Assembly (NCBI GenBank): GCA_977020255.1
Contig: CDROCS010000410.1
Span: 248,001 to 312,000 of the forward strand
Length of the DNA stretch: 64,000 nucleotides
Direction: 5' to 3'
Source of the DNA: Obrimoposthia wandeli
Lineage: Eukaryota
Part shown: positions 1-64,000 of the stretch, piece after piece
How positions within the stretch are numbered: the stretch's first letter is position 1
Layout: each line of letters opens with the position of its first letter
Notes under the pieces: generated by a model
Told to the model about the DNA's origin: nothing
Databases searched by the model: none
The model's input: the letters and a program-made list of their open reading frames with translations, nothing else
Made by a program: the position numbers and the translations under genes

Positions 1-179
1 TCCATCATATGTCCTTATTTATAAAACTCTTATTTATAATATATATTTACTCATCATCCTGTAAAGAAATAGAAATATCTATCGTTAATATTGGTTCCGC
101 ATATAAAATAAAACCTAATATCAATCACTTTCATAGTAGAATGCCTAAAAGCTAAAACCGTGATAACAAGGGATAAACA

Positions 180-1382
180 GTGATTGGAAAACATAAATTA
201 GAGTTAGATACGCCGTGTCTAGTTATCGATAAGAGCAAGCTGATTAATAACATCGAGATGATGCAAACATTTGCAGCATCAAAATCGAAACATGTGCGCC
301 CGCATGCAAAAACGCATAAGTGTGTAGAGATATGTCAGTTGCAACTTGATGCGGGTAGCATAGGTATATCAATTACCAAACCAGCTGAAGCCTATGAACT
401 TGCCAAAGCCAAAATCCGTCACCTGCTTATCACCTCCCCGATTGTCACTAAACACAAATTGGCCACCTTAGCTAAGATCTTAAAATTAGCACCAGAAACA
501 ATGATTGTCGTTGATTCTGAAGTGAATCTAGCGCAGTTAGATGAATTAGGTAACGAGCTTAACCTGAGTATTAACCTTCTCGTTGATATTGACGCCGGTA
601 TCGGCCGGACTGGCGCATCTTTCGATACTGCGTTTGACTTAGCCCTTGCAGTCCACCAGCATAGCCACACAACGCTAAAAGGTATTCAGTGCTACGCAGG
701 GCATTTCCAACACATCCTTGGACATGACGAAAGACAACAAGCCTCGGCAGCACTATTGAATAAAGCCGGTCAGTTAAAACAAGATATAGAGCAGGCAACC
801 GGATTAATTAATCTGATCCAGTCAGGCTCTGGTACTGGCACCTACGAAATCGACAGTGATATTGCCTCTGTAACTGAAATACAGCCAGGTTCATACACAG
901 TGATGGATAAGGAATATTTCGATATTGAATATAGTATCGGTAATGGTGTCGGTAACAGTGTAGGTAACAGTGTAGGTAATAGTGTAGGTAATAGTGTAGG
1001 TAATAATGTCGGTAACAGCACTGATAATCGAGCGGGTCATTTTCAACCTGCGATGACATTACTGACCAGTGTTATTAGCGCAAACCATAACACTCATGTC
1101 ACCGTCGATGCGGGCACCAAAGCATTATACAAAGAGGCTACTCATCCACAGATCATCCGCCAGAATGGGATTAGTTGTGATGACCTTAGCTATGAATGGC
1201 ATTATTTTGGTGACGAACACGGTAAAGTATCAGGAAATAACTTACCTAGTGTCGGTACTGTTATTGAGATGATCGTGCCGCACTGTGATCCAACGATTAA
1301 CCTACATGACAAGTTCTATGTGGTTGAAGATGATATTGTTGTCGCTGTTTGGGATATCGCATTACGTGGTAAAATAGCCTAG
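180..1382 (+). CDS. PLP-dependent enzyme, D-threonine aldolase / D-serine dehydratase (DSD1) family, alanine-racemase fold
   Basis: LDTPCLVID N-terminus, RPHAKTHK PLP-lysine motif, TEIQPGSY, VDAGTKAL and HCDPTINLHD motifs; GTG start with AAGGGA SD. Confidence 0.85.
   Translation: MIGKHKLELDTPCLVIDKSKLINNIEMMQTFAASKSKHVRPHAKTHKCVEICQLQLDAGSIGISITKPAEAYELAKAKIRHLLITSPIVTKHKLATLAKILKLAPETMIVVDSEVNLAQLDELGNELNLSINLLVDIDAGIGRTGASFDTAFDLALAVHQHSHTTLKGIQCYAGHFQHILGHDERQQASAALLNKAGQLKQDIEQATGLINLIQSGSGTGTYEIDSDIASVTEIQPGSYTVMDKEYFDIEYSIGNGVGNSVGNSVGNSVGNSVGNNVGNSTDNRAGHFQPAMTLLTSVISANHNTHVTVDAGTKALYKEATHPQIIRQNGISCDDLSYEWHYFGDEHGKVSGNNLPSVGTVIEMIVPHCDPTINLHDKFYVVEDDIVVAVWDIALRGKIA
939..1022 (+). repeat. 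In-frame 12-bp tandem repeat, 7 units (GGTAAYAGTGTA consensus), encoding GNGV-(GNSV)4-GNNV-GNST
   Basis: Read directly from the sequence; units start at 939, 951, 963, 975, 987, 999, 1011. Confidence 0.95.
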
Positions 1383-1431
1383 CGATTATCGACTAAAATC
1401 CGCTATCTACTTACTTAGTTACCTAGTTAAA

Positions 1432-1457
1432 TCAGCCTGAGTTTCATCTCAGGCTGA
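1432..1457. terminator. Hairpin between convergent genes, probable terminator
   Basis: TCAGCCTGAG-TTTCAT-CTCAGGCTGA, perfect 10-bp stem; no strong U-tract. Confidence 0.6.
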
Positions 1458-1471
1458 ATGTAACATATAGG

Positions 1472-1993
1472 TTATGAGCCTTTTTTTACGGCTGTGTATT
1501 CATATAAGTTATTTTCAGAGTCATACAAGTTAACTGTACCAGTTTGTTTAAAACCAACCTGTTGTAATAACCGATTAGAACTCACATTATCTGGTAAGGT
1601 TATCGCTAGTACCATCGCCAAAGAATGCTTTTTCATTCCCTCTTTAAGTACAGCATTAGCAGCCTCTAAAGCATAACCTTGACCACAATAACGCGGTAAA
1701 AAAGCATAACCAAGATCAGGGTGTTGCAGCTCGTCACGTTTAAGTAAACCACACATGCCGATTGGCGTATTGGTTCCTTTTAACATGACCAAGTTTAAAC
1801 CAAAGCCAAACTGTAAATAGCTCGCTAGCGGACCAAGCGTTAGGTAATTTTCTGCGTCAGCGATATTGCGAACTTGTTTATCGGCAATATAACGGATAAA
1901 GGATTCTTCATTTAATAACTCAATAATAAATTCACTATCCGCTAAGGTGAAATGCCGGACACTTAACCTGTCACTCTCACATACAATTGCCAT
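1472..1993 (-). CDS. GNAT family N-acetyltransferase (RimJ/RimL-like)
   Basis: ESDRLSVRHFT, PIGMCGL, DLGYAFLPRYCGQGYALEA, N..S.RLLQQVGF. Confidence 0.9.
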   Translation of the reverse strand: MAIVCESDRLSVRHFTLADSEFIIELLNEESFIRYIADKQVRNIADAENYLTLGPLASYLQFGFGLNLVMLKGTNTPIGMCGLLKRDELQHPDLGYAFLPRYCGQGYALEAANAVLKEGMKKHSLAMVLAITLPDNVSSNRLLQQVGFKQTGTVNLYDSENNLYEYTAVKKGS

Positions 1994-2085
1994 TTAACAC
2001 CCTGTATCATTAAGTTATATTTCATCTTATTACTTATGAGTGAGGATTATTCATCAATCCTCTTCACAAGTCCTCTTCATAAATC

Positions 2086-2955
2086 CTAGGCTTTCACTGC
2101 CATCGCAGCCATTTTCATTATGCTTTCAAACGATTCTGCACCAGCAATAAACAAACCATTGTGGCAGAACATCGCATCAGCTAGACCTGTTTCGTCTTTA
2201 AACGCTTGTTCAGACAAACCAGCCCATGGTTTTGGCAATGATTTACGGTCTTCAAATGAACCAAGTTCAACAGGCACAGCTTGAATAGTCCATCGACCTG
2301 ACTGCGATGGGTAAACCATAAATAGTGCTTCTGGTGCTAAGTTTAATACCGATGTTTTCCATGGTGTATATTGCTCTAATACAATCACTTTTGGATCTGC
2401 AGCATTCTCAATCGCTTGAGCCACGATGTCTTTCGCATTAATACCACCAGCAGCAGATGCTATGAATCGAGTTAATAGACGTGATGCAAATGCCACAGCT
2501 TCATCAAAGCATGCATCCAAGTCGCTATCTTCTTCCCAAGTAGGATTGAACATTGAAATAGTCTGGCTAAGGCTAATACCTTGAGCGACACCTTCAACAT
2601 GGCCACAATCAACCGCGTCAATCGTAGACACTAAACCAGCGTCAACAGCATCAGCTATCTCTTGATTTCCTTGACATAATTCCAAGCCATATTTCTGCCA
2701 AATCAAACCAAATGAAGAAAAAGGAATACCGTTTTCACGCTGACCTGCACCACCACGTTGATGGTGATCAAAACGACCTGTATCAGGATCATATTTACCA
2801 CCGACATCGATCACAATATCAGCTTGACCAATAACCTCTAAATCACGCGTACGTACAAGATTAAAAGCCGGAAAAATGTGCTTAAGTGCAGCGATACTAA
2901 AAACATCATCTGCATGAAACTTACCGTTGTGCGTTGCTATTGTTATGTCATTCAT
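2086..2955 (-). CDS. MYG1 family protein (UPF0160, DHH-like exonuclease)
   Basis: THNGKFHADD, DVGG.YDP..GRFDHHQ, DA.FCHNGLFIAG motifs. Confidence 0.9.
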   Translation of the reverse strand: MNDITIATHNGKFHADDVFSIAALKHIFPAFNLVRTRDLEVIGQADIVIDVGGKYDPDTGRFDHHQRGGAGQRENGIPFSSFGLIWQKYGLELCQGNQEIADAVDAGLVSTIDAVDCGHVEGVAQGISLSQTISMFNPTWEEDSDLDACFDEAVAFASRLLTRFIASAAGGINAKDIVAQAIENAADPKVIVLEQYTPWKTSVLNLAPEALFMVYPSQSGRWTIQAVPVELGSFEDRKSLPKPWAGLSEQAFKDETGLADAMFCHNGLFIAGAESFESIMKMAAMAVKA

Positions 2956-3246
2956 TGTTTTGTGTCATTTTAGAAATAATATGTCGATTCTATACGAAGA
3001 CAGCGAACAAAAGTAGCTGATTTTTAATAACTGAAGTAGCAGTAATGTATCAAATAATGCATAAAACAGAGCCCTTAATTAAAAGGTGACGTATTAGGGA
3101 GGTAAACACAAAACTTAGTAAAATAGCGCATGTGATTTTCCAACGATATTTAGCTAACCATTATCGTGACTACCACTTATAAGTGAGTAGGGACTAACTT
3201 ACGCCACGACTATTAAGATTTTAGGCACTAATTCGTGTATAGTACC

Positions 3247-3312
3247 GCGAAGTGACTATTTCCAATGTGAATAGTAACGTGCAGAGTCAATAAATAGGGC
3301 CTGCCATTACGC
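3247..3312 (+). promoter_or_regulatory. Candidate structured 5' leader (three-way junction) upstream of the SSS transporter
   Basis: Hand-folded: GCGAAGTG/CATTACGC encloses ACTATT/AATAGT and GCAG..CTGC stems; matches no riboswitch consensus I recognise. Confidence 0.3.
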
Positions 3313-3365
3313 TTATCCAGCACATTAAAATAATAATCACCATTACCCCCCCCTCAAGGAGATCT

Positions 3366-4997
3366 ATGTTAGACCCAGTGTTTTATCAATTTTCAATAAG
3401 TACAACGCTCATACTCTTAATTGGCTTTTACGGCCTCACATTTCTCTTCTCTACCCTAGCCTCAAAAAAATCAGACAGTGTCGATGGCTATATGGTCGCC
3501 AACGGTGCAGTCGGATTCGGCATAGCAGCAGCAAGCATGACAGCAACCTGGATTTGGGCAGCCTCTTTTTACGGCGCGGCAAGTTCAGGCTACCAATACG
3601 GATTATCCGGTTCTTTACACTACGGATTCTGGGGCGCGTTGATGATTTTATTCATCTATCCCTACGGCCAGCGTTTTCGTGAACTAGCACCTAGAGCACG
3701 AACTTTAGCCGAAATAATGCAAGCACGACACGGTACATCAAGCCAGCTTATCTTAGCGATTTCAAACTTAGTTGGCAGTATTATCAGCCTGATGGTTAAC
3801 TTCACCGCCGCAGGTGCACTCGTATCAGTATTAACACCTTTGTCTTTCGAAACCGGCGTATTAATCGCGGGTGTGGGTGTTTTATCTTATACTTTATGGT
3901 CTGGTTTTAGAGCATCGATCTTAACCGATTTCGCTCAAGTTGTTGCCATGATGGTAGTGGCTATTGTACTGATCCCTTGGATCTATTTCAGCATGGGTGG
4001 TGCCGATGCACTGTCTCAAGGCTTCAATATAATCACCGCTGAACAAGCAGACTTTTTCTCGACCAAAGCTATGTTGGAACAAGGCGCACCTTTCTTTGTT
4101 GCAGTGCTCGCCTACGGTATTGGTAATCAAACCATTGCGCAGCGTCTATTTGCAGTGCGCCAAGATTTGATCAAATCATCATTTATTACCGCTACGCTCG
4201 GTTATGGCTCAATTGTTATCGGTTTAGGTATGTTAGGTATGATGGCGCTGCTTATGGGCATGACTCCACATGATGGCGACCTGAACAACCTTATCCCACA
4301 AGTAGCTTCTGCTTACTTACCACCGATTGCGATTGGCATGCTGTTCATCTTGGTGATTGGTTCGTTGTCATCAACTGCCGATTCAGATTTATCAGCACTG
4401 TCTGCGATTGTGATGACGGATATCTACGCGAAGAACTTAGCGAAAGGTAAAGTAGACAACAAGAAGATGTTGTTACTGGGTCGTTTAACCATGATTATAG
4501 CGACAGCGCTTGGTTTGATTCTAGCGAGCTTCTCACTGGATATTCTGGTGATGTTGGTATTTGTCGGTGCACTATGGGGAACATTAGTATTCCCTGTTAT
4601 CGCCAGTTGCTATTGGGACAGAGTCACCAACCGCGCTTTCTTAAGTGCCGTACTGGGTGGTTTAATTCTATTTTGTTTGGTTCGTTTCGAATGGATCGCA
4701 CTCATTGGCGCCTGGGCATCTAGCCTAGAGTTCATCGCTGCTGTTGGTGGTGGTACTGTGATTGGCTTAATGTTCTTTGGCTTTACAAATCGTAACGTCG
4801 CGCTTATCGCTGGCTCAATTGTCGGTGTGTTATGTGCGTACTACTTCCACGATTTCTTACGTGACTACACGGTTTTGCTTGGTTCACTGGTTGCCTATGG
4901 TGCAAGTACGATGATTTGTACTGCGATCAGTTTAGCAAGTAACGAACGTTTTGATTTTGCGTTGATTCATGAACGAGTTCAACATTTTGATGATTAA
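3366..4997 (+). CDS. Sodium:solute symporter (SSS) family transporter, DUR3/urea-transporter-like
   Basis: About 13-15 TM segments; ASMTATWIWAAS, YTLWSGFRASILTDFAQ, SSTADSDLSALS motifs; AAGGAG SD. Confidence 0.9.
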   Translation: MLDPVFYQFSISTTLILLIGFYGLTFLFSTLASKKSDSVDGYMVANGAVGFGIAAASMTATWIWAASFYGAASSGYQYGLSGSLHYGFWGALMILFIYPYGQRFRELAPRARTLAEIMQARHGTSSQLILAISNLVGSIISLMVNFTAAGALVSVLTPLSFETGVLIAGVGVLSYTLWSGFRASILTDFAQVVAMMVVAIVLIPWIYFSMGGADALSQGFNIITAEQADFFSTKAMLEQGAPFFVAVLAYGIGNQTIAQRLFAVRQDLIKSSFITATLGYGSIVIGLGMLGMMALLMGMTPHDGDLNNLIPQVASAYLPPIAIGMLFILVIGSLSSTADSDLSALSAIVMTDIYAKNLAKGKVDNKKMLLLGRLTMIIATALGLILASFSLDILVMLVFVGALWGTLVFPVIASCYWDRVTNRAFLSAVLGGLILFCLVRFEWIALIGAWASSLEFIAAVGGGTVIGLMFFGFTNRNVALIAGSIVGVLCAYYFHDFLRDYTVLLGSLVAYGASTMICTAISLASNERFDFALIHERVQHFDD

Positions 4998-5031
4998 GTA
5001 TCATTTGATCATTAACAGCTAGGAGCACAAT

Positions 5032-5154
5032 ATGATGTTATCCCTTTATATTTTAGTATGGCCAGTCATTTCAGCGGCAGTATTATTTGTAATAGTAAGA
5101 GCGTTTTTTAAAGACATGGCAGATGCCAAGCGCGAAGAGCGTGATATCGTTTAA
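5032..5154 (+). CDS. 40-aa single-TM putative transporter small subunit (absent from ORF track): MMLSLYILVWPVISAAVLFVIVRAFFKDMADAKREERDIV
   Basis: AGGAG SD at 5021-5025; YILVWP motif, TM helix and charged tail typical of small proteins downstream of this SSS subfamily; followed by a terminator. Confidence 0.85.
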   Translation: MMLSLYILVWPVISAAVLFVIVRAFFKDMADAKREERDIV

Positions 5155-5176
5155 TTGAACGGTTTTCGCAGGTAAA

Positions 5177-5210
5177 TAAAAAGGGTCTAAATTTCTTTAG
5201 ACCCTTTTTA
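5177..5210. terminator. Bidirectional rho-independent terminator
   Basis: TAAAAAGGGTCTAAA-TTTC-TTTAGACCCTTTTTA, perfect 15-bp inverted repeat between convergent genes. Confidence 0.9.
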
Positions 5211-5315
5211 GCAATAACTTAGATACAATTCAATATTCAATACAGCTGCAATACTATGTCGTACGTTAGCTCACAAAAGGTTGGCGTAACTAAGCTATCT
5301 TTTCATTGAGACGGT

Positions 5316-5564
5316 TTATTTATAAAACGCTTCAACTTTACCTTTCATTGTCATCATTAGCGGTTGACCACGACGATCTAATGCTTTGTGTGACGGTACT
5401 TTTACCCAACCTTCACTGATGCAATATTCTTCAACATCGAAGCGCTCTTTGCCGTTAAGCATAATACCAATGTCAAACTGGAAAACAGCTTCATCATGAT
5501 GAGGGCTGCGAGGGTTGCCTGAAAGGTGATCTGGTAAAGCTGGTTTCGATGTAGTGTCGTTCAT
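5316..5564 (-). CDS. DUF3297 family protein
   Basis: NPRSPH, VEEYCISEGWV, G.PL...MKGKVEAF signature. Confidence 0.85.
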   Translation of the reverse strand: MNDTTSKPALPDHLSGNPRSPHHDEAVFQFDIGIMLNGKERFDVEEYCISEGWVKVPSHKALDRRGQPLMMTMKGKVEAFYK

Positions 5565-5784
5565 GTTCGTGACCTGTAATAATAAAAGTGCGTCATTGTA
5601 GTCAATATAGGCCTAACGCTCAAGAGCTAGGGTAATAAATGTTAACCCTTGGCATCCTAAATGCGTAAATGTTTATAAAAGTATCAACTGTGACGATTTT
5701 CGCTGAAACTTTTTATTCCCATACAACAAATGACTAAAGCATTTAATCACAATGCATTAAGTTAATTGCTGATTACCAGAATCA

Positions 5785-6132
5785 TCAGCGAATAAACTCG
5801 GTAACGTGCCAAAGCTCTCCTGATGGTCCCCACAAGTAGATGACTTTACCCCAACCTTCTATTTTAATGGGTTCATATTTTATGCCCAAATGCTCCAGTG
5901 TAGATATAACCTCAAATGCTTCGTTAATATCTAACACTGAGAGTTGGAACATGAGATTACTCGCTAGCTCTTCGTTATAAAATCGTTGAAGAAAAAATGT
6001 ACACCCACCGTTTTGAAATAATGATAAGTCATCAGAGACAAAATCCATTTCAAACCCTAGCGCTTGATAAAAGGACTTAGATATTTCGTAATTCTTGCTC
6101 GGGATAAAAACCCTGATATCATCAACTTTCAC
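5785..6132 (-). CDS. VOC (glyoxalase/bleomycin-resistance) family protein
   Basis: IRVFIPSKNYEISKSFYQALGF ... WG...YLWGPSGELWHV; GTG start with AAAGGAG SD. Confidence 0.85.
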   Translation of the reverse strand: MKVDDIRVFIPSKNYEISKSFYQALGFEMDFVSDDLSLFQNGGCTFFLQRFYNEELASNLMFQLSVLDINEAFEVISTLEHLGIKYEPIKIEGWGKVIYLWGPSGELWHVTEFIR

Positions 6133-6177
6133 TACACTCTCCTTTGACAGTAAATACCAAAACTAATAAAGATCTTC

Positions 6178-6813
6178 TTATGTACTGGAACTAACTGCGA
6201 GCTTAAGACCTAAAACAACAAAAACAGTGCCAACAATCTTATCTAACAATACACTTATCCGTTTACTACTTCTTACTTTGGCCGTTAACTTGGAGGCCAG
6301 TAACACATATATAACCTCAACAATAACGGCTACTGCCACAACTAACAAACCTAAATAAAGTAACTGCATAGGCACTGTACCCTGCCCATCACGGATGAAT
6401 TGAGGTAAGAAAGCCATAAAAAATATAGCGACTTTGGGGTTCAGTATGTCAACTAATACCCCTTGCTTATATGCTTTCCAAGCAGATACTTTAAGTGCCT
6501 CATTTGGTGTGATATTTAGACTAGTACCTGCTGAACGAAATGATTGATATGCGAGATATAGTAAATAACCAACACCAACGTATTTCACAATGGTAAAAGC
6601 AAGGGAAGATGAGACCAGAATTGCAGATAAACCTAACGATGCAAAGGCTACATGGAAAAGAGCCCCCGTACATACTCCAAGAGCAGACGCGATACCAACC
6701 CTTTTTCCATTAGCTATTGTCTTGGTCAAGATATATAAAAGATCAGGACCAGGTGCAATATTAAGCGCTAAAGCTGTAGAGAGGAACAATAACCAGAAAT
6801 TGAAATCAGACAC
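6178..6813 (-). CDS. LysE family translocator
   Basis: PGPD, G...ALG...G, LNPKVAIFF motifs; about 6 TMs. Confidence 0.92.
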   Translation of the reverse strand: MSDFNFWLLFLSTALALNIAPGPDLLYILTKTIANGKRVGIASALGVCTGALFHVAFASLGLSAILVSSSLAFTIVKYVGVGYLLYLAYQSFRSAGTSLNITPNEALKVSAWKAYKQGVLVDILNPKVAIFFMAFLPQFIRDGQGTVPMQLLYLGLLVVAVAVIVEVIYVLLASKLTAKVRSSKRISVLLDKIVGTVFVVLGLKLAVSSST

Positions 6814-6981
6814 GAAAAATCCTTATTTCGATAAATACAAAGGAGACATAACGCTGCAACACACATATATCCCATTGGTCTAAATATAATATGTAACATG
6901 CCTCTACTCAATTTATAGTACTGGGGCTCCTTTACAAATTCAAGAGGCGTGTACATTTCAATATATTTGCATATAAAACCA

Positions 6982-6997
6982 CTGTATACTTAAACAG
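6982..6997. promoter_or_regulatory. LexA (SOS) box upstream of the VOC gene
   Basis: CTGTATACTTAAACAG = CTG-N10-CAG with TATA-rich core, 26 bp before the ATG at 7024. Confidence 0.7.
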
Positions 6998-7023
6998 CCC
7001 CAAGCCAAATAAAGAGATTACAT

Positions 7024-7386
7024 ATGTTTATTATTGATTCTATCGTTCTTTATGTTGAAGACATTAATCGTAGCAAAGACTTTTACGCTGATATTTTCGA
7101 CTGTGAACCACAGGTATTATCGCCTACTTTCGTGGCATTAGAATTTGCGTCGAATGTAACGATTACGCTTAAACAATCTGCCGATTTAACGCCTGCGAGT
7201 AGTGTGACAGGCGGTGGCACTGAGCTCTCAATGCCTGTCGCGGATAAGACTACATTTGATGAACTATACCAATCATGGTGTACAAAAGGCGTTAAGTTTG
7301 CACAAACACCTGTAGAACTTATTTTTGGATTCAACTTTGTTGCTTTAGACCCCGATGGTCATCGTATTCGCGTTTTCACTAAATAA
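7024..7386 (+). CDS. VOC family protein (EhpR/drug-binding type)
   Basis: IVLYVEDINRSKDFY, FG..FVALDPDGHRIRV. Confidence 0.85.
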   Translation: MFIIDSIVLYVEDINRSKDFYADIFDCEPQVLSPTFVALEFASNVTITLKQSADLTPASSVTGGGTELSMPVADKTTFDELYQSWCTKGVKFAQTPVELIFGFNFVALDPDGHRIRVFTK

Positions 7387-7413
7387 TGTAGCCATCTGTT
7401 ATGCCTATATAGA

Positions 7414-7442
7414 AATGTCCAAAGCGATTAACCTTGGGCATT
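7414..7442. terminator. Hairpin between convergent VOC and DMT genes
   Basis: AATGTCCAA ... TTGGGCATT stem with one G-U pair. Confidence 0.4.
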
Positions 7443-7549
7443 ATCTAGCGAACTTGATTACGAGGTTCAGTATATAGCGATCCTTGTTATCAGAAAAATG
7501 GTTCAAACACCGTCTAGGTGGCATTTAATAATTAAAATCTATTCGGTTT

Positions 7550-8425
7550 TTATTTCGACTGCTTGAGAGTGAAATAATATTTACCTAAAATCACCATTAA
7601 TATACCACCAAGGACAATGGCAGCTGAAATAATTAAGCGAGTTGTAATGGTCTCAGACACAAACATAACCCCGCCCAGTGCGGCAATCACTGGAACAGAC
7701 AACTGAATAACAGCCGCTTGTGTTGAAGATAAGCTGGTAAGCGCGATATACCATATTGTATAACCGACTCCAGACGTTATAGCACCTGATAACAAGGCTA
7801 ATATAATCCCTTCTGATGAATAATTTAGCTTATGCAGAGTAAAAACGACTAATAACACCACAAAAGGAATTGTTCTTAAAAAGTTATAAGTCGTATCCAT
7901 CAACGGATTTTTGGAGCTACGCCCTTTTAATGTATAAACACCCCATGCAACCCCAGAAACGGTCATTAGTAGGAGTCCGTTAATTGAAGGTGTGGTAACA
8001 CTCGGTAGGACTAGATAAATAAACCCAGTAAAAGCAACGATAACACCAGTCCACTCGCTAATATGCAATCGCGTACCAGACATAAGCGACAGCAATATCA
8101 TGGTAATTTGCACTGCACCAAAGAGAATAAGAGCACCGGTACCAGTATCAACAGAAAGGTAAGCATATGAAAATGTAATAGCATAAAGGAACAACATAAA
8201 ACCAGCAGTCCAACTGCCTTTAGATGATACACCTTTATTACGTCCTTTCATGCTTAAAATAATGCACAGAACGATAGCGCCTGACAACAATCTAATTATC
8301 GTAAAGCTCGATGCATCAATAGCACCACTGCCCAAGGCTAAACGGCATAGTACCGAGTTGGCTGCAAATGCAATTAACGCCAAACCGGTAAGTAAGCTTG
8401 TTTTTAATAAAGATTTATTAGTCAT
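7550..8425 (-). CDS. DMT/EamA family transporter
   Basis: About 10 TMs in two EamA repeats; AFAANSVLCRLAL, SGVGY.IWY. Confidence 0.9.
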   Translation of the reverse strand: MTNKSLLKTSLLTGLALIAFAANSVLCRLALGSGAIDASSFTIIRLLSGAIVLCIILSMKGRNKGVSSKGSWTAGFMLFLYAITFSYAYLSVDTGTGALILFGAVQITMILLSLMSGTRLHISEWTGVIVAFTGFIYLVLPSVTTPSINGLLLMTVSGVAWGVYTLKGRSSKNPLMDTTYNFLRTIPFVVLLVVFTLHKLNYSSEGIILALLSGAITSGVGYTIWYIALTSLSSTQAAVIQLSVPVIAALGGVMFVSETITTRLIISAAIVLGGILMVILGKYYFTLKQSK

Positions 8426-8533
8426 ATATACTCAATTCACACATGCTGTAAAAACACTAACGAACTAAATTTTGAGTGAAGAGTAAGTATTAATTACTCA
8501 TATCTTACTCTTCATTAATCATGATTTATTTAG

Positions 8534-9091
8534 CTAGTCACGTTTGTATAAAGCTTCAATTGTACTTGATTCGATAGTGTTTCCATTTATCATGTAGCCC
8601 GCCAACGCACCAGAAGCATCTTTAGGTAACTCAAGTTTCTCGACAGAAAGTGCGTGTATCGTAAAGCGGTAGTGATGTATACCATGACCTTCTGGCGGGC
8701 ATACGCCACCAAAACCACGGCTGCCGTAATCATTTTGTATTTGTGTACTGCCTACAGGTGCACGATTAGTTTTAGTATCCCCTGCGCCAGCCGGTATTTC
8801 CATCACAGTCATCGGTATGTTTACAATTTGCCAATGCCACCAACCACTGCCAGTAGGTGCATCGGGATCATAAGCAGTAATAGCAAAGCTTTTTGTTCCT
8901 TTCGGTGCGTTCACCCATTCTAGCTGTGGCGATACATCACCGCCTGAACAACCAAATCCATTAAATTCCTGTGTTTTAGACATATATTGCCCTTGAGCAA
9001 TGTCTTCGCTCGATAATGTAAAAGAACCTGCAAATACAGATGCAGAAACACTGAGCGATAAAACCGATAGAAGCTTAAGTGTATGGCGCAT
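8534..9091 (-). CDS. YbhB/YbcL family (PEBP, Raf-kinase-inhibitor-like) secreted protein
   Basis: Signal peptide; DPDAPTGSGWWHW, GG.CPP.GHG.HHY.FT. Confidence 0.92.
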   Translation of the reverse strand: MRHTLKLLSVLSLSVSASVFAGSFTLSSEDIAQGQYMSKTQEFNGFGCSGGDVSPQLEWVNAPKGTKSFAITAYDPDAPTGSGWWHWQIVNIPMTVMEIPAGAGDTKTNRAPVGSTQIQNDYGSRGFGGVCPPEGHGIHHYRFTIHALSVEKLELPKDASGALAGYMINGNTIESSTIEALYKRD

Positions 9092-9179
9092 AATAATCCT
9101 TATTAGTATGTTTGATTGAAACCATATATTAGTCCTTTACTTGCATTCTCTATAGCCTAAAAACAGTCACATTTTCGCC

Positions 9180-19200: not shown

Positions 19201-22200
19201 TTTCAGGCGTATAGGTTGCTTGCGCGAAAAGTTTGTTTTTATCTTCATCAGTGACGATCACTTCGTTGGTAATATCACCGAGGGCTTTATTATTAACCGT
19301 CCCTTCTACGTGAAGATTGACGGTTTCTCCCGGCGCAATATGATAGTCAATGGAATAACCCTCTGAGCCTGTAATTTCAGAACCGACTATGGGTTTAGAT
19401 AAGCTACCCGATGCTGAAATTGTGGTTAGATCCCATTGCTCAAAGGCTTTACCTAATCGTGCTTGCGCCGCAAAATCCGTTTGAATATTTTCAGCGATGT
19501 CTGCAATCGTGACATTAGTGGCATAACCAGCACCGACATTTTCTACCGCAATATCAAAACCAATGACTTCACCAGGAAGGTAAGTGGCCGGCATTTTAGA
19601 CGCTGATTTTGTAACGGTAAGCGAACCTTTCTCCGGTACGATATAACCTTCATCGACGCGGTAATCATTGTCATTAATAGTGACAACATTGGTTATTTTT
19701 CCAATGGCATCATCGCGAATTTTACCTGTGATAACAATTTCAACGAGCGTTGCTGTTGAGTCTGTGTGTCTTGCCGCCATTTTTATGACCGAATCAATAT
19801 CACCACTGGTCGGTAAACTACTAATATCTGTGTAACTAGGTGATGAATCATGATCGCCGTCAGAAACAACTCTTGACGCAATGGACCATGACGTTAATGC
19901 CGGTTGCAGTGAGCCATCAGCCGTTTCAACAAGAAATGTTGAAATAGGATCGACCACGCTGACTTCAGTATTGGTATCGGATTTATTTAAAATAGCAATG
20001 GTGTAGTTAATCGTTTGACCAGGTACGTAACTAGTAATGTCAGAATGTTTTCTCGAGATAATAGAGGCAGTACCTGCCCCTAATATAACCGGATTAGACG
20101 GTACATTATTGATGGAGGCTGTATTGGTGATGGTCCCCGTTGCCGAAGTTGCGACGACGCCGGTGACCTCAAAAATAACAGTATCGGTGGGCATAAGGTC
20201 AAAATTCGCATTTAAGTCACCTTTACCCTCATAGTTCCCTGTAATAGAGAAACGTTCGTTTATTGGTTGCTCAATGACGTGCACGCTATTGAAACTAAAT
20301 GCATTCACACCATCAGAGGTATTAATGGTACTGAGTAAGTCTTTAATGGCCACATCATTAGCAATACCTTCACCGCTATTGCTCACAGATATTTGATAGG
20401 TAACCTGACCTGCGGGGTTATATTCACAGCCGTCACCGGTGTTTGAAGGAAACGAGCAAACGTTGCTGTCTGCCGTACTATTTGTCACTGTTTTTTCAAA
20501 TTCTAAAACAGGAGACGCAGGGGGAATGTTATCGGTTGTAACACTTTGCGTCCCGCCGGTGCCTTTATTTCCATTAATGATACCAAGCGCATCTGGGCGG
20601 ATTTCACCGCTAATGGTGAAGGTGATGGCTTCACCCGGTCCAATGTCTAGACCATCAGAAGCTTGAATATCAATATCAATATCAACATCGTCATCCGCCG
20701 CATAATGTAGCGTTTTTGTATCCACATCAGCATCAATACCCGTCGTAACAACATTACTAATATGGGTATTAATTAATGCGGATTCACTGGTGCCACCAAT
20801 CACTTCAACTTTTACATTAGAAATAAGGTCTTGAATAACCGTATTATCATTCCAAACGGATGTCGTATTCGCAACGGTGAACTGATACTCCACTGTGTCG
20901 CCGGGTTTATAATAATCACCCAATACATAGGGTTTACCTGCAATGGACACTATTTCTTTGTTTACATTAAGCGCTGATGCGTCAGGGGATATTGTCGATT
21001 TTTGTAAATTAGTTGTGCCATACTTTGGCATAATCACTACCGGATCTAATGTTCTCTCTCGAATTTGAGATTCCATGACAAAATCAATCCAGCCACCCGG
21101 TGCGATAGAGACAAAGGGCAAATCGATATCGATATTATTGGCACTGATAAAGCCGTTAATTAATGTGGTTGGCTCACCAGAAGTGGTCGCAGTAACTGTC
21201 CAACCGCTTGGCTGATAAATACTGTCATAGTTCAAATCTCCTTGTGTTAAGTTAGTTTGTGCAAGTCTTGCTTCTATTTGTGAAAATCTCTCTACTAATG
21301 ATTTACCATATTCAAGACCTTCACCTTTATTTTCGATTCGAAGGTGATAAACCACTTTTTGGTTATCAGTTTGATGGTTGTAGTTTGTCTTCACTGTTGA
21401 AAAAGAAGTATCTGTGTAGGCCTTATGGGTTTTACTTATTTGTGCGGGTAACATAATGGAGCGAGCAGAAGAGGCTTTGTGACTACCATCTATTCTAGCT
21501 GTATTGATAAAATCGCCCACCGCATTTTCACGAATGTGTGCTTTTATTGTGTATCTTATGAATGTTGGTAAGGCAACGGCACCCGTTGCTGCCAAGTTGA
21601 ATGTGGTATCGATATCTTGATTGTTAGTCACAGTGCCCGCATGAGTTAGGCCACTATTATCCACGTTTGTTTGAATTGTCCAGCTATCAAAAGCAGAACA
21701 CGTTTCAGTGAGGCCGCTCGTTAAGTTATAACATTGTGTATTAACTTTACTCAGTTCATCAACGATAGTAATGTCATTTAGATGAACATTATTATCATTT
21801 TTGATCTCAATTTGATATTCAATAAACCCGTCTGGTTTATAACCCGCTAAGCCACTGGATAAATTTGTTGTACCGTCGGTATCATAATAAGCCAGAATCT
21901 CTTTTTCAAACTCAAACTTTTGTGTATTGGGTTTACTTAAGGTACTAACACGATCACCGTCAACCGTTAGCACATTAACGATATCACCGACTGCTTTCGG
22001 GTTTACAACGGTGGTGACAACATAAGTAATGGTCGCATTTGTCGGGATAGAGGCAAGCGTATTAATATCTTGCCCATCAACAACACTACCTACCTGAGCA
22101 TTAGCACTTAAGTCTCCCCCAGTAACTTGAGGGGCTATGGTCCAACCCGGCATAAATGCGGGTCCCGTTGTGCCATCAATTAATTCAACTTGAATTTGTG

Positions 22201-25200
22201 ATATTTCATCACTCACTGGAATGTTGTATGCGTTACCTTTACCGTCATTTTCAATGATTAATTGATAGGTTAAGGTTTCTCCAGGCTCATAATTTAACTC
22301 ATCGACTACTTTTGAGAAATTCAAATGTTGCTCATTGGGTCTGACAATAATACCGCCAATAGATATATCCCCTACGGCGTCATATCTTGCAATGCCTTCA
22401 ACGGTGTAGAGAACAGAGTCACCCCCTGCCACATCAATAGTGGTATTAATGTCATTATTATCTTTGACAACACCATCTAGCGTACCGTCTGTTGTACCGG
22501 CGCCACCGTCGCTATCTTCTTTTTCTACGTTGACAGTAAAGACATCGGAAAATGGATTACCCTGACTACCATCCATCAGTTCAACCTTTAACCCTTCAAG
22601 ATCTTCATAAATACTATGATCATTTAAGTAACCGCTTGTTGAAGACACGTTTACTGTATAAGTTAAGGTATCACCTGGGCTATAAAACTGTGTCTCAACG
22701 CCATTTACATATAACTTACGCGTGGTATGTGCACCTGGTGATGCTCTTTTGTTTTCATGGTGGGCAACGTGTGAAACTTCGGTTACTTCACCAAAATCAC
22801 GGTACACATAAGCGTCATTTTTTAGTAAATCGTTAAGACCACTAGTGCCATTATCTGAACCGACAAAGTTATCTTTTATTCTTGCTTTAATTTCGAAGGT
22901 TTTAGTTTCTTCGGGTGCTAAAGTTAATTTATCTGTAGAGCCAACTGCAGGATAAATAAAGTTGTCGTTTGTCTCTGGACCAAAATCATTTTCACCAGGA
23001 AGTTTGACACTCCAGTATTCAAAGGGACTCTGATCTGCATAATTTTCAATTTGATCATCCTTATCGTTTGCTAACACCGCTCTGATCCCTGAAATAAGGT
23101 CTGCAACGGTTAAGTTGTTGGCTGTTACTGTTTTGCTAGCATTGCGTAAAGTAATACTATAAGTGAGATCCTCACCGGGTATAGCTCTTACTTTGTCACT
23201 GGTTTTTATGATAGAAACATTAAATCTAGTGGCGAATTTATCTATCCCGACTTCTGCTGTTGAAGAACTCGTCGTCCCTAATGACGGATCATAGGTGACC
23301 ACAGTGTTGGAAATTTCTTGTTTAGCATAGTCATCTTTAATGATGCCTGTAATGGTGTAACTGACATAACCCATGCCACTAAAATCTCCAGATGATTCTT
23401 TAGGGTCAATATCGATTTCAGATCCAATATTTCCACCTTCAGGCCAAGTGCTTTTTACATCAGGGTAGCTACCGCTTTTAGCATGATCATCAATTTTTGC
23501 TGTGATTGTCCAGCCAGGGTTAAAAACATTTAATGCCTCTATATCATCGGAAACGTCAACATTATTAGCGAAACCATTGCCATTATTAAATACAAAGATC
23601 TCAAAGGTAACTTCCTTACCAATTTCAAAATATTCATTGCTGCTTAATTTAGTAACAAAAACATCGGGTTCTTTGGGTACAATTAGAACATTATCAGAGA
23701 CGGTTCGACCGTTACTTGCGGTCGTTACGGTGGCAACATTATTGAATTTACCCCAGATAATCTTGTTGGTATCAGAGCGGTCAATCGTGGCAACGACTGT
23801 GTAAATAATTTCTATATTAGGTGGGATTTGAGCGGTTAGATCAATGCTCTCATTATCGTTGTAAAGACCAACATCTGTGGCATCTATTATCGCGGTTTGC
23901 TGCGCCGTTGTTAGGCCGGAACCATCAACTACGCTTTTACTTGCGCTAATAGTCCATCCCGTAAACACCGTTACAGGGGTGTTATCAGGCTCTAGCATAT
24001 CCGCTTGAATGGCTGCTATATCATCAACAACATTAACATCGGTTGCAAAACCGTTGTGAGGATCATTCTTAACGATAAGTTGATAGGTTACTTGGTTATC
24101 GGGTTTTGAATAAGCTGCTTGTAACCGACTAAATGAGCTCGAATCACCCACTTTTGCCAATTTTTCGACCGTAACATAAAACGCTTTGGGAATTGATGAG
24201 CGGTCTGCTACGACATTTCCTTGTACTGTCACGGTATTTTGTATTTCACCATTTGCAGTCGGTGTTACCTGGGCTTTTACCGTATAGGTGACAATGGTTT
24301 TTGGCTGAATGCTTGCTTTTACATCTAAGGTTGTTGGGTATTGAATAGGGGTCGTGATACCGGTCATTGTATCTGTTGCTTCACCCCCCTCTATTTTTTC
24401 TGCGCTGGCAGTGATTTCCCATGAGGTATACGCTGGAATTGATTTTCCATAAATATCTGTCACCATAATCGAAGCAAGATCATCAACGACGGGGACTTGC
24501 TCTGCATAACCACTGGTTTTATTGGTGACTTTGATGGTATAGGTTAATGTTTGACCTGACGAGTAATAGTATTGATCAACATCTTTACTCACGGAGAGGT
24601 TACCATCAGGCATATTGATACCCGTGCCAGACTCAGTAATATCATCATTACACATTAAGTCATCGTCTAAGATATTACCAATACTGGTATCACTGACGGT
24701 GGCCCTTAGTTGATAGTTAACTTTCTGCCCTGGCGCAATATCTGGAGAGATCGTTAAATCGCCCGTTTGAGTACTGCCGTAGTTAAAGCTACCCGCATCA
24801 GTTCCTTGATCATCGCTGCCATTTACGACATTTAATACCCAAGAAGTGAATGCATTACCACTGCCAGCGCCGCCTGTTTGCTCAGTTTTAATACATGTAA
24901 GCTTATCGACAATAACTAGATTATTGGCAAAGTATTTATCTGACGTATTTTCAACGCTGATGTCATAAAGCACTTCGTTACCGGGCGAGACCCCTGGTGT
25001 ATATTCTCTATCCGAGGTTGTTTTTGTGATTTTAATTTCTGGATCATCAGTGCTTAAAACGTATTGAGCTGCTACTTCGCCACTGATAATGTTGTTTGGA
25101 TCGGCTAAGGTGCCATCGTCTTTTAATACGGTTGCGGTAATATTTTTAACATTACCGATCGTGACAGGCGTCAATGTCGCCGTGATGACATAATTAATGC

Positions 25201-26425
25201 TCTCACCCGGATACACAGAGACCGTATCATCAAAAACACGATCGGTTGTCATGCCACTGTTATCAAGTGCCGATATCGAATTGAGACCAATAGATTCGAC
25301 TTTACTTGTCCATGTTGCATATGGATTACCGCTAATATCAGAATGATTGTATGAACTGGTGTTTAAATCATTACCTAAATCAGTGACTAACTGGGCAATA
25401 TTGTGTTGAACTTTATAATCTTTAACGATGCCTTCACCGTTATTTTTGACACTAAGATTAATAATCATTTGGCCATTAACTAAGTATGCATTACTGCTAT
25501 TAAGGGCATGCAATGTTATATCTAGTTCACCGAGTGCAGGGGGTGTCGTTAATTCATTACTATTAACATCAGTAGGTTCTTTCGTCGATGACGTTGCAGA
25601 GGTAACAATATCCCCCAATAGCTTGTCAGAGACTTTGGTCGTCATTGTATAGGTAACACTACCGCCTACGGCTAAAGCAACACCCGTGGCCACTAAATCA
25701 CCAGAAGGTAAAAACGAGCCCGCATCACTCTTTGACCCATTAGTTACCGCGCTAATAGCGACACTAGAGAAAGCAGGGATATTTGAGCCGTCAATAGACA
25801 TAGCCATTAATGCATTCAAAGGCTGGTTAATTGAAAGGTTTTGAACTCTAGCTGTGCCCGTATTTGTCGCTTTAAGCGTATAAACCAGTTGGTTTTTAAC
25901 CGTGTATTCTGTTTTGTTTACCGATAAATCAAGCGTGTATTGATAAGTCGCAGGCGTTACGGTTACTAATGTCGAATCTATCGTCTCATTTACCGTCGTT
26001 ACAGTAGCGTTAACCGATATATTTTTTTGAGCATCATTCGAGGTTAATGCTGTAATGGTATAAGTTAACACTCCCCCACTTCTTAGACTTGCAGCATTTA
26101 CATCTAAATCGCCCGATGTTGCATAGCTACCTTGATCAGATAAGAAAGTGGATATTCCTGAAATATCAGTGGATAAAAAGGCATTATGTACACCTGATTT
26201 TACCGACATAAAATCTGCATATATAGATATATCATTCACAGTATTACTACTAATGTTTGTTACTTTAACTAAATAGGTTAGAGGTTCATTATTTTCGTAT
26301 ACCGCTTTACTCGCAACAACGTCAATCGTCAAATCTGCAGCAAGTGCAACAGAGCTTGAGAAAAAAGTAAAACATACAAAAAAACACCGGAAAGCGGTGT
26401 TAAATAACAACGAAAATAGCTTCAT
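16292..26425 (-). CDS. Giant (3377 aa) DUF11 repeat surface protein / putative adhesin with a C-terminal SdrD-B-like module
   Basis: Signal peptide (VALA-A); about 21 diverged Ig-like repeats L.v.K...Y.PG..ltY.i.v.N; C-terminal IIGKVFEDHNGDG ... GIPGVRL...G.VIETDEYGRYHVP. Confidence 0.88.
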   Translation of the reverse strand: MKLFSLLFNTAFRCFFVCFTFFSSSVALAADLTIDVVASKAVYENNEPLTYLVKVTNISSNTVNDISIYADFMSVKSGVHNAFLSTDISGISTFLSDQGSYATSGDLDVNAASLRSGGVLTYTITALTSNDAQKNISVNATVTTVNETIDSTLVTVTPATYQYTLDLSVNKTEYTVKNQLVYTLKATNTGTARVQNLSINQPLNALMAMSIDGSNIPAFSSVAISAVTNGSKSDAGSFLPSGDLVATGVALAVGGSVTYTMTTKVSDKLLGDIVTSATSSTKEPTDVNSNELTTPPALGELDITLHALNSSNAYLVNGQMIINLSVKNNGEGIVKDYKVQHNIAQLVTDLGNDLNTSSYNHSDISGNPYATWTSKVESIGLNSISALDNSGMTTDRVFDDTVSVYPGESINYVITATLTPVTIGNVKNITATVLKDDGTLADPNNIISGEVAAQYVLSTDDPEIKITKTTSDREYTPGVSPGNEVLYDISVENTSDKYFANNLVIVDKLTCIKTEQTGGAGSGNAFTSWVLNVVNGSDDQGTDAGSFNYGSTQTGDLTISPDIAPGQKVNYQLRATVSDTSIGNILDDDLMCNDDITESGTGINMPDGNLSVSKDVDQYYYSSGQTLTYTIKVTNKTSGYAEQVPVVDDLASIMVTDIYGKSIPAYTSWEITASAEKIEGGEATDTMTGITTPIQYPTTLDVKASIQPKTIVTYTVKAQVTPTANGEIQNTVTVQGNVVADRSSIPKAFYVTVEKLAKVGDSSSFSRLQAAYSKPDNQVTYQLIVKNDPHNGFATDVNVVDDIAAIQADMLEPDNTPVTVFTGWTISASKSVVDGSGLTTAQQTAIIDATDVGLYNDNESIDLTAQIPPNIEIIYTVVATIDRSDTNKIIWGKFNNVATVTTASNGRTVSDNVLIVPKEPDVFVTKLSSNEYFEIGKEVTFEIFVFNNGNGFANNVDVSDDIEALNVFNPGWTITAKIDDHAKSGSYPDVKSTWPEGGNIGSEIDIDPKESSGDFSGMGYVSYTITGIIKDDYAKQEISNTVVTYDPSLGTTSSSTAEVGIDKFATRFNVSIIKTSDKVRAIPGEDLTYSITLRNASKTVTANNLTVADLISGIRAVLANDKDDQIENYADQSPFEYWSVKLPGENDFGPETNDNFIYPAVGSTDKLTLAPEETKTFEIKARIKDNFVGSDNGTSGLNDLLKNDAYVYRDFGEVTEVSHVAHHENKRASPGAHTTRKLYVNGVETQFYSPGDTLTYTVNVSSTSGYLNDHSIYEDLEGLKVELMDGSQGNPFSDVFTVNVEKEDSDGGAGTTDGTLDGVVKDNNDINTTIDVAGGDSVLYTVEGIARYDAVGDISIGGIIVRPNEQHLNFSKVVDELNYEPGETLTYQLIIENDGKGNAYNIPVSDEISQIQVELIDGTTGPAFMPGWTIAPQVTGGDLSANAQVGSVVDGQDINTLASIPTNATITYVVTTVVNPKAVGDIVNVLTVDGDRVSTLSKPNTQKFEFEKEILAYYDTDGTTNLSSGLAGYKPDGFIEYQIEIKNDNNVHLNDITIVDELSKVNTQCYNLTSGLTETCSAFDSWTIQTNVDNSGLTHAGTVTNNQDIDTTFNLAATGAVALPTFIRYTIKAHIRENAVGDFINTARIDGSHKASSARSIMLPAQISKTHKAYTDTSFSTVKTNYNHQTDNQKVVYHLRIENKGEGLEYGKSLVERFSQIEARLAQTNLTQGDLNYDSIYQPSGWTVTATTSGEPTTLINGFISANNIDIDLPFVSIAPGGWIDFVMESQIRERTLDPVVIMPKYGTTNLQKSTISPDASALNVNKEIVSIAGKPYVLGDYYKPGDTVEYQFTVANTTSVWNDNTVIQDLISNVKVEVIGGTSESALINTHISNVVTTGIDADVDTKTLHYAADDDVDIDIDIQASDGLDIGPGEAITFTISGEIRPDALGIINGNKGTGGTQSVTTDNIPPASPVLEFEKTVTNSTADSNVCSFPSNTGDGCEYNPAGQVTYQISVSNSGEGIANDVAIKDLLSTINTSDGVNAFSFNSVHVIEQPINERFSITGNYEGKGDLNANFDLMPTDTVIFEVTGVVATSATGTITNTASINNVPSNPVILGAGTASIISRKHSDITSYVPGQTINYTIAILNKSDTNTEVSVVDPISTFLVETADGSLQPALTSWSIASRVVSDGDHDSSPSYTDISSLPTSGDIDSVIKMAARHTDSTATLVEIVITGKIRDDAIGKITNVVTINDNDYRVDEGYIVPEKGSLTVTKSASKMPATYLPGEVIGFDIAVENVGAGYATNVTIADIAENIQTDFAAQARLGKAFEQWDLTTISASGSLSKPIVGSEITGSEGYSIDYHIAPGETVNLHVEGTVNNKALGDITNEVIVTDEDKNKLFAQATYTPEKAALTVTKVVDKPEYEAGDTLTYTIEITNTTAAWAKDVKVTDLFSTIQSTTIAGADVTAFMPDSIAMTGSSLTTNSVIPVVSGDDINGYMEIAPNDVITITASGQLLTNLHGEVKNTVSVELDGIESSAEAISVPVIPAVTLTKEAPVAVYVPGETSDFVITVTNETNAFADDVKLEDIISGLTVETVDGNTEAAFEFWNVAVKSSDPDTEITNSPTNINEDISVNIDLAPLSTVTFTVSGEVNKKAVGIISNEAKMLFNALTINAQAEIIPEEQNVSFIKTLANGVQQGTYDTGGQSEFHITLTNEASSFAQDIHIKDLINELMVMNVVGQETTAFSTWDINYKVSNDKYNTTSVTQVTPLSSGDIDVIVDLAPSAAIEFIVKGIIDPLALGEIVNTATMDNGITTIDSSALLRPYDIVLVVKKTADKADYGNDDEQVTFTLAVTNRGSSDALNVLLADEISALKGSNGNPLFTDWKTTINEVTKSGSTLIETQQSIDLHSTQTLKAYEGNAFLITVVGQIGKGLDDDITNTFTVTAPTSSKTSGDIFAQDSVTIHVKKFSDNEGQLQVTKQAMKDSIQVGDVVEYEVIIENHNESEFKSVHLEDRYPSGFQYVENSTEITNSGPDGIFDSADDVFNNQEPSIANVLLFPVGDMLAYGGSESTIQESVRVRYLLRATVGATFGQYVNTAYAKTPAEGMTTGTLEIKSNMSSATVEITPDKLFDTASIIGKVFEDHNGDGYQADATAFDIKVTADLGKIAYISGTTTLYMNGKEESVNSLNNGIEIDHLFGLSRNRTLPEGNKVIIQFEARNSNSFDFTVKTSDGSNIAFSRNDIINIHNTGNKKQSLSAEHLKVTRNLYKDGDHYLWEIEIENMGLYEDGIPGVRLLTVEGIVIETDEYGRYHVPDQWVLNKKGKQFLVKVDTDSLPTNMRVISENPKVRRISPNQLTKFNFSVNSKNNSEKQELGSY

Positions 26426-26803
26426 TTAATCAATCATCCAAATAACATACAAAAATAGCTGCCATAAAAATAGTACGACAGAAAGCATATACATACATAT
26501 GTATATGCGCATATTCATATGCATGATAATACTCTTTATATATTAATAACGAAACATTAGATCAATAATACCTATCAACAATTTACATTCAGTACTATTT
26601 ATCTACAATCACACCTTGTTATTTGACATAATACTTAAGTTAATAGCATAAACAGTTTAAGTGACATGGTAGAGGAAATTCAAAATATCTTCACGGTTAC
26701 AGCGCTGTGTAACGAATTTTGGGGGGGGCCACGAAGTCGCTTTAAATATGAGGTGGTTTAAACTCGTGATCATTTCAACTACACTAGCGGAGTAAAATTG
26801 TCC

Positions 26804-26869
26804 GCTATAATTTGTGAGGAACGAACAATAGCCAACGGTTTTTTGTCCTTGTTTAATATCTTGTTATGT
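26804..26869 (-). mobile_element. attC9, truncated (right arm missing)
   Basis: ACATAACAAGATATTAAACAAGGACAAAAAACCGTTGG... same family as attC4/attC8, breaks after AATTATAGC. Confidence 0.8.
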
Positions 26870-27463
26870 ACGTTTTATCGCGACGATGGAAAACGTATGC
26901 CAGTGCTTTGTCTTTCCAATTGCTGTTTTACCAATTTCATCGCGTTCATGAAAGCGTATTATTTCAAAATTGTTAAATAAAGCTTCAACTTCAAATTTAC
27001 TCATTGGAGTTGTAGGAGAACGAAAACCAGAAGCCCAGCTATCATTTACCCCCATAAAGTCCCCTGCAAAGACGCCTCCTTGCTGAATACTGTCAATGAT
27101 ACGTTTCCAGGTTATTATAAACAGAACAGGATCTGCAAAATACAAACTAGAGTTTGCTATTACAACTCCGCATTTCGGATATTCAAAAGTCTCAAAGCTT
27201 GATTCTCGGATTGTTACTAATGGTTCATCACCGAAACGCTCTACACAAATAGCAATTGAATCAGGATTGTTGTCAAAACTTTCAACCTCATAACCAAGGC
27301 GTGAAATATATGAAGTATCACAACCAGTTCCGCAACCGACATCGATCGCGACTTTAACATTTGAATCGTTTAGTTTTATCGCGAACTCTGTTCTTGGATC
27401 ATGACTTTTAGCTAAAGATTTTTCGTAATATTGACGCCAAATCTTATCATCAGTTTTAGACAT
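26864..27463 (-). CDS. Cassette 9: class I SAM-dependent methyltransferase (true start likely 27463, MSKTDD)
   Basis: AIDVGCGTG motif I; AAGGTG SD; the longer ORF start runs through attC8. Confidence 0.85.
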   Translation of the reverse strand: MSKTDDKIWRQYYEKSLAKSHDPRTEFAIKLNDSNVKVAIDVGCGTGCDTSYISRLGYEVESFDNNPDSIAICVERFGDEPLVTIRESSFETFEYPKCGVVIANSSLYFADPVLFIITWKRIIDSIQQGGVFAGDFMGVNDSWASGFRSPTTPMSKFEVEALFNNFEIIRFHERDEIGKTAIGKTKHWHTFSIVAIKRT

Positions 27464-27485
27464 AATTAATGAAACACCTTGAAGT

Positions 27486-27576
27486 ACATAACGCCCAAAT
27501 AACAGGCTAAGTAATAGTTGGCTCAAATTGTATAGCGAAGCGAAACTACGTATCCTTGTTTAATATCTTGTTAGGA
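27486..27576 (-). mobile_element. attC8 (91 bp, intact)
   Basis: TCCTAACAAGATATTAAACAAGG ... CCTGTTATTTGGGCGTTATGT. Confidence 0.9.
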
Positions 27577-27954
27577 ATACTTTTCGCCAAAGCTCTCGTA
27601 ACACTTTGGAAAGTAGCCCCAAATTCTGATTATTGAATCCGTTTTTTCGAACTCAAATCCAATGCTATTAACAAGACTTAAGACATTATCGGTTAATTCA
27701 ATATCAATCCACTCAACGCAAAGTAGTGGGAATGGTAAGTGATAATACCATTCGCGATCCCAACGTGAGATGTAACCGTTAACTACCTTAGTTCGATAGT
27801 AAGGTTGATATTGAAGTTCACGAATCTCGGAAATTAATTCATTCCATTTTGTATTGTTGGCGGCACCAACCAATTGCTTTTTAACCATAATCCTTTTAGC
27901 TTCCTTCACGTCCTTTTCATCGGACACTGCATCAGCCATTGGCAGAAGACTCAT
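27571..27954 (-). CDS. Cassette 8: uncharacterised protein (DUF6678-like)
   Basis: ANNTKWNEL, W..EW.YH.PFP...VEW.D, IRIWGY; family recalled from motif only. Confidence 0.6.
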   Translation of the reverse strand: MSLLPMADAVSDEKDVKEAKRIMVKKQLVGAANNTKWNELISEIRELQYQPYYRTKVVNGYISRWDREWYYHLPFPLLCVEWIDIELTDNVLSLVNSIGFEFEKTDSIIRIWGYFPKCYESFGEKYS

Positions 27955-27960
27955 ATGTAT

Positions 27961-28060
27961 ACCTAACGCTGCATTAAGTGGATTAAAATAGTGGGTTACA
28001 ATGTGTAGAGAATAAAATACTAAAGCACTGTTTAAACTAGATTTAAAGCTATTTTCATGT
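27961..28060 (-). mobile_element. attC7, left arm heavily eroded (R'' = ACATGAA), right arm intact
   Basis: Right arm CACTATTTTAATCCACTTAATGCAGCGTTAGGT is canonical; left arm only partly complementary. Confidence 0.75.
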
Positions 28061-28062
28061 TT

Positions 28063-28353
28063 TTACTCTTGCTTTAAAAACTCTAGCTCCAGTGATGTTT
28101 TACTAGGAACGAATTCAGTAATTTCATAGTTAGCTAAACCATGAATTTTAAATGGGTCATCAGATAAAATTAGATCTAAAACCTCTAGGCTTTCAGCCTT
28201 AGCTAAGATAACACCACCAGTGCGAGGTACTTTTCTGCCAGAAGCTAAAAAAACACCATTTGAATATTGTTTGTTCAAGTAATCAATATGACTACTTAAA
28301 TGCTTTTCAACTTCACTCATCTCGCAAATATATGTAAGAGAAATAATGAACAT
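28063..28353 (-). CDS. Cassette 7: YciI family protein
   Basis: H..YL......G.FLASG.K.PRTGGVILA, DPF...GLA.YEITEF. Confidence 0.88.
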   Translation of the reverse strand: MFIISLTYICEMSEVEKHLSSHIDYLNKQYSNGVFLASGRKVPRTGGVILAKAESLEVLDLILSDDPFKIHGLANYEITEFVPSKTSLELEFLKQE

Positions 28354-28425
28354 ATTTCACCTCCTTTTTCTCAATTTGAATTGATAAATAATTTCAATTT
28401 GCTTTGATAGAAACTACCAACTAAA

Positions 28426-28532
28426 ACATAGCGCCACCATAACACGTGCTGAACGACATAATTACCAAGCCAAATTACTCTAAACCACAAACGCCGAGTG
28501 TAATAAGCATCGTGTGGATGGCTTTGTTATAA
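28426..28532 (-). mobile_element. attC6 (107 bp, VCR-like) with mutated core GCTATGT instead of GTTATGT
   Basis: TTATAACAAAGCCATCCACACGATG ... CACGTGTTATGGTGGC-GCTATGT; same family as attC1. Confidence 0.85.
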
Positions 28533-29063
28533 CGCAGTTCTCAATTTAGGCCAATGATCTAACCAACCTTTCGACGTTACACGGTCACTGAAGATTTCCA
28601 AAGAACGCTTAGGATTATGTGTAACCTGCAAATTAAACAACGATTCAAAACCAAATGCAGAAATACATTCGTACTTACCATTGTCTAATTTTCGTATTGC
28701 GACCGCCGTTTCTTTTTCTGGCCAATAACTCATTGCGTCGATGATACTTAGATACGGTTTATCACCATTTCTTTTGTGCATCATTGCTTGATTACGCACT
28801 TCCCAGTTCAATTCTGGCATCAACGCAGAAAGCTGAGATTCGATTAGTTTGTAGCTTTCAGGGGTAGATTCCGTGTCATCGAAATAAATAACGTCAACGT
28901 CATTCAAAGCCGTTGATACTGGTTTCTGATGCAAATGATCCCACACCAAGTTTCGGACGAAACCAGCGGCTAAATAACAATAAGATAAATTGAGCTGCCG
29001 AACACAATCAAGAGCCTTAACTCTCAATTCATCTTTCTCAATTAATGTGATGATTCTATCCAT
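28527..29063 (-). CDS. Cassette 6: nucleotidyltransferase family protein (DUF925)
   Basis: LAAGFVRNLVWD.LH, NDVDVIYFD, WEVRNQA.MH.RN.D.PY....DAM.YWPE..TAVA. Confidence 0.88.
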   Translation of the reverse strand: MDRIITLIEKDELRVKALDCVRQLNLSYCYLAAGFVRNLVWDHLHQKPVSTALNDVDVIYFDDTESTPESYKLIESQLSALMPELNWEVRNQAMMHKRNGDKPYLSIIDAMSYWPEKETAVAIRKLDNGKYECISAFGFESLFNLQVTHNPKRSLEIFSDRVTSKGWLDHWPKLRTAL

Positions 29064-29070
29064 ACCCACC

Positions 29071-29085
29071 CTGCATTATGTTTTA
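29071..29085 (-). mobile_element. attC5 deletion scar (cassettes 5 and 6 fused)
   Basis: TAAAACATAA (end expected for cassette 5) joined to ATAATGCAG (start expected for cassette 6, GTTATAACGCAG) through shared ATAA. Confidence 0.75.
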
Positions 29086-29730
29086 CCAACATAGTTCATA
29101 CGAACCGTTTTTGTTTTCAATTGCCAGTTCTGAAAAGCTATTAACAATTAAATCAGCTAAAGCTAATTCAGATTCTTTATGACTAGTTAATATGGCGACA
29201 GTAAAACACCCTGCTTCTTTAGCTGATTTGATACCTGCGGGCGAATCTTCAAAGGCAACACAGCTCATCGCGTTCAAACCTAATTTTTCAGCTGCAAGCG
29301 CAAATGGTTCTGGATGTGGCTTACCAAAGCGAACATCTTCAGCACATATCATGGTCTCAGGTAACTTGAACCCAGATGCACGTAAACTTGTCTCAGCAAC
29401 TTTTCTTGGACCACTCGTTGCTATTGCCCACGAACTCTTAGGTATGTTTTCTACAAAACTTAATGCTCCATCAATTTCAGTAGCTGATTCCATTGCTTTT
29501 ATTGCGATTCTTTTAACTACATTTTCTTCATGCACATTTGCATATTTAGAACCGACTAATTCTAAAGTTTCGCAAATTTTTCTGCCGTGAACGTGTGGAT
29601 ATACAATTGAAAACTCAACTCCATTTTGCCCAGCCCACTCTTTCCAAATATTATTTATAACCAGTGTAGTGTTTACAAGAGTTGCATCTACATCAAATAT
29701 AAAACCATTACATGAATGTTTATTTATCAA
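29083..29730 (-). CDS. Cassette 5: HAD-IA family sugar-phosphatase-like hydrolase
   Basis: FDVDATLVNT (motif I variant), ATSG, GKPHPEPF, FEDSPAGI. Confidence 0.9.
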   Translation of the reverse strand: MINKHSCNGFIFDVDATLVNTTLVINNIWKEWAGQNGVEFSIVYPHVHGRKICETLELVGSKYANVHEENVVKRIAIKAMESATEIDGALSFVENIPKSSWAIATSGPRKVAETSLRASGFKLPETMICAEDVRFGKPHPEPFALAAEKLGLNAMSCVAFEDSPAGIKSAKEAGCFTVAILTSHKESELALADLIVNSFSELAIENKNGSYELCW

Positions 29731-29770
29731 ATCTATTCCTTAAATGTGCAACTACGAAAATGGCAATAAA

Positions 29771-29868
29771 ACATAACGCCCTGTTAATAGGCAAAAAAAG
29801 TTGGTTAAAATTAGCGACGAAGGAGCAAAACCAACTGTTTTTTGTCCTTGTTTAACAGCTTGTTATGT
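29771..29868 (-). mobile_element. attC4 (98 bp, intact)
   Basis: ACATAACAAGCTGTTAAACAAGG ... CCTATTAACAGGGCGTTATGT. Confidence 0.9.
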
Positions 29869-30393
29869 TTTGGTAACTTCACTATAAAAACGGTCAAGAC
29901 CTTCACTCAACATAGAGTGGCAATCATTGTCTTGACTAATATCTCCGTCGAGTAACACACTACCTAATAATGGTATTGAAACATAAGCAACATCAATGAT
30001 AATTCCCGACATGGTAGTTAACACCTCCTTTAATGACTCTAATGCATGAGTAGCTCGTGGGGATGTATTGATTAACATAATGGGAATTTCAGGAAACTCA
30101 GAACTACTTACTAACCAATCTAACACGTTTTTCATTGGTGCACTGATGCCGTGCGCATACTCTGGGCTTGATATAATTAAACCCGAAGACGATTTAATTT
30201 CAGATTTTATTTTATCGAGTGCTGGAATAAATTCAGATTCTAAGTCAGGGTTAAACAAAGGTAACTGGCTAATGTCACCAATTACAATATCAATATGGTC
30301 AGGTGAGTTTTGTGCTAAAGCCTTCAAAGCGGCTGAATTGTATGATGCTTCTCGAAGGCTCCCTGATAATGCGAAAAATTTAATTCTATCCAT
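29863..30393 (-). CDS. Cassette 4: NADPH-dependent FMN reductase (true start likely 30393, MDRIKF)
   Basis: ALSGSLREASYNS, SPEYAHG...PMKN.LDWL; ORF extension to 30516 crosses attC3. Confidence 0.9.
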   Translation of the reverse strand: MDRIKFFALSGSLREASYNSAALKALAQNSPDHIDIVIGDISQLPLFNPDLESEFIPALDKIKSEIKSSSGLIISSPEYAHGISAPMKNVLDWLVSSSEFPEIPIMLINTSPRATHALESLKEVLTTMSGIIIDVAYVSIPLLGSVLLDGDISQDNDCHSMLSEGLDRFYSEVTKT

Positions 30394-30416
30394 AGAGCAC
30401 CAATACCATGAGAAAA

Positions 30417-30464
30417 ACATAACGCCAAGCTTGCTGCGTCCAAAGCTTGAGCGCCTTGTTAAAT
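30417..30464 (-). mobile_element. attC3, abnormally short (48 bp), probably internally deleted
   Basis: ATTTAACAAGGCGCTCAAGCTTTGGACGCAGCAAGCTTGGCGTTATGT; L' arm incomplete. Confidence 0.75.
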
Positions 30465-30469
30465 TGCTA

Positions 30470-30814
30470 CTACGCAGCACTTGCGCCACACCCTTCAAAT
30501 TCACAACCAGCGTCATGGCCTATCTGTATAAGGTAATCTACCCATTTCAGTAGTTGTTCTTCTGACCAAGTGATGGGGCCTGAGCTTCCAGAAATTATGA
30601 AGGACTTTTTAAAAAAGCCTTCGCTACTAACTTTAAGAGAATAATCGGTTAGCTCAGATTGCAAAGCTGCAACGGCTGCCTTAGCTTTAGTGCTGAAATG
30701 AAAATCGAAATCCAATGGGGACTCTTCGGTTACACCATGCTCTAAAAGCTGCTTCCATACCTCAGCAGTCCTAACCAGATGTCCCATTCTATAATCTTCG
30801 AATTCATTACTCAT
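30470..30814 (-). CDS. Cassette 3: RraB-like domain protein
   Basis: L.EHGV.....L.FDFHF ... G...GCEFEG.GA; AAGGA SD. Confidence 0.6.
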   Translation of the reverse strand: MSNEFEDYRMGHLVRTAEVWKQLLEHGVTEESPLDFDFHFSTKAKAAVAALQSELTDYSLKVSSEGFFKKSFIISGSSGPITWSEEQLLKWVDYLIQIGHDAGCEFEGCGASAA

Positions 30815-30830
30815 TCGCTGGTTCCTTGCA

Positions 30831-30890
30831 ATTTAACGCCTAAAGCATGGGCGCGGGCTTTTTCGCGTCCCATGCCTTTAATTGTTAGGT
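30831..30890 (-). mobile_element. attC2 (60 bp, intact, short 59-be type)
   Basis: ACCTAACAATTAAAGGCATGGGACGCGAAAAAGCCCGCGCCCATGCTTTAGGCGTTAAAT. Confidence 0.9.
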
Positions 30891-31301
30891 AGAGACTGCC
30901 TCTTCTACCCGATTATTTTCCAATTTACTACGGACCAAATCTGATAATTTCAAATAACGGTCAGCTCCATTCTTTGGTGGTCTATTCGGTCTTTCAAATG
31001 ACGAAGGTTCTTGTAACTCTTCAGTATCCCAGAATTGATCGCCAGTTGAATCGAATGACGTACCACCTGGTAACTCGTTTGAGTAATGAACGCCAACTTG
31101 CTCTTCACCCACAAACACCTTCCATAGAACCAGTTTTCCACCAAAATAGTCATTAATTATGAGCGATGACATTCCGCATTGCCCACGGCTCGGGTTGGAT
31201 GGATTCCAATTTTCTGGCTCATCGGTGCTTTCTACGGACCAGCTATCCTGAAGAGCTTTTAATACTTCATCTAGACTTGGATTCATACGTACTACTTGCA
31301 T
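30885..31301 (-). CDS. Cassette 2: YunG-like protein with a putative Cys-His-Asp triad
   Basis: AL..SWS.ES....W...NPSRGQC...SL...D.FGG ... VHY.N ... FDST..QF. Confidence 0.65.
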   Translation of the reverse strand: MQVVRMNPSLDEVLKALQDSWSVESTDEPENWNPSNPSRGQCGMSSLIINDYFGGKLVLWKVFVGEEQVGVHYSNELPGGTSFDSTGDQFWDTEELQEPSSFERPNRPPKNGADRYLKLSDLVRSKLENNRVEEAVST

Positions 31302-31311
31302 TTCCTTAGCT

Positions 31312-31438
31312 ACCTAACGCCTGCATAACACGTTTGCTACTATACAGACTTACTCGAATTTTAACGCCTTAATCACTGAAACTAAAGACAAACTGACAAC
31401 GCCGAGTGTAGCAAATCGTGTTGATGCATTTGTTATAC
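31312..31438 (-). mobile_element. attC1 (127 bp, intact, VCR-like)
   Basis: GTATAACAAATGCATCAACACGATTTGCTAC ... GTAGCAAACGTGTTATGCAGGCGTTAGGT. Confidence 0.92.
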
Positions 31439-31984
31439 CGTAAGACTTTCTGAGTACATTTTTCGGTATGAACGATGCTCTAAGTCCATAGAACTCAGGC
31501 CAAACTTACTTGCTAAAACAATCAGTTCAGACCGATAACTTTCAAGTAGACTTTCATCGTCAGTCATAATCGCAAATTCAGCAAAATCACCTAACCCATT
31601 AAGATTATCGACAGTAATATGAAATTTACCAACAAAGTAAATACTACGCGTTTTCTTCATGGCTAAAACAACATGGTAGCCCATTGTATTAAGCATACTT
31701 TTCGCTTTATTGGCATCGGTGATATTCGTTGCTTCACAACGGTCAGCCTCTGGTCCTTTGACTATCCAAAGTTTAATTCCAGACGGTTCCATTTCACGAA
31801 TACAAAGGCTTTTATTTTCAGCCAAAAGTACTTGTTCAGGAGTATCAAAGTAACAATCAGATTCTAAGTTATCTTCAAGCATTACTTCGTACATCATTGA
31901 ATTTAATATAGTTAAAAACTGAAATTTAGACTTCAGCCTATATTTCAACTCTACTTCAAACTTACCTTCAAAATGTTCTGACAT
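31433..31984 (-). CDS. Cassette 1: CYTH / class IV adenylate cyclase family protein
   Basis: EVELKY (ExExK), D.YFD, LCIR, K.R..Y......ITVD....LG.FAE. Confidence 0.88.
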   Translation of the reverse strand: MSEHFEGKFEVELKYRLKSKFQFLTILNSMMYEVMLEDNLESDCYFDTPEQVLLAENKSLCIREMEPSGIKLWIVKGPEADRCEATNITDANKAKSMLNTMGYHVVLAMKKTRSIYFVGKFHITVDNLNGLGDFAEFAIMTDDESLLESYRSELIVLASKFGLSSMDLEHRSYRKMYSESLTV

Positions 31985-32065
31985 CGAATCACTACTTACT
32001 TAAAATGATAAAGAAGACTAGATTAGCACGCCAATTCACGGATTTCAGTTAACTACGTTCGATTA

Positions 32066-32095
32066 CGGTATAACATTTGTATAGTAGGACGTCTC
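32066..32095 (-). mobile_element. attI site; crossover G^TT between 32074 and 32073
   Basis: Minus strand CCTACTATACAAAT-G^TTATACCG; TTATACCG is the exact complement of cassette 1's inverse core CGGTATAAC; no palindrome upstream; resembles attI L-spacer-R (CTAAAACAAAGTT). Confidence 0.8.
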
Positions 32096-32254
32096 GATCT
32101 CCCAAATCCGTTCACCACTACAAAGTACAATCAATCGACTGAAAACTAAGACTATACTTCAAATAGCGTAAATACTTCTTTTTGGGAAAACGAGCCATCC
32201 TGTAAATTAATTTTTGAGTCTTGTTAATTAAAATAAAAACTCGCTATGTGCCTG

Positions 32255-32283
32255 AGTATATTAACTTAAATTTTTAATAACAA
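32255..32283 (-). promoter_or_regulatory. Candidate cassette promoter Pc
   Basis: Minus strand TTGTTA-N17-TATACT pointing toward attI. Confidence 0.4.
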
Positions 32284-32341
32284 GCTAAACAAGACTGTTT
32301 TCTGACAAACCGTGATTGCAATTATAAGAATATGAATAACA

Positions 32342-32357
32342 CTGTATATAACATCAG
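32342..32357. promoter_or_regulatory. LexA box in the intI promoter
   Basis: CTGTATATAACATCAG = CTG-N10-CAG, 18 bp upstream of the intI ATG; SOS control of integron integrases is established. Confidence 0.9.
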
Positions 32358-32375
32358 TTAAATGGAGTTATGTAT

Positions 32376-32450
32376 ATGTCAGCAAGTCCGTTCATTGAAT
32401 CGATCAGATCTGAGATGCGTTTAAGGGGTTATAGTATACGCACAGAAAAG
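32376..32450 (+). pseudogene. intI: Integron integrase 5' remnant, 25 codons: MSASPFIESIRSEMRLRGYSIRTEK; reads on into unrelated sequence and stops at 32504
   Basis: Typical IntI N-terminus (SPF...R..R.R.YS.RTE); GGAG SD; LexA box; divergent from attI and cassettes. Confidence 0.88.
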
Positions 32451-32578
32451 GCCTGTTACTCTAGGAGTAACAGGCCTTATGAAGTTAACCTAGTTCAGTA
32501 CTGACGTACTAGCCTAATTACTCTTCAGTAGCTTCTTCAGCACTGTCTTCAACATCAATTGCGTTCTCATCGATTACA
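32446..32578 (-). repeat. Diverged second copy of the gyrA 3' tail plus terminator (IDENAIDVEDSAEEATEE*)
   Basis: Aligns with 32732-32950: terminator stem, intergenic segment, AEEATEE* and IDENAI codons; about 24 codons shorter than the active tail. Confidence 0.92.
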
Positions 32579-32596
32579 GTACATATTAACCTTCGG

Positions 32597-32692
32597 TTAC
32601 ATAGTACCGCTTGCCACTTTGTAGTAGACCCCAGCAAAAAGTCCTGCGAATACCAAAACCGTTAATAAGATCTTTATCCAAATATATTTCAT
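32597..32692 (-). CDS. 31-aa single-TM small protein MKYIWIKILLTVLVFAGLFAGVYYKVASGTM (absent from ORF track)
   Basis: AGGTGG SD upstream; clean N-in hydrophobic helix; fills the space between the two gyrA tails. Confidence 0.55.
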   Translation of the reverse strand: MKYIWIKILLTVLVFAGLFAGVYYKVASGTM

Positions 32693-32730
32693 AATTTTCA
32701 AATCCCACCTAAAGAGTAAATATTAAAAAT

Positions 32731-32765
32731 AAAAAAGGCCTGTCACTCTAGGAGTAACAGGCCTT
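32731..32765 (-). terminator. gyrA rho-independent terminator
   Basis: Minus strand AAGGCCTGTTACTC-CTA-GAGTGACAGGCCTT followed by TTTT. Confidence 0.9.
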
Positions 32766-32807
32766 ATGAAGTTAATCTAGTTTAGTACATCGCTGCACTA
32801 CCCTTAA

Positions 32808-35537
32808 TTACTCTTCTGTAGCTTCTTCAGCATCATCTGCAACATCAGTTGGTGCTGCATCCGTTGTTGTAGCTGGAACTTCTGTTGCTGTTTCAGCATT
32901 TTCTGCATCTTCAACAACAATTGCGTTCTCATCAATTTCAACTTCATCGATACGTTGTAAACCAACAACTAGCTCATCTTCACCAGTACGGATTAGACGA
33001 ACACCTTGCGTGTTACGACCAACAGTAGATACTTCAGAAGCACGTGTTCTAACTAACGTGCCACCATTAGTAATAAGCATAATCTCATCACCGTCAAGTA
33101 CCTGCGTTGCGCCAACAACTTTACCGTTACGTTCACTCACTTTAATTGACACAACACCCTTAGTACCGCGACTCTTCGCTGGGTATTCTGCAAGTTCAGT
33201 TCGTTTACCGTAACCGTTTTCAGTTGCCGTTAAGATAGCACCATCGTTCTTCGGTACAATCAGTGACACAACTTTTTGGCCTTCGTCAAGTTTGATACCA
33301 CGAACACCAGTCGCTGTACGACCCATAGGACGTACACCTTTAAACTTAATCTCAGGCTTACCGTTTTCATCTAGAACCGGGTTACCTTCTTCATCAAGTA
33401 CAGGTGTTTCTTCAAACTCGCAGAAACGTACTACTTTACCTTCATCCGAGAACAACATAATGTCGTTAGTACCATCAGTAATATCAACACCGATTAGTTC
33501 ATTCCCTTCATTCAGGTTAACAGCAATGATACCGCCAGCACGAGGCTTGCTATATGCACTTAATGCTGTTTTCTTCACTGTACCATTCGCCGTTGCCATG
33601 AAGACAAATTTGTCATCTTCAAACTCAGACACAGGTAGGATCGCAGTAATACGCTCACCTTCTTCCAGTGGTAGTAAGTTAACAATTGGCTTACCACGGG
33701 CTTGACGACTAGCTAACGGTAATTGATATACCTTCATCCAGTACAAGCGACCACGGCTTGAGAAGCAAAGAATATGATCATGTGTATTAGCAACTAGCAG
33801 ACGTTCGATGAAATCTTCTTCTTTCATCTTCGTCGCTGATTTACCTTTACCACCACGACGCTGTGCTTCGTAATCAGTAAGAGGCTGATACTTAACATAA
33901 CCTTCGTGAGAAAGTGTCACTACAACATCTTCACGTTCGATTAAGTCTTCTAAGTTAATATCAGCACTGCTTGCAGAAATCTCTGTACGACGATCGTCAC
34001 CAAATGCATCTTTTGAAGCTTGTAGCTCTTCAGTGATCACTTCTAGTAAACGCGCAGGCGTATTCAAGATGTATAGTAATTCTGCAATAGCCTCGAGTAA
34101 TTCTTTGTATTCGTTAAGAATTTTCTCGTGTTCTAGACCTGTTAGTTTGTGTAAACGTAAGTCAAGGATTGCTTGAGCTTGAATTTCAGTTAAGAAATAC
34201 GAACCTTCACGAATACCGAACTCAGCTTCTAACCATTCAGGTCGAGCAGCATCATCACCAGCACGTTCTAACATTGCAGCTACATCACCTAACTGCCAGC
34301 CGCGGCTGATCAAGGCTTGTTTTGCTTCTGCAGATGTAGGCGATTGCTTAATTAAGGCAATGATTTCATCAATATTTGCTAGTGCAATCGCTAACGACTC
34401 AAGGATATGAGCACGTTCACGCGCTTTACGCAGTTCAAATACAGTACGACGTGTAACAACTTCACGACGATGACGTAAGAACGCATCTAGCATTTCTTTT
34501 AACGTGAAAATCTTTGGTTGTTTGTCGATCAATGCAACCATGTTTATACCAAACACAATTTGCATACGTGTTTGCGCATAAAGGTTGTTTAATACAACTT
34601 CACCAACAGCATCACGTTTAACTTCAACAACCATACGCATACCATCTTTATCAGATTCGTCGCGTAAAGCACTAATGCCTTCAATTTTCTTATCTTTCAC
34701 AAACTCAGCAATACTTTCAATCAAGCGTGCTTTGTTTACTTGGTACGGTAGTTCGTGAACAACGATGGTTTCTCTACCACGTTCGTTGACTTCAATATCT
34801 GCGCGAGCACGGATATGAATTCGACCACGACCAGTACGGTAAGCTTGCTCGATGCCTGCTTTACCATTAATGATACCGTTTGTTGGGAAATCTGGGCCTG
34901 GAATGTATTCCATTAATTCTTCAAGACTTAGGTCTGGATTTTGAATTAATGCTAAACAACCATTAATCACCTCGTTCAAATTGTGAGGAGGGATATTTGT
35001 TGCCATACCTACGGCAATACCTGACGAACCATTAACCAAAAGGTTAGGAATTCGTGTTGGCATAACTTCCGGAATGAATTCAGTACCATCATAGTTAGGT
35101 ACAAAATCAACCGTTTCCTTGTCTAAATCAGCAAGTAATTCATGCGCAATTTTTGACATTCTGATTTCTGTATAACGCATTGCGGCTGCAGAATCACCGT
35201 CAACAGAACCGAAGTTACCTTGACCATCTACCAGCATGTAGCGCAAAGAGAAAGGCTGCGCCATACGTACGATAGTGTCATAAACAGCTGTATCACCATG
35301 TGGGTGATATTTACCGATTACATCACCAACAACACGTGCTGATTTTTTATATGGTTTATTCCAATCATTCTTCAATTCGTTCATTGCGAATAAAACGCGG
35401 CGGTGAACTGGCTTTAGGCCATCGCGAACATCAGGAAGAGCACGACCTACGATAACGCTCATAGCGTAATCTAAATAAGAATTTTTTAATTCTTCTTCAA
35501 TATTGATAGGTGTGATTTCTGTGGCTAAATTACTCAT
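32808..35537 (-). CDS. gyrA: DNA gyrase subunit A
   Basis: [26 protein letters not shown] (catalytic Tyr), GyrA-box QRRGGKG, beta-pinwheel CTD, acidic tail. Confidence 0.99.
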
Positions 35538-35796
35538 ATAAGCCTTTACCCCTAAGTTTTAAAGTGCTTTCTATTATATTTTTTAGAGATTCATTCTAGC
35601 ATAATATTTACCAGCAAATACAATATATAAGAAAATTAACTCGGTTGATTACGATTTTATTAACCGCTTAGCAAATTATTTATTGGTCGGCTCACAAATA
35701 ATACTTCTGAAATCATTTTCTCGTTATATACTGTGCCCATATTTTTATATTTCGCCCTATTCTTTTTCACCTTATTAACGTATCAAGAAGACTTTT

Positions 35797-36495
35797 ATGA
35801 ATGTAGATAAACAGGAAATCGCTAAATTTGAAGCCATGGCCAGTCGTTGGTGGGATCCAGCAGGTGACTTCAAGCCATTACATCAAATCAATCCATTACG
35901 CTTAGACTACATTGATGAGCGTAGTGGCGGTTTATTTGGTAAAAGAGTTCTTGATGTTGGCTGTGGTGGCGGTATCTTAACCGAAAGCATGGCTCGCCGC
36001 GGCGCACAAGCATTAGGCGTTGATATGGGTAAAGAGCCCCTCAACGTAGCTAAACTGCACGCACTTGAAACCGGTACGGAAGTTGAATACCGTCAAGTGT
36101 TAATCGAAGAGCTAGCCGACGAACAGCCAAACAGCTTTGATGTCATTACTTGTATGGAAATGCTAGAGCACGTACCGGATCCAGGTTCAGTCGTTAATGC
36201 CTGTATGCGCTTAGTTAAACCAGGTGGCCATGTATTTTTCTCGACGATTAACCGTAATTTAAAATCATACTTATTCATGATTGTTGGTGCCGAGAAGATT
36301 ATGAAAATGATGCCTAACGGTACGCATGACCATAAGAAATTTATTCGTCCTTCTGAACTGCTGCATTGGGTTGACCAATCAGGCTTATATTGTCACCACA
36401 TGACAGGCCTGCATTACATTCCAATCGTTGACCAGTTCAAACTCGGCGAGAATGTTGACGTTAACTATATGCTGCACACACAGCTTATTGATTAA
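35797..36495 (+). CDS. ubiG: 3-demethylubiquinol / 2-polyprenyl-6-hydroxyphenol O-methyltransferase
   Basis: [48 protein letters not shown]; conserved gyrA-ubiG-nrdA synteny. Confidence 0.98.
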
Positions 36496-36506
36496 TAGAT
36501 ACTGAG

Positions 36507-36537
36507 TTCACCTGACAGCGCCTTGCTGTTGGGTGAA
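36507..36537 (+). terminator. Hairpin downstream of ubiG
   Basis: TTCACCTGACAGC-GCCTT-GCTGTTGGGTGAA; weak U-tract. Confidence 0.5.
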
Positions 36538-37038
36538 TGTATTGCTGTTAAGTGAATGTATTACCATTCGCTATTGCCTCCTTATATAGCTCTATTTTCT
36601 TTTATACTTCTATTTATCCTTGTTTATGCTGCCAGTTTTTTGCTTGTACACTTCTGTTATCTTCCTTTATGTACTTTTTTATATCGTTTTATTATATTTC
36701 TTCTATCTCTATATATGCATAAATACAACGCCATAAATCCTGACTATCTCTGCGTTCCAATATAAGTAAACACTCTCTACTTTAGAGGTAATACGAAACT
36801 TGCTGCATACAAAATGACATAATTGTTGTTAATAATAACCGCCTGACAAAATTCTAATATAATACTTGCATGGTAGTTTTCTAAACTAATTAGCTGTAAA
36901 TATAATCAAATTATTTGAGGATCATCACACAAGTGTGGCAACTCTTTTTTTTCTTTTTTTTTTCACTTTCACTGTTGATTTTTGCTAACCGTAATTGATC
37001 ACTGAGGCCAGAATGTAAGTCGCTACTAACTCACTAAA

Positions 37039-37058
37039 TTATCCACATGTTATTCACT
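37039..37058 (+). promoter_or_regulatory. Two DnaA boxes upstream of nrdA
   Basis: TTATCCACA (perfect, 37039-47) and TTATTCACT (37050-58); DnaA control of nrdAB is established in E. coli. Confidence 0.75.
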
Positions 37059-37085
37059 TTACTACCTCTTGCCAAAAACCATTAA

Positions 37086-37165
37086 TCCCTCTATCTTGTA
37101 TGCATAAATAAACGGTAACACTACATCTTGTGTATTAACAAGAATATCAACACTAGTGTTAGTGG
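37086..37165 (+). promoter_or_regulatory. NrdR boxes: two clear plus a third candidate, 32-bp periodicity
   Basis: TCCCTCTATCTTGTAT (37086), ACACTACATCTTGTGT (37118), ACACTAGTGTTAGTGG (37150) versus consensus acaCwAtATaTwGtgt. Confidence 0.75.
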
Positions 37166-37202
37166 CAACATTCTTAACATTGTTTTAAGGTTAGTCAGCT
37201 AA

Positions 37203-39476
37203 ATGAATAAGAATTTACTAGTTACAAAACGAAGCGGAAAACAAGAAACGATCGATCTTGAAAAGATCCATCGTGTGATCAAATGGGCAGCTAAAGGGTT
37301 GAATAATGTATCGGTATCACTGGTTGAGTTAAAGTCTCACATCCAGTTTTACGACGGTATTCGCACTGAAGATATACATGAAACCATGATCAAAGCTGCG
37401 GCGGATTTAATTAGTGAAGAGGCGCCAGATTATCAATATCTTTCAGCGCGTTTAGCTGTATTCCACTTACGTAAAAAAGCCTATGGTAAATTTGAACCAC
37501 CTGCGCTTTATGACCACGTAAAACTCAATGTTGATGCGCTGCGTTACGATGCACATCTACTTGCTGATTATACTGCTGAAGAATTTAAAGAAATGGAGAC
37601 GTTTGTTGATCACTGGCGTGACATGAACTTCTCTTACGGCGCGATTAAACAGTTAGAAGGTAAATACCTACTACAAAACCGTGTTTCTGGTGAAATCTTC
37701 GAAAGCCCACAGTTCTTATATATCTTAGTAGCAGCAAGCTTGTTTGCGACTTACGATAAATCAGTACGTATGGACTACATTCGTCGTTTCTACGAAGCAA
37801 CATCAAGCTTTAAGATCTCACTACCAACACCGATTATGGCGGGCGTACGTACCCCTACTCGTCAATTCAGCTCATGTGTATTAATCGAGTGTGACGATAG
37901 CCTTGATTCAATCAATGCTGTATCTAACTCTATTGTTAAATATGTATCGCAACGTGCTGGTATTGGTATCAATGCCGGTCGTATTCGTGCATTAGGTAGT
38001 TCAATCCGTGGTGGTGAAGCATTCCACACTGGTTGTATCCCATTCTACAAACACTTCCAGACAGCAGTTAAATCTTGCTCTCAGGGTGGCGTTCGTGGTG
38101 GTGCTGCAACATTATTCTACCCGCTATGGCATTTAGAAGTTGAATCACTGTTAGTACTAAAAAATAACCGTGGTGTTGAAGAAAACCGTGTACGTCACCT
38201 TGATTACGGCGTACAGATTAACCGTTTAATGTACCAACGTTTAATTGATAACAAAGACATTAGCTTATTCAGCCCGTCTGATGTTGATGGTTTGTATGAT
38301 GCATTCTTCCAAGATCAGGATGAATTTGAACGTCTATACACACTTTATGAACAAGACCCATCGATTCGTAAGCAAACGATTAAAGCGAGCGAACTATTCG
38401 CCTTAGTCATGCAAGAACGTGCAAGCACAGGTCGTATCTACATCCAAAACGTAGATCACTGTAATACACACAGCCCGTTCGACCCAGCGGTTGCGCCGGT
38501 TAGACAAAGTAACTTATGTCTTGAAATTGCATTACCAACAAAACCAATGCAACACCCAGGTGATGAAGAAGGCGAGATCGCACTTTGTACACTGTCTGCA
38601 TTCAACCTTGGTGCAATTAAAGACTTAAGCGAATTAGAAAACCTTGCTGACTTAGCAGTACGTGCACTAGATAGCTTACTTGATTACCAAGACTATCCAA
38701 TGCCAGCAGCTGAAAAATCAACAATGGCACGTCGTTCATTAGGCATAGGCGTAATTAACTACGCATACTACCTAGCGAAAAACGGTGTTAAATATTCAGA
38801 CGGTAGCGCAAACAACTTAACGCACAGAACATTTGAAGCGATTCAATTCTATCTATTGAAAGCGTCAATGAACTTGTCGAAAGAACAAGGTCCATGTTTA
38901 GCCTTTAACGAAACGACTTATTCACAAGGTATCTTACCGATTGATACATATAAGTCAGCGTTAGATGATATTTGCGATGAAGAATTGCACCTAGATTGGG
39001 AAACATTACGTGGCGAGATCCAAGAACACGGCTTACGTAACTCAACGCTAACAGCATTGATGCCATCAGAAACATCAAGCCAGATTTCAAATGCGACAAA
39101 CGGTATTGAACCACCACGTGGTTTAATCAGTATTAAAGCAAGTAAAGACGGTATCTTGAAACAAGTTGTGCCTGATTACGAAAATCTACGTGATAACTAC
39201 GAGTTACTTTGGAACATTCCAAATAACACTGGTTATTTACAACTTGTTGGTTTGATGCAAAAGTTTGTTGACCAAGCTATTTCATCAAATACTAACTATG
39301 ATCCACAACGTTTTCCTGGCCAAAAAGTGCCGATGACAACGCTGTTAACAGATTTGATGTTAGCGTATAAGTACGGCTTGAAAACGCTTTATTACCATAA
39401 CACCCGTGATGGCGCATCAGACGTAGATGTAGTTAAAGAAGACGAAGGTTGTGAAGGCGGCGCATGTAAGATCTAA
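37203..39476 (+). CDS. nrdA: Class Ia ribonucleotide reductase alpha subunit
   Basis: ATP cone VTKR.G; SSCVL, QSNLCLEI, TLYY, C-terminal CEGGACKI. Confidence 0.99.
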   Translation: MNKNLLVTKRSGKQETIDLEKIHRVIKWAAKGLNNVSVSLVELKSHIQFYDGIRTEDIHETMIKAAADLISEEAPDYQYLSARLAVFHLRKKAYGKFEPPALYDHVKLNVDALRYDAHLLADYTAEEFKEMETFVDHWRDMNFSYGAIKQLEGKYLLQNRVSGEIFESPQFLYILVAASLFATYDKSVRMDYIRRFYEATSSFKISLPTPIMAGVRTPTRQFSSCVLIECDDSLDSINAVSNSIVKYVSQRAGIGINAGRIRALGSSIRGGEAFHTGCIPFYKHFQTAVKSCSQGGVRGGAATLFYPLWHLEVESLLVLKNNRGVEENRVRHLDYGVQINRLMYQRLIDNKDISLFSPSDVDGLYDAFFQDQDEFERLYTLYEQDPSIRKQTIKASELFALVMQERASTGRIYIQNVDHCNTHSPFDPAVAPVRQSNLCLEIALPTKPMQHPGDEEGEIALCTLSAFNLGAIKDLSELENLADLAVRALDSLLDYQDYPMPAAEKSTMARRSLGIGVINYAYYLAKNGVKYSDGSANNLTHRTFEAIQFYLLKASMNLSKEQGPCLAFNETTYSQGILPIDTYKSALDDICDEELHLDWETLRGEIQEHGLRNSTLTALMPSETSSQISNATNGIEPPRGLISIKASKDGILKQVVPDYENLRDNYELLWNIPNNTGYLQLVGLMQKFVDQAISSNTNYDPQRFPGQKVPMTTLLTDLMLAYKYGLKTLYYHNTRDGASDVDVVKEDEGCEGGACKI

Positions 39477-39516
39477 CGATCACATTACATTCGCCAAATT
39501 AAACACCCCTTTTCAT

Positions 39517-39539
39517 TTGGCAGCTTATTAGGCTGCCAA
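39517..39539 (+). terminator. nrdA-nrdB intercistronic hairpin
   Basis: TTGGCAGCTT-ATT-AGGCTGCCAA. Confidence 0.5.
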
Positions 39540-39565
39540 TTTAATGTATAAAACAGAGATAACCA

Positions 39566-40696
39566 ATGAGCTACACTACTTTTAGCCAAATTAAAAATGA
39601 TCAATTAAAAGAACCAATGTTTTTCGGCCAACCCGTAAACGTTGCTCGTTTTGATCAACAAAAACATGAAATATTTGAAAAACTGATTGAACGTCAGCTA
39701 TCATTTTTTTGGCGTCCAGAAGAAGTAGATGTAAGTAAAGACCGTATTGATTATCAGCAATTATCAGATCACGAAAAACACATTTTCATCAGTAACCTAA
39801 AATACCAAACGTTATTAGATAGTATTCAAGGTCGCTCTCCTAACGTAGCTTTTTTACCATTGGTTTCATTACCAGAAGTAGAAACATGGATTGAGACATG
39901 GTCGTTCAGTGAAACTATTCACTCTCGTTCATACACACACATTATTCGTAACATCGTTAATGATCCTGCAGAAGTGTTCGATGATATTGTCGCGAATGAA
40001 GAAATCCTGAAGCGTGCTAAAGATATTGCTGGTTACTACGATGACTTAATCAATGCTACTCAACTACTACACCAATTTGGTGAAGGTACGCATGTAATTA
40101 ATGGCGAAACAGTCGTCATTAAACAACGTGACGTGAAAAAGAAATTATACCTTGCAATGGTATCGGTAAACGTACTTGAAGCAGTCCGTTTCTATGTTAG
40201 TTTTGCTTGTTCTTTTGCTTTCGCAGAACGTGAGTTAATGGAAGGCAACGCTAAAATCATCAAGCTTATCGCTCGTGATGAAGCGTTACATCTAACGAGT
40301 ACACAGCACATTCTAAACTTGATGGCTGACGGTAAAGATGATCCTGAGATGCAAGAAATCTCAATGGAGTGTTTCCAAGAAACACAGCAAATCTTTATTG
40401 ATGCAGCACAACAAGAAAAAGAATGGGCAGAATACTTATTCAAAGACGGTTCAATGATTGGTTTGAATAAAGACATTCTTTGTGATTATGTTGAATACAT
40501 TACTAATACACGTATGGCTGCTGTTGGTTTACCTATGGCATTCGAAGTTAGAAGCAACCCACTACCGTGGATCAATGCTTGGTTAGTATCTGATAACGTG
40601 CAAGTTGCGCCACAAGAATCAGAAATCAGTTCTTACTTAGTTGGCCAGATTAACGCTGAAATCAACCACAATGATATCGGTGCATTCGTTCTATAA
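39566..40696 (+). CDS. nrdB: Class Ia ribonucleotide reductase beta subunit
   Basis: [22 protein letters not shown] (Tyr radical), LEAVRFY, RDEALH. Confidence 0.99.
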
Positions 40697-40971
40697 TGCC
40701 GATTACGCTGACAACGGACTCGGGTAACTATCTCATTTCAACTCAAGATAGCTCCCTACTCGATACGCTTGAACGCACTGGTCATCAAATTGAATACCAG
40801 TGTCGCCAAGGCTATTGTGGCTCTTGTCGCACAACAATGACTTCCGGTTCGGTCATTTATACCACAGAGCCGTTAGCCACTGTTGCACCTGGCTCTATAT
40901 TACCTTGTTGCTGCAAAGCAGATAGTGATATAAAACTTGCCGTGATCGCGACAATCACAGTATCAGCATAA
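40696..40971 (+). CDS. yfaE: 2Fe-2S ferredoxin, RNR maintenance protein
   Basis: YQCRQGYCGSCR ... ILPCCC; TAATG overlap with nrdB. Confidence 0.93.
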   Translation: MPITLTTDSGNYLISTQDSSLLDTLERTGHQIEYQCRQGYCGSCRTTMTSGSVIYTTEPLATVAPGSILPCCCKADSDIKLAVIATITVSA

Positions 40972-41021
40972 TCAACTCATATAGAATGAGTTGATTAGTG
41001 ATTAAAACCATAAAAAATATC

Positions 41022-41056
41022 AAGCCTTAACGTGATCAACTACGTTAAGGCTTTTT
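41022..41056 (+). terminator. Rho-independent terminator of nrdAB-yfaE
   Basis: AAGCCTTAACGT-N8-ACGTTAAGGCTT-TTT; a second hairpin ATCAACTCAT/ATGAGTTGAT lies at 40971-40995. Confidence 0.85.
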
Positions 41057-41248
41057 CATATCGTGACCCAACGTTGATTTTTTCTCTTCATATAATGTAA
41101 CTCTCAATAGCTTACAAGATTGACTGTGATTTACTTTGCAAAACCACTAAACCTTACCCATACTCCTTTCAATAAGCTATAAGCACTTATATAGCGTATC
41201 AGAACTTCCACAACCTATATGTACCACACCTTAAAATAGGACAACTTT

Positions 41249-42091
41249 ATGTTAGATGATTTAGTTGGGATAGGAATGCGTCCAGCACATTATGAACAGC
41301 TGACCAAAAAACACGTCGATATTGGCTGGCTCGAAGTCCACAGTGAAAATCACTTCGAGATTAATTCTGAAGCGACTTATTATTTAGATAAAGCCAGTGA
41401 ACGCTATCCAATCAGTTTACACGGTGTCGGCTTAGCGCTCTCTTCTAACGAATTACTCGATCCATTGCATGTACATAATACAAAAAAACTTATCGACCGC
41501 TACAAACCATTCTCAGTGTCAGAACATTTAGGTTGGAGTTCCATCGCCGGACAACATTACAGTGATATGTCGCCGATAGCCTACACTGAAGAAAACTTAA
41601 AACATGTAATAGCCCGTGTTGATCAAGTTCAACACATTTTAGGCCAAGCTATCGCGATCGAAAACCCAGCTTGTTATAGTAAACATAAAAATAATACGTT
41701 AACAGAATCTGCTTTTTTAATTGAATTACAAGCCGCGACTAACTGTAAAATATTACTTGATATCAATAATGTACATATCAGTAGTCATCAGCTCGATTTC
41801 AACCCTTACGATTACTTAGCATCGATACCAAGCCATATTGTTAGCGAGATGCACCTTTCAGGTAGTAATAAACTATTACAAAATAATCGCATTACCTTTG
41901 ACCAAGAGCACGGCCAAAAAGTAACACCGGAAGTATGGCAACTGTTTGAATATTACTTGCAGCATTGCAACACGATCCCAACCTTAATTGAATGGGATAC
42001 CAACATACCAAGGCTCAGCGAACTTTTGCGTGAAGCATATACGGCCCAAAAAATGATTGTCAAATCTCAGCGTTTTAAAAACGCCTGCTAA
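41249..42091 (+). CDS. DUF692 / MNIO (MbnB/TglH/ChrH/BufB-family) multinuclear non-heme iron enzyme
   Basis: GIGMR..HY, WLEVHSEN, SLHG.GL, SEHL, IENP, LLDINN, EMHLSG, D..HG, LIEWD. Confidence 0.92.
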   Translation: MLDDLVGIGMRPAHYEQLTKKHVDIGWLEVHSENHFEINSEATYYLDKASERYPISLHGVGLALSSNELLDPLHVHNTKKLIDRYKPFSVSEHLGWSSIAGQHYSDMSPIAYTEENLKHVIARVDQVQHILGQAIAIENPACYSKHKNNTLTESAFLIELQAATNCKILLDINNVHISSHQLDFNPYDYLASIPSHIVSEMHLSGSNKLLQNNRITFDQEHGQKVTPEVWQLFEYYLQHCNTIPTLIEWDTNIPRLSELLREAYTAQKMIVKSQRFKNAC

Positions 42092-42131
42092 TCTGTTCGT
42101 TAAGTGCATCCTTACTCTACTTAATTGGGTG

Positions 42132-43364
42132 CTACATACTCTCTTCATGCCCGTAACAAACACCATGACATATTTGCGATAAGGCATGCTCTGCGCGGCC
42201 ATTACTGCTGAGTTGATGTGGGATACGTAAAATAACTTCCACAGAATTTTTATTACCCGCCAAAACTAAAAACAGCGCCGTGGTATTAAAATACGGCGGA
42301 ATAAAAAACACGCTCGTACAAGTGAAACCAGCAGCGCTATATTCATCCACGTTCAGGAAACCGAGATTAGAAATAATCCCAGAAGTACGGTACTGCCCTG
42401 TTTCTTGTCGTTTTAATGCCAGTTTGTCATTGAACTTTTTTAACCACGTTAGCGGTACCCAATTTAATACATTTAATGTCGGAATACCGGCAAACTGCGG
42501 CATTCTTGCATGCTCTAGATCCGCTATTTTAAGCTTGATTTGTTTAGTCCAATCAGCGGTTGTTGTGACGGGTGATACTTGCATCAATAATCCACCAGTC
42601 AAATTACCCGTAGAGACAATATCAGTATCATGCATGCGTAAATCAACTGGTAATTGGATCCGCACAGGCGAGTCAGAATAAAGATTGGCTAACTTAGCAA
42701 CACTGATACCTGCGTTGGCTAATACCTGCTTGTAACTACCAGGCAAAGTGCGGCGCTGCCAAGACGAACCAAAATCTTGCCCAAGTGGCACACCAGTCGG
42801 GGCTGCCACTGTATCGTTAACTTTATCTCCTGGTAGCGAGGTCACCGACTTAGCAAGATCAATATCACGTACAAAACTATTATCACCTTGCAATGTCAGT
42901 TGTCGTAATGCACGTAACACTTCATCAGCAAATGTTTTAGTTCCGCGTCCATCCATCACTGCATGGTGGGTTCTAAATATAATATGGTGTTTACCGTTTT
43001 CTTCTCCGAGTACCAATAAGACTTCACAACCAGTACTGGTTTTTACATCTAAAGGACGATTTAAGAATGGCGCAGCGTTATCACTCATACCATCCCAATT
43101 TAAGCCGCGGATAACTTCAAGCTGAGTTGTGATTCCAGCGTCAGACCAATGGCTAAAGCCAAGTTTACCTGATAGCCTAAATCGCGTGCCCTGCAAAGCC
43201 TCTGATGCTTTCGTAACAGCTTTTTGCCAGGCTGAGATATCAATATCACCTTCGCCTTCAAGTACCATCTGATTGACAACACAGGTCGCCGTTTCTTCGG
43301 CATTAAAATCATCACAACTAATATAAAAACGCTCTGTTGGTGAAAGTTTACGTTTAAACGTCAT
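42132..43364 (-). CDS. Stand-alone condensation-domain / CoA-dependent acyltransferase (likely start 43364, MTFKRKLSPTE)
   Basis: FRTHHAVMDGRG (HHxxxDG), PVDLR, GNLTG, ISNLG; AAGGAGG SD before 43364. Confidence 0.85.
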   Translation of the reverse strand: MTFKRKLSPTERFYISCDDFNAEETATCVVNQMVLEGEGDIDISAWQKAVTKASEALQGTRFRLSGKLGFSHWSDAGITTQLEVIRGLNWDGMSDNAAPFLNRPLDVKTSTGCEVLLVLGEENGKHHIIFRTHHAVMDGRGTKTFADEVLRALRQLTLQGDNSFVRDIDLAKSVTSLPGDKVNDTVAAPTGVPLGQDFGSSWQRRTLPGSYKQVLANAGISVAKLANLYSDSPVRIQLPVDLRMHDTDIVSTGNLTGGLLMQVSPVTTTADWTKQIKLKIADLEHARMPQFAGIPTLNVLNWVPLTWLKKFNDKLALKRQETGQYRTSGIISNLGFLNVDEYSAAGFTCTSVFFIPPYFNTTALFLVLAGNKNSVEVILRIPHQLSSNGRAEHALSQICHGVCYGHEESM

Positions 43365-43389
43365 CGTTCCTCCTTGAACTATAAGACGG

Positions 43390-46300
43390 TTATGCCGCGC
43401 TATCTGCAGCAGGATTATCAGGTAACTCGTTAATTTGACTATCACCCAACATTTGGTTGCTTCCCCTGGGTGTTTTAGACTGTAATCTGGATAGTAATAC
43501 GCCTAGAGCGAACACCATATCCTGAATCAATAAATACACAGCAGGTACTAACAGCAAGCTAACAAGTGTTGCGAATAGCACACCAAAGGCTAGAGATATA
43601 GCCATCGGAATCAAAAATTGGGCTTGTAAGCTAGTTTCACTCATGATTGGCACTAAACCAATAAATGTGGTTAATGACGTCAGAATAATGGGTCTGAATC
43701 GACGCACTCCGGCACTGGTGATCGCCGTTTCGAGTGACTCGCCTTGGCTGCGTTTTTCATTGATATAGTCAATCAAAACTAAATTGTCATTAACCACGAT
43801 ACCACTCACCGCAACCATACCAATAAAAGACCATAAGGTTACATCGACCCCAAGCAATAAATGCCCTAACAAAGAACCAACTAAGCCAAATGGGATAGCA
43901 AACATCACCAACAATGGTTGTGTGTAAGAGCTAAACAAAATCGCCATCACTAAATACATCGCGATTAACGCCAATAAATAACTACTGGTTAAAATATCAA
44001 TAAACTCAACAATGCTTTTCTGTTTACCAGCTTTCGACCACTTAACCGCCGTAGTATCGGTTAATTGCTGTAAAAAACCAGACTCCAGCTCAGCAATAAC
44101 AGCCTTAATACTATTTTTCCCCGGATCGACAAATGCAGAGACTGAAATAACGCGATTGCGTTCATAACGTTTAATATTATGATCTGCCGACTGATAACTC
44201 ACATCAGCGATAGTAAACAGTGGTACACCTTCGCCACTCGGTAATGAAATGTGCATATTCTCTAAATGCCACTGCGAGCTAGTGGCTGTTTTGGGATAGC
44301 TAACCTGCACTTTAACTTCATCTTCACCACGCGGCATACTCAGCACTTCAACACCTAAATAAGCCTGCTGAACCTGCTGCCCGAGTGCGCTTAGCGTCAG
44401 ACCCATATCACGGGCGACAGGTTTTAATGCCAACTGTACTTGCCTTGAACTACGCTGCTGCGAGTCTTGGATATCGTACACTCCTTCAAACCTTGCCATC
44501 ACTTGCTTTAACGCCTCAGCTTGTTGCGCTAAATCATCTAGGTCGCGACTCGATAATTCAATATTGATATCTGCGCTTGGCGGCGTAAGATCGGCAACAA
44601 AATTTAATTCAATACTATCTTCAATTTCACCGACGCGATCACGCCAGCGTCTAATAATGTCATTGCCAGACATAACGCGATCATTAGATACTGATAGTTC
44701 CAAATACACCCTGCCAATATGATCATCTGCAGCCGCTTGTGATTCGCGCGAATATTTACTTACCGGGGCAACAACAGAATAAACATGGGCAATAGCAGAA
44801 ATACCATTTTCATCAAGCAATTCTTGCTGTAACTGCAAGGCTTCATGTTCAATTTTTAATAATGCTAATTTAGTTTTTTGTGGGTTACTGCCCTCAGCAA
44901 ACGTCACATTGGCGTAGGCTATATCGCCTTCAATGGCCGAAAATAAAACAGTCCGTAGCCAACCACTAGAAAGCAAAGTCAAAGAGATAAAAAACAGCCC
45001 TAAAAATCCCAGTATATAACTCCAGCGCCAGCGTAATACATGATCGAGAAAAGGCTTATATTGGCGGATAACGAATGTCTCTAACGCAGCTGAAAATCGA
45101 CCTTGTATACTTTCTAATACCCCGCCAAGTATTTTAGCCTTACTCATAAACAGATTTTGGGTTACCACAGGTGACTTACCTGATTGAAATGGGGACTGAG
45201 GCTGGGATTGGGATTGAGGTTGAGAGTCATGACTTAAATGTGCAGGTAAGATGAATAACGATTCAAACAACGAAAACAACAGCGTGGTAATAACGACCAC
45301 GGGAATAACTTGCATCAATTTACCTTCAGGTCCAGGTAAAAACAGCAATGGCATAAAGGCAATAACACTGGTGATGATTGCAAAGGTGATCGGTTTAGCC
45401 ACTTTATAAGCGCCGTCAATCGCCCCTTCAACCCCTTTATTACCCGCTGCTTGCTCGGTGTAAATGCTTTCGCCGACGACAATCGCATCATCCACGACAA
45501 TACCCAGCACCAATAAAAAGGCAAACAGTGAAATAATATTAATCGAACCATCAAAAATCGGTAACAGCCAAAAAGCCCCCATGAATGAAACGGGGATGCC
45601 TAAACTGACCCAAAATGATAAACGCCAGTTTAAAAATAACAGTAAGATGACAAATAGCAGACATAATCCGCTAAACACATTACCAACCAATAAATCGATA
45701 CGACTCATGAACAATTTAGAATCATCTTGCCAAACGTACAAACTAATCCCTTCTGGCAGATAGGTTTTTGGCGTTCGCACATAGTTATTTATCGCATCAG
45801 CAACATCGATAATATTCTGGTCACCAACACGGAATACATCCAAAGATACCGCGCGTTGTCCATCAAGTTGTGCCATCGTACCTTCATCACGAAAGCCGTC
45901 GTTAATGGTCGCTATATCACTGAGTAAGATCCGCCCACCATCTTCATTCGCTTGCAGAATAATATTGGCAAAGTCATCCGCACTTTCAATTCGGCCTAAC
46001 GTTTGAATCAATATATCGCCCTGCTCTGTGGCTAAACTACCACCAGGTAAATCAAGCGCGGTGGCTTTTAATGTATTCACCACATCTTCAAACTTTAAAT
46101 TGTATTGTGCCAAACCGTCTTCAGATAAGGCGATGCTGATTTCGTAAGGTCTTGAATTTTGCAGTTCGATAACCGAAATAGCTGGTTCTTCTAATAGATC
46201 CAAGCGAATATTTTCAGCCAAACGCTTTAACGCCCACTCATCGCCAGCCCCTGAAATAATCAGTTTAGCGACGCGATATCGCTCAATCAATTCACTGACA

Positions 46301-46680
46301 ACCGGCTTAGTCACTTCATCAGGAAATGAGCTGATGCTTTCAATTCTTGATTTAACTTCATCTAACACTGCCTTGGTACTATAACCATCAGCAATATCAA
46401 TGGTGGTATAGCAAGAACCAGAACTGGCGAATGAGGTTAAATCCAGTGTCCCGGCAATATCATAAACGACGGCTTCAATGCGCGTGCAAACAACAGCTTC
46501 AACTTCTCGAGGTGCCGCACCCGGATACAATGTCGAGATCGCAATACGCTCTAATGACACACCAGGAATTAACTCTTTACGCGTTTCGGGTAAGGCTAAG
46601 CAACCAAGGGCAATAATCACCATCATGATCAAATTTGCTGCCACTCGATTATGGGCAAACCAAGTAATTAATACCTTCAT
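43390..46680 (-). CDS. RND efflux permease (AcrB/AcrD/AcrF family)
   Basis: N.VAANL.M, GIVVDDAIVVGE, VSGIVVND.LV, RRFRPIILTSLTT..GL.P; ATGA overlap with the upstream gene. Confidence 0.95.
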   Translation of the reverse strand: MKVLITWFAHNRVAANLIMMVIIALGCLALPETRKELIPGVSLERIAISTLYPGAAPREVEAVVCTRIEAVVYDIAGTLDLTSFASSGSCYTTIDIADGYSTKAVLDEVKSRIESISSFPDEVTKPVVSELIERYRVAKLIISGAGDEWALKRLAENIRLDLLEEPAISVIELQNSRPYEISIALSEDGLAQYNLKFEDVVNTLKATALDLPGGSLATEQGDILIQTLGRIESADDFANIILQANEDGGRILLSDIATINDGFRDEGTMAQLDGQRAVSLDVFRVGDQNIIDVADAINNYVRTPKTYLPEGISLYVWQDDSKLFMSRIDLLVGNVFSGLCLLFVILLLFLNWRLSFWVSLGIPVSFMGAFWLLPIFDGSINIISLFAFLLVLGIVVDDAIVVGESIYTEQAAGNKGVEGAIDGAYKVAKPITFAIITSVIAFMPLLFLPGPEGKLMQVIPVVVITTLLFSLFESLFILPAHLSHDSQPQSQSQPQSPFQSGKSPVVTQNLFMSKAKILGGVLESIQGRFSAALETFVIRQYKPFLDHVLRWRWSYILGFLGLFFISLTLLSSGWLRTVLFSAIEGDIAYANVTFAEGSNPQKTKLALLKIEHEALQLQQELLDENGISAIAHVYSVVAPVSKYSRESQAAADDHIGRVYLELSVSNDRVMSGNDIIRRWRDRVGEIEDSIELNFVADLTPPSADINIELSSRDLDDLAQQAEALKQVMARFEGVYDIQDSQQRSSRQVQLALKPVARDMGLTLSALGQQVQQAYLGVEVLSMPRGEDEVKVQVSYPKTATSSQWHLENMHISLPSGEGVPLFTIADVSYQSADHNIKRYERNRVISVSAFVDPGKNSIKAVIAELESGFLQQLTDTTAVKWSKAGKQKSIVEFIDILTSSYLLALIAMYLVMAILFSSYTQPLLVMFAIPFGLVGSLLGHLLLGVDVTLWSFIGMVAVSGIVVNDNLVLIDYINEKRSQGESLETAITSAGVRRFRPIILTSLTTFIGLVPIMSETSLQAQFLIPMAISLAFGVLFATLVSLLLVPAVYLLIQDMVFALGVLLSRLQSKTPRGSNQMLGDSQINELPDNPAADSAA

Positions 46681-49007
46681 GAGCGCACCACGTTCAACTT
46701 CATGCCATTTACCGCAACGTCAAGCGGGGTTAATATCAGTTTATCGCCAGCTTTTAAGCCACCAGTAATATACACTTGATCTTTACCTTGATGAAGGACG
46801 TCAACGAGGACAATGCTAAGTCGTTGGTCGGCGCCCAACAGCCATACTTTATTATCATTTCGCAATGCTAAACGCGGAATAATCACCACGTTGTCAAACT
46901 CACGACCAGCGATTTCGGCAGTAACAAATCGCCCAGGTTGTAAATACAAGGGTTGTTCCGGATCGTTTAATACCTCAGCAACCACATATTGTAATCGATT
47001 CTCAGCTAAGCCTCCTTCAGTCCCCGTAATAGTCCCTTGCCATTGAAAACGTGCATTATTAACACTCACCGAGAGGGTAACGCGAGGTTTTTTGATTGCA
47101 GGTTCAGCCGCTACCGTATTTTTATCATGCGTAAATGCTGAGACTTTAAAGGGCAGATCCATCAAGGTTAAATATTTATCAGCAACAGGCAGTCGCACAT
47201 GCATTGTATCTAACGCGTATATTTCGCCAATGATTTCGCCTGAGTTAACTAATTGACCTCGGCCAACATCAGCCGTTTTAACACGACCTGAAAACGGCGC
47301 TTTAATAACGGTACGTTCTAATTTTATATTGGCTAAACGTAAGTCAGCTTTAGCCGCCTTAACCCGGCTTTTCGCATCATTAATTTGCGGAATGTGGCGA
47401 GCAAAATTAGTTGCCTTGCTAGAGACTCCACGTCGAGCCACATGGGCTTTTGCTTTAGCCTCAGCTAAGTGCAGTAACGCACCATCTACGGCCTGCTGCT
47501 TTTTAATCACTTCAAGTTGGTATGCTTCATCGTCCATCGATAACAACACATCGCCAGCATTAAAATAGCCACCAGCAGTAAAGCTATCAGCAACAGATTT
47601 AACGTTTGCAGTCACTTCAGAATTAAGGCTAATTTGCGTTTTAGCGGCGACGATACCACGGCTGAAAATAGGGATTATCGCGTTATCAAAAGCCACATCC
47701 ATATAGCGAACGGATGGGAAACGATTAACTTCTGGATTGATTTGGCTCTGTGGTCGAATGACAGATAACAGGGTCATACAAATCACAGTAAATGCCATAA
47801 TCGAAAGTGGGATTGATACTTTTTTATGGCGAATAAATAATAACTGCCCTTGTCGCCAATATGGTAATAACGTGTCTTTAGCTTGCAGTACACCTTTTTC
47901 TATTTTAGGTAATAGATACTGCTTTAACTTGCTGGGTTTACGCTGCTTTTTTGACTTAGTTTTTAATTTAGCCTCTAGCTTAACAACTGCAATTTCTTCT
48001 GGAACCAGTAAGTCACCTTGTAACAAATGCTGTTTCCAACACTGCATTACGGCTTCCGTTATAATGATATCGTCGGCTATATACGGGTGTAATTTCAACC
48101 CCAAAGACAGCTGTTCATGCCACAGTAAAATACCTGTCGAAACTGGATAGTTTTTAGTACCAATGCCACAACAAACCCACATGTCATCTTGGTTCATTGG
48201 TGGATTATTATCATCCTGAAGTGGCCAATTGCCTAAAAAGCTAAATGAACCAGCATAAAATTGGCGCTCACTGACATATTGGTAAATACGACGTACGCCA
48301 TTCTCACCAATAATTTTACCTATATGAGCCTGCCACCAAAGCTGCCAATGACTTTTGGATTTGATCTGTTGCTTCACTTGCAACTGGATATCGCGCGGTG
48401 CAATAGTATTGTTAAGTATGACATTGATACCAGAGGAGCAATTACCCGTTTCAGGGACATTGGGTAACGCCCCACGTAAGTTAACCGGATATAGCCAGTA
48501 GTAGTCTTGTTGGGATGCAAGAAGTTGCTCGGCGACAGCTCTGTTTAACGCCCAGAATAGATAAATATTCAGTGCGACTCTGTGCTTTTTAGCTAATTTT
48601 TTAACCTCGAGTGTTTCAGCTTTACTGAAGTACGTATTAACAATGGGGGCGTCATTACTGTATTGAGTCGTGTTATTGATTGCCGCATGATCGGGGAACG
48701 TAGCTTTCCAACGAATGGTTTTAGCCACATTAGACTTGCCACCAGCAAACAGCATTTTAACTTGCTGCCAATGAGACGGTGCAGTTTTGTCTGCGCTTTT
48801 AGGTAAGTTCACACAAGGGTAATCATGCTCACGCAAGATAGTGGTTAGCCCACCTAATCCATCCATTTGACTGTGCGAAAATTCAAACCAATTAATGTCA
48901 TCCGTGGTTTTATTTAGCAAGCCAACATTCATTCGGTCACCGATCCCAAACGCTTTACGTGCCTGAAACCACATTGCTATATAATCTTTATTCTGGCTAC
49001 TACTCAT
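46677..49007 (-). CDS. Fusion: N-terminal HxxxDG acyltransferase/condensation-like domain (about 330 aa), Lys-rich linker, TM anchor and RND periplasmic adaptor (MFP)
   Basis: FSHSQMDGLGG, PVNLRG, GNCSS, SFLG.W; then KVSIPLSIMAFTVICMTLL TM, G.V..V...F..GG.F..GD.L, RT.IKAPF.GRV, PGRFV.AEI.G. Confidence 0.88.
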   Translation of the reverse strand: MSSSQNKDYIAMWFQARKAFGIGDRMNVGLLNKTTDDINWFEFSHSQMDGLGGLTTILREHDYPCVNLPKSADKTAPSHWQQVKMLFAGGKSNVAKTIRWKATFPDHAAINNTTQYSNDAPIVNTYFSKAETLEVKKLAKKHRVALNIYLFWALNRAVAEQLLASQQDYYWLYPVNLRGALPNVPETGNCSSGINVILNNTIAPRDIQLQVKQQIKSKSHWQLWWQAHIGKIIGENGVRRIYQYVSERQFYAGSFSFLGNWPLQDDNNPPMNQDDMWVCCGIGTKNYPVSTGILLWHEQLSLGLKLHPYIADDIIITEAVMQCWKQHLLQGDLLVPEEIAVVKLEAKLKTKSKKQRKPSKLKQYLLPKIEKGVLQAKDTLLPYWRQGQLLFIRHKKVSIPLSIMAFTVICMTLLSVIRPQSQINPEVNRFPSVRYMDVAFDNAIIPIFSRGIVAAKTQISLNSEVTANVKSVADSFTAGGYFNAGDVLLSMDDEAYQLEVIKKQQAVDGALLHLAEAKAKAHVARRGVSSKATNFARHIPQINDAKSRVKAAKADLRLANIKLERTVIKAPFSGRVKTADVGRGQLVNSGEIIGEIYALDTMHVRLPVADKYLTLMDLPFKVSAFTHDKNTVAAEPAIKKPRVTLSVSVNNARFQWQGTITGTEGGLAENRLQYVVAEVLNDPEQPLYLQPGRFVTAEIAGREFDNVVIIPRLALRNDNKVWLLGADQRLSIVLVDVLHQGKDQVYITGGLKAGDKLILTPLDVAVNGMKLNVVRS

Positions 49008-49120
49008 CGGTTAGCTTCCTTGTTAACCAAACTGAATGCCTCGAAAAAATCGAAACTTTAAAATTTAAACCTTTAGCTTTAACCTTTAGCCTTTAACCTC
49101 GTCCTTTACAACCTAGCCCT

Positions 49121-50278
49121 TTACAACCTGGCAGGTTCTAAATACAAGGGATATGTTTTGTCAAAATTAGCGCGTGGATCATCGTGATAACTAGCAATGA
49201 AATGTTTGCTATGCAGTACTTTAGAACGATATTGTTCGAGAATATGCTGACGGGTATCTATCGAGGGTAATCCGCATACTAACGCCTGATAGTTTTGCGC
49301 TAAACAATCATTATAAATATGCTCTAATAACCGTGAAAATAACTTTTCATCATCATTAATGACTAACAAGCTATGCAGCGACACATAACTGAGTTTATCT
49401 CCGGATTTCGGTAGCATCATGCCGCCGAACAATGTCGAGTAAGCATTATTAAGTAAGCGCACCACAGCCATCAATTTACTGTAAGCGACAAAACGCGTTT
49501 GTTTAAAGCTGCTTTGATCCCAAATACCAGCCATTGCGACAAGTTGGTTACCTTCGAACATCAAGTAATAATTACTGATGACGAGTCCTCGGTAATACTC
49601 ATCGCCATTTAATAATTTAATAAAATCATAATGCGGATAAAACTGTTTAGTCTTAGCTTGCTGCTCAAAGAAGACTTGCATCAATTCAATATCATTATGA
49701 TCCGCTTTACGGATGTTAAACTTACTTTCTTGATTTGAATGTGGCAAAGAACGAGGCCTACTTATAAGAGATTTAGCTATACGAGGCCTAGTTATACGAG
49801 GTCTAGTTAAATACAACATATGCGTTGTCATCTCACCAAAATCATAATACGTAGGCGTGATACTACGTCCGCTGCCGATTGAATTTAAAGAAGCATTGTT
49901 ATCACTCAGGATCACGGTCTGCATCCAATCACGACCCATCGCTTGGCGATAACATTTCAAAAGATTAAAGAGAGTCCGACCACTTTTGAAGTCAGGGTGG
50001 ATCCGTAAGTCATTACCATAACGTACTTGCTGACGCTCACCATTCACATAAACATCACGATGACCAATACTAAAGATTGCGGCAACACGTTCGCTTTCAC
50101 GCTCAATCGCAACCCAAACATCCGGTATCTGAGTCACTACTTTCGTGGCCATAAAAAAATCAGGCATGCGTTCAAAATTGATTGTAATTGCCCCGGCCTG
50201 AGGGGTTGCTGCAATTAATGCGATCAATTCATCAGAATCATTTGTTTGTGCTGGCCTTGTATAGAATCGGCTTGCCAT
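49121..50278 (-). CDS. Tandem GNAT-fold acyltransferase-like protein (NMT/FemAB-like architecture)
   Basis: R.A...D...L, YGNDLRIHPDFKSG, second GNAT-like half (IRKA...D, L.AMAGIWDQ..FKQ). Confidence 0.7.
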   Translation of the reverse strand: MASRFYTRPAQTNDSDELIALIAATPQAGAITINFERMPDFFMATKVVTQIPDVWVAIERESERVAAIFSIGHRDVYVNGERQQVRYGNDLRIHPDFKSGRTLFNLLKCYRQAMGRDWMQTVILSDNNASLNSIGSGRSITPTYYDFGEMTTHMLYLTRPRITRPRIAKSLISRPRSLPHSNQESKFNIRKADHNDIELMQVFFEQQAKTKQFYPHYDFIKLLNGDEYYRGLVISNYYLMFEGNQLVAMAGIWDQSSFKQTRFVAYSKLMAVVRLLNNAYSTLFGGMMLPKSGDKLSYVSLHSLLVINDDEKLFSRLLEHIYNDCLAQNYQALVCGLPSIDTRQHILEQYRSKVLHSKHFIASYHDDPRANFDKTYPLYLEPARL

Positions 50279-50352
50279 TGGTATTACCTCGACGACTTAA
50301 TGAAGCTTTATACGTTATTGTGATTACTGCCTATTTACTGCAACCTAACTGC

Positions 50353-52005
50353 CTATGCGGCAATCGCTTGAAGAAAGATATCCGGCATATCAACATCCCA
50401 AAGTACTAAAGGCTCAATTTTTATATTACCAACAACCATGCCGCGCGCTTCACAACGTGAATAATACAAATCACGCGCGTTCTGACTACAACATACTTTT
50501 AACGCATCCAGCTGACCAAGATCTCTTGCTAATTGGTAATGGAAGCAAGCCTGCAATTCAGCTTCGGCATTGGCAGCAACCTGCTGCATTTCCAGTTCGC
50601 TAATATGGCTATTCGGTTCACACAGTAAAAGATAAAATGGTTTTTCATGCGAGCTATTAGCCGGTACAGCAAAAACCGTGATAGCTGTTAATCGTGAGTC
50701 TTCCTCGGCGGTTTTCATCACTTCAAGCGCGATCTCTGGACTCATTTTTTCACCAACAAGATCAATACCATCCAAGCGACCTAAAAATTCAAAACAAGGA
50801 CAATCTTGCAGGAAACCACTGACACGTAATTTATCTTTCATCGCATATCGCAGTAAGCCACTGCCTGTAGTTAATACCGGTCTTACAAGCTGATCTTGTT
50901 TGAGTTTCCAAGCGGGTAATACCGCGTCAGTCTCAAGGTCAATAAATTCATAAAAATGACTGCATATGGCTAATGGATATTGCCCTTGGAAAGGAATAGT
51001 GACAACTCCCTCAGTAGCCCATAATCCCTTGCCTTGAAACTCCCCTTGTGGCAGTAAATCTTTCAATTTATTCGCCCACGTAGTAGATGACGATGTATCC
51101 CATGCGCTAACCAGCACCAATCGAGGCCAAATTTGTTGTAACAACTCAGCAGAAATACCGCCCTTCCATTGCAATAGCAACTCAGCAACACGTTGTGATT
51201 TAGGGCATTTCAATCCAGGTAATGCCGCAGCACGCTTACCCCACTTGCCTGTCGCCAATACCGATACCAGCTCTAATTTATGTTTAATAATATTATCAAA
51301 TAAGGTCAGTGCAAAAGTAGGACTCCACACCGACAGGAAACTTAACGACTTATCCGCCAGTAAATAACATAACGTGGCAAATTGAGAGTCTTCTGATGTA
51401 TCAGCTAAAGACACACCTTCAGGTACCGAACTGGTCACCCCCATAAATATCCTTTTCCACCAAGGCAGTAACTTCAAGTCGTCATTCACCGCACCAGATA
51501 TCGTCCGTCTTAATTCTGTCGGCACCCAAGACAATGACCAATAGTGCGTCCCTTTAAGCATGCCTGGATTATCTTTATACATATCCACCATCCAAGGCGA
51601 AATTGCAGCATCAAGTTCATTTAAAAATGACTGCGTATAAGGGATCCATTTTATTTTAGAGGTTGAGCCACTTGTCGGCTGAAATCGTTCATTCTCTTCA
51701 ATACTCAACTCTTGACTACTACCCGACCTGGCTTTTTCTATTTGTATTGCCCAATCGTCATATTCAGTGATAGGTACCTTACGAATAAACTCTTCATAAA
51801 ATAGCGAAGTCGATAGATTATATTTCTTACCTGATACACTTGGCGCGATCACTTTAAGCAATGAACTTAATTTTTCACGTTGCACTGCTTGCGGGTGCGC
51901 CAAGGCTTTACAAAATTGTTTGTATCCATACAAGCTCAATTTATTTGCTGCTTGATGAGTGAATTTATGTGCGAGCTTACGGGTGATGCTATTGATTAAC
52001 GCCAT
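50353..52005 (-). CDS. GH3 family acyl-acid amido synthetase
   Basis: VPITEYDD, FQPTSGST...KWIPYT, KGLWATEG..TIP, HFYEF, L.TGSGL.RY.M.D, F.GR......GEK. Confidence 0.9.
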   Translation of the reverse strand: MALINSITRKLAHKFTHQAANKLSLYGYKQFCKALAHPQAVQREKLSSLLKVIAPSVSGKKYNLSTSLFYEEFIRKVPITEYDDWAIQIEKARSGSSQELSIEENERFQPTSGSTSKIKWIPYTQSFLNELDAAISPWMVDMYKDNPGMLKGTHYWSLSWVPTELRRTISGAVNDDLKLLPWWKRIFMGVTSSVPEGVSLADTSEDSQFATLCYLLADKSLSFLSVWSPTFALTLFDNIIKHKLELVSVLATGKWGKRAAALPGLKCPKSQRVAELLLQWKGGISAELLQQIWPRLVLVSAWDTSSSTTWANKLKDLLPQGEFQGKGLWATEGVVTIPFQGQYPLAICSHFYEFIDLETDAVLPAWKLKQDQLVRPVLTTGSGLLRYAMKDKLRVSGFLQDCPCFEFLGRLDGIDLVGEKMSPEIALEVMKTAEEDSRLTAITVFAVPANSSHEKPFYLLLCEPNSHISELEMQQVAANAEAELQACFHYQLARDLGQLDALKVCCSQNARDLYYSRCEARGMVVGNIKIEPLVLWDVDMPDIFLQAIAA

Positions 52006-52014
52006 GCCATCCCC

Positions 52015-52806
52015 CTACTTAACTAAACGACGAGTTAAACTAATAAGTCCTAAATCCCAATTGATATTGTTTTTTTGCAATGTCTTGCTTAGTGATTTTC
52101 GTGCAAAATAGCTAAACATTGAGGCGTTAATTTGACCAATACAAGGTAGTTCCTTACCCTCACGCCAATTCGGATTACGGTCTTCAAAGAATCCAATTTT
52201 AGGTACAGTTCGTTTCAACTCTGAGGTTATCTCAGCCACTTCTCCACGTAGCTTTTGGTAATCGCCACCAAAATCTAAGATTTGCTGCTGCGCGTCGAAA
52301 TAACTTGGATACAGGTGTTCGCAATATTGATCGACAACTGATGATAATTCATCAAACTTGCCTTGGTGATGTGGATAATGTTTTGGGAAGTTATTGGCGA
52401 GTAATAAGTAAGTTTTATAACCTTTGGAAATAAGTAGCCAAAATAACGGCGTGAGTGGATCGCGTAGTTTTTCCTTTAATAACACTTTAACAAAACAGAT
52501 CATCGCCTTATTGGTTCCCCAATACTGGCGCTCTAAAATAGTATCACCACTAAAGATACCTTTAACCTCTCTGCCTTTCAGGTTGAAGCGTAACGTTTTT
52601 AACGTACTAAAACCGACAATGCGCTTTGATTTACTTTCGCGGATCAAAATCAAACCGTCTTTTTCAGACAAATCATCTATGAATGTTGAAAAATCCGCAT
52701 TGTGATAGTACTGAATAAAGAGCGTATGCATTTCCTTTACCTGCTGGATAGAAATGCGATCTAATGTAATGTAATCTGCTGATATCTTCTGTTTTGTCGT
52801 TTCCAT
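52015..52806 (-). CDS. GNAT-like protein of the GH3-associated family (likely start 52806, METTKQ)
   Basis: F..DL.EK, RIVGFST, FSGDTI....YWG, WLLISKGYKTY..L.N.F..HYP. Confidence 0.7.
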   Translation of the reverse strand: METTKQKISADYITLDRISIQQVKEMHTLFIQYYHNADFSTFIDDLSEKDGLILIRESKSKRIVGFSTLKTLRFNLKGREVKGIFSGDTILERQYWGTNKAMICFVKVLLKEKLRDPLTPLFWLLISKGYKTYLLLANNFPKHYPHHQGKFDELSSVVDQYCEHLYPSYFDAQQQILDFGGDYQKLRGEVAEITSELKRTVPKIGFFEDRNPNWREGKELPCIGQINASMFSYFARKSLSKTLQKNNINWDLGLISLTRRLVK

Positions 52807-53137
52807 TTGTGACCCAATCCTTGGCAAATGTGTAGGTGTAAGAATAAAAGTAAATGTACCCTCATTCAATCTCAAGCCATCCTTAGCTTGCTGTCTTTTA
52901 GATCATCCGGTGTGAAGGATTAAATCTGAAAGTAAAATGAATGTATCACTAAAATATGCTCGCTTGAAGACAATCAAAATACCTTAAAGAAGCATGATAA
53001 CCGGACATAGATTAGCGATAAAAGCTAGATTGACGAGTGGGAACAGTTCAAATTTAATCAAAGTCCCCATTAAACAGATAAATATGCCATAACTCTTATT
53101 TTACAAACTTCAGCTACGACAATTATATCTGTCTAGA

Positions 53138-53153
53138 AGTGACCGTTGTCACA
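53138..53153. promoter_or_regulatory. CRP-like site upstream of the GH3 operon
   Basis: AGTGA-CCGTTG-TCACA, one mismatch to TGTGA-N6-TCACA. Confidence 0.5.
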
Positions 53154-53341
53154 GGAAAATATGCATCGCTATAGAATAAAGGATCTAATTATTAATAAGT
53201 TAGCACTAGTATTAATTGGTACTTTTTAAATAGTAATCACAATGAGTTAACACGTAATGATGATTAGGAATGAGTCTTAACCATGACTCACATAGTCAAA
53301 TAAATGTAACCAAGGCTAGCAGCTAAAATTAATTCAGATAA

Positions 53342-53644
53342 TTAATGTTCATATTGGCAATTCCAACAAATATCAAATGAAGCATCATTTTGTTCGCTGC
53401 ACTGCTGACAAAGCCAATCAGGATCATCTGCTCTACTCTGCATTGCCGAAATAATCTCAAGCGCGCGTTCAAATTCATTATCATTAATAACCCAAAGTTC
53501 CATCCAAGCATCAAATGCAGATACTTCCCCTACTGCTCCAGATGAAAATTCGTTTTTAAGCACCACGTCAATGCTATGTGATTCGATGATATTTTTAACA
53601 TTGTTTACTAAAAAACCATTCTCATGGGTATAAATTAATTTCAT
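53342..53644 (-). CDS. DUF2007 family protein with C-terminal RanBP2-type Zn finger (likely start 53644)
   Basis: N.....I...LKNE, W.ELWV, W.CQQC.E.N..SF.ICWNC; GGAG SD. Confidence 0.85.
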   Translation of the reverse strand: MKLIYTHENGFLVNNVKNIIESHSIDVVLKNEFSSGAVGEVSAFDAWMELWVINDNEFERALEIISAMQSRADDPDWLCQQCSEQNDASFDICWNCQYEH

Positions 53645-53679
53645 CTGATTTACTCCATCTAGATCCAAGATATGATGCG

Positions 53680-53886
53680 TTAATCTTTATCGCGAGGTGC
53701 ACCTTCATCGCATTTTTTACAGCCAAGTTCAAAACCTAACATAGATTCACGACCTTCAATGGTAATAACCCAAGGGCGACAAAACCAAGGCGGATTGTGA
53801 CGTACATGCTGAAAATGATCGCAGGCGAGTTCAGCGACCCAATCATCCTCTTCATCTTTATGGTAACCAACAATTGGCTGCTGCAT
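53680..53886 (-). CDS. DUF3565 family protein (likely start 53886)
   Basis: IVGYH.DEE.DWVAELAC.H.QHVRH.PPW..RPWV....GR...LG..L.CKKCD. Confidence 0.88.
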   Translation of the reverse strand: MQQPIVGYHKDEEDDWVAELACDHFQHVRHNPPWFCRPWVITIEGRESMLGFELGCKKCDEGAPRDKD

Positions 53887-54150
53887 TATGTTCTCCAACA
53901 AAAGTTTCCAATAAAAGCCTTCAATAAAACCAGTAATAAAAGCTGTAATAGCACTAGCTATAATACCTTCATCGAATTTACACTAAATCACATCATAAAC
54001 GATATAGAATAATTGAGTAATGGTTATATTCTCAGTACAATATAGCCCTATTCGAAAATGTTAAGTAATTACCCATAACAGCGCATTAATGCCAACTTTC
54101 ATGCGTAAATACCACGAGTTCGTATCAATTTACACGATTAGGAATACATA

Positions 54151-54894
54151 ATGCTCGTCGAAACATTACTGCCCTTCATGGCCATTATTGCAGTTGCTAC
54201 CTATGTGCAAAGTGTCGCAGGCTTTGCTTTAGGCATGATAGTCATGGGCACAGTAACCACCTTTAATTTAGTGCCCATCGCGTTCACTTCAGTGGTGATC
54301 AGTTTTGTGACCTTGATTAATAGCATCTTTATTTTGAAAGGCTGTATGCAACAACTCAATAGACGCTTAGTGCTATTGACCGTTGCAGGGATGCTACCCG
54401 GTTTAATGATTGGCTTAACATTGCTTGAATACTTGAGCAGCGAATACAGCCAAATATTACAAAACATCCTTGGCATCGCGATTATTGGTGCTGGCATTAG
54501 CATGATTTTAAAATCACCACACAAAGATCGTAAACAATCTCATGAAGGCATGTTCCTTGGCGCGGGTACTGCGTCGGGCATTTTAACCGGACTGTTTAGT
54601 ATGGGCGGACCGCCACTGGTTTATATCTTCTATCGCCAACCTTTTACCCTTAATCTTATTCGTTTATATCTGCTAAGCATTTTCTTTGTTAGCTCAATAA
54701 GCCGTATCACTATGGTGGGTATTCAGGGAGGACTAACGAGTGACATGTTACTGTTCTCCGTTATTTGTATTCCCGTCGTATTGGGTATGAGTTGGGTTGC
54801 TAAACATTATCCACCACCGATTAGCCTAGATACCATGCGTAAATTCGCATTTTGTCTATTAATGATTATCGGTAGCAGCTTACTGTTTAGCTAA
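54151..54894 (+). CDS. Sulfite exporter TauE/SafE (TSUP) family membrane protein
   Basis: VQ.VAGFA.G, G..GGPP.V; about 8 TMs. Confidence 0.88.
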   Translation: MLVETLLPFMAIIAVATYVQSVAGFALGMIVMGTVTTFNLVPIAFTSVVISFVTLINSIFILKGCMQQLNRRLVLLTVAGMLPGLMIGLTLLEYLSSEYSQILQNILGIAIIGAGISMILKSPHKDRKQSHEGMFLGAGTASGILTGLFSMGGPPLVYIFYRQPFTLNLIRLYLLSIFFVSSISRITMVGIQGGLTSDMLLFSVICIPVVLGMSWVAKHYPPPISLDTMRKFAFCLLMIIGSSLLFS

Positions 54895-55364
54895 CATAAC
54901 TCAGGTATTTCCTTGCCTTGCTGACAATCACATAGTAATCAACCGTTATAGTGCATCAAAATACGCTCTAGCAAGGCATTAATACCAAGCTTTACCTTCC
55001 CTGCTTTTAGTACAAATAGGCAGACCATCTAACGTCATAAAGTTCAGCATATGATCAATCAAGGGTTGGACATCAGCAAACAGTCGTATCAAGATATTCA
55101 GGACTAGCGACAAAATGTAATATCTCACTGAGGACAGGACACGCCACAGCTGTGATTGCAGGTATATGGCGTCGGGTATCAAACCTCGCGCCCCTATTTG
55201 AATCGTAAATTAATAATATATTGATAGATACTTAACCTCTTGTATGCAATAAATGCCACGCCTAGAATACCCCTCTTTATGATAATCCAGACCTAATCTC
55301 ATCATGTTGATACGCACTCATTAAAATATGAATAAAGTTTATTTCACGTAATTATCCCAGTTGT

Positions 55365-56744
55365 ATGACAACACCCGCCTTGCCTATACTAGCCACTTTT
55401 TGGAGACCTCTTATTAAGCGTATTTACTTATCCTTGCTTGTCTTAGCCTCGCAACTTGTTTTAACACCGCTAACAGCAAATGCCGACCCACTCACCAAGT
55501 ATCAATATCTACCGATTACTGTTGCTGATATGCCCTTCTTTACGACTGAAGAACAGGCAGAGCAACGCACGGATGAATATAACAATGCTATCGATGAGAT
55601 TAATCATGCTTTAGAAACATGCGATAAGAGTGAATGCATAACGTTGAAGCAACGTCAGGCTGATCTAGAATATGCAATTGACGACCACCAAGAGAAAAAT
55701 GGCAGTTCAATCATGTCTTTACTTGGCGGACCAGCGTACACGCCTGAAGTTGGCTTAATGTTGGCTGCTGGTGGGTTATTCTCGTTTAGTACCAATCGTG
55801 AAGAACAAACATTACAACGCTCAAGTGTGTCGCTATTTGCCGTAGGCACCCAAGGCGATGCAGGTATGGGTTATGGTATTCGTTCAAAGCAAAATTTGTT
55901 TTTCGATAATAATGATACGCGATTTACAGGTACCCTCACATTCAGTGATGATGCCGAAAACTACTGGGGTGTGGGTTACGACAAAGGTAAAGCACAAGAT
56001 TCATCAGCCGATACTTTGATGCGGAATACCGCACTGACCTATGACGCCAATTTATCATTTAAAAACGATTACGGTTTCTATTTTGGTCCTGCTTTACGGC
56101 TGAAATATTACCAAGCAGATGAAGATGAAATCCCGCTTACTGCACAACAAGATGACGATTTTAACGAATTTAAAGACAAACCCTTATCCATAGGTTTGGG
56201 TGTCACATTAAATTACGATACCCGAGATGTCACCGTTAACGCATGGCAAGGCCAGTATTTCAATTTTGAATACATTAACTATGGCTCGAACATCGGTAGC
56301 GACAATGATTACCAAAAGGCGCTGATCGATTATCGTTATTACTACAGCTTTAATCCAGGTCAGGTCATCGCTTTTTACAATGCCCTGCAATGGAGTAATG
56401 GTGACGTGCCGTTTTACGATATGCCGACACTTGGTGGTAGCTTTTCGCTGCGAGGCTTATACGCTGGGCGATTTAGAGATAACAACGCCATTGAGCACAC
56501 GACCGAATATCGCCACACATTCTTGCGTGATAACGGTAATTTATCTGCCCACGGCATGACTGTATGGGCAGGTATTGGTTCTGTTGCAGGCGATGCAGAC
56601 AGTAGCCATTTGTATGAAAATTTATTGTATAGCTACGGGTTTGGCTATCGCTATGAATTACAGCCAAGAATGAATGTTCGTATAGACTTCGGATTCAGTG
56701 CTGATGACAGCGGCTTTTTCCTTACTTTTACTGAAGCATTTTAA
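55365..56744 (+). CDS. POTRA-less Omp85/BamA-TamA-like beta-barrel, paralog A1
   Basis: LGG..SLRGLYAGRFRD (RGY-like L6 motif), G.GYRYE, RMNVRIDFG, C-terminal EAF. Confidence 0.82.
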   Translation: MTTPALPILATFWRPLIKRIYLSLLVLASQLVLTPLTANADPLTKYQYLPITVADMPFFTTEEQAEQRTDEYNNAIDEINHALETCDKSECITLKQRQADLEYAIDDHQEKNGSSIMSLLGGPAYTPEVGLMLAAGGLFSFSTNREEQTLQRSSVSLFAVGTQGDAGMGYGIRSKQNLFFDNNDTRFTGTLTFSDDAENYWGVGYDKGKAQDSSADTLMRNTALTYDANLSFKNDYGFYFGPALRLKYYQADEDEIPLTAQQDDDFNEFKDKPLSIGLGVTLNYDTRDVTVNAWQGQYFNFEYINYGSNIGSDNDYQKALIDYRYYYSFNPGQVIAFYNALQWSNGDVPFYDMPTLGGSFSLRGLYAGRFRDNNAIEHTTEYRHTFLRDNGNLSAHGMTVWAGIGSVAGDADSSHLYENLLYSYGFGYRYELQPRMNVRIDFGFSADDSGFFLTFTEAF

Positions 56745-56791
56745 TCACGACAAGCACTTTATATTTTTAAACTTTGGACCTTCTCAATACA

Positions 56792-57907
56792 ATGAAACGA
56801 ATAATACTTACTTTATTAACGGCTTTAACAGCGCCACTCACTTTTGCAAACAATACCGAATCTGTGGCACAAGCTGATACAGCAAGCAGTAATGCGTTAT
56901 TCCCACCGTTATTTGAACTGCAAGATGAAACTATATTTGGTTTACCGTCTCTTATGTCTCAAGATATGTCTCAAGCGCAAAATGCAGCGTTCCTGACACA
57001 GGAGGACACTGAGAGTGAAACATCAAAATTAGACCTTTCAATAGTAGATAAAAAAACAGCTAACCCGGGGAAGAAATGGGAACACGCTTTACCGTTTTTT
57101 GCCGAAGACGTCATCATGAATGGTTATGACTTACCGCTGCCATTTGGTATCAGTATTATTTATGCCAACGTCCAACAGGATATGACTTTAACCGACTTAT
57201 CGGTTGGTTACGGTGGTTCTGAAAAAGTAGATATAGACTTTGTTTCGTTTGATGACACCGAGTCCAATACCCACACCCCACAGCTAAAGTTAGATGCTTG
57301 GGTATTCCCATTCATGAATGTATTTGCCACAGTTGGTAAATTAACGGGCACCGTGGACATTAACTTCGCTATTGATGGTAATGATGCCTTAGAACAAGGA
57401 AACGTAGATTGCTCTTTAATTAAAAATCGTCCTCTATGTAAAGCCTTAAGTGACAAACGTCTTGAAGTCGAAGACATTGAAGCTAGCTTAACCGGTATGT
57501 CTTACGGGGCAGGTATGATGTTTGTCGGCGGTTGGAACAGTTACTTTATTTCTGTCCCTGTGACATTCACTTGGACCGATATGGATCGCAGTGATACCGA
57601 GGGTTATGTGGTCAATGTGCTGCCACGAGTAGGTAAACAATTTCAGTTTAATAATGGCTCAAGCTTATCACTGTACGTAGGCACAAGTTATTTAAAAAGC
57701 CAGTTAACCCTGTCTGGTTCGCAGCCAATACCAACGACAGAGCACAGTATTGATTACAAAATAGAACAAGAAAACGTCGATAAATGGATGGGGCTGGTCG
57801 GTGGTAGTTATAACTTAAGTAAACATTGGATGGTGGCTTTTGAGTATGGCGGCATCGGTGGCGCGAGTCGCCAGCAATTTATTACCAACCTGTCTTATCG
57901 TTATTAA
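56792..57907 (+). CDS. Uncharacterised small outer-membrane beta-barrel, paralog B1 (start moved to ATG 56792)
   Basis: Signal peptide; LPFF......G..LPLPFG, KLDAW.FPF.NVF..VG; ends SYRY. Confidence 0.75.
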   Translation: MKRIILTLLTALTAPLTFANNTESVAQADTASSNALFPPLFELQDETIFGLPSLMSQDMSQAQNAAFLTQEDTESETSKLDLSIVDKKTANPGKKWEHALPFFAEDVIMNGYDLPLPFGISIIYANVQQDMTLTDLSVGYGGSEKVDIDFVSFDDTESNTHTPQLKLDAWVFPFMNVFATVGKLTGTVDINFAIDGNDALEQGNVDCSLIKNRPLCKALSDKRLEVEDIEASLTGMSYGAGMMFVGGWNSYFISVPVTFTWTDMDRSDTEGYVVNVLPRVGKQFQFNNGSSLSLYVGTSYLKSQLTLSGSQPIPTTEHSIDYKIEQENVDKWMGLVGGSYNLSKHWMVAFEYGGIGGASRQQFITNLSYRY

Positions 57908-57967
57908 CCATTAGTCCATGTATTAGACTAATATTGAAGAGATTGATTATAGGGATATGGAGTCTCC

Positions 57968-59314
57968 ATGCGATTAGAAAGGAAATTCAAGAGCATCACT
58001 CGACTAGGGCTTGTTATAGTGACAGCTACCTGTTTCTCTGCATTCAACGTTATGGTCCATGCCAAACCTTCAGCAAAAGTTAAATCAACCCTAAACCGCG
58101 CTGAAACCCCTAATAAGGTGACAGAAAAACTAATCCTGCCGTATTTATTTTCTACAGACTCAATGGGGTTAAATATAGGCGTCGGTGGTATGGTCAGCGG
58201 CTATTATCAAGATCAAATGACCATAGGTGGAGCCGCATTTGGTGGTGACGTAAGTTATGGCGCAGGGCTCGGCGTTTGGGATTACCGCTTACCAAAAACA
58301 GATCGCCTATACTTTAGCATATTAGGCATGCTGGGGTACTATCCTGATCAACGAGCTTATGCCAGCCCTAGAGATACCTACACTCCAATCAGTGAACCAT
58401 TAGCTGGTAGTAATAATTCATCGAATGACCATTATATTGAAGCTAATGGGTCGTCAAATTGGTGGGAAATGAAATTAGAGTTTTCGTTACCCATCGGCGC
58501 AACCCGAACTCAGGGGATGGTTAAATATGAAACTAGCCGTGGTTTATTAACCTCTGAGCCAACTGGCGGAGAATCCTGGAACCCATTAGACACGGGAGCA
58601 TCAGTATTAATTCTAAGGCAATTTAATCGCTACCAAAGCTTTGAAACTGGACCAGACGCGATTGATGGAACTATCCATGCTTTTGAGCTGGGGTTATTAT
58701 ACAACAATACTGACTTTGCCATTAATCCCTCAACTGGCAGTAGTCAATATATTGCCATAACCCACGATCCTGCTTGGCTCGATTCCGATCGTCGATGGAC
58801 ATTCATTGATCTCGAAATGAGTAAATATGTCTCGCTTGGACAATCTGAAGGTGCATCACAACGTATTATCGCAATGAATTTTTGGACTGGGTATTCACCG
58901 TCTTGGCAACTTGAGTATGATAATGCCGGAGGTCAACAAGTGACGAATTCAGCACCGTATAATGAAGGCGCTACATTAGGCGGCTTCTATCGTATGCGTG
59001 GTTATGACCAAAATAGATTTCATGATAAAGCGGCTATTTATGGTAGCCTAGAATATCGTTATACCTTTAAACATAACCCAATTGCAGATATACGTTGGTT
59101 GAAATTCTTACGCCTTGATTGGTTTCAGTTAGTCGGCTTTGCTGAAGTTGGGCAGGTAGCGGACGCCTATACGAGCAACGCATTATTTGCGGATATAAAA
59201 ACCGATGCAGGTCTTTCCTTACGCTCCTTAATGGCAGGGATGGTGATCAGAGCTGATATTGCCGTTTCCGATGAAAGCACTAACCTATGGTTGATGGTAG
59301 ACCATCCTTTCTAA
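57968..59314 (+). CDS. POTRA-less Omp85/BamA-TamA-like beta-barrel, divergent paralog A2
   Basis: LPY.FSTDSMG, LGG.YRMRGY.QNRF.DK, ends VDHPF. Confidence 0.8.
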   Translation: MRLERKFKSITRLGLVIVTATCFSAFNVMVHAKPSAKVKSTLNRAETPNKVTEKLILPYLFSTDSMGLNIGVGGMVSGYYQDQMTIGGAAFGGDVSYGAGLGVWDYRLPKTDRLYFSILGMLGYYPDQRAYASPRDTYTPISEPLAGSNNSSNDHYIEANGSSNWWEMKLEFSLPIGATRTQGMVKYETSRGLLTSEPTGGESWNPLDTGASVLILRQFNRYQSFETGPDAIDGTIHAFELGLLYNNTDFAINPSTGSSQYIAITHDPAWLDSDRRWTFIDLEMSKYVSLGQSEGASQRIIAMNFWTGYSPSWQLEYDNAGGQQVTNSAPYNEGATLGGFYRMRGYDQNRFHDKAAIYGSLEYRYTFKHNPIADIRWLKFLRLDWFQLVGFAEVGQVADAYTSNALFADIKTDAGLSLRSLMAGMVIRADIAVSDESTNLWLMVDHPF

Positions 59315-59559
59315 ATCGATTATAGATTTACGCTATTACTTTAATAACAAACTCGTATTCAGTATATAAAGTCACCATACCTAGTGATTGATTATTGTTT
59401 TTAGCTCATTTTTTTATAACATTGCATTAACTTAAGTGCACATCTAGAATAGCCCATCTTTGTAATACCTATAATTTTCCAAGAGTTACATGACACTCTG
59501 GCATAAATTTGATTACGGGGGCTATTTTAAACGTTATAACTTTGGGTTACTGCAATACG

Positions 59560-60516
59560 ATGAAACGAATGCCTCTTACATTAACGACAGCCCTAATAAC
59601 GACTTTAGTCGCGGCTTCAACAGCGCCACTTGTTTATGCTAACGATATAACGACAACTGAAAGCACCGTTGCAGCAACAAAAAAATGGGACCGCCTGTTA
59701 CCTTTTTTTGGCGAAAGAGCCGTTATGAATGGCCATGAATTACCACTTCCATTTGGCATCAGTGTCATTTATGCCGATGCTCAGCAAGATATGACACTGA
59801 CCGATTTATCTGTTGGCTTTGCAGGTTCAAAAGAATACGACCTTGATTTCATTTCGTTTGATAACACCATATCCCACACCCAAACTCCCCAACTAAAGCT
59901 AGATGCGTGGGTACTGCCCTTTGTGAATGTATTTGCTACCTTTGGTAAGGTTATAGGAACCGCGAACATTAACTTTGCAATTGATGGGAATGAAGCCTTA
60001 AAACAAATGGGGATCAAATGCCCTTCAACAACGAATAGTGACATATGCAAAAAACTCAACAATCAACGATTTGAAATTGATGAGGTTGAAGCCGACATCA
60101 GTGGTATGTCTTACAGCACTGGTTTAGTTCTGGTTGGTGGCTGGAACAGCTATTTCATGTTATTGCCTATCGTTTTATCTTGGACTGATATGGAGCGTAA
60201 TGACAGCGACAGTTATACCGTTAATATCTCACCACGATTAGGCAAAAAATTTACATTTAATAACGGAGCTAATCTATCTTTGTATACTGGTGTGAGCTAC
60301 TTAAATAGCCAACAAACGCTATCGGGTTCACAAGTCATGGATGGAACAGGCGAGAGTTTCGACTATACAATATCTCAAGAAAATATAGATAAATGGATGG
60401 GTGTTGTCGGTGGTAGTTACAGCTTCACTAAGCACTGGTCACTGGCCTTTGAATACGGAGGTTTCGATGGTGGGAATCGTCGACATTTTGTCTCTAATTT
60501 AACTTATCGTTATTAG
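59560..60516 (+). CDS. Uncharacterised small outer-membrane beta-barrel, paralog B2 (start moved to ATG 59560)
   Basis: Collinear with B1 (LPFFG...G.ELPLPFG, TPQLKLDAW, ENIDKWMG, NL.YRY). Confidence 0.75.
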   Translation: MKRMPLTLTTALITTLVAASTAPLVYANDITTTESTVAATKKWDRLLPFFGERAVMNGHELPLPFGISVIYADAQQDMTLTDLSVGFAGSKEYDLDFISFDNTISHTQTPQLKLDAWVLPFVNVFATFGKVIGTANINFAIDGNEALKQMGIKCPSTTNSDICKKLNNQRFEIDEVEADISGMSYSTGLVLVGGWNSYFMLLPIVLSWTDMERNDSDSYTVNISPRLGKKFTFNNGANLSLYTGVSYLNSQQTLSGSQVMDGTGESFDYTISQENIDKWMGVVGGSYSFTKHWSLAFEYGGFDGGNRRHFVSNLTYRY

Positions 60517-60755
60517 CGTTTTACTATTGTTCACAGCCTAAACCACAACATACCTAGTTATACATTATTGAATACTTTCAACACCTTGCATTCATTTTCC
60601 TGCACACCTAAAATACGCCATCTTTAGAATACCAATGACTGAAATTGATTCTTCGATTGTCATAATAAAAGTCTCAATTAGCGGTAACTTTCACGTATTT
60701 TTCACAACTGTAAATTTACAATCACGCCGCTTATAAACACCATTTTGGAGATCTC

Positions 60756-62066
60756 TTGATTAAACGATTTTACGTACCTTTACTTGCTTTCACTCCGTTA
60801 ATGGTAAATGCAGATCCACTCACCGAATATCAGTATTTACCTACAGATGTAACAGAAATGCCTTTCTTTTCGACAGACACGCAAGCACAACAACGCACTG
60901 AAGAATACAACACTGCGATTGATGCACTTGATACTGCCCTTGATGACTGTGAAGCAGAAGTATGTGAAACGTTAACGCAGCGCCAAGCTGATCTTGAATA
61001 TGCTATCGATGATCACCAAGAAAAAAATGGGGCATCAATCACGTCTTGGTTAGGCGGTCCTGCTTATACTCCTGAAGTCGGTTTAATGGTCGCTGCTGGT
61101 GGTTTATTTTCGTTTAGTACTAATCGTGAAGAGCAAGAATTACAACGTTCAAGTGTGTCCTTATTTGCTGTAGGAACACAAGGTGACGCAGGTTTTGGCT
61201 ATGGTATCCGCTCAAAACAGAATCTATTTTTTGATAACAATGATACCCGTTTCAGTGGTGCGTTGACATTCAGCGATGACGCTGAGAATTACTGGGGGAT
61301 TGGTTACGAAAAAGGTAAAGCCCAAGATTCATCTGATGACACCTTGCTGCGTAATACCTCGTTGACCTATGACGCTAATCTATCGTTTAAAAATGATTAC
61401 GGTTTCTACTTTGGTCCTGCTTTACGTTTGAAATATTACCAAGCAGACGAAGATGAGATCCCACTAACGGCCAGCCTAGACGATAACTTTAACGAATTTA
61501 AAGATAAGCCTTTATCCATTGGTTTAGGTGTCACGGTCAATTACGATACTCGAGATGTCACTGTTAATGCATGGGAAGGTCAATACCTTAACTTTGAATA
61601 CATTAATTATGGTTCGGTGATCGGTAGCGACAATGATTACCAAAAAGTACTACTTGATTACCGTTACTACCATAGCTTTAATCCTGGTCGTGTTGTGGCT
61701 GTTTACAATGCGATGCAGTGGAGTAAAGGCGATGTACCTTTCTATGATATGCCAACACTCGGCGGTAGTTTCTCGCTACGCGGTTTATACGCTGGTCGTT
61801 TTAGAGATAATAATGCCATTGAGCACACGGTTGAATATCGTCACACTTTCTTGCGCGATAACGGCAATTTATCTGCCCACGGTATGACTGTTTGGGGTGG
61901 TATAGGTTCAGTTGCCGGTGACGACACTAACTTGTATGACAACCTTTTATATAGCTACGGTGTTGGTTATCGCTATGAATTACAGCCACGTATGAATGTG
62001 CGTATCGATTTTGGTATGAGTGCGGATGACAGCGGGTTCTTCCTGACGTTCACTGAAGCTTTCTAG
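60756..62066 (+). CDS. POTRA-less Omp85/BamA-TamA-like beta-barrel, paralog A3 (close paralog of A1)
   Basis: Long identical peptide blocks shared with A1; TTG start with GGAG SD. Confidence 0.82.
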   Translation: MIKRFYVPLLAFTPLMVNADPLTEYQYLPTDVTEMPFFSTDTQAQQRTEEYNTAIDALDTALDDCEAEVCETLTQRQADLEYAIDDHQEKNGASITSWLGGPAYTPEVGLMVAAGGLFSFSTNREEQELQRSSVSLFAVGTQGDAGFGYGIRSKQNLFFDNNDTRFSGALTFSDDAENYWGIGYEKGKAQDSSDDTLLRNTSLTYDANLSFKNDYGFYFGPALRLKYYQADEDEIPLTASLDDNFNEFKDKPLSIGLGVTVNYDTRDVTVNAWEGQYLNFEYINYGSVIGSDNDYQKVLLDYRYYHSFNPGRVVAVYNAMQWSKGDVPFYDMPTLGGSFSLRGLYAGRFRDNNAIEHTVEYRHTFLRDNGNLSAHGMTVWGGIGSVAGDDTNLYDNLLYSYGVGYRYELQPRMNVRIDFGMSADDSGFFLTFTEAF

Positions 62067-62168
62067 TTTGAACTCGACACCTTAAATTTTAATAGATTAA
62101 AAATCTGTTAATAAAACAATAGTATAAAAAAACAATTTGAATTTAACACTTTGGACTCTTGCAATACC

Positions 62169-63269
62169 ATGAAATTAACAACACTTGCTCTATTAACAAC
62201 CTTAACTACCCCGCTTGCTTTTGCAAACGATGCTGAACAGTTAGATCCACAATCAGATCAAGAATTAGATCAAGAATTAGATCAAAAATCAGCGGTTACT
62301 ACATTAACGCCTGAAACATCTGCAGCGATTGATTCAAGTAATAATGCTCCGTCATTCCCTGAATCATTTAAGCCTCAAGGCGAAGCGGTATTAGGGTTAC
62401 AATCACTTGAGTCTCAAACTATTGCCATTCAAGAAGAACATTGGAGTGGCTTACCTTTCTTAGGTAAGAAAGCGCGTGAAATGGGTTATCAACTCCCTAT
62501 CCCACTGGGTTTTAATGTTTTTTATAACAAGCAAGAAGTAGCTTATGTTGCGCAAGATGATTTCAAATTAGGCTTGAAAGGCGAAAGAGCCGGGCGACCA
62601 ACACATCGAGATCCGACCCCTGCACCTAAAGAAATTTCTGGTGATATAGCCATTGCAGCAGACAAGATTTCAATCACAGGCGAAGATGAAAGTGTACAAT
62701 TAAAAGTAGATGCTTGGATCTTACCTTTCTGGAATGTTTACGGATTATTGGGTTACACCAAAGGTAATAAAGATATAGCCATGGATTTATCATCAATTGG
62801 TATATCCCAACCGCTTGTATTACCAATTGAATACGAAGCTTATAATGTCGGTATTGGCCAAGTACTCGCAGGTCAAGTTGAAGTTATTCCAGGTATGCAT
62901 CCATTCGTTTTTACTGCTGTAACAGCATTTACCAATTCATGGACAACAACCACAGATAGCACGATTCAGACGTATATTGGTTCATTCCGCGCTGGTCAAC
63001 GTTACGCAGTACCGGGTGGGCAATTAGCTGTATTACTTGGTTATAACTATCAATTAATAAACCAAAATATCACAGGTTCTTACTCGTTTGACTTACCTGA
63101 TGGTTATCTTGATGTTGACTATGATGTTGCGCTTAAGAGCCAAGAAACCAGTAACATGTCTGTAAGCATGGTTTACGACTTTGGTCCAAAACAAGAATGG
63201 AACATGTTCTTAGAATATGGTTTCTTAAACTGGAACCAAGTGATCTTCTCTGTAGGTCGTCGTTTCTAA
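62169..63269 (+). CDS. Uncharacterised small outer-membrane beta-barrel, divergent paralog B3 (start moved to ATG 62169)
   Basis: LPFLG..AR..GY.LP.P.G, KVDAWILPFWNVYG..G; ends GRRF. Confidence 0.75.
   Translation: MKLTTLALLTTLTTPLAFANDAEQLDPQSDQELDQELDQKSAVTTLTPETSAAIDSSNNAPSFPESFKPQGEAVLGLQSLESQTIAIQEEHWSGLPFLGKKAREMGYQLPIPLGFNVFYNKQEVAYVAQDDFKLGLKGERAGRPTHRDPTPAPKEISGDIAIAADKISITGEDESVQLKVDAWILPFWNVYGLLGYTKGNKDIAMDLSSIGISQPLVLPIEYEAYNVGIGQVLAGQVEVIPGMHPFVFTAVTAFTNSWTTTTDSTIQTYIGSFRAGQRYAVPGGQLAVLLGYNYQLINQNITGSYSFDLPDGYLDVDYDVALKSQETSNMSVSMVYDFGPKQEWNMFLEYGFLNWNQVIFSVGRRF
62238..62285 (+). repeat. In-frame 12-bp repeat, 4 units (QLDP QSDQ ELDQ ELDQ), in the B3 N-terminal linker
   Basis: gaattagatcaa x2 plus two degenerate units. 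Confidence 0.85.
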
Positions 63270-63295
63270 TATCGACTTTACGAATGTATAGATAA

Positions 63296-63354
63296 TAAAA
63301 AGCCGTTGTTACTCTACTGTTATTTTAATTTCAGTAAGTAACAACGGCTTTTTA
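63296..63354. terminator. Bidirectional terminator with an 18-bp perfect inverted repeat
   Basis: TAAAAAGCCGTTGTTACT ... AGTAACAACGGCTTTTTA. Confidence 0.88.
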
Positions 63355-63386
63355 GTCTTAGCTAAACACTCAAATAAGTTTAAACC

Positions 63387-64000
63387 TTATTTTGAATTCT
63401 GCTCAGCTTTCTTCTTGGCTTTTTCAACACGACGTTCGTCAATGATGTGTTTAATCCCACCACCGATGTGTGACTCGCCACGTTTTTCAGCTAATTCCAT
63501 CTGACGTTCACGTTCAGCAAAACGGCTACGTTGCTCATCAGTCACTTTATCGTGACAACGATGACAGCTAAGGCCCTTCACGTAATGCTCACTTTGCAAT
63601 TCGTCTTGTGTTAACGGATAACGACAAGCGAAACACTGGTCACATTCGCCTTGCTCTAGATCGTGATTCACAGAAACACGGCCGTCGAATACAAAGCACT
63701 CGCCTTCCCACATGGTTTCTTCTTTTGGCACTTCTTCAAGATACTTAAGAATACCGCCTTCTAAGTGATAAACCTCGTCAAAACCTTGCTCTTTTAAATA
63801 AGCAGTCGATTTTTCACAACGAATACCACCAGTACAATACATAGCAACTTTCTTGTGTTTTTCTTTGTCTAAGTTGTTTTTAACATACTCAGGAAATTCA
63901 CGGAAAGTCGTTGTATTCGGGTTTACTGCGTTTTGGAATGTACCGATTTCAATTTCGTAATCGTTACGCGTATCAATCAAGATAACTTCCGGGTCAGAAA
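63387..64000 (-). CDS. trhO: tRNA uridine(34) hydroxylase, rhodanese-related (3' part; the gene continues beyond the window)
   Basis: [49 protein letters not shown]. Confidence 0.92.

What the first reader, a model, noticed from the sequence alone, without database searches (positions are those of the whole stretch)
26804..32450. Hidden sedentary integron, frozen by loss of its integrase
Seen: attI, LexA box, candidate Pc and nine cassettes whose start and end cores are complementary (CGGTATAAC/GTTATACCG; CTACCTAAC/GTTAGGTAG; GCAATTTAAC/GTTAAATTGC; AAAACATAAC/GTTATGTTTT; GTACATAAC/GTTATGTAC). Only 25 codons of intI survive, so ORF-based annotation misses the element. It is a snapshot of an integron turning into a CALIN, keeping its promoter region.
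Basis: partly seen in the sequence, partly recalled or inferred. Interest (0 to 1): 0.75.

Follow-up and report, generated by a model that had tools for sequence, protein, structure and literature searches.

The report
Integron remnant lacking its integrase
A Moritella bacterium carries, next to its gyrA gene, a gene-capture array (integron) whose recombinase gene has been deleted down to 25 codons. This is a real but familiar kind of decay that has happened repeatedly in this genus, and the array is not truly frozen.

Summary
Window 26773-32450 is a chromosomal integron on the minus strand. It has nine full-length small genes and eight attC-like sites, one crossover site at 32073/32074, a LexA-like box and a 25-27-codon intI stub.

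The stub is 25/26 identical to the N-terminus of an intact IntI that occupies the same gyrA-adjacent position in a sister Moritella genome. About 880 bp of intI are missing. A covariance model built only from relatives' attC sites hits all eight sites, all on one strand, and nothing else in the 64 kb below E=1.

The interpretation needs correcting. The deletion is old, because a sister species carries the identical junction. That species has a different first cassette, so the array changed after (or around) the loss. The four attI-proximal attC sites still fold canonically. The four distal ones are degenerate, and a ninth was cleanly deleted, which fused two cassettes.

Across 13 Moritella genomes the gyrA-linked intI was disabled independently at least four to five times. 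This parallels the ilvD-linked Xanthomonas integron and fits the CALIN definition, so it is a new member of a known kind.

One lead goes beyond that. The about 285-nt attI region is homologous to a Moritella-specific non-coding repeat (about 10 copies per genome) associated with other cassette arrays.

The parts
26773..26870 (-). attC8, the distal end of the array. It is degenerate: the R''-L'' half is conserved but the L'-R' arm no longer pairs.
   Evidence: R1 hit at 26766-26876, 52.7 bits, E=1.4e-9, with many non-canonical pairs. There is no stable ssDNA fold.
26864..27463 (-). Cassette 9 gene: SAM-dependent methyltransferase (TehB/Methyltransf_11-like).
   Evidence: Pfam. The in-cassette ATG is at 27463.
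27486..27576 (-). attC7, degenerate.
   Evidence: R1 hit of 42 bits, E=4e-7. The fold z-score is +1.2.
27571..27954 (-). Cassette 8 gene: DUF6678.
   Evidence: Pfam E=1e-30, model positions 2-122 of 122.
27961..28037 (-). attC6, degenerate.
   Evidence: R1 hit of 31.5 bits, E=1e-4. No fold.
28063..28353 (-). Cassette 7 gene: YCII-related protein.
   Evidence: Pfam.
28426..28534 (-). attC5, degenerate. Its R' core is mutated to GCTATGT.
   Evidence: 81% identical to sites in the G003 array. R1 gives only 14 bits. The fold z-score is -0.7.
28527..29069 (-). Cassette 6 gene: NTP_transf_6 nucleotidyltransferase, fused to cassette 5.
   Evidence: Pfam E=6.5e-58. dN/dS is 0.12 against the G010 homologue.
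29070..29082 (-). Scar where a 121-nt attC has been deleted.
   Evidence: Alignment with G010, which keeps the attC between the same two genes.
29083..29730 (-). Cassette 5 gene: HAD-family hydrolase.
   Evidence: Pfam. dN/dS is 0.11 against G010.
29771..29871 (-). attC4, intact.
   Evidence: R1 hit of 112 bits, E=1.7e-23. The ssDNA fold has z=-5.7, with bulges on the 3' arm.
29863..30393 (-). Cassette 4 gene: NADPH-dependent FMN reductase.
   Evidence: Pfam.
30417..30467 (-). attC3, short and foldable.
   Evidence: Fold z=-2.4. R1 hit of 18.9 bits.
30470..30814 (-). Cassette 3 gene: RraB-like protein.
   Evidence: Pfam E=9e-5, just above the cut-off.
30831..30892 (-). attC2, intact and short.
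   Evidence: Fold z=-3.4 with two bulges on the 3' arm. R1 hit of 29 bits, E=4e-4.
30885..31301 (-). Cassette 2 gene: YunG family.
   Evidence: Pfam E=1e-29.
31312..31440 (-). attC1, intact, 129 nt.
   Evidence: Canonical fold with T and G bulges on the bottom-strand 3' arm, z=-3.1. It is 83-90% identical to sites in the G003 and G009 arrays.
31433..31984 (-). Cassette 1 gene: CYTH-domain protein. Its stop codon lies inside the R'' core.
   Evidence: Pfam and sequence.
32071..32355 (-). attI-type region. The crossover G|TT lies between 32074 and 32073. The region contains the divergent promoter candidates.
   Evidence: Five genomes are identical up to GTTA and then carry different cassettes. 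There is no attC-model hit. The region is 94-96% identical to the region beside the intact intI of G007.
32342..32357 (+). LexA-like box.
   Evidence: It is conserved in G002, G004 and G007, with one change in G009.
32321..32348 (-). Candidate Pc (TATACA, 16-nt spacer, TATAAT), overlapping the LexA-like box.
   Evidence: Consensus scan, 10 of 12. Not tested.
32302..32331 (+). Candidate PintI (CTGACA, 18-nt spacer, AAGAAT).
   Evidence: Consensus scan, 9 of 12. Not tested.
32376..32450 (+). intI stub of 25 codons (27 if counted from the ATG at 32370).
   Evidence: 25/26 identical to the intact G007 IntI. The junction lies in an A-run.
32446..32578 (-). Duplicated copy A of the gyrA terminator plus the last part of the gyrA coding tail.
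   Evidence: Shared with G002 only.
32579..32732 (.). 154-nt spacer between the two terminator copies.
   Evidence: 97% identical in G002. A 46-nt stretch resembles the sequence just downstream of gyrA in G006.
32733..35537 (-). The functional gyrA terminator and gyrA itself, which form the conserved anchor of the locus.

Best explanation
This is the gyrA-linked sedentary chromosomal integron of the genus Moritella, in a lineage that lost the integrase. An about 880-bp deletion between two short A-runs removed intI from codon 26/27 to its stop. The stub became fused to the bidirectional terminator that intI shared with gyrA. No catalytic residue survives, so the locus cannot recombine on its own. 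What remains is the promoter/LexA-box spacer, the crossover site (G|TT at 32074/32073) and nine cassette genes. The genes are kept (all full length; two tested are under purifying selection), while the recombination sites decay from the far end. The four proximal attC sites still have the folded bottom-strand architecture that IntI recognises. The four distal sites have lost pairing or their core, and one was deleted outright. Any further cassette movement would need an integron integrase supplied in trans, or homologous recombination with foreign arrays. Shown here: the identity of the stub, the attC sites and the crossover; the age and recurrence of intI loss; and the conservation of the genes. 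Inferred: the deletion mechanism, transcription of the cassettes from the spacer promoter, and residual trans-mobilisability of cassettes 1-4.
For: The stub is 25/26 identical to an intact IntI (above the TIGR02249 cut-off) at the same position in G007. The window lacks the 882 bp that G007 has between the stub and the terminator. attC model R1, built without any window sequence and with 12 of 28 covarying pairs, finds all eight sites on one strand and nothing else. attC1-4 fold with unpaired spacers and with bulges on the bottom-strand 3' arm. The crossover is confirmed by five genomes that diverge immediately after GTTA into TTATAC, TTATGT, TTAAGT, TTAGGT and TTAAGT cassette starts. intI abuts gyrA in G007, G010, G012 and G003. 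Its remnants abut gyrA in the window, G002, G004 and G009, and G008 and G006 keep an attI-region remnant by gyrA without any intI. All nine ORFs cover their Pfam models. dN/dS is 0.11 and 0.12 for HAD and NTP_transf_6. The four full-length intI genes elsewhere in this 1.35-Gb assembly sit on contigs whose flanking genes are only about 70% identical to Moritella, so they belong to other bacteria. G002, G004 and G009 have no intI anywhere at E<=1e-30.
Against: Pc, PintI and the LexA box are sequence-level candidates only. The rest of this Moritella genome could not be delimited within the mixed assembly, so an intI on an unrecognised contig or plasmid is not strictly excluded. The about 285-nt 'attI' region is homologous to a dispersed repeat, which leaves its nature (classical attI or co-opted cassette end) open. 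R1 scores for attC1, attC3 and attC5 are weak (E=0.1-1.4), because they belong to other attC sequence types.
Confidence: 0.9

Rival explanations
1. The array is not frozen. It is still served in trans: the proximal cassettes (attC1-4 and the 32074 site) continue to be inserted or excised by integron integrases that visit on plasmids or other elements. The locus would then behave as an integrase-less docking platform rather than a fossil.
For: The window and G002 share the identical deletion junction and tail duplication but carry different first cassettes, and the break falls exactly at the G|TT core. The four proximal attC sites keep the canonical folds. The attI region is as well conserved (94-96%) as the neighbouring gyrA.
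Against: The same pattern arises if homologous recombination with a donor carrying another array crossed over inside the conserved attI-gyrA region. No integrase was found in G002, G004 or G009. Distal attC decay and the deleted attC show that at least part of the array has not been recombined for a long time.
Confidence: 0.35
2. The 285-nt spacer is not a classical attI. It is the 3' part of a non-coding cassette-like element that became fused to the intI start, and its terminal site took over as the platform's insertion point.
For: Positions 32071-32355 are 70-76% identical to a repeat found about 10 times per Moritella genome. Every copy ends in the same ...CAAATG|TTA core and is followed by different sequence. 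In other copies the homology continues for another about 140 nt at the point where the window has intI. The copies have no conserved ORF.
Against: The site lacks the R''/L'' partner arm of an attC, and R1 does not hit it. It holds first position in all five type-1 genomes, including the one with an intact intI, which is what an attI does.
Confidence: 0.25
3. The pattern is an assembly chimera or a set of chance palindromes between short genes, and there is no integron.
For: The contig comes from a mixed 1.35-Gb assembly.
Against: The same junction is found in an independent genome (G002). The repeats are homologous to arrays beside intact intI genes. Covariation supports the attC structure.
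Confidence: 0.02

Closest known systems
Xanthomonas ilvD-linked chromosomal integron (Gillings et al. 2005, as summarised in bioRxiv 10.1101/2025.06.18.660453)
   Same: An ancestral platform sits beside one housekeeping gene across a genus. intI has been inactivated many times by stop codons, frameshifts and large deletions, while the arrays are retained. Two divergent intI variants occur at the same locus, with much lower identity than the neighbouring gene. Additional CALINs occur elsewhere in the genome.
   Different: The anchor gene is gyrA, and intI shares gyrA's terminator. In Xanthomonas, strains with the same intI lesion usually have identical arrays. Here the two genomes with the same lesion differ from the first cassette onward, but they are different species rather than strains.
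CALIN (cluster of attC sites lacking an integron-integrase; Cury et al. 2016, PMC4889954)
   Same: There are at least two attC sites and no integrase nearby. The proposed origin, loss of the integrase from a complete integron, fits this locus.
   Different: Only 15 of 279 CALINs had a recognisable intI pseudogene, and that search relied on the C-terminal domain. Here the remnant is a 25-codon N-terminal stub with the attI and promoter region intact, so the origin can be read directly.
Vibrio cholerae superintegron and other SOS-controlled integrons (LexA box at PintI; from my own knowledge: Guerin et al. 2009, Cambray et al. 2011)
   Same: It is a sedentary chromosomal integron. intI and the cassettes are divergent, a LexA-type palindrome lies just upstream of intI, and the attC sites fall into a few homogeneous sequence types.
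   Different: There is no integrase and only eight attC-like sites, against more than 100. LexA binding has not been tested.

Membership tests
Complete integron | An intI gene encoding a tyrosine recombinase with the IntI-specific domain (TIGR02249 / intI_Cterm) | tested here: not met
   Only codons 1-25/27 remain. There is no catalytic domain and no Pfam hit.
Complete integron | An attI recombination site next to intI where cassettes are inserted | tested here: met
   Five genomes share the sequence up to GTTA at 32074-32071 and then carry five different cassettes. The biochemical nature of the site was not tested.
Complete integron | A Pc promoter directing cassette transcription | tested here: inconclusive
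   There is a 10-of-12 consensus match on the cassette strand at 32348-32321. No expression data are available.
Complete integron | Cassettes each ending in an attC with R''/L''-L'/R' boxes, an unpaired central spacer and extrahelical bases on the bottom strand | tested here: met
   attC1-4 meet it. attC5-8 are homologous but degenerate.
CALIN | Two or more attC sites clustered within 4 kb of each other | tested here: met
   Eight sites lie 0.4-1.4 kb apart. Five have E<1e-3 with model R1, which was built from other genomes. IntegronFinder's own model was not available.
CALIN | No integron-integrase gene nearby | tested here: met
   Only the stub is present. The full-length intI genes of the assembly lie on non-Moritella contigs.
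Sedentary chromosomal integron | The same chromosomal location across the species of a clade | tested here: met
   intI, its remnant or an attI-region remnant lies next to gyrA in G002, G003, G004, G006, G007, G008, G009, G010, G012 and the window. In G013 intI lies 50 kb from gyrA.
Sedentary chromosomal integron | A long array (more than 19 attC sites in the Cury et al. definition) | tested here: not met
   The window has eight attC-like sites. In G010, homologues of window cassettes lie up to about 38 kb from its intI, which suggests a much longer array there.
SOS-regulated integron integrase promoter | A LexA box (CTGT-N8-ACAG) overlapping or adjacent to PintI | tested here: inconclusive
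   CTGTATATAACATCAG at 32342-32357 has TCAG in place of ACAG. It matches 17/20 with a Moritella umuD box and is conserved in relatives. Binding was not tested.

The most novel reading that the evidence does not exclude
Moritella genomes carry about ten copies of a genus-specific non-coding module of about 300-430 nt. Its terminal 285 nt are homologous to the attI/promoter region of the gyrA integron, and each copy ends in the same live-looking G|TTA crossover followed by different cassettes. If these copies are attI-type docking sites, usually lying at the upstream end of integrase-less arrays, Moritella would have a 'distributed integron'. In that arrangement many attI-headed arrays would be served by one integrase, or by a visiting one, and loss of intI at gyrA would matter less than it appears.
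Probability: 0.2. Interest if true: 0.65.

Novelty: new member of a known kind. Interest (0 to 1): 0.4.

Why it matters
This locus shows directly how an integron becomes a CALIN, because the attI, the promoter region and a 25-codon intI stub are all still legible. Most CALINs have no recognisable integrase remnant. The genus-wide comparison gives a second system, besides Xanthomonas, in which an ancestral housekeeping-gene-linked integron has repeatedly lost its integrase while keeping its cargo genes under selection. The contrast between a shared lesion and different first cassettes makes one question directly testable in Moritella isolates: whether integrase-less arrays are still remodelled. 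No resistance or virulence function is evident among the cassettes.

Tried and rejected
- **Rfam scan of 26300-32900:** only a chance miRNA-like hit at E=0.9, so no known RNA family explains the repeats or the attI region.
- **R1 on the HAD/NTP_transf junction and the attI region:** no hit. The first is a deleted site and the second is not an attC.
- **An integrase in trans within the same assembly:** four full-length intI genes exist (C253, C5466, C2866, C666). Their flanking genes are only about 70% identical to Moritella, against 90-96% for the window, so I rejected them as belonging to other bacteria.
- **The dispersed element as a strict 'array head':** among the 12 best copies, attC hits lay only on the cassette side. 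In five complete genomes I counted 10 copies with attC hits downstream only, 5 with hits upstream only and 7 with none. The association is a bias, not a rule.
- **A conserved small ORF in that element:** none found.
- **The 40-codon ORF at 32586-32708:** no support for it as a gene.
- **The loose LexA pattern:** not enriched in the window.
Full report
**Context.** The window is G000:C410:248001-312000, a bacterial contig inside a 1.35-Gb, 6912-contig assembly that holds many bacterial genomes. Its GyrA is 95% identical to that of a Moritella MAG and 74-80% identical to those of other marine gammaproteobacteria. At the DNA level gyrA is 89-96% identical to the 12 Moritella species representatives in which it was found.

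**The stub.** An ORF starts at 32370 (MYMSASPF...) or 32376 (MSASPF...) and reads ...YSIRTEK. It then runs into a copy of the gyrA terminator. The first 26 residues are 25/26 identical to the N-terminus of a 320-aa protein in relative G007 that scores 387 bits on TIGR02249, whose cut-off is 265. They are 54-67% identical to the N-termini of the other Moritella IntI proteins.

In G007 the region from attI through the start of intI is 94.7% identical to window 32071-32449, and the gene ends 1 nt before the gyrA terminator. The window therefore lacks about 882 bp. The junction reads ACAGA-AAAGGCC and lies in A-runs present at both ends, which suggests a microhomology deletion. That mechanism is an inference.

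**The array.** Nine minus-strand ORFs lie between 26864 and 31984. Each covers its Pfam model nearly end to end:
- a methyltransferase
- DUF6678
- YCII
- NTP_transf_6
- HAD
- FMN_red
- an RraB-like protein (marginal score)
- YunG
- CYTH

To avoid circularity I built a covariance model from 16 sites taken only from arrays of relatives: G003, G010 and G012, which carry a full-length intI reading frame (G010's has one internal stop), and G004 and G009. RNAalifold gave the canonical attC shape: a 5-bp R box, an unpaired spacer, and an L stem with a bulge. Twelve of its 28 pairs show compensatory changes. With filters off, the model's eight best plus-strand hits in the 64-kb window are the eight inter-ORF sites. 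The scores are 112, 53, 42, 31.5, 29, 19, 18 and 14 bits. All hits lie on one strand, and nothing else in the window has E<1.

As single-stranded DNA, attC1-4 give the expected hairpins. Their z-scores run from -2.4 to -5.7, and the single-base bulges lie on the 3' arm of the bottom strand (T and G in attC1), which fixes the orientation. attC5-8 do not fold better than shuffled sequence, and attC5 has its GTT core mutated to GCT.

Only 13 nt separate HAD from NTP_transf_6. G010 has the same two genes in the same order with a 121-nt attC between them, so that attC was cleanly deleted here. The locus therefore holds nine cassettes, of which four have working-looking sites, four have decayed sites, and one has lost its site.

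HAD and NTP_transf_6 have dN/dS of 0.11 and 0.12 against their G010 homologues. The cargo is maintained while the recombination sites erode.

**The crossover site.** The window, G002, G004, G007 and G009 are collinear from gyrA to ...CTATACAAATG|TTA. They then diverge at once into five different cassettes that begin TTATAC, TTATGT, TTAAGT, TTAGGT and TTAAGT. This is the signature of site-specific recombination at G|TT, between 32074 and 32073.

The site is not an attC. It has no partner arm and no model hit.

**Regulatory candidates.** CTGTATATAACATCAG (32342-32357) lies 12-27 nt upstream of the first ATG. It is invariant in G002, G004 and G007. It matches the perfect palindrome upstream of umuD in G010 at 17 of 20 positions, and none of 100 shuffles gave such a match.

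The consensus scan gives a cassette-directed promoter candidate (TATACA, 16-nt spacer, TATAAT; 32348-32321) and an intI-directed one (CTGACA, 18-nt spacer, AAGAAT; 32302-32331).

**Age and recurrence.** G002 has the identical junction and the identical 287-bp duplication of the terminator plus gyrA tail, at 94% identity over 4.5 kb. The deletion therefore predates the split of two species-level lineages, yet their first cassettes differ.

Other relatives lost intI in different ways:
- **G009:** deleted between two GGTTATA repeats, keeping intI's last codons and a single terminator.
- **G004:** keeps three fragments, aa 1-20, 88-144 and 300-320.
- **G008:** keeps only an about 100-nt piece of the attI region, 23 nt from the terminator.
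- **G006:** has two unrelated genes in place of intI.
- **G010:** carries a second type of intI, 47% identical to the first and also abutting gyrA, with a TGA at about codon 212. It is otherwise 98.8% identical to the intact G012 gene.

Six of 13 genomes score above the IntI cut-off, one of them with that stop codon.

The four full-length intI genes in the present assembly have flanking genes only about 70% identical to Moritella, so they belong to other organisms.

**Comparison with what is known.** This is the pattern described for Xanthomonas. There the platform is ancestral and sits next to ilvD, intI has been inactivated many times, divergent intI variants occur at one locus, and extra CALINs occur elsewhere.

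It also fits the CALIN category of Cury et al. They proposed integrase loss as one origin of CALINs but found pseudogenes near only 15 of 279, using a search based on the C-terminal domain. An N-terminal stub such as this one would escape that search. 'Frozen' and 'snapshot' are not.

**The unexpected item.** Window 32071-32355 is 70-76% identical to a repeat present in all 13 Moritella genomes, in up to about 20 matches per genome, and in about 12 places in this assembly. It was found in only 2 of 288 other genomes sampled from the order.

The copies are 79-100% identical to the reference copy and have no conserved ORF. All end in the same ...CAAATG|TTA core, followed by different sequence with GTTRRRY-like continuations.

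In many copies the conservation extends about 140 nt further, on the side where the window has intI. The 45 nt next to the crossover form the most invariant block.

Among the 12 best copies, attC hits lie only on the cassette side (10 of 12 loci against 0 of 12). Across five complete genomes the tally is 10 downstream-only, 5 upstream-only and 7 with none.

I cannot decide whether these copies are attI-type docking sites, a promoter-bearing non-coding cassette, or the source from which the platform's attI region was built. This is the most novel reading left open.

**Verdict.** It is an integrase-less remnant of a genus-wide gyrA-linked integron, which is a new member of a known kind. The loss is old and has recurred in the genus rather than being caught in the act. 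The distal part of the array is fossilising, but the array as a whole is not demonstrably frozen.

Noticed in passing
window 32071-32355; L103-L114, L122-L126; G000 contigs C1101, C5562, C1957, C5369, C2148 and C410:104185-104375: This is a Moritella-specific non-coding repeat of about 300-430 nt, homologous to the attI/promoter region. It occurs about 10 times per genome, and every copy ends in the same G|TTA core followed by different cassette-like genes. It is often, but not always, at the upstream end of attC clusters.
   Followed up: partly
window 32446-32578 versus 32733-32960: There is a tandem duplication of about 287 bp covering the gyrA terminator and the last part of the gyrA coding tail. 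It is shared only with G002. Copy A is 92-94% identical to the functional tails of G002, G006 and G008, whereas the window's functional tail B is only 75-85% identical to any other Moritella tail. Part of the 154-nt spacer resembles the sequence downstream of gyrA in G006. I found no integrase or element body to support integration of a mobile element.
   Followed up: partly
L091/L101 (G012), L090/L100 (G010), L092/L102 (G003) versus L095/L099 (G007): Two IntI lineages only 47% identical in protein sequence occupy the same position abutting the gyrA terminator in different Moritella species, while gyrA itself is 91-96% identical. This implies replacement of the integrase/attI module at a fixed locus.
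   Followed up: partly
L100 4225-5196 (G010:C1:2014233-2015174): The type-2 intI of G010 carries a single in-frame TGA at about codon 212. It is otherwise 98.8% identical to the intact G012 gene, which suggests a very recent inactivation.
   Followed up: yes
G000 contigs C253:3527248-3528195, C5466:20795-21742, C2866:96936-97898, C666:16418-17356 and C253:3018453-3019194: The host assembly contains at least four more integron integrase genes on non-Moritella bacterial contigs, one of them with an in-frame TAG, plus a fragmented one. Some of the neighbouring attC sites are 78-93% identical to Moritella attC sites.
   Followed up: partly
window 6982-6997: There is a perfect palindromic LexA-type box, CTGTATACTTAAACAG (CTGT-N8-ACAG). 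The gene it precedes was not examined.
   Followed up: no
L104 550-1416 (G007:C19) and L109 1123-1416 (G013): A gene with an integrase-SAM-like N-terminus (MRQLLQQFNEEITLRGYSERTRNSY...) abuts the crossover end of two copies of the repeat. There the core reads CAAC instead of TAAC. It may be a mobile element that targets this site.
   Followed up: no
G004:C88:25039-25914 and G013:C1:1225521-1226396: In G004 and G013 the gyrA match is split, with about 100 extra bases and a 39-nt repeated query segment. This suggests an in-frame insertion or duplication in the GyrA C-terminal domain of these two species.
   Followed up: no
L108 about 1880-1905 (G010:C1, near 1.925 Mb): A umuDC operon with a perfect LexA box lies directly upstream of one copy of the repeat and its attC cluster.
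   Followed up: no

What the first reader, a model, noticed from the sequence alone, without database searches (positions are those of the whole stretch)
42132..52806. Carrier-protein-free amide/acyl assembly line coupled to an RND exporter (GNAT-GH3-GNAT2-[C-MFP]-RND-C)
Seen: six co-oriented, closely spaced genes (gaps 9, 74, 113, -4 and 25 nt) encoding five predicted acyl/amide-transfer modules of three folds around an RND pump. These are two GNAT-like proteins, a GH3 adenylate-forming amido synthetase and two HxxxDG condensation-type domains. No A domain, ACP/PCP, KS or TolC gene is in the block. Established: plant GH3s adenylate carboxylic acids and conjugate amino acids; C-domain/CAT-fold enzymes transfer acyl groups from thioesters; bacterial GH3s are mostly uncharacterised. 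Inference: an undescribed pathway for an exported acylated amino-acid or lipo-amide product (surface lipid, biosurfactant or signal). This is my best candidate for a new system in the window.
Basis: partly seen in the sequence, partly recalled or inferred. Interest (0 to 1): 0.88.

Follow-up and report, generated by a model that had tools for sequence, protein, structure and literature searches.

The report
GH3 lipid-amide operon with dedicated pump
A six-gene Moritella operon, conserved in many proteobacteria, most likely joins a fatty acid to an amino acid with a plant-type GH3 enzyme, modifies the product with four further transferase-like enzymes, and passes it to its own RND efflux pump, to which one of those enzymes is physically fused.

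Summary
Six co-oriented minus-strand genes lie at 42132-52806, with gaps of 9, 74, 113, -4 and 25 nt. They encode a GNAT-fold protein, a GH3 adenylating enzyme with intact nucleotide motifs, a double-size GNAT-related protein, a condensation-superfamily domain fused to an RND membrane-fusion protein, an RND permease, and a second free-standing HHxxxDG protein. The block holds no A domain, carrier protein, KS or TolC.

Among the 80 closest GH3 loci from species-representative genomes, g1-GH3 are adjacent in 72/77. The whole block is colinear in Moritella, Hahellaceae, Oleispira and Bermanella. Elsewhere the core sits beside other lipid exporters: MMPL + LolA-like + DUF1302, or an MprF-type TM domain + MFP + RND.

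The C-like domain is fused to the MFP in Moritella, to the C-terminus of the RND permease in another lineage's syntenic operon, and to an LPG_synthase_TM domain elsewhere.

The GH3 chemistry has a precedent. OlsH of a planctomycete ligates free fatty acid to ornithine without CoA or ACP (JBC 2025). The operon architecture and its pump coupling appear in no paper I found.

Verdict: a real, widespread, uncharacterised variant of GH3-dependent aminolipid or lipo-amide synthesis with coupled export. The product is unknown. The first stage also flagged the g4 fusion separately on this same stretch (s1-238244).

The parts
52807..53341 (-). 5' intergenic region upstream of g1 (about 535 nt); presumed promoter region of the operon
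   Evidence: There is no ORF of 80 aa or more on the operon strand here. It holds only weak sigma-70-like matches, no more than shuffles give, and no Rfam element. The promoter is inferred, not shown.
52015..52806 (-). g1: 263-aa GNAT-fold protein with an insertion of about 70 aa. It is the near-universal upstream partner of this GH3 clade.
   Evidence: It has no Pfam or NCBIfam hit. The AF2 model has pLDDT 90.7 and matches GNATs such as NatD, GCN5 and AAC(2') at Z 11-12.5 over residues 5-235. Weaker whole-length fold matches go to OlsB, NodA and NMT. It lies directly upstream of GH3 in 72 of 77 loci.
50353..52005 (-). g2: GH3-family adenylate-forming acyl acid amido synthetase (550 aa)
   Evidence: Pfam GH3, GH3_M and GH3_C all score above threshold. 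The family profile hits plant GH3.15, GH3.5, GH3.12 and JAR1 structures at E down to 4e-17. Residues at the three expected nucleotide-motif positions are invariant in the family: T111-S112-G113-S114...K119, T331-E332-G333 and R386-Y387...D391.
49121..50278 (-). g3: 385-aa GNAT-related protein, about twice the size of one GNAT domain (tandem arrangement inferred)
   Evidence: Atlas neighbours score 0.94-0.98 and are 345-379-aa proteins in which 10-100% of cluster members carry Acetyltransf_1/9/7. Weak Pfam GNAT hits occur in 3 of 28 family members. hhalign to the g1 family is borderline. It lies directly downstream of GH3 in 66 of 76 loci. No structure was predicted.
48018..48995 (-). g4 N-terminal domain (residues 5-330): cytoplasmic condensation/CAT-superfamily domain with motif S-H45-x-x-x-D49-G50
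   Evidence: The AF2 model has pLDDT 91.3. Foldseek gives probability 1.0 to NRPS C/E/Cy domains, PapA5 and TRI3. VIA-align gives Z 24.6 to AzeD (8s6l), 20.0 to TRI3, 17.5 to WS/DGAT and 16.7 to PapA5. The family has 459 clusters, mostly stand-alone proteins of 320-340 aa. In 26 non-Moritella loci it is a separate gene just upstream of the MFP gene.
47823..48017 (-). g4 linker (residues 331-395): lysine-rich cytoplasmic tether
   Evidence: Read directly from the sequence. Comparable basic N-terminal tails of 110-150 aa occur on the unfused MFPs of Exilibacterium and Pleionea.
47751..47822 (-). g4 transmembrane anchor (about residues 396-419)
   Evidence: This is the only hydrophobic window in the protein (Kyte-Doolittle). 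The positively charged flank on its N-terminal side implies that the N-terminus is in the cytoplasm.
46677..47750 (-). g4 C-terminal part: periplasmic RND membrane-fusion (adaptor) protein
   Evidence: TIGR01730 RND_mfp scores 125.5 bits against a cut-off of 94.9 over residues 456-773, and Pfam finds HlyD_3. It is 33-45% identical to the separate MFPs of syntenic loci.
43390..46680 (-). g5: RND permease (AcrB/AcrD/AcrF family, 1096 aa). Its start overlaps the g4 stop by 4 nt.
   Evidence: ACR_tran scores 494 bits over residues 6-1052. It falls far below every NCBIfam multidrug-pump equivalog cut-off. A TM4 'VVDDAIVV' motif is present. Syntenic orthologues are 38-60% identical, and their identity tracks GH3 identity (Spearman 0.73 over 34 loci).
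42132..43364 (-). g6: free-standing 410-aa condensation/PapA5/WS-DGAT-like protein with canonical HHxxxDG
   Evidence: Pfam Condensation gives E 6.4e-4, below threshold. H135, D139 and G142 are invariant and H134 is present in 16 of 19 sequences. hhalign to the g4 N-domain family gives probability 97.8%, E 1e-12. Atlas neighbours carry Condensation, PapA_C, WS_DGAT_C or AATase. It is present in 16 of 52 fully flanked loci.

Best explanation
The operon makes an amphiphilic lipo-amide (an N-acyl amino acid or aminolipid-type molecule) without a dedicated carrier protein, and hands it straight to its own RND pump.

Inferred order of events:
1. The GH3 enzyme adenylates a free carboxylic acid, most likely a (hydroxy) fatty acid, and forms an amide with an amino acid or amine. 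The bacterial GH3 OlsH does this.
2. The GNAT-fold g1, the constant partner of this GH3 clade, and the larger GNAT-related g3 add or modify acyl groups on amine functions, or prepare the amine substrate. They would use acyl-CoA or acyl-ACP from general metabolism.
3. The C-superfamily domain of g4 is tethered by a lysine-rich linker and a TM helix to the cytoplasmic face of the membrane-fusion protein. It performs the last tailoring step at the pump. This is most likely an O-acylation of the 'piggyback' type, and less likely a dehydration.
4. The MFP-RND pair moves the product out of the inner membrane, to the outer membrane, the surface or the medium, through an outer-membrane channel encoded elsewhere.
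5. g6, present in only some lineages, adds a further acyl group.

Shown: the folds, motifs, topology, synteny and fusions. Inferred: the substrates, the order of steps, the donors, and export itself.
For: - GH3 identity and intact adenylation motifs.
- Biochemical precedent: OlsH, a bacterial GH3, ligates free fatty acids to ornithine with ATP and Mg2+ and without CoA or ACP. A separate O-acyltransferase then completes the lipid (PMC12493201).
- The g1 GNAT fold and the C-superfamily fold with invariant H/D in g4N and g6. The nearest reviewed fold neighbours of g4N include lipid O-acyltransferases: WS/DGAT, PapA5 and MAC2.
- Synteny: g1-GH3 in 72/77 loci, +g3 in 66/76, +MFP/RND in 35/63. The full block is colinear in Moritella, Hahellaceae, Oleispira, Bermanella and an uncultured gammaproteobacterium.
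- Rosetta-stone fusions of the same C-like domain: to the MFP (Moritella); to the C-terminus of the RND permease in an AraC-g1-GH3-g3-MFP-RND::C operon; and to LPG_synthase_TM. Both pump fusions put the domain on the cytoplasmic side.
- In other lineages the core sits next to other lipid-export sets: MMPL + LolA_like + DUF1302; MMPL alone; or an MprF-type TM domain + MFP + RND.
- Accessory genes fit lipid and acyl-thioester chemistry: CoA-transferase, PaaK-like ligases, GDSL lipase and glycosyltransferase.
- RND identity tracks GH3 identity, and the pump is far from the multidrug equivalog models.
Against: - No product is known for any member.
- The best structural match of the fused C-like domain is a dehydratase, AzeD. 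Like AzeD, this family lacks the first His of HHxxxDG.
- A GH3 gene in the Legionella legionellol surfactant cluster could be inactivated without effect (PMC5640695), so GH3 genes in lipid clusters are not always essential.
- The Aquabacterium-type loci carry g1-GH3-g3 with no exporter within 10 kb.
- Similarity of this GH3 clade to OlsH could not be measured here. A review using a threshold of 30% identity or more does not list the orders of most hosts found here (PMC12971839), which suggests a distinct clade with possibly different substrates.
- No outer-membrane factor is in the operon.
- The 80 loci are the closest of 547, so the frequencies are biased towards relatives of the Moritella gene.
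Confidence: 0.55

Rival explanations
1. Conjugation-and-efflux detoxification. GH3 and the transferases conjugate or acylate toxic exogenous carboxylic acids or amines, for example oil-derived acids, and the RND pump expels the conjugates. This would be analogous to plant GH3 conjugation of hormones and herbicides.
For: Many hosts are hydrocarbon degraders: Oleispira, Thalassolituus, Alcanivoracaceae, Bermanella, Desulfobacteraceae. An AraC-type regulator is divergently placed in several lineages. RND pumps classically expel xenobiotics. Plant GH3s conjugate auxinic herbicides (PMC12493201, introduction).
Against: Four to five co-inherited transferase-like enzymes, and an enzyme domain fused to the pump, are more typical of a defined multi-step product than of broad detoxification. 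The alternative partners (LolA_like, DUF1302, MprF-type TM domain) point to lipid trafficking to the outer membrane. Moritella and Aquabacterium are not specialised oil degraders.
Confidence: 0.12
2. The product is not a lipid. It is a small polar or aromatic acyl-amino-acid metabolite, such as a signal, a siderophore-like compound or an antibiotic, made by GH3 plus GNAT and C-family tailoring and secreted by the pump.
For: Plant GH3s mostly act on aromatic or small acids. AzeD, the best structural match of g4N, tailors a small non-lipid alkaloid (bioRxiv 10.64898/2026.07.17.738954). The variable accessory genes (radical SAM, TPP enzyme, SDR fusion) resemble diversification of secondary-metabolite clusters.
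Against: There are no hydroxylase, receptor or uptake genes of siderophore type in the block. The only characterised bacterial GH3 uses fatty acids (PMC12493201). Neighbouring export systems are of lipid-handling types. GDSL lipase and CoA-transferase are among the partners.
Confidence: 0.15
3. The pump is only a neighbour. g1-g3 make an intracellular or inner-membrane product, and g4C-g5 form a general efflux pump that happens to be co-transcribed.
For: Aquabacterium-type loci have the enzymes without any pump. The g6 and g4N genes are dispensable in many lineages.
Against: There are independent fusions of the C-like domain to the MFP and to the RND permease within syntenic operons. The start and stop codons of MFP and RND overlap, and spacing is tight throughout. 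RND identity co-varies with GH3 identity. Where this pump is absent, other exporter types replace it.
Confidence: 0.08
4. Step-level rival: the fused C-like domain is a dehydratase or other non-acylating C-family enzyme, like AzeD, rather than an acyltransferase.
For: The top structural match is AzeD at Z 24.6, against 20 or less for the acyltransferases. The first His of HHxxxDG is replaced by Ser or Pro in most of the family, and by Pro in AzeD (bioRxiv 10.64898/2026.07.17.738954).
Against: Identity to AzeD is only 12%. WS/DGAT, PapA5 and TRI3 acyltransferases also match at Z 17-20, and reviewed fold neighbours are mainly lipid acyltransferases. The catalytic His, Asp and Gly are retained. 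The family is homologous to the canonical HHxxxDG g6 family.
Confidence: 0.2

Closest known systems
OlsH/OlsI ornithine-lipid pathway of Singulisphaera acidiphila (PMC12493201, 2025)
   Same: A bacterial GH3-like enzyme forms the amide bond of an aminolipid from a free fatty acid, an amino acid and ATP, with no CoA or ACP. A separate acyltransferase, and in S. acidiphila a head-group modifying enzyme, are encoded in the same operon.
   Different: The partner enzymes belong to other folds: an alpha/beta-hydrolase (OlsI) and a methyltransferase (OlsG) there, GNAT-fold and C-superfamily proteins here. OlsHI has no associated transporter. The hosts differ (planctomycetes and the FCB group there, gamma-, beta- and deltaproteobacteria here). 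Sequence relatedness to OlsH could not be measured with the tools.
Mycobacterial PapA5-MmpL7 (PDIM) and PapA1/2-MmpL8 (sulfolipid) systems (from established knowledge, not tested here)
   Same: A stand-alone C-superfamily (HHxxxDG) acyltransferase finishes a lipid that an RND-superfamily transporter encoded alongside then exports. Synthesis and export are thought to be physically coupled.
   Different: Those systems depend on polyketide synthases and carrier proteins, use MmpL transporters in a mycolate envelope, and have no GH3 or GNAT. Here the coupling is to a Gram-negative MFP-RND pump and is fixed as a covalent fusion.
Plant GH3 acyl acid amido synthetases (JAR1, GH3.5, GH3.12/PBS3, GH3.15)
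   Same: Same Pfam domains, the same three nucleotide-binding motifs, and a profile match to the solved structures.
   Different: Similarity is low (E 4e-17 only at profile level). The plant enzymes act as single enzymes on hormones, not within an operon with transferases and a pump.
AzeD, stand-alone C-family dehydratase of Pseudomonas aeruginosa (PDB 8s6l; bioRxiv 10.64898/2026.07.17.738954)
   Same: It is the best structural match of the g4 N-domain (Z 24.6, 306 residues aligned). It is a discrete C-family protein acting on a free, non-carrier-bound substrate, and its first His of HHxxxDG is not conserved.
   Different: Identity is 12%. AzeD belongs to an NRPS alkaloid cluster and is 433 aa, against about 330 aa here. 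It is not linked to a transporter.
OlsB/OlsA, OlsF and GlsB/GlsA aminolipid synthases; FeeM-type N-acyl amino acid synthases
   Same: They make N-acyl amino acids or acyloxyacyl aminolipids with GNAT-fold N-acyltransferases. g1 gives weak whole-length fold matches to OlsB and NodA.
   Different: g1 has no Pfam Acetyltransf_5/FeeM hit. There is no PlsC-type O-acyltransferase. Amide formation is presumably ATP-driven by GH3 rather than driven by acyl-ACP.
Legionella pneumophila legionellol surfactant cluster (lpg2225-2234; PMC5640695)
   Same: A GH3-family gene lies in a cluster for an acylated, ornithine-derived surfactant, together with an efflux pump.
   Different: That cluster is built on KS, ACP and ligase genes and uses an MFS pump. 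Inactivating its GH3 gene did not change the product.

Membership tests
GH3 acyl acid amido synthetase family (PF03321/PF23571/PF23572) | All three GH3 domains detected above the curated threshold | tested here: met
   GH3 140.4 bits, GH3_M 56.9 bits and GH3_C 28.1 bits, each against a cut-off of 23.6.
GH3 acyl acid amido synthetase family (PF03321/PF23571/PF23572) | Three conserved nucleotide-binding motifs of adenylate-forming GH3 enzymes | tested here: met
   T111-S112-G113-S114...K119, T331-E332-G333 and R386-Y387...D391 are invariant in 19 diverse family members. The first and third stretches align with the corresponding regions of AtGH3.15.
GH3 acyl acid amido synthetase family (PF03321/PF23571/PF23572) | ATP-dependent adenylation of a carboxylic acid followed by amide formation with an amine | not testable with these tools
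   This needs an enzyme assay. The precedent for a bacterial member is OlsH (PMC12493201).
OlsH-type aminolipid synthase (orthology) | Close sequence relationship to Sinac_1599 and an adjacent OlsI-type alpha/beta-hydrolase | tested here: not met
   No alpha/beta-hydrolase is in the block or in the syntenic loci examined. The operon is therefore filed as 'works like', not as a member.
GNAT superfamily (g1) | GNAT fold | tested here: met
   The AF2 model has pLDDT 90.7. It matches NatD, GCN5, AAC(2') and others at Z 11-12.5 with about 150 residues aligned.
GNAT superfamily (g1) | Recognition by a curated GNAT sequence model | tested here: not met
   No Pfam or NCBIfam hit for g1, and no GNAT model hit for any of 30 family members.
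GNAT superfamily (g3) | GNAT fold or sequence signature, in tandem | tested here: inconclusive
   Language-model neighbours are GNAT-annotated proteins of 345-379 aa. Pfam GNAT hits occur in only 3 of 28 members at E of 1.6e-4 or weaker. There is no PDB profile hit.
Condensation / CAT-fold acyltransferase superfamily (g4 N-domain) | Two-lobed CAT-type fold | tested here: met
   Foldseek probability 1.0. VIA-align Z is 24.6 (AzeD), 20.0 (TRI3), 17.5 (WS/DGAT) and 16.7 (PapA5).
Condensation / CAT-fold acyltransferase superfamily (g4 N-domain) | Catalytic HxxxDG motif | tested here: met
   H45 and D49 are present in 47 of 47 sequences and G50 in 44 of 47. The preceding His of the canonical HHxxxDG is replaced by Ser or Pro.
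Condensation / CAT-fold acyltransferase superfamily (g6) | HHxxxDG motif and homology to the superfamily | tested here: met
   H134 is present in 16 of 19 sequences, and H135, D139 and G142 in 19 of 19. hhalign to the g4N family gives 97.8%. Pfam Condensation is below threshold, E 6.4e-4. The fold was not predicted.
Non-ribosomal peptide synthetase assembly line | Adenylation (AMP-binding) domain and PCP carrier domain | tested here: not met
   No AMP-binding, PP-binding or thioesterase hit in any of the six proteins or the flanking genes.
Tripartite RND efflux system | RND permease plus periplasmic adaptor (MFP) | tested here: met
   ACR_tran scores 494 bits, and TIGR01730 scores 125.5 bits against a cut-off of 94.9. 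The two genes overlap by 4 nt.
Tripartite RND efflux system | Outer-membrane factor (TolC/OprM family) encoded with the pump | tested here: not met
   None is in the block or in the adjacent genes examined. An unlinked TolC may serve, but this was not tested.
Named multidrug RND pumps (AcrB, MexB, MdtBC, OqxB and others) | Score above the NCBIfam equivalog cut-off | tested here: not met
   The best score is 415 bits against a subfamily cut-off of 1250. All equivalog models score far below their cut-offs.

The most novel reading that the evidence does not exclude
This would be the first dedicated aminolipid or lipo-amide export machine of Gram-negative bacteria. A C-family tailoring enzyme docks on, or is fused to, the cytoplasmic face of an MFP-RND pump, so that the last biosynthetic step and extraction of the lipid from the inner membrane form one coupled event. 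The g1-GH3 pair would define a large, unexplored family of ATP-driven, carrier-free lipid-amide synthases (547 confirmed matching stretches in a collection holding one genome per species), whose members plug into interchangeable exporters (RND/MFP, MMPL/LolA-like/DUF1302, MprF-type flippase domain).
Probability: 0.35. Interest if true: 0.82.

Novelty: new variant of a known kind. Interest (0 to 1): 0.7.

Why it matters
Bacterial aminolipids such as ornithine lipids are widespread, affect stress tolerance, antibiotic susceptibility and innate immune recognition, and are enriched in the outer membrane. Yet a 2026 review of the field names no transporter that takes them there (PMC12971839).

A GH3 enzyme was linked to aminolipid synthesis only in 2025, in one planctomycete. 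Its authors state that the functions of the many other bacterial GH3 homologues are open (PMC12493201).

This operon offers a second, architecturally different GH3 pathway that is directly testable. It has a built-in candidate exporter and natural gene fusions that say which proteins should touch each other.

It would also give a Gram-negative counterpart to the coupled synthesis and export proposed for mycobacterial PapA/MmpL lipids.

It may also point to new carrier-free biosurfactants in cold-adapted and oil-degrading marine bacteria.

Tried and rejected
1. Link to the Alcanivorax borkumensis glycine-glucolipid, whose pathway was still unknown in 2023 (PMC10710537). I searched relatives of the GH3 of Alcanivorax sp. 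1008. They included Isoalcanivorax indicus, Alcanivorax sp. JB21 and MAGs, but not A. borkumensis or A. dieselolei among 120 hits of 52% identity or more. The idea was dropped as unsupported; absence is not proven.
2. NIS-siderophore-like reading. There are no hydroxylase, receptor or uptake genes, so it is kept only within a low-probability rival.
3. Sequence-profile searches of the g1, g3, g4N and g6 families against PDB sequences gave nothing significant. Only structure prediction resolved g1 and g4N.
4. Pfam and NCBIfam gave nothing for g1 and g3.
5. A riboswitch or leader that might name the metabolite: no Rfam match at E of 1 or less in 41000-54500.
6. Promoter and terminator scans gave no more sites than shuffles.
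7. My simple ORF calls in the high-GC Aquabacterium loci produced spurious opposite-strand ORFs with no Pfam hits. For those loci I relied only on tblastn matches.
8. Literature searches combining GH3 with the host genera, RND or gene clusters mostly returned glycoside-hydrolase 'GH3' or plant papers. The OlsH paper surfaced only at the last search.
9. The context of the LPG_synthase_TM::C-like fusion (P0192) could not be read, because its contig is only 5 kb and no DNA was returned.

Full report
**1. What is in the sequence.**

The window comes from a Moritella species. The closest proteins are Moritella proteins, and the closest loci are M. dasanensis, Moritella sp. JT01 and Moritella MAGs.

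Between 42132 and 52806 there are six minus-strand genes.

| Gene | Coordinates | Length |
|---|---|---|
| g1 | 52015-52806 | 263 aa |
| g2 | 50353-52005 | 550 aa |
| g3 | 49121-50278 | 385 aa |
| g4 | 46677-49007 | 776 aa |
| g5 | 43390-46680 | 1096 aa |
| g6 | 42132-43364 | 410 aa |

The gaps are 9, 74, 113, -4 and 25 nt. The block is bounded upstream by a 535-nt intergenic region and a DUF2007 gene. Downstream it meets a convergent DUF692/MbnB-like gene that follows nrdA-nrdB-yfaE. No carrier protein, A domain, KS, thioesterase or TolC-type gene is in the block or its flanks.

**2. What each gene encodes.**

- **g2** is a GH3-family enzyme. All three Pfam GH3 domains score above threshold. 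A profile of 19 diverse relatives matches solved plant GH3 structures at E down to 4e-17. The residues at the three nucleotide-binding motifs are invariant.
- **g5** is an AcrB-type RND permease (494 bits), but it lies far below the cut-offs of all named multidrug pumps.
- **g4** residues 456-773 form a bona fide RND adaptor: TIGR01730 scores 125.5 against a cut-off of 94.9.
- **g1 and g3** have no Pfam or NCBIfam match. An AlphaFold model of g1, built on 30 relatives (pLDDT 90.7), is a GNAT fold with an insertion of about 70 residues. It scores Z 11-12.5 to many GNATs and gives weaker whole-length matches to OlsB, NodA and N-myristoyltransferases. g3 is GNAT-related by language-model neighbours and by weak Pfam hits in 3 of 28 relatives. 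Its tandem nature is inferred from its size only.
- **The N-terminal 330 residues of g4** belong to a family of mostly stand-alone proteins of 320-340 aa, 459 clusters in the 1.8-billion-protein library. The model (pLDDT 91.3) is a two-lobed condensation/CAT-type fold. It scores Z 24.6 to AzeD, 20.0 to TRI3, 17.5 to a WS/DGAT and 16.7 to PapA5, with Foldseek probability 1.0 to many NRPS C, E and Cy domains. His45 and Asp49 are invariant and Gly50 nearly so. The first His of the canonical HHxxxDG is Ser or Pro.
- **g6** keeps the canonical HHxxxDG and is homologous to the g4 N-domain family (hhalign probability 97.8%). Its neighbours carry Condensation, PapA_C, WS_DGAT_C or AATase domains.

Between the C-like domain and the adaptor, g4 has a lysine-rich linker of 65 residues and a single hydrophobic helix at about residues 396-419. 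The enzyme domain must therefore sit in the cytoplasm, tethered to the inner-membrane anchor of the periplasmic adaptor.

**3. Is the association real?**

I aligned diverse GH3 relatives and scanned one genome per species of bacteria and archaea. Of 595 stretches that matched a pattern, 547 were confirmed to encode a relative. The 80 best were fetched with 10-kb flanks. tblastn and an ORF clustering gave the following:

| Feature | Loci with it / loci with enough flank |
|---|---|
| g1 directly upstream of GH3 | 72 / 77 |
| g3 directly downstream of GH3 | 66 / 76 |
| MFP plus an orthologous RND | 35 / 63 |
| g4N-type C-like gene | 26 / 63 |
| g6 | 16 / 52 |

- The full order g1-GH3-g3-C-MFP-RND-C is colinear in Moritella, two Hahellaceae, six Oleispira, Bermanella and an uncultured gammaproteobacterium.
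- Thalassolituus, Alcanivoracaceae, Saccharospirillaceae and Cellvibrionales have the block without g6.
- Aquabacterium and other Burkholderiales have g1-GH3-g3 plus a convergent C-like gene and no pump.
- RND identity to the Moritella protein tracks GH3 identity (Spearman 0.73 over 34 loci). This is descriptive only, because relatedness inflates it.

One caveat: the 80 loci are the closest of 547, so these frequencies describe the neighbourhood of the Moritella clade and not the whole family.

**4. The fusion is a Rosetta stone, and not the only one.**

Outside Moritella the C-like protein is a separate soluble gene that abuts or overlaps the MFP gene. One divergent Moritella MAG (L004) also has it unfused. 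The fusion itself is found in 17 Moritella-type proteins.

In the exhaustive search, the same domain also occurs in other fusions:
- at the C-terminus of an AcrB-type permease (P0200, 1371 aa);
- after an LPG_synthase_TM (MprF-type) membrane domain (P0192);
- after a GDSL lipase (P0227);
- after an SDR (P0238).

P0200 lies in an operon AraC | g1-GH3-g3-MFP-RND::C. Here g1, GH3 and g3 are 42, 44 and 29% identical to the Moritella proteins.

Both termini of RND permeases are cytoplasmic (established knowledge of AcrB), and so is the MFP N-terminus. Two independent fusions therefore put this enzyme at the cytoplasmic face of the same pump. In Exilibacterium and Pleionea the unfused MFPs carry basic cytoplasmic N-terminal tails of 110-150 residues, which may serve as docking sites.

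**5. Other lineages pair the core with other lipid exporters.**

- **Desulfobacteraceae:** g1-GH3 is followed by two PaaK-like ligases, an LPG_synthase_TM protein, an MFP and an RND permease.
- **Thermodesulfobacteriota and Desulfosudaceae:** the order is MMPL-g1-GH3-g3-C-like, followed by DUF1302, with a LolA_like gene before DUF1302 in the former (L022).
- **One gammaproteobacterium:** an MMPL gene follows g3.
- **Accessory genes:** a CoA-transferase after the pump in Alcanivoracaceae, a family-28 glycosyltransferase, a GDSL lipase, a radical-SAM enzyme and a TPP enzyme.

The repeated replacement of one hydrophobic-molecule export system by another is the strongest contextual argument that the product is an amphiphile or lipid that leaves the inner membrane.

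**6. Comparison with what is known.**

A 2016 study of the Legionella legionellol surfactant cluster noted a GH3 gene, but inactivating it had no effect (PMC5640695).

The last search found the key precedent. OlsH of Singulisphaera acidiphila is a GH3-like enzyme that makes N-acyl ornithine from free fatty acids, ornithine, ATP and Mg2+, without CoA or ACP. The alpha/beta-hydrolase OlsI then O-acylates it to give ornithine lipid. The authors expect other bacterial GH3 homologues to make other N-acyl amino acids (PMC12493201).

Neither that paper nor a 2026 review mentions GNAT partners, C-family partners, RND pumps or these hosts. The review notes that ornithine lipids are enriched in the outer membrane and names no exporter (PMC12971839).

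The closest structural relative of the fused domain, AzeD, is a stand-alone C-family dehydratase acting on a free substrate (bioRxiv 10.64898/2026.07.17.738954). This shows that such proteins need no carrier protein. It also warns that acyl transfer is not the only possible chemistry.

The nearest analogy for enzyme-transporter coupling is the mycobacterial PapA5/MmpL7 type of system. I cite this from established knowledge; it was not tested here.

**7. Most likely mechanism and its status.**

- **Shown:** the folds, catalytic motifs, topology, operon structure, synteny, and the fusions to pump components.
- **Inferred, with confidence about 0.55:**
  1. GH3 ligates a (hydroxy) fatty acid to an amino acid or amine.
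  2. g1 and g3 carry out N-acylations or head-group modification.
  3. The pump-tethered C-like domain performs the final tailoring, most likely an O-acylation analogous to that of OlsI or OlsA.
  4. MFP-RND, with an unlinked outer-membrane channel, delivers the product to the outer membrane, the surface or the medium.
  5. g6 adds an optional further acyl group.

An equally possible order is that g1 first makes an N-acyl amino acid and GH3 then extends its free carboxylate with a second amine. The data do not decide between the two.

The rivals are xenobiotic conjugation with efflux, a non-lipid secreted metabolite, a pump that is merely adjacent, and a dehydratase role for g4N. They are listed with their evidence in the fields above.

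**8. Novelty and verdict.**

The chemistry of the central enzyme now has one characterised bacterial precedent. This is therefore not a categorically new system but a new variant. It has a different, larger set of partner enzymes, different hosts, and a dedicated exporter to which a biosynthetic enzyme is covalently or genetically coupled. That combination is described in no paper I could find.

The operon is widespread and directly testable. It bears on how aminolipids reach the outer membrane, which the 2026 review (PMC12971839) leaves unaddressed. Interest 0.7.

The first stage had also flagged the g4 fusion separately on this same stretch (s1-238244). My tests agree with that note.

Noticed in passing
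window 41249-42091 (+), with the unassigned gap 40972-41248 before it: A DUF692/MbnB-TglH-ChrH family gene (RiPP precursor-modifying enzyme family, Pfam E 1.4e-85) sits alone directly after nrdA-nrdB-yfaE and converges on g6. The 277-nt gap upstream could hold a small precursor ORF. The gene is conserved next to the operon in other Moritella (86-88% identity in L001-L003).
   Followed up: no
L008:13964-15703 (Exilibacterium) and L013:13946-15592 (Pleionea): The unfused membrane-fusion proteins of these syntenic operons carry long, basic cytoplasmic N-terminal extensions of 110-150 aa before the TM helix. They resemble the lysine-rich linker of the Moritella fusion and may be docking tails for the separate C-like protein.
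   Followed up: partly
window 43390-46680 (g5), about residues 495-525: The RND permease has a Gln/Ser/Pro-rich low-complexity insertion (SQPQSQSQPQSP...) in its central cytoplasmic loop. Its significance is unknown.
   Followed up: no
L007:7122-8933 and homologues in L009, L016, L020 (Desulfobacteraceae): A conserved protein of about 600 aa with no Pfam match lies immediately upstream of g1 in the Desulfobacteraceae variant of the cluster (65-83% identical among the four loci). It is probably a further lineage-specific component.
   Followed up: no
L012:12495-14135 and homologues in L017-L019 (Oleispira): A TPP-dependent enzyme (TPP_enzyme_N/M/C) lies directly downstream of g6 on the same strand in four Oleispira loci. 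It may supply or modify the acid substrate.
   Followed up: no
L001:about 1500-6000 (Moritella dasanensis): A second RND permease and MFP pair lies on the opposite strand a few kb upstream of the operon in M. dasanensis. It is absent at that position in the window and in other Moritella, so the upstream flank is variable within the genus.
   Followed up: no
window 53342-53668 (-): A DUF2007 ('putative signal transducing protein') gene with a C-terminal zinc-ribbon-like DUF7577 lies upstream of the operon. It is conserved there only in some Moritella (L001, L035).
   Followed up: no

Follow-up and report, generated by a model that had tools for sequence, protein, structure and literature searches.

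A Moritella gene fusion joins a putative acyltransferase domain to the membrane-fusion protein of an RND pump

RND adaptors, or membrane-fusion proteins (MFPs), are usually viewed as wholly periplasmic connectors. The window (the whole 64,000-nucleotide stretch of DNA analyzed here) holds an open reading frame of 776 codons in which an enzyme-like domain precedes such an adaptor, which raises the questions of whether the fusion is real, where the additional domain resides, and what it might do at a pump. The frame lies on the minus strand, with its ATG at 49007, its stop at 46677–46679, and an AAGGAAG Shine–Dalgarno sequence 8–14 nt upstream of the ATG, whereas stops are scattered all along the plus strand. 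An earlier note on this DNA had described an ORF with HSQMDG and PVNLRG motifs, a Lys-rich linker, a transmembrane (TM) helix, and an MFP, and we recovered all of these parts, adding the strand:

46677..49007, minus strand: 776-aa fusion ORF (putative HxxxDG acyltransferase domain, linker, TM helix, RND membrane-fusion protein), conserved over its whole length in 16 proteins from Moritella
48006..49007, minus strand: predicted cytoplasmic N-domain, aa 1–334, a short branch of the condensation/PapA5/WS-DGAT superfamily
48858..48875, minus strand: HSQMDG motif, aa 45–50 (H45, D49, G50), the presumed catalytic His motif by conservation and LgrA register
48471..48488, minus strand: PVNLRG motif in the C-lobe, aa 174–179 (P174–G179), R178 invariant, aligned with PVDLR by hhalign
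47817..48005, minus strand: Lys/Arg-rich variable linker, aa 335–397, with both length and sequence differing greatly between Moritella proteins, dN/dS 0.29–0.48
47754..47816, minus strand: single TM helix, aa 398–418, predicted N-in, the only hydropathy peak above 1.6
46677..47753, minus strand: periplasmic membrane-fusion (adaptor) part, aa 419–776, plus the stop codon (TIGR01730, Pfam HlyD_3)

The two parts are truly fused in a single gene, which is fixed throughout Moritella and maintained by purifying selection. All 16 full-length Moritella homologues found carry the fused form (69–99% identity), and they derive from independent isolates, MAGs, and metagenomes, complete genomes and contigs of 4.6–4.7 Mb included. 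At dS values of 0.6–1.5, dN/dS was 0.05–0.08 for the N-domain and 0.06–0.11 for the MFP (0.05–0.11 across the domains that flank the linker), and the linker evolves almost freely. A stop codon in the linker of sister genomes would have pointed to two genes, but the reading frames are unbroken in loci L003 and L004. An error of sequencing or assembly, or the loss of a stop codon in one strain, is therefore a vanishingly improbable explanation: 16 full-length fused proteins from independent sources and these unbroken frames speak against it, and we found no point in its favor. Among the matches listed, there was no second MFP with an enzyme–linker–TM–MFP architecture, in keeping with the unfamiliarity that the earlier note had remarked on.

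Hydropathy and charge place the N-domain in the cytoplasm. Seven Lys or Arg residues lie in the 30 residues before the TM helix and two in the 30 after it, a positive-inside asymmetry that supports an N-in topology, as had been proposed for an enzyme tethered to the pump from the cytoplasmic side. In alignments, this helix corresponds to the one at the N-terminus of the MFPs that other genera encode separately. The 63-aa linker before it, described here as basic and disordered, has 17 Lys plus Arg residues and 5 Asp plus Glu residues. Beyond the helix, aa 456–773 match the TIGR01730 RND_mfp model at 125.5 bits (cut-off 94.9, 2e-36), so that a TM anchor precedes an adaptor part scoring above the family cut-off, and a cognate RND permease is encoded alongside. 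The adaptor part may have the layout of hairpin, lipoyl, beta-barrel, and membrane-proximal domains, as the HlyD_3 and TIGR01730 matches suggest; the full-length AF2 model, built from the 16 Moritella sequences only, was poor (pLDDT 36).

The N-domain is not a canonical condensation domain but an unannotated, N-lobe-reduced branch of that superfamily. It reached no Pfam gathering threshold (the best match, PapA_C, scored 16.1 bits where 30 are required), no NCBIfam model recognized it, and its standalone relatives gave sub-threshold matches or none to Pfam Condensation, PapA_C, WS_DGAT, and AATase. The usable AF2 fold, obtained from a deep family alignment, nevertheless has the two lobes of a CAT-like protein, and the domain's His falls in register with the HHxxxDG motif of the LgrA C domain. 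The family form of the motif is (S/A)HxxxDG, in which the second, catalytic His is kept and the first is absent. Across a family alignment of 140 sequences, only H45 and R178 never vary, and conservation reaches at least 90% at D49, G50, P174, and N176, so the motifs are not chance occurrences; W100, WxxPVNxRG, HWxxW, and GxFSxLGxW are conserved as well. Thus, the fold prediction and these residues support a condensation/CAT-superfamily domain that retains a catalytic-type His-Asp-Gly, and acyl transfer is its likely activity. The earlier assignment as an acyltransferase or condensation domain holds in this sense, for a non-canonical member with a shortened N-lobe. The domain is ~100 aa shorter than a canonical condensation domain, with the deficit before the His motif: the His stands at residue 45 of 334 (residues 31–77 in nearly all standalone members) rather than at ~125–160 of a 400–470-aa domain with a full-size N-lobe, and residues 28–38 align to residues 110–140 of its matches.

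This reduction, together with the lack of Pfam membership, could mean that the N-domain is a non-catalytic relic of the condensation fold, a module that binds substrate or regulates the pump from the cytoplasmic side; according to a review, ABC, MFS, and T1SS adaptors depend on their cytoplasmic parts to recognize substrate (PMC8277102). We regard such a role as unlikely because the His never varies and conservation of the Asp and Gly reaches at least 90%, although the mean column identity of the family is ~19% (140 sequences), and because most members of this short HxxxDG family are free-standing, some of them in contexts without a pump. The family comprises at least 463 clusters at 50% identity (the best 150 of the 463 were listed), with distant members mostly on metagenome contigs too short for gene context, and includes other fusions, to an MprF-type flippase TM domain, a GDSL lipase, and an SDR. 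These short HxxxDG proteins are a candidate unannotated acyltransferase family.

The fusion gene belongs to an operon of six genes in the window, whose other members are:

43390..46680, minus strand: RND permease, 1096 aa, AcrB/MexB-like (Pfam ACR_tran 8e-148; PDB relatives of the MtrD/MexB/AcrB type)
42132..43445, minus strand: second, full-length HHxxxDG (HHAVMDG) condensation-like protein, 437 aa (weak Pfam Condensation match)
49121..50278, minus strand: 385-aa protein, probably a two-domain GNAT (Atlas features 0.97–0.98 to GNAT clusters)
50353..52005, minus strand: GH3-family adenylating amido synthetase, 550 aa (Pfam GH3 1e-40, GH3_M 2e-15, GH3_C 4e-6)
52015..52875, minus strand: first gene of the operon, unannotated GNAT-like protein, 286 aa (Atlas features 0.97–0.98 to GNAT-named clusters)

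The stop codon of the fusion overlaps the permease start as ATGA. The 437-aa protein probably starts at M28 (43364), and tblastn matches to it begin at query residues 27–30. It is homologous to the N-domain across the C-lobe: a BLASTP comparison of the two was marginal (E 0.006) and profile–profile comparison was needed, in which PVNLRG aligned with PVDLR of the 437-aa paralogue family (hhalign probability 97%). Some relatives of the 385-aa protein, which is the most constant neighbor of the HxxxDG gene, match Acetyltransf_1 at 8e-5. The 286-aa protein, with a probable start at M24 (52806), had no match in Pfam, NCBIfam, or PDB sequence searches, and its GNAT-like character is a lead from language-model similarity; its gene is conserved at the operon head. 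A scan for promoters and terminators gave signals no better than those in shuffled sequences, and no Pho box was seen by eye. A siderophore pathway, suggested by an IucB-like GNAT, was considered and rejected because genes for a hydroxylase, an NIS synthetase, or a receptor are absent from the operon.

Related operons occur in at least 10 other marine gammaproteobacterial groups, including Oleispira, Thalassolituus, Alcanivorax, and Hahellaceae, with the order GNAT-like, GH3, double GNAT, HxxxDG enzyme, MFP, and RND, and sometimes with a second HHxxxDG protein (six to seven genes; the second protein is present in 14 of 52 related loci). The GH3 gene, the gene for the 385-aa protein, the HxxxDG gene, and the RND gene stand together in 35 of these 52 loci. 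The loci were gathered with an 11-sequence subset of the family alignment and one peptide pattern, which skews them toward WxxPVNxRG-bearing Gammaproteobacteria and Bdellovibrionota. In one locus (L033), the only one with such a swap, an MMPL-family exporter replaces the MFP and RND genes. A tblastn search with the Moritella MFP found no match outside Moritella; the MFPs of other genera were recovered by ORF calling and Pfam. There, enzyme and MFP are always separate genes, the downstream ORF encodes a TM-anchored HlyD-family MFP, and the enzyme stop is usually overlapped by 4–17 nt by the MFP gene. The earlier note had held that two separate genes in relatives, combined with an artefact or strain-specific change, would undo the fusion; the first part is borne out beyond the genus, and the second is excluded by the 16 Moritella fusions. 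The fusion arose once, from two adjacent and often overlapping genes, and covalent tethering is not required for the system, as the genes are separate in all relatives outside Moritella.

A second fusion, in an unrelated metagenomic lineage and a different tree clade, joins the same partners in another way. A 1371-aa AcrB-family permease carries the HxxxDG domain at its cytoplasmic C-terminus in three assemblies, within the same operon. In both fusions the domain is attached where topology permits, at the end of a pump subunit that lies in the cytoplasm, and this second, independent event, together with the conserved operon, supports a functional link between enzyme and pump. The usual adaptor:permease ratio is 6:3; if it holds, a Moritella pump would bear as many as six copies of the enzyme, and a pump of the permease-fusion lineage three.

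Either fusion could still be an accident of gene order. In Moritella, a stop codon may have been lost between overlapping operon genes in the ancestor of the genus, so that the fusion would reflect co-expression only, with neither docking nor channelling and with an enzyme and adaptor that operate just as their unlinked counterparts do. The genes overlap or abut in relatives, so that one small change could fuse them; among the matches listed, the fused MFP occurs only in Moritella; the linker is of low complexity and weakly constrained; and the permease fusion, too, joins genes that adjoin in related loci (L030 and L047). Fusion of already adjacent genes is the type most easily produced by accident. 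We consider a neutral origin of this kind a serious minority possibility, to which are opposed the retention of the fusion over dS ~1 with no reversion in 16 lineages, the use of a permitted cytoplasmic end in two independent events, and the MFPs of the nearest unfused lineages (Pleionea and Exilibacterium), whose basic cytoplasmic tail of ~120–170 aa hints that the cytoplasmic side of the adaptor does something.

We think it probable, by a modest margin over all else, that Moritella has fused a cytoplasmic acyltransferase to the MFP of a dedicated RND pump, and that the enzyme performs a late acylation, at the cytoplasmic face of the pump, in a GH3-dependent acyl-amino-acid lipid pathway. The GH3 enzyme would adenylate a fatty or other carboxylic acid and amidate an amino acid with it, much as OlsH forms N-acyl-ornithine; additional acylations would be carried out by the HxxxDG enzyme(s) and GNATs on the inner side of the cytoplasmic membrane; and the RND/MFP pump would take the amphiphilic product to the outer membrane or the medium. 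With one enzyme copy per adaptor protomer at the cytoplasmic face of the Moritella pump, late acylation and export would occur at the same place, which is the sense in which the synthesis-coupled export or channelling suggested earlier may apply. Several observations sit less easily with a GH3-dependent lipid pathway coupled to export: the fusion is limited to one genus and tethering is dispensable elsewhere; the linker is almost unconstrained; the N-lobe is reduced and every Pfam gathering cut-off was failed; and the six operon genes include neither an outer-membrane factor gene nor an OlsI-type alpha/beta-hydrolase O-acyltransferase. The CAT-superfamily fold and the resemblance of the permease to multidrug RND pumps would also suit detoxification, in which a toxic compound entering the cell is acylated in the manner of chloramphenicol acetyltransferase and then pumped out. 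Such a role is very unlikely, since the enzyme and pump are constantly accompanied by a GH3 amide synthetase that uses ATP and by two GNAT-like proteins, which points to synthesis, and the family's other fusions and neighbors are lipid enzymes.

More tentatively, and with the balance tilted somewhat against it, the lipid-pathway reading can be extended. The fusion might be the first MFP known to carry a biosynthetic enzyme, an acyltransferase of the pump's own that finishes a GH3-made acyl-amino-acid lipid or surfactant and hands it directly to the pump; the operon might encode an unrecognized lipid or biosurfactant pathway common to cold- and deep-sea Moritella and the main marine oil degraders (Alcanivorax, Thalassolituus, and Oleispira); and the short HxxxDG proteins might form a new acyltransferase family. 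Surface-active lipids matter for oil uptake in marine hydrocarbon degraders, and a conserved, uncharacterized GH3-based operon is flagged here in these ecologically important organisms. Literature searches on the operon, on MFP–enzyme fusions, and on Alcanivorax lipid-export mutants found no description of the system. The fused and split natural versions offer a ready experimental handle for comparison.

A physical link between synthesis and RND export has so far been argued mainly for mycobacterial MmpL systems. In mycobacteria, lipid synthesis is coupled to RND export (PMC1238737, PMC3318749). The mycobacterial systems closest to the one described here are PapA5/PpsE–MmpL7 for PDIM and PapA/Chp with MmpL8/10. 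The pump in the window is instead of the AcrB type, tripartite in style, with an MFP that MmpL-type transporters lack, and belongs to a Gram-negative bacterium; its coupling is by covalent gene fusion, there is no PKS, the acyltransferase belongs to a separate and shorter family, and the presumed acyl-amino acid chemistry follows from the GH3 enzyme. The adaptor fusion and the independent permease fusion are natural "Rosetta-stone" evidence that Gram-negative bacteria can physically join biosynthesis to RND export. The Moritella fusion suggests that an acylated amino-acid lipid is produced and exported at a single site on the inner membrane.

The OlsH/OlsI ornithine-lipid pathway of Singulisphaera acidiphila likewise sets a GH3-family gene beside an acyltransferase gene (PMC12493201). 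The GH3-like OlsH makes N-acyl ornithine from free fatty acid, ATP, and the amino acid, without CoA or ACP, and a second enzyme then O-acylates it (PMC12493201). The window shares the GH3 adenylating amide synthetase, a parallel at the level of the GH3 family only; OlsI is an alpha/beta-hydrolase, whereas the candidates here are condensation-fold and GNAT-like proteins, and the OlsH/OlsI operon has no pump. WS/DGAT, PapA5, the fungal AATase/TRI3 proteins, and free-standing NRPS-type C domains such as AzeD have the same two-lobe fold with the His motif between the lobes, but the domain described here is ~100 aa shorter before that motif and has conserved motifs of its own. An enzyme built into an RND pump has a precedent in another marine gammaproteobacterium, Pseudoalteromonas byunsanensis, whose QsdH is a GDSL hydrolase fused to an RND permease (PMC3466314); QsdH is degradative, predicted to be periplasmic, and attached to the permease, in contrast to a putative cytoplasmic transferase attached to the adaptor. 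Finally, the T1SS, ABC, and MFS adaptors HlyD, MacA, and EmrA also have an N-terminal TM anchor preceded by a cytoplasmic segment (PMC8277102), but those segments are short and non-enzymatic, whereas in Moritella the TM helix of the RND-type adaptor comes after a 334-aa folded, putatively enzymatic domain and a 63-aa linker.

The fusion lies in a run of six genes in the window, all on the minus strand and with short or overlapping junctions:

52875-52015, minus strand: 286-aa protein, GNAT-like by language-model similarity only
52005-50353, minus strand: GH3-family adenylating amido synthetase (Pfam, 1e-40)
50278-49121, minus strand: 385-aa protein with a two-domain GNAT look
49007-46677, minus strand: the fusion, a 776-codon ORF
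46680-43390, minus strand: RND permease, 1096 aa, AcrB-family
43445-42132, minus strand: 437-aa protein with HHAVMDG and a weak Condensation match

The description of the fusion ORF in the earlier note was correct. A single 776-aa ORF runs from an ATG at 49007 to a stop at 46677-46679 on the minus strand, the plus strand across 46677-49007 is closed, a ribosome-binding site (AAGGAAG) stands just 5′ of the ATG, and the stop shares ATGA with the start codon of the permease gene. We located the reported HSQMDG and PVNLRG motifs at residues 45–50 and 174–179, the Lys-rich linker (63 residues, with 17 Lys or Arg versus 5 Asp or Glu), the transmembrane helix as a single hydrophobic peak at residues 398–418, and the C-terminal membrane-fusion protein (MFP) at residues 456–773, which match TIGR01730 with 125.5 bits versus a cut-off of 94.9. 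The 30 residues preceding the helix contain 7 Lys or Arg, compared to 2 in the following 30. The positive-inside rule predicts a cytoplasmic location for the first 397 residues and a periplasmic one for the adaptor part, in agreement with the proposed cytoplasmic enzyme.

Among the neighbors, the 385-aa protein resembles a two-domain GNAT (language-model similarity 0.97–0.98; some orthologues match Acetyltransf_1 at 8e-5), and language-model similarity weakly suggests that the 286-aa protein is GNAT-like. For the 437-aa and 286-aa genes, the ORF starts called mechanically are probably too far upstream (43364-43445 and 52806-52875, respectively). Alignments of homologues begin at residue 27–30 of the 437-aa protein, making M28 at 43364 its likelier start; with this start, the gene no longer overlaps the RND gene by 56 nt. 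For the 286-aa protein, which has a TTG start, they begin at residue 21–28, making M24 at 52806 likelier. The permease contains a low-complexity SQPQSQSQPQSP insert (45190-45225, residues 486–497) just past the end, near residue 480, of its match to the first half of AcrB-type permeases, presumably in the cytoplasmic TM6–TM7 loop; this insert could be a docking site for cytoplasmic enzymes or else a merely tolerated insertion. Short tandem repeats make up most of the 113 nt that separate the 385-aa gene from the fusion gene (49056-49129; periods 7, 13–14, and 15; coding-strand units such as GGTTAAAG and GCTAAAGG). A CRP-like palindrome, TGTGAcaacggTCACT (53138-53153; 9 of 10 consensus positions), lies ~330 nt 5′ of the likely start of the first gene and may be a chance match.

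Searches of Pfam and NCBIfam recognized no family for the N-domain (residues 1–334); the best match, PapA_C, reached 16 bits, below the cut-off of 30. Across 1.84 billion representatives, an exhaustive phmmer scan yielded 463 related clusters, nearly all of free-standing proteins of 310–360 aa with HxxxDG at residue 31–77 in nearly every case; among the best 150 clusters, only the Moritella cluster was fused to an MFP. In a 140-sequence alignment with a mean column identity of 19%, H45 and R178 were the sole invariant columns, and D49, G50, W100, W171, P174, N176, N189, W221, G253, G259, W261, and P288 were at least 90% conserved. With this alignment as input, AlphaFold2 produced a model with pLDDT 93.6 and pTM 0.92; Moritella sequences alone gave no usable model, and the deep family alignment was needed. 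Foldseek matched the model to NRPS condensation, cyclization, and epimerization domains, PapA5, and TRI3 in the PDB (E 1e-10 to 1e-7), and a shape search of the ESM Atlas matched it over ~305 residues to PapA5, WS/DGAT, and alcohol-acetyltransferase clusters containing proteins of 420–470 aa (TM 0.72–0.78). In a family profile alignment, the His motif and the HHxxxDG of the condensation domain of LgrA fell in register. These fold matches and the motif alignment assign the N-domain to the predicted condensation/CAT superfamily, as had been proposed. In Foldseek alignments to Swiss-Prot WS/DGAT and Rv2305 models, query residues 28–38 fell on residues 110–140, indicating that ~100 residues are missing from the N-lobe on the N-terminal side of the His. 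The N-domain is outside every described family and forms a compact new branch, labeled only "uncharacterised" or "hypothetical" in AFDB and the Atlas. The 437-aa family is homologous to it over the C-lobe (profile–profile probability 97%, E 1e-10), with PVNxRG opposite PVDxR. A non-catalytic adaptor role for the N-domain is very unlikely given the invariant His and the many free-standing family members without a pump.

A search of 5.8 billion proteins for the same architecture, which the earlier note had suggested, found 16 full-length fusion homologues (69–99% identity, 100% coverage), some on contigs of 4.6–4.7 Mb. Those with a named source were all from Moritella (M. dasanensis, M. marina, M. 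viscosa, JT01, sp. 24, and PE36), and a search with residues 1–340 restricted to long proteins returned the same set and nothing further. The 16 intact homologues rule out the sequencing artefact or strain-specific stop-loss that had been considered. Across Moritella, the N-domain, transmembrane helix, and adaptor are highly conserved, and the linker is free to vary in length and sequence. In pairwise comparisons of the window with two Moritella genomes, made at dS 0.6–1.5, dN/dS was 0.05–0.08 for the N-domain, 0.06–0.11 for the transmembrane helix plus MFP, and 0.29–0.48 for the linker; constraint on the enzyme part is at least as strong as that on the adaptor.

Scanning one genome per species, we found 52 related loci, 35 of which combined genes for GH3, the 385-aa protein, the HxxxDG protein, and RND; the 286-aa protein was present in 33 of these 35 and the 437-aa protein in 14. 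Hosts included Moritella, Hahellaceae, Pleionea, Exilibacterium, Oleispira, Bermanella, Thalassolituus, Saccharospirillaceae, Oleiphilaceae, Moraxellaceae, and Alcanivorax/Alloalcanivorax, many of them marine hydrocarbon degraders. The earlier note had raised the possibility that close relatives carry two separate genes. This is so everywhere outside Moritella and fails within it, where the 16 homologues are fused. Outside Moritella, ORF calling always gave the HxxxDG protein its own gene (315–353 aa), usually overlapping by 4–17 nt a next gene of 385–400 aa with a transmembrane helix at its start; where tested, these 3′ genes encoded HlyD-family MFPs. The closest standalone relative (56% identity), on a metagenome contig, has the same two-gene layout. 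Given these neighboring, overlapping genes, the Moritella protein is the product of joining two adjacent genes, which were probably translationally coupled. The fused domains form one clade (support 100/100) inside a well-supported clade of unfused Hahellaceae, Pleionea, and Exilibacterium domains. In the nearest unfused lineages, Pleionea sediminis and Exilibacterium tricleocarpae, the separate MFPs have a basic low-complexity cytoplasmic tail of ~120–170 aa ahead of the helix. These MFPs are 548 aa (L008:11049-12695) and 579 aa (L015:11098-12837), respectively.

In a second fusion, an AcrB-family permease of 1371 aa in all carries the same HxxxDG domain (residues 1051–1361, motif HRYYDG); it is identical on three contigs from three metagenome samples (L055:10001-14116; L056; L057). 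Its operon encodes a 272-aa protein, GH3, a 363-aa protein, an MFP, and then the fusion, and is flanked by AraC-family and LysR-family regulators. RND permeases with 12 TM helices have their C-terminus in the cytoplasm, as is established for AcrB, so this fusion also places the enzyme at the cytoplasmic face of the pump. Its domain falls on a long branch in a different well-supported clade with Moraxellaceae; Moraxellaceae and Oleiphilaceae loci have a separate HxxxDG ORF 3′ of the RND gene. HxxxDG domains have thus been fused independently to two different pump subunits. The main rival explanation, that the Moritella fusion is a neutral accident of adjacency, fits the plain dispensability of tethering in every other genus and the scant constraint on the linker, but the second fusion, the long retention of the first, and the expanded MFP tails of sister lineages make it doubtful.

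The operon of one uncultured gammaproteobacterium has, between GH3 and the 385-aa homologue, an MMPL-family (HAE3-like) transporter of 778 aa (L033:6566-8902) instead of the MFP and AcrB-type pair. Other proteins with the short HxxxDG domain at the C-terminal end (P0072, P0107, and P0128) have as fusion partner an MprF-type LPG_synthase_TM (flippase-like) domain, a GDSL lipase, or an SDR (short-chain dehydrogenase), and further members adjoin fatty-acid desaturase or hydroxylase genes. A distant member is last in a cluster with KAS III, a 91-aa candidate carrier protein, an AMP-binding ligase, an NAD-dependent epimerase/reductase, and a cytochrome P450 (L060:570-6951), a lipid or natural-product context without a pump. 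The MMPL exchange, these fusions, and the desaturase and KAS III neighbors point to membrane-lipid chemistry. Thalassolituus and Oceanobacter also carry 2–3 tandem paralogues of the short HxxxDG gene, distant from GH3/RND genes (L020:10004-12084, L022, L024, L026, and L027), near genes for a fatty-acid desaturase, CHASE/MASE1 hybrid histidine kinase, M48 peptidase, and TonB-dependent receptor.

OlsH, a GH3-like enzyme of bacteria, needs neither CoA nor ACP to form N-acyl-ornithine: it uses a free fatty acid, ornithine, and ATP. Another enzyme, unrelated to OlsH, then O-acylates this product to ornithine lipid, and the authors anticipate other N-acyl amino acids from other bacterial GH3 homologues (PMC12493201). 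By analogy, the operon's GH3 enzyme would make an acyl-amino acid, the HxxxDG enzymes and GNATs would acylate it further at the inner leaflet, the pump would take away the amphiphilic product, and the Moritella fusion would hold the enzyme beside the pump. We favor this reading as a whole with moderate confidence: its structural and evolutionary part is near-certain, and its lipid chemistry could about equally prove right or wrong. Our results establish the architecture, fold, catalytic-type residues, sequence-rule topology, long-term maintenance, and operon conservation. A modify-and-expel resistance role for enzyme and pump would leave the constant GH3 and GNAT partners unexplained, and we consider it very unlikely.

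Our literature search found no description of the operon, the short HxxxDG family, or an enzyme-bearing MFP. A review mentions that transmembrane-anchored ABC, MFS, and T1SS adaptors possess cytoplasmic parts of some size, about which little is known (PMC8277102), and one RND permease carries a fused GDSL lactonase, predicted to be periplasmic (PMC3466314). Mycobacteria couple synthesis to export by pairing condensation-fold PapA acyltransferases and PKSs with RND exporters of the MmpL type (PMC1238737, PMC3318749, PMC4183827). The building blocks and the concept of export-coupled synthesis were already known; the fusion architecture, enzyme family, and pathway are new variants.

What the first reader, a model, noticed from the sequence alone, without database searches (positions are those of the whole stretch)
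55365..63269. Triplicated two-gene module: POTRA-less Omp85-like barrel plus small beta-barrel (A-B-A-B-A-B)
Seen: strict alternation of three Omp85/BamA-like barrels lacking POTRA domains with three members of a second barrel family. A1/A3 and B1/B2 are close paralogs; A2 and B3 are divergent. Established: Omp85 proteins without N-terminal POTRAs form a recognised but functionally uncharacterised class. Inference: each A-B pair is a functional unit (dedicated insertase plus client, or a heteromeric channel), diversified for different substrates or phage-receptor variation.
Basis: partly seen in the sequence, partly recalled or inferred. Interest (0 to 1): 0.72.

Follow-up and report, generated by a model that had tools for sequence, protein, structure and literature searches.

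The report
Omp85 barrels paired with partner barrels
A marine Moritella bacterium carries six outer-membrane barrel genes in a row, alternating between two protein families that travel together in many bacteria, usually with a fat-cutting enzyme, which hints at what a poorly understood class of Omp85 proteins does.

Summary
Six same-strand genes alternate between POTRA-less Omp85 barrels (A1-A3) and an unnamed barrel family of about 12 strands (B1-B3).

It is not a clean triplication. A1 and A3 are recent duplicates (83-85% identical). A2 is a Moritella-only, very divergent Omp85. B1 and B2 (60%) sit inside a clade of SYLF-fused lipoprotein barrels. B3 belongs to a different clade. Five other Moritella genomes carry different subsets of the six genes.

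The A-B link is real and widespread:
- In 301 genomes of the same order, 51 of 55 genomes with B also have A (odds ratio 103).
- At least 41 of 60 short B genes lie within 2.5 kb of an A gene on the same strand, often with overlapping stop and start codons.
- In 43 of 47 linked loci fetched from that sample, outside the Moritella array, the gene string also encodes a lipid hydrolase (DUF4056, alpha/beta-hydrolase, patatin or PLD); most of those whose N-termini I read carry a lipoprotein signal.
- An IS66-flanked B-A-DUF4056 cassette sits on E. coli plasmids.

Best reading: A plus B form the outer-membrane core of a lipid-processing module, like a split PlpD. The Moritella array is an enzyme-free, mosaic expansion of it. 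The function is inferred, not shown.

This scan also noted the canonical B-DUF4056-A operon elsewhere in this genome (s1-247259).

The parts
55365..56744 (+). A1: POTRA-less Omp85 barrel of clade I, with a signal peptide and an N-terminal helical hairpin. The true start may lie near 55413: the codon matching A3's TTG start is CTT here, next to an ATT and behind a GGAG motif.
   Evidence: PF01103 E 2.6e-11. AF2 pLDDT 91, 16 strands, helices 62-83 and 88-111. BamA Z 24.4 and TamA Z 21.6. Start region read.
56792..57907 (+). B1: outer-membrane barrel of about 12 strands from an unnamed family. It has a signal peptide (no lipobox), a disordered acidic/Ser-rich stretch of about 70 residues, then the conserved motif W-x3-LPF...GY-LP-PFG ahead of the barrel.
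   Evidence: PF13505 reaches only 19.8 bits against a cut-off of 28.7. It nests inside the SYLF-type clade.
57968..59314 (+). A2: highly divergent Omp85 barrel found only in Moritella. It starts 60 nt after B1.
   Evidence: PF01103 E 4.3e-11. RGY loop-6 motif is kept. Very long branch of 3.8 changes per column. Missing in the L096, L097 and L107 genomes.
59560..60516 (+). B2: paralog of B1 (60% identical) with a short N-terminal region. Gaps of about 240 nt flank it on both sides.
   Evidence: Missing in M. dasanensis (L009), in L098, and in one metatranscriptome contig that skips 59331-60539.
60756..62066 (+). A3: recent duplicate of A1 (83-85% identical). TTG start behind a GGAG motif.
62169..63269 (+). 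B3: divergent member of the B family (24-33% identical to B1) with a low-complexity N-terminal stretch.
56610..56860 (+). Junction made of the A1 3' end, the intergenic leader and the B1 signal peptide. It is homologous (74-81%) to the A3/B3 junction at 61932-62237. Beyond it, the mature B1 and B3 parts are unrelated at DNA level, which marks a recombination mosaic.
   Evidence: Direct repeats D4, D5, D6 and D7.
63296..63354 (.). Perfect 18-bp inverted repeat just after the B3 stop, between B3 and the convergent trhO-like gene. It is the likely terminator of the array.
   Evidence: Inverted repeat I2.

Best explanation
The stretch encodes three POTRA-less Omp85 barrels and three members of an unnamed outer-membrane barrel family of about 12 strands.

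Shown: these two families form a conserved, co-inherited gene module in Gammaproteobacteria and in at least two other phyla. In most genomes the module also includes one or two lipid hydrolases; most of those whose N-termini I read carry a lipoprotein signal. The hydrolases are DUF4056 (the 'CapCone' branch of the Lipocone superfamily), alpha/beta-hydrolase, patatin or phospholipase D.

Inferred: A and B sit side by side in the outer membrane. They act as the membrane core of a lipid-processing or lipid-homeostasis machine, a split and heteromeric counterpart of PlpD. In PlpD, two Omp85 barrels are thought to disturb the inner leaflet so that a periplasmic patatin domain can extract phospholipids. 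Here the Omp85 barrel and the partner barrel would create or guard such a site. B may also serve as a route for hydrophobic products. The hydrolase would do the chemistry.

The Moritella array belongs to an enzyme-free subclass: a clade-I Omp85 with a helical N-terminal hairpin followed by B, as also seen in three other genomes. It grew by duplication and recombination at a hypervariable locus. The same genome keeps the canonical B-DUF4056-A operon elsewhere, so the array probably supplies alternative barrel subunits or works with enzymes encoded elsewhere.
For: Families and folds.

Genome co-occurrence: in an order-level sample of 301 genomes, 55 have B, 78 have A and 51 have both. Fisher odds ratio 103, p 8e-33.

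Adjacency: at least 41 of 60 short B genes lie within 2.5 kb of an A gene on the same strand. The rough chance expectation is about 0.3% per gene.

Architectures checked in fetched DNA:
- B-ABH-DUF4056-A: 14 of 14 loci predicted from gap size
- B-DUF4056-A: 5 of 5 such loci, plus L105 and the window's own genome (L002)
- B-A-DUF4056: 9 of 9 such loci, plus L079, L080, L082, L084, L085, L102 and L103
- A'-B-A-DUF4056, with a FadL gene next to it in two of the three loci
- long-B with PLD or patatin and A
- SYLF-B followed by A and an alpha/beta-hydrolase
Gaps of -1 to -8 nt are common. Eight of the twelve hydrolase N-termini I read show a lipobox.

Mobility: the B-A-DUF4056 cassette is flanked by IS66 on E. 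coli plasmid p12A2 and matches other large plasmids.

Co-inheritance: the A and B trees agree at clade level. The group holding L104, L106, L105/L002 and L075/76 has the same topology in both. Mantel r 0.18, p 0.013.

Precedent: PlpD is an Omp85 barrel with a periplasmic patatin domain. It forms a homodimer, and lipid composition changes in the mutant (PMC11116518).

Expression: marine metatranscriptome contigs 95-99% identical cover A1, B1 and A2.
Against: No experiment or complex prediction shows that A and B touch each other.

The window's own array has no hydrolase gene, and neither does the whole 64-kb window. Its function may therefore have drifted from the enzyme-linked operons.

B1 and B2 descend from the SYLF-type clade, whose members mostly have no A gene nearby.

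The Mantel correlation is weak.

Genomes in the sample are related, so the Fisher p-value overstates independence. Only the six best candidates per genome were scored. The adjacency count was tallied by hand.

Structural matches for B are generic barrels with low TM-scores. No catalytic or lipid-binding feature of B is shown.

RNA-library contigs may include contaminating DNA.
Confidence: 0.5

Rival explanations
1. Dedicated insertase plus client. A is a specialised BamA-like foldase that inserts B, and perhaps B-lipoprotein complexes, into the outer membrane. B is the working channel.
For: B almost never occurs without A in a genome (51 of 55), while A occurs without B in 27 genomes. All studied Omp85 proteins assemble or translocate proteins. 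Sam50 works without its POTRA domain (cited in PMC4104836). The A fold is closest to BamA and TamA.
Against: A and B both end in a canonical aromatic C-terminal residue, typical of ordinary BAM substrates. Most SYLF-type B genes have no A nearby. This reading does not explain the near-constant hydrolase partner or the A'-B-A arrangements. There is no POTRA to receive substrates.
Confidence: 0.2
2. Export or surface-display system. A and B move the linked lipoprotein hydrolases to the cell surface or outside, as TpsB or Slam transporters do. In Moritella the array serves cargo encoded elsewhere.
For: Eight of the twelve hydrolase N-termini I read have lipoboxes. TpsB members of the Omp85 superfamily secrete partner proteins (FhaC and CdiB are among the fold matches). 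The cassette is mobile on plasmids. A DUF4056 ORF was proposed as a candidate secreted effector in Salmonella (PMC11669294).
Against: There is no POTRA or TPS-type recognition domain. The PlpD work argues that folded lipase domains stay periplasmic and cannot pass a folded 16-strand barrel. No cargo gene lies in or next to the Moritella array.
Confidence: 0.15
3. The genes are unrelated porins or uptake channels that happen to be clustered. The array is an outer-membrane protein island diversified for substrates or to escape phages, with no A-B cooperation.
For: Gene content of the array differs among Moritella species. B has weak fold or feature likeness to FadL/TodX and COG4313-type channels for hydrophobic compounds.
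Against: Adjacency and co-occurrence are far above chance across many genera, in both gene orders. Stop and start codons overlap. A1/A3 divergence lies in the periplasmic N-domain, not in the surface loops.
Confidence: 0.08

Closest known systems
noNterm (POTRA-less) Omp85 subfamily: Heinz and Lithgow 2014 (PMC4104836); Leptospira LIC12252/12254/12258, Bettin et al. 2024 (PMC11358297)
   Same: A 16-strand Omp85 barrel without POTRA. Several paralogs per genome, clustered. Some Leptospira paralogs are flanked by a lipoprotein gene (DUF1566). Function unknown.
   Different: The Moritella proteins do not hit the DUF5982 signature of the Leptospira/Bacteroidota subset. A1 and A3 carry a helical N-terminal hairpin. 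The partner barrel family B and the lipid-hydrolase operons are not described in either paper as far as I read them.
PlpD / PL-Omp85 proteins, formerly called type Vd secretion (Hanson et al. 2024, PMC11116518)
   Same: An Omp85 barrel works with a periplasmic patatin-like lipase. Two barrels sit side by side. The proposed role is outer-membrane lipid homeostasis. Some relatives of this module have a patatin gene between B and A.
   Different: PlpD is a single polypeptide with a POTRA domain and forms a homodimer. Here the barrel, the enzyme and a second, different barrel are separate genes. The enzymes vary. The window's own array has no enzyme.
Two-barrel Omp85 assemblies: Sam50-Mdm10 or Sam50-Tom40 in mitochondrial SAM, and the TamA-TamB hybrid barrel
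   Same: An Omp85 barrel partnered with a second beta-barrel or beta-strand partner at its lateral seam. SAM and TamAB entries are among the fold matches of A1.
   Different: These are protein-assembly or lipid-transfer machines with other partners. No evidence here shows that A opens laterally or binds B.
CapCone-DUF4056 family of the Lipocone superfamily (bioRxiv 10.1101/2025.01.14.632903)
   Same: DUF4056 is the most common third gene of the B-A module. That preprint predicts members of the Lipocone superfamily to act on lipid head groups. It notes OMP barrel partners for other Lipocone families.
   Different: The passages of the preprint's main text that I searched give no gene context for DUF4056 and do not mention Omp85. 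No DUF4056 gene lies in this window.

Membership tests
Omp85 superfamily (PF01103) | Profile match above the curated cut-off | tested here: met
   A1 44 bits, A2 43.4 bits, A3 51.1 bits against a cut-off of 24.
Omp85 superfamily (PF01103) | 16-stranded C-terminal beta-barrel | tested here: met
   The AF2 model of A1 has 16 strands and pLDDT 91. The top 17 structural matches are all Omp85/TpsB proteins, Z 17-24. A2 and A3 were not modelled.
Omp85 superfamily (PF01103) | Conserved loop-6 (V/I)RG(F/Y)-type motif | tested here: met
   RGL/RGY is invariant in A1-A3, and R363/G364 are (near-)invariant across 47 relatives.
Canonical BamA/TamA/TpsB | [quoted passage not shown] | tested here: not met
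   No POTRA family hit at E up to 0.1. NCBIfam BamA and Omp85 models match only the barrel part, far below their cut-offs. The A1 model shows a helical hairpin instead.
noNterm Omp85 subset carrying DUF5982 (Leptospira/Bacteroidota type) | DUF5982 signature over the first two strands | tested here: not met
   No such Pfam hit for A1-A3. The signature is described in PMC11358297.
PL-Omp85 / PlpD | N-terminal patatin domain fused to POTRA and an Omp85 barrel | tested here: not met
   No patatin hit in A1-A3 or anywhere in the window. Patatin occurs as a separate gene only in relatives' loci.
Two-partner secretion (TpsB with TpsA) | Adjacent TpsA exoprotein with a TPS domain | tested here: not met
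   The neighbours are B barrels, TauE and TrhO.
OMP_b-brl (PF13505), for B | Profile match above the curated cut-off | tested here: not met
   B1 19.8 bits and B2 20.3 bits against a cut-off of 28.7; B3 gave no hit. No NCBIfam hit. No relative by sequence in the PDB.
COG4313 / 'MetA-pathway of phenol degradation' channels, for B | Sequence or structure match to the family | tested here: inconclusive
   The only links are automatic names of the nearest ESM-Atlas clusters and a Foldseek hit to 4rl8 with TM about 0.3. No Pfam hit.
B-A(-hydrolase) module defined here | B-family barrel and POTRA-less Omp85 on the same strand within 2.5 kb | tested here: met
   All three window pairs meet this, with gaps of 47, 60, about 245, 239 and 102 nt.
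B-A(-hydrolase) module defined here | Lipid hydrolase gene in the same gene string | tested here: not met
   None in the array or in the 64-kb window. It is present in the second locus of the same genome, L002.

The most novel reading that the evidence does not exclude
A and B form a heteromeric double barrel through the lateral seam of the Omp85 protein, a bacterial counterpart of Sam50-Mdm10. This double barrel gates outer-membrane lipids to exchangeable lipoprotein hydrolases, which would define a previously undescribed, widespread and mobile lipid-remodelling machine. It would also give the POTRA-less Omp85 class its first function.

In Moritella the six-gene array would supply interchangeable subunits. 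It might also be the outer-membrane end of the adjacent GH3 lipid/RND export operon, for which I found no outer-membrane factor gene.
Probability: 0.25. Interest if true: 0.85.

Novelty: new variant of a known kind. Interest (0 to 1): 0.66.

Why it matters
POTRA-less Omp85 proteins have been a recognised class without a function since 2014. This locus and its relatives link that class to a fixed partner barrel and to four unrelated kinds of lipid hydrolase. Together with the recent re-reading of PlpD, that points to outer-membrane lipid homeostasis rather than protein assembly.

The IS-flanked three-gene cassette on E. coli plasmids gives a small, self-contained system. It can be moved into a laboratory strain and tested directly.

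Tried and rejected
- Simple tandem triplication: rejected. A1 and A3 are 85% identical, but their partners B1 and B3 share only 24-33% and fall in different clades. Array content also differs among Moritella genomes.
- Surface-loop diversification: rejected by the position of the A1/A3 differences.
- Synteny with an RND pump across genera: a 1022-aa neighbour looked shared, but it is AcrB in Moritella and an autotransporter in the other genus.
- Naming the B fold: Foldseek and VIA-align gave only generic barrels, and a PDB profile search found nothing. The Atlas structure library was unavailable.
- Literature: searches on noNterm, DUF4056, Omp85 with patatin or POTRA-less, BamK and SYLF found no description of this module.
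- Complex prediction: not possible with the tools on hand.
- The large representative protein search was not used. The word search and the genome searches left no open question that needed it.
Full report
**What is there.** The window is a Moritella contig (C410) inside a 1.35-Gb multi-organism assembly. Between a TauE-family gene and a convergent trhO-like gene lie six ORFs on the + strand. A1, A2 and A3 hit Pfam Omp85 above its cut-off and have no POTRA hit. NCBIfam Omp85 and BamA models match only their barrel halves. B1, B2 and B3 form a second family with only sub-threshold PF13505 scores. A1 and A3 are 83-85% identical. A2 is about 24% identical to A1 over its last 170 residues. B1 and B2 are 60% identical. 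B3 is 24-33% identical to B1.

**Structures.** The AlphaFold2 model of A1 (pLDDT 91) has a signal peptide, a confident helical hairpin (residues 62-111) and a 16-strand barrel. Its 17 best structural matches are all Omp85/TpsB proteins: F. nucleatum BamA at Z 24.4, TamA at Z 21.6, then SAM50, CdiB and FhaC. The hairpin is shared by the whole clade to which A1 and A3 belong, in Shewanella, Vibrio, Photobacterium, Ferrimonas and Marinobacter. The B1 model (pLDDT 82) has a disordered N-terminal stretch of about 90 residues, a conserved pre-barrel motif and a barrel of about 12 strands. It matches only generic barrels: OpcA, OmpT, autotransporter beta-domains, and weakly FadL/TodX. It has no relative by sequence in the PDB.

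**The array is a mosaic, not a triplication.** In the A tree, A3 nests within the Moritella A1 group, so it is a recent duplication. A2 sits on a very long, Moritella-only branch. In the B tree, B1 and B2 nest inside a clade of proteins of about 490 residues from Vibrionaceae, Shewanellaceae and Alteromonadaceae. These carry a lipobox and a SYLF-like N-terminal domain. PF04366 scores 28.3 bits in one member, and several are named SYLF by their sources. The A 3' end, the intergenic leader and the B signal peptide are homologous between the A1/B1 and A3/B3 junctions (74-81%). The mature B parts are not, which points to recombination. Other Moritella genomes carry A1-B1; A1-B1-A2; A1-B1-A2-A3-B3; A1-B1-B2-A3-B3; or B-B-A3-B3. 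One environmental contig skips B2.

**The A-B link is real.** The B family is large: at least 564 loci among species-representative genomes, spanning several phyla. I sampled 301 genomes of the order that contains Moritella. B was found in 55, POTRA-less-type A in 78, and both in 51. Fisher odds ratio is 103, p 8e-33. By hand tally of those two outputs, at least 41 of 60 short B genes lie within 2.5 kb of an A gene on the same strand. The rough chance expectation is about 0.3% per gene. I fetched 60 of these loci and classified them with my own A, B and DUF4056 profiles. Every predicted linkage held. Clades of A and B match each other, with identical topology for the L104/L106/L105-L002/L075-76 group. 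A Mantel test on 33 pairs gives r 0.18, p 0.013.

Three caveats apply. The genomes are related. Only six candidates per genome were scored. The SYLF-type B genes mostly have no A nearby.

**What travels with the pair.**
- B-alpha/beta-hydrolase-DUF4056-A: 14 of 14 loci with a 2.3-kb gap
- B-DUF4056-A: 5 of 5 such loci, plus L105 and the window's own genome on contig C506
- B-A-DUF4056: 9 of 9 such loci, plus L079, L080, L082, L084, L085, L102 and L103
- A'-B-A-DUF4056, followed in two of the three loci by a FadL homologue
- a long form of B with phospholipase D or patatin and A
- SYLF-B, then A, then an alpha/beta-hydrolase
- one B-patatin pair without A

Of 47 linked loci fetched from the order sample, outside the Moritella array, 43 carry at least one such hydrolase. 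Gaps of -1 to -8 nt are common. Eight of the twelve hydrolase N-termini I read carry a lipobox. On E. coli plasmid p12A2 the B-A-DUF4056 trio is flanked on both sides by IS66 elements. Similar matches occur on other large plasmids of Escherichia, Klebsiella, Serratia, Aeromonas and others. DUF4056 has been placed in the Lipocone superfamily as 'CapCone-DUF4056', whose members are predicted to act on lipid head groups.

**The window's subclass.** A->B pairs with a clade-I Omp85 occur as stand-alone two-gene units in three other genomes, with unrelated neighbours. The 64-kb window has no DUF4056, patatin, PLD or related hydrolase. Differences between A1 and A3 concentrate in the periplasmic N-domain (32%). 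Strands differ by 11% and extracellular loops by 13.5%. This argues against surface-directed diversification. It fits altered partner specificity, which is an inference.

**Expression.** Marine metatranscriptome contigs 95-99% identical cover parts of A1 and B1 and nearly all of A2. Contaminating DNA in those libraries cannot be excluded.

**Mechanism.** The closest studied analogue is PlpD. It is an Omp85 barrel whose patatin domain stays in the periplasm. It dimerises, and it is proposed to extract inner-leaflet phospholipids at a destabilised zone between two barrels. I read the B-A(-hydrolase) module as a split, heteromeric version of that idea. That A and B touch, and that lipids are the substrate, are inferences from gene context only. 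Three rivals remain open: dedicated insertase plus client, lipoprotein export, and unrelated channels. Each is weighed in its own section.

**Novelty.** POTRA-less Omp85 proteins are a known class of unknown function. I found no paper describing the B family or its link with these Omp85 proteins and lipid hydrolases. A Xenorhabdus preprint merely labels 'lipoprotein', 'membrane protein' and DUF4056 genes in a figure legend. Another first-stage note in this scan flagged the B-DUF4056-A operon of this genome. I had found and tested that operon independently.

Noticed in passing
window 42132-52875 (- strand): The neighbouring GH3 / acyltransferase-adaptor fusion / AcrB-type operon shows no TolC-like outer-membrane factor in the four of its six ORFs that I scanned (the 437-aa ORF gives only a weak Condensation-domain hit). 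It starts 2.5 kb from the barrel array and points the other way. In two other Moritella genomes (L096, L107) a different RND pump abuts the array. A functional link is untested.
   Followed up: partly
L003:4427-5836 (- strand; own assembly, contig C506): A solo clade-I Omp85 (45% identical to A1) whose N-terminus has a lipobox-like 'VVGC' motif. It would be a lipid-anchored Omp85 barrel.
   Followed up: no
L007 (own assembly, contig C3203, about 46460-48911): A second, Moritella-like copy of an A-B pair (75-87% identical). Both genes are broken into several frames with many stops. This is either a low-quality contig of another strain or a pair of decayed genes.
   Followed up: no
window 59331-60539: One metatranscriptome contig (run X5) joins 59331 to 60539 with 90 other letters in between. 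That is a natural variant lacking B2, as in M. dasanensis.
   Followed up: partly
L148 (E. coli plasmid p12A2, NZ_CP128591.1 139291-142533): A three-gene cassette (hypothetical protein = B, BamA/TamA family protein = A, DUF4056 protein) bracketed by IS66 elements. DNA matches to the A/DUF4056 junction occur in 8 of 5426 complete E. coli genomes, mostly on plasmids.
   Followed up: partly
L141 (G139:C1, about 2565659-2566435 and the next gene): A B-family barrel overlapping by 4 nt with a patatin-like gene, with no Omp85 within 5 kb. B can therefore pair with a lipase without an A gene in cis.
   Followed up: no
L099:7886-9514, L100:7385-9028, L101:6819-8399: Long forms of B (526-547 aa) carry an N-terminal domain of about 250 residues with no Pfam match. 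They sit next to PLD or patatin genes.
   Followed up: no
window 41249-42091 (+ strand): An MbnB/TglH/ChrH-type RiPP precursor-modifying enzyme homologue (E 1e-85), just beyond the GH3 operon.
   Followed up: no
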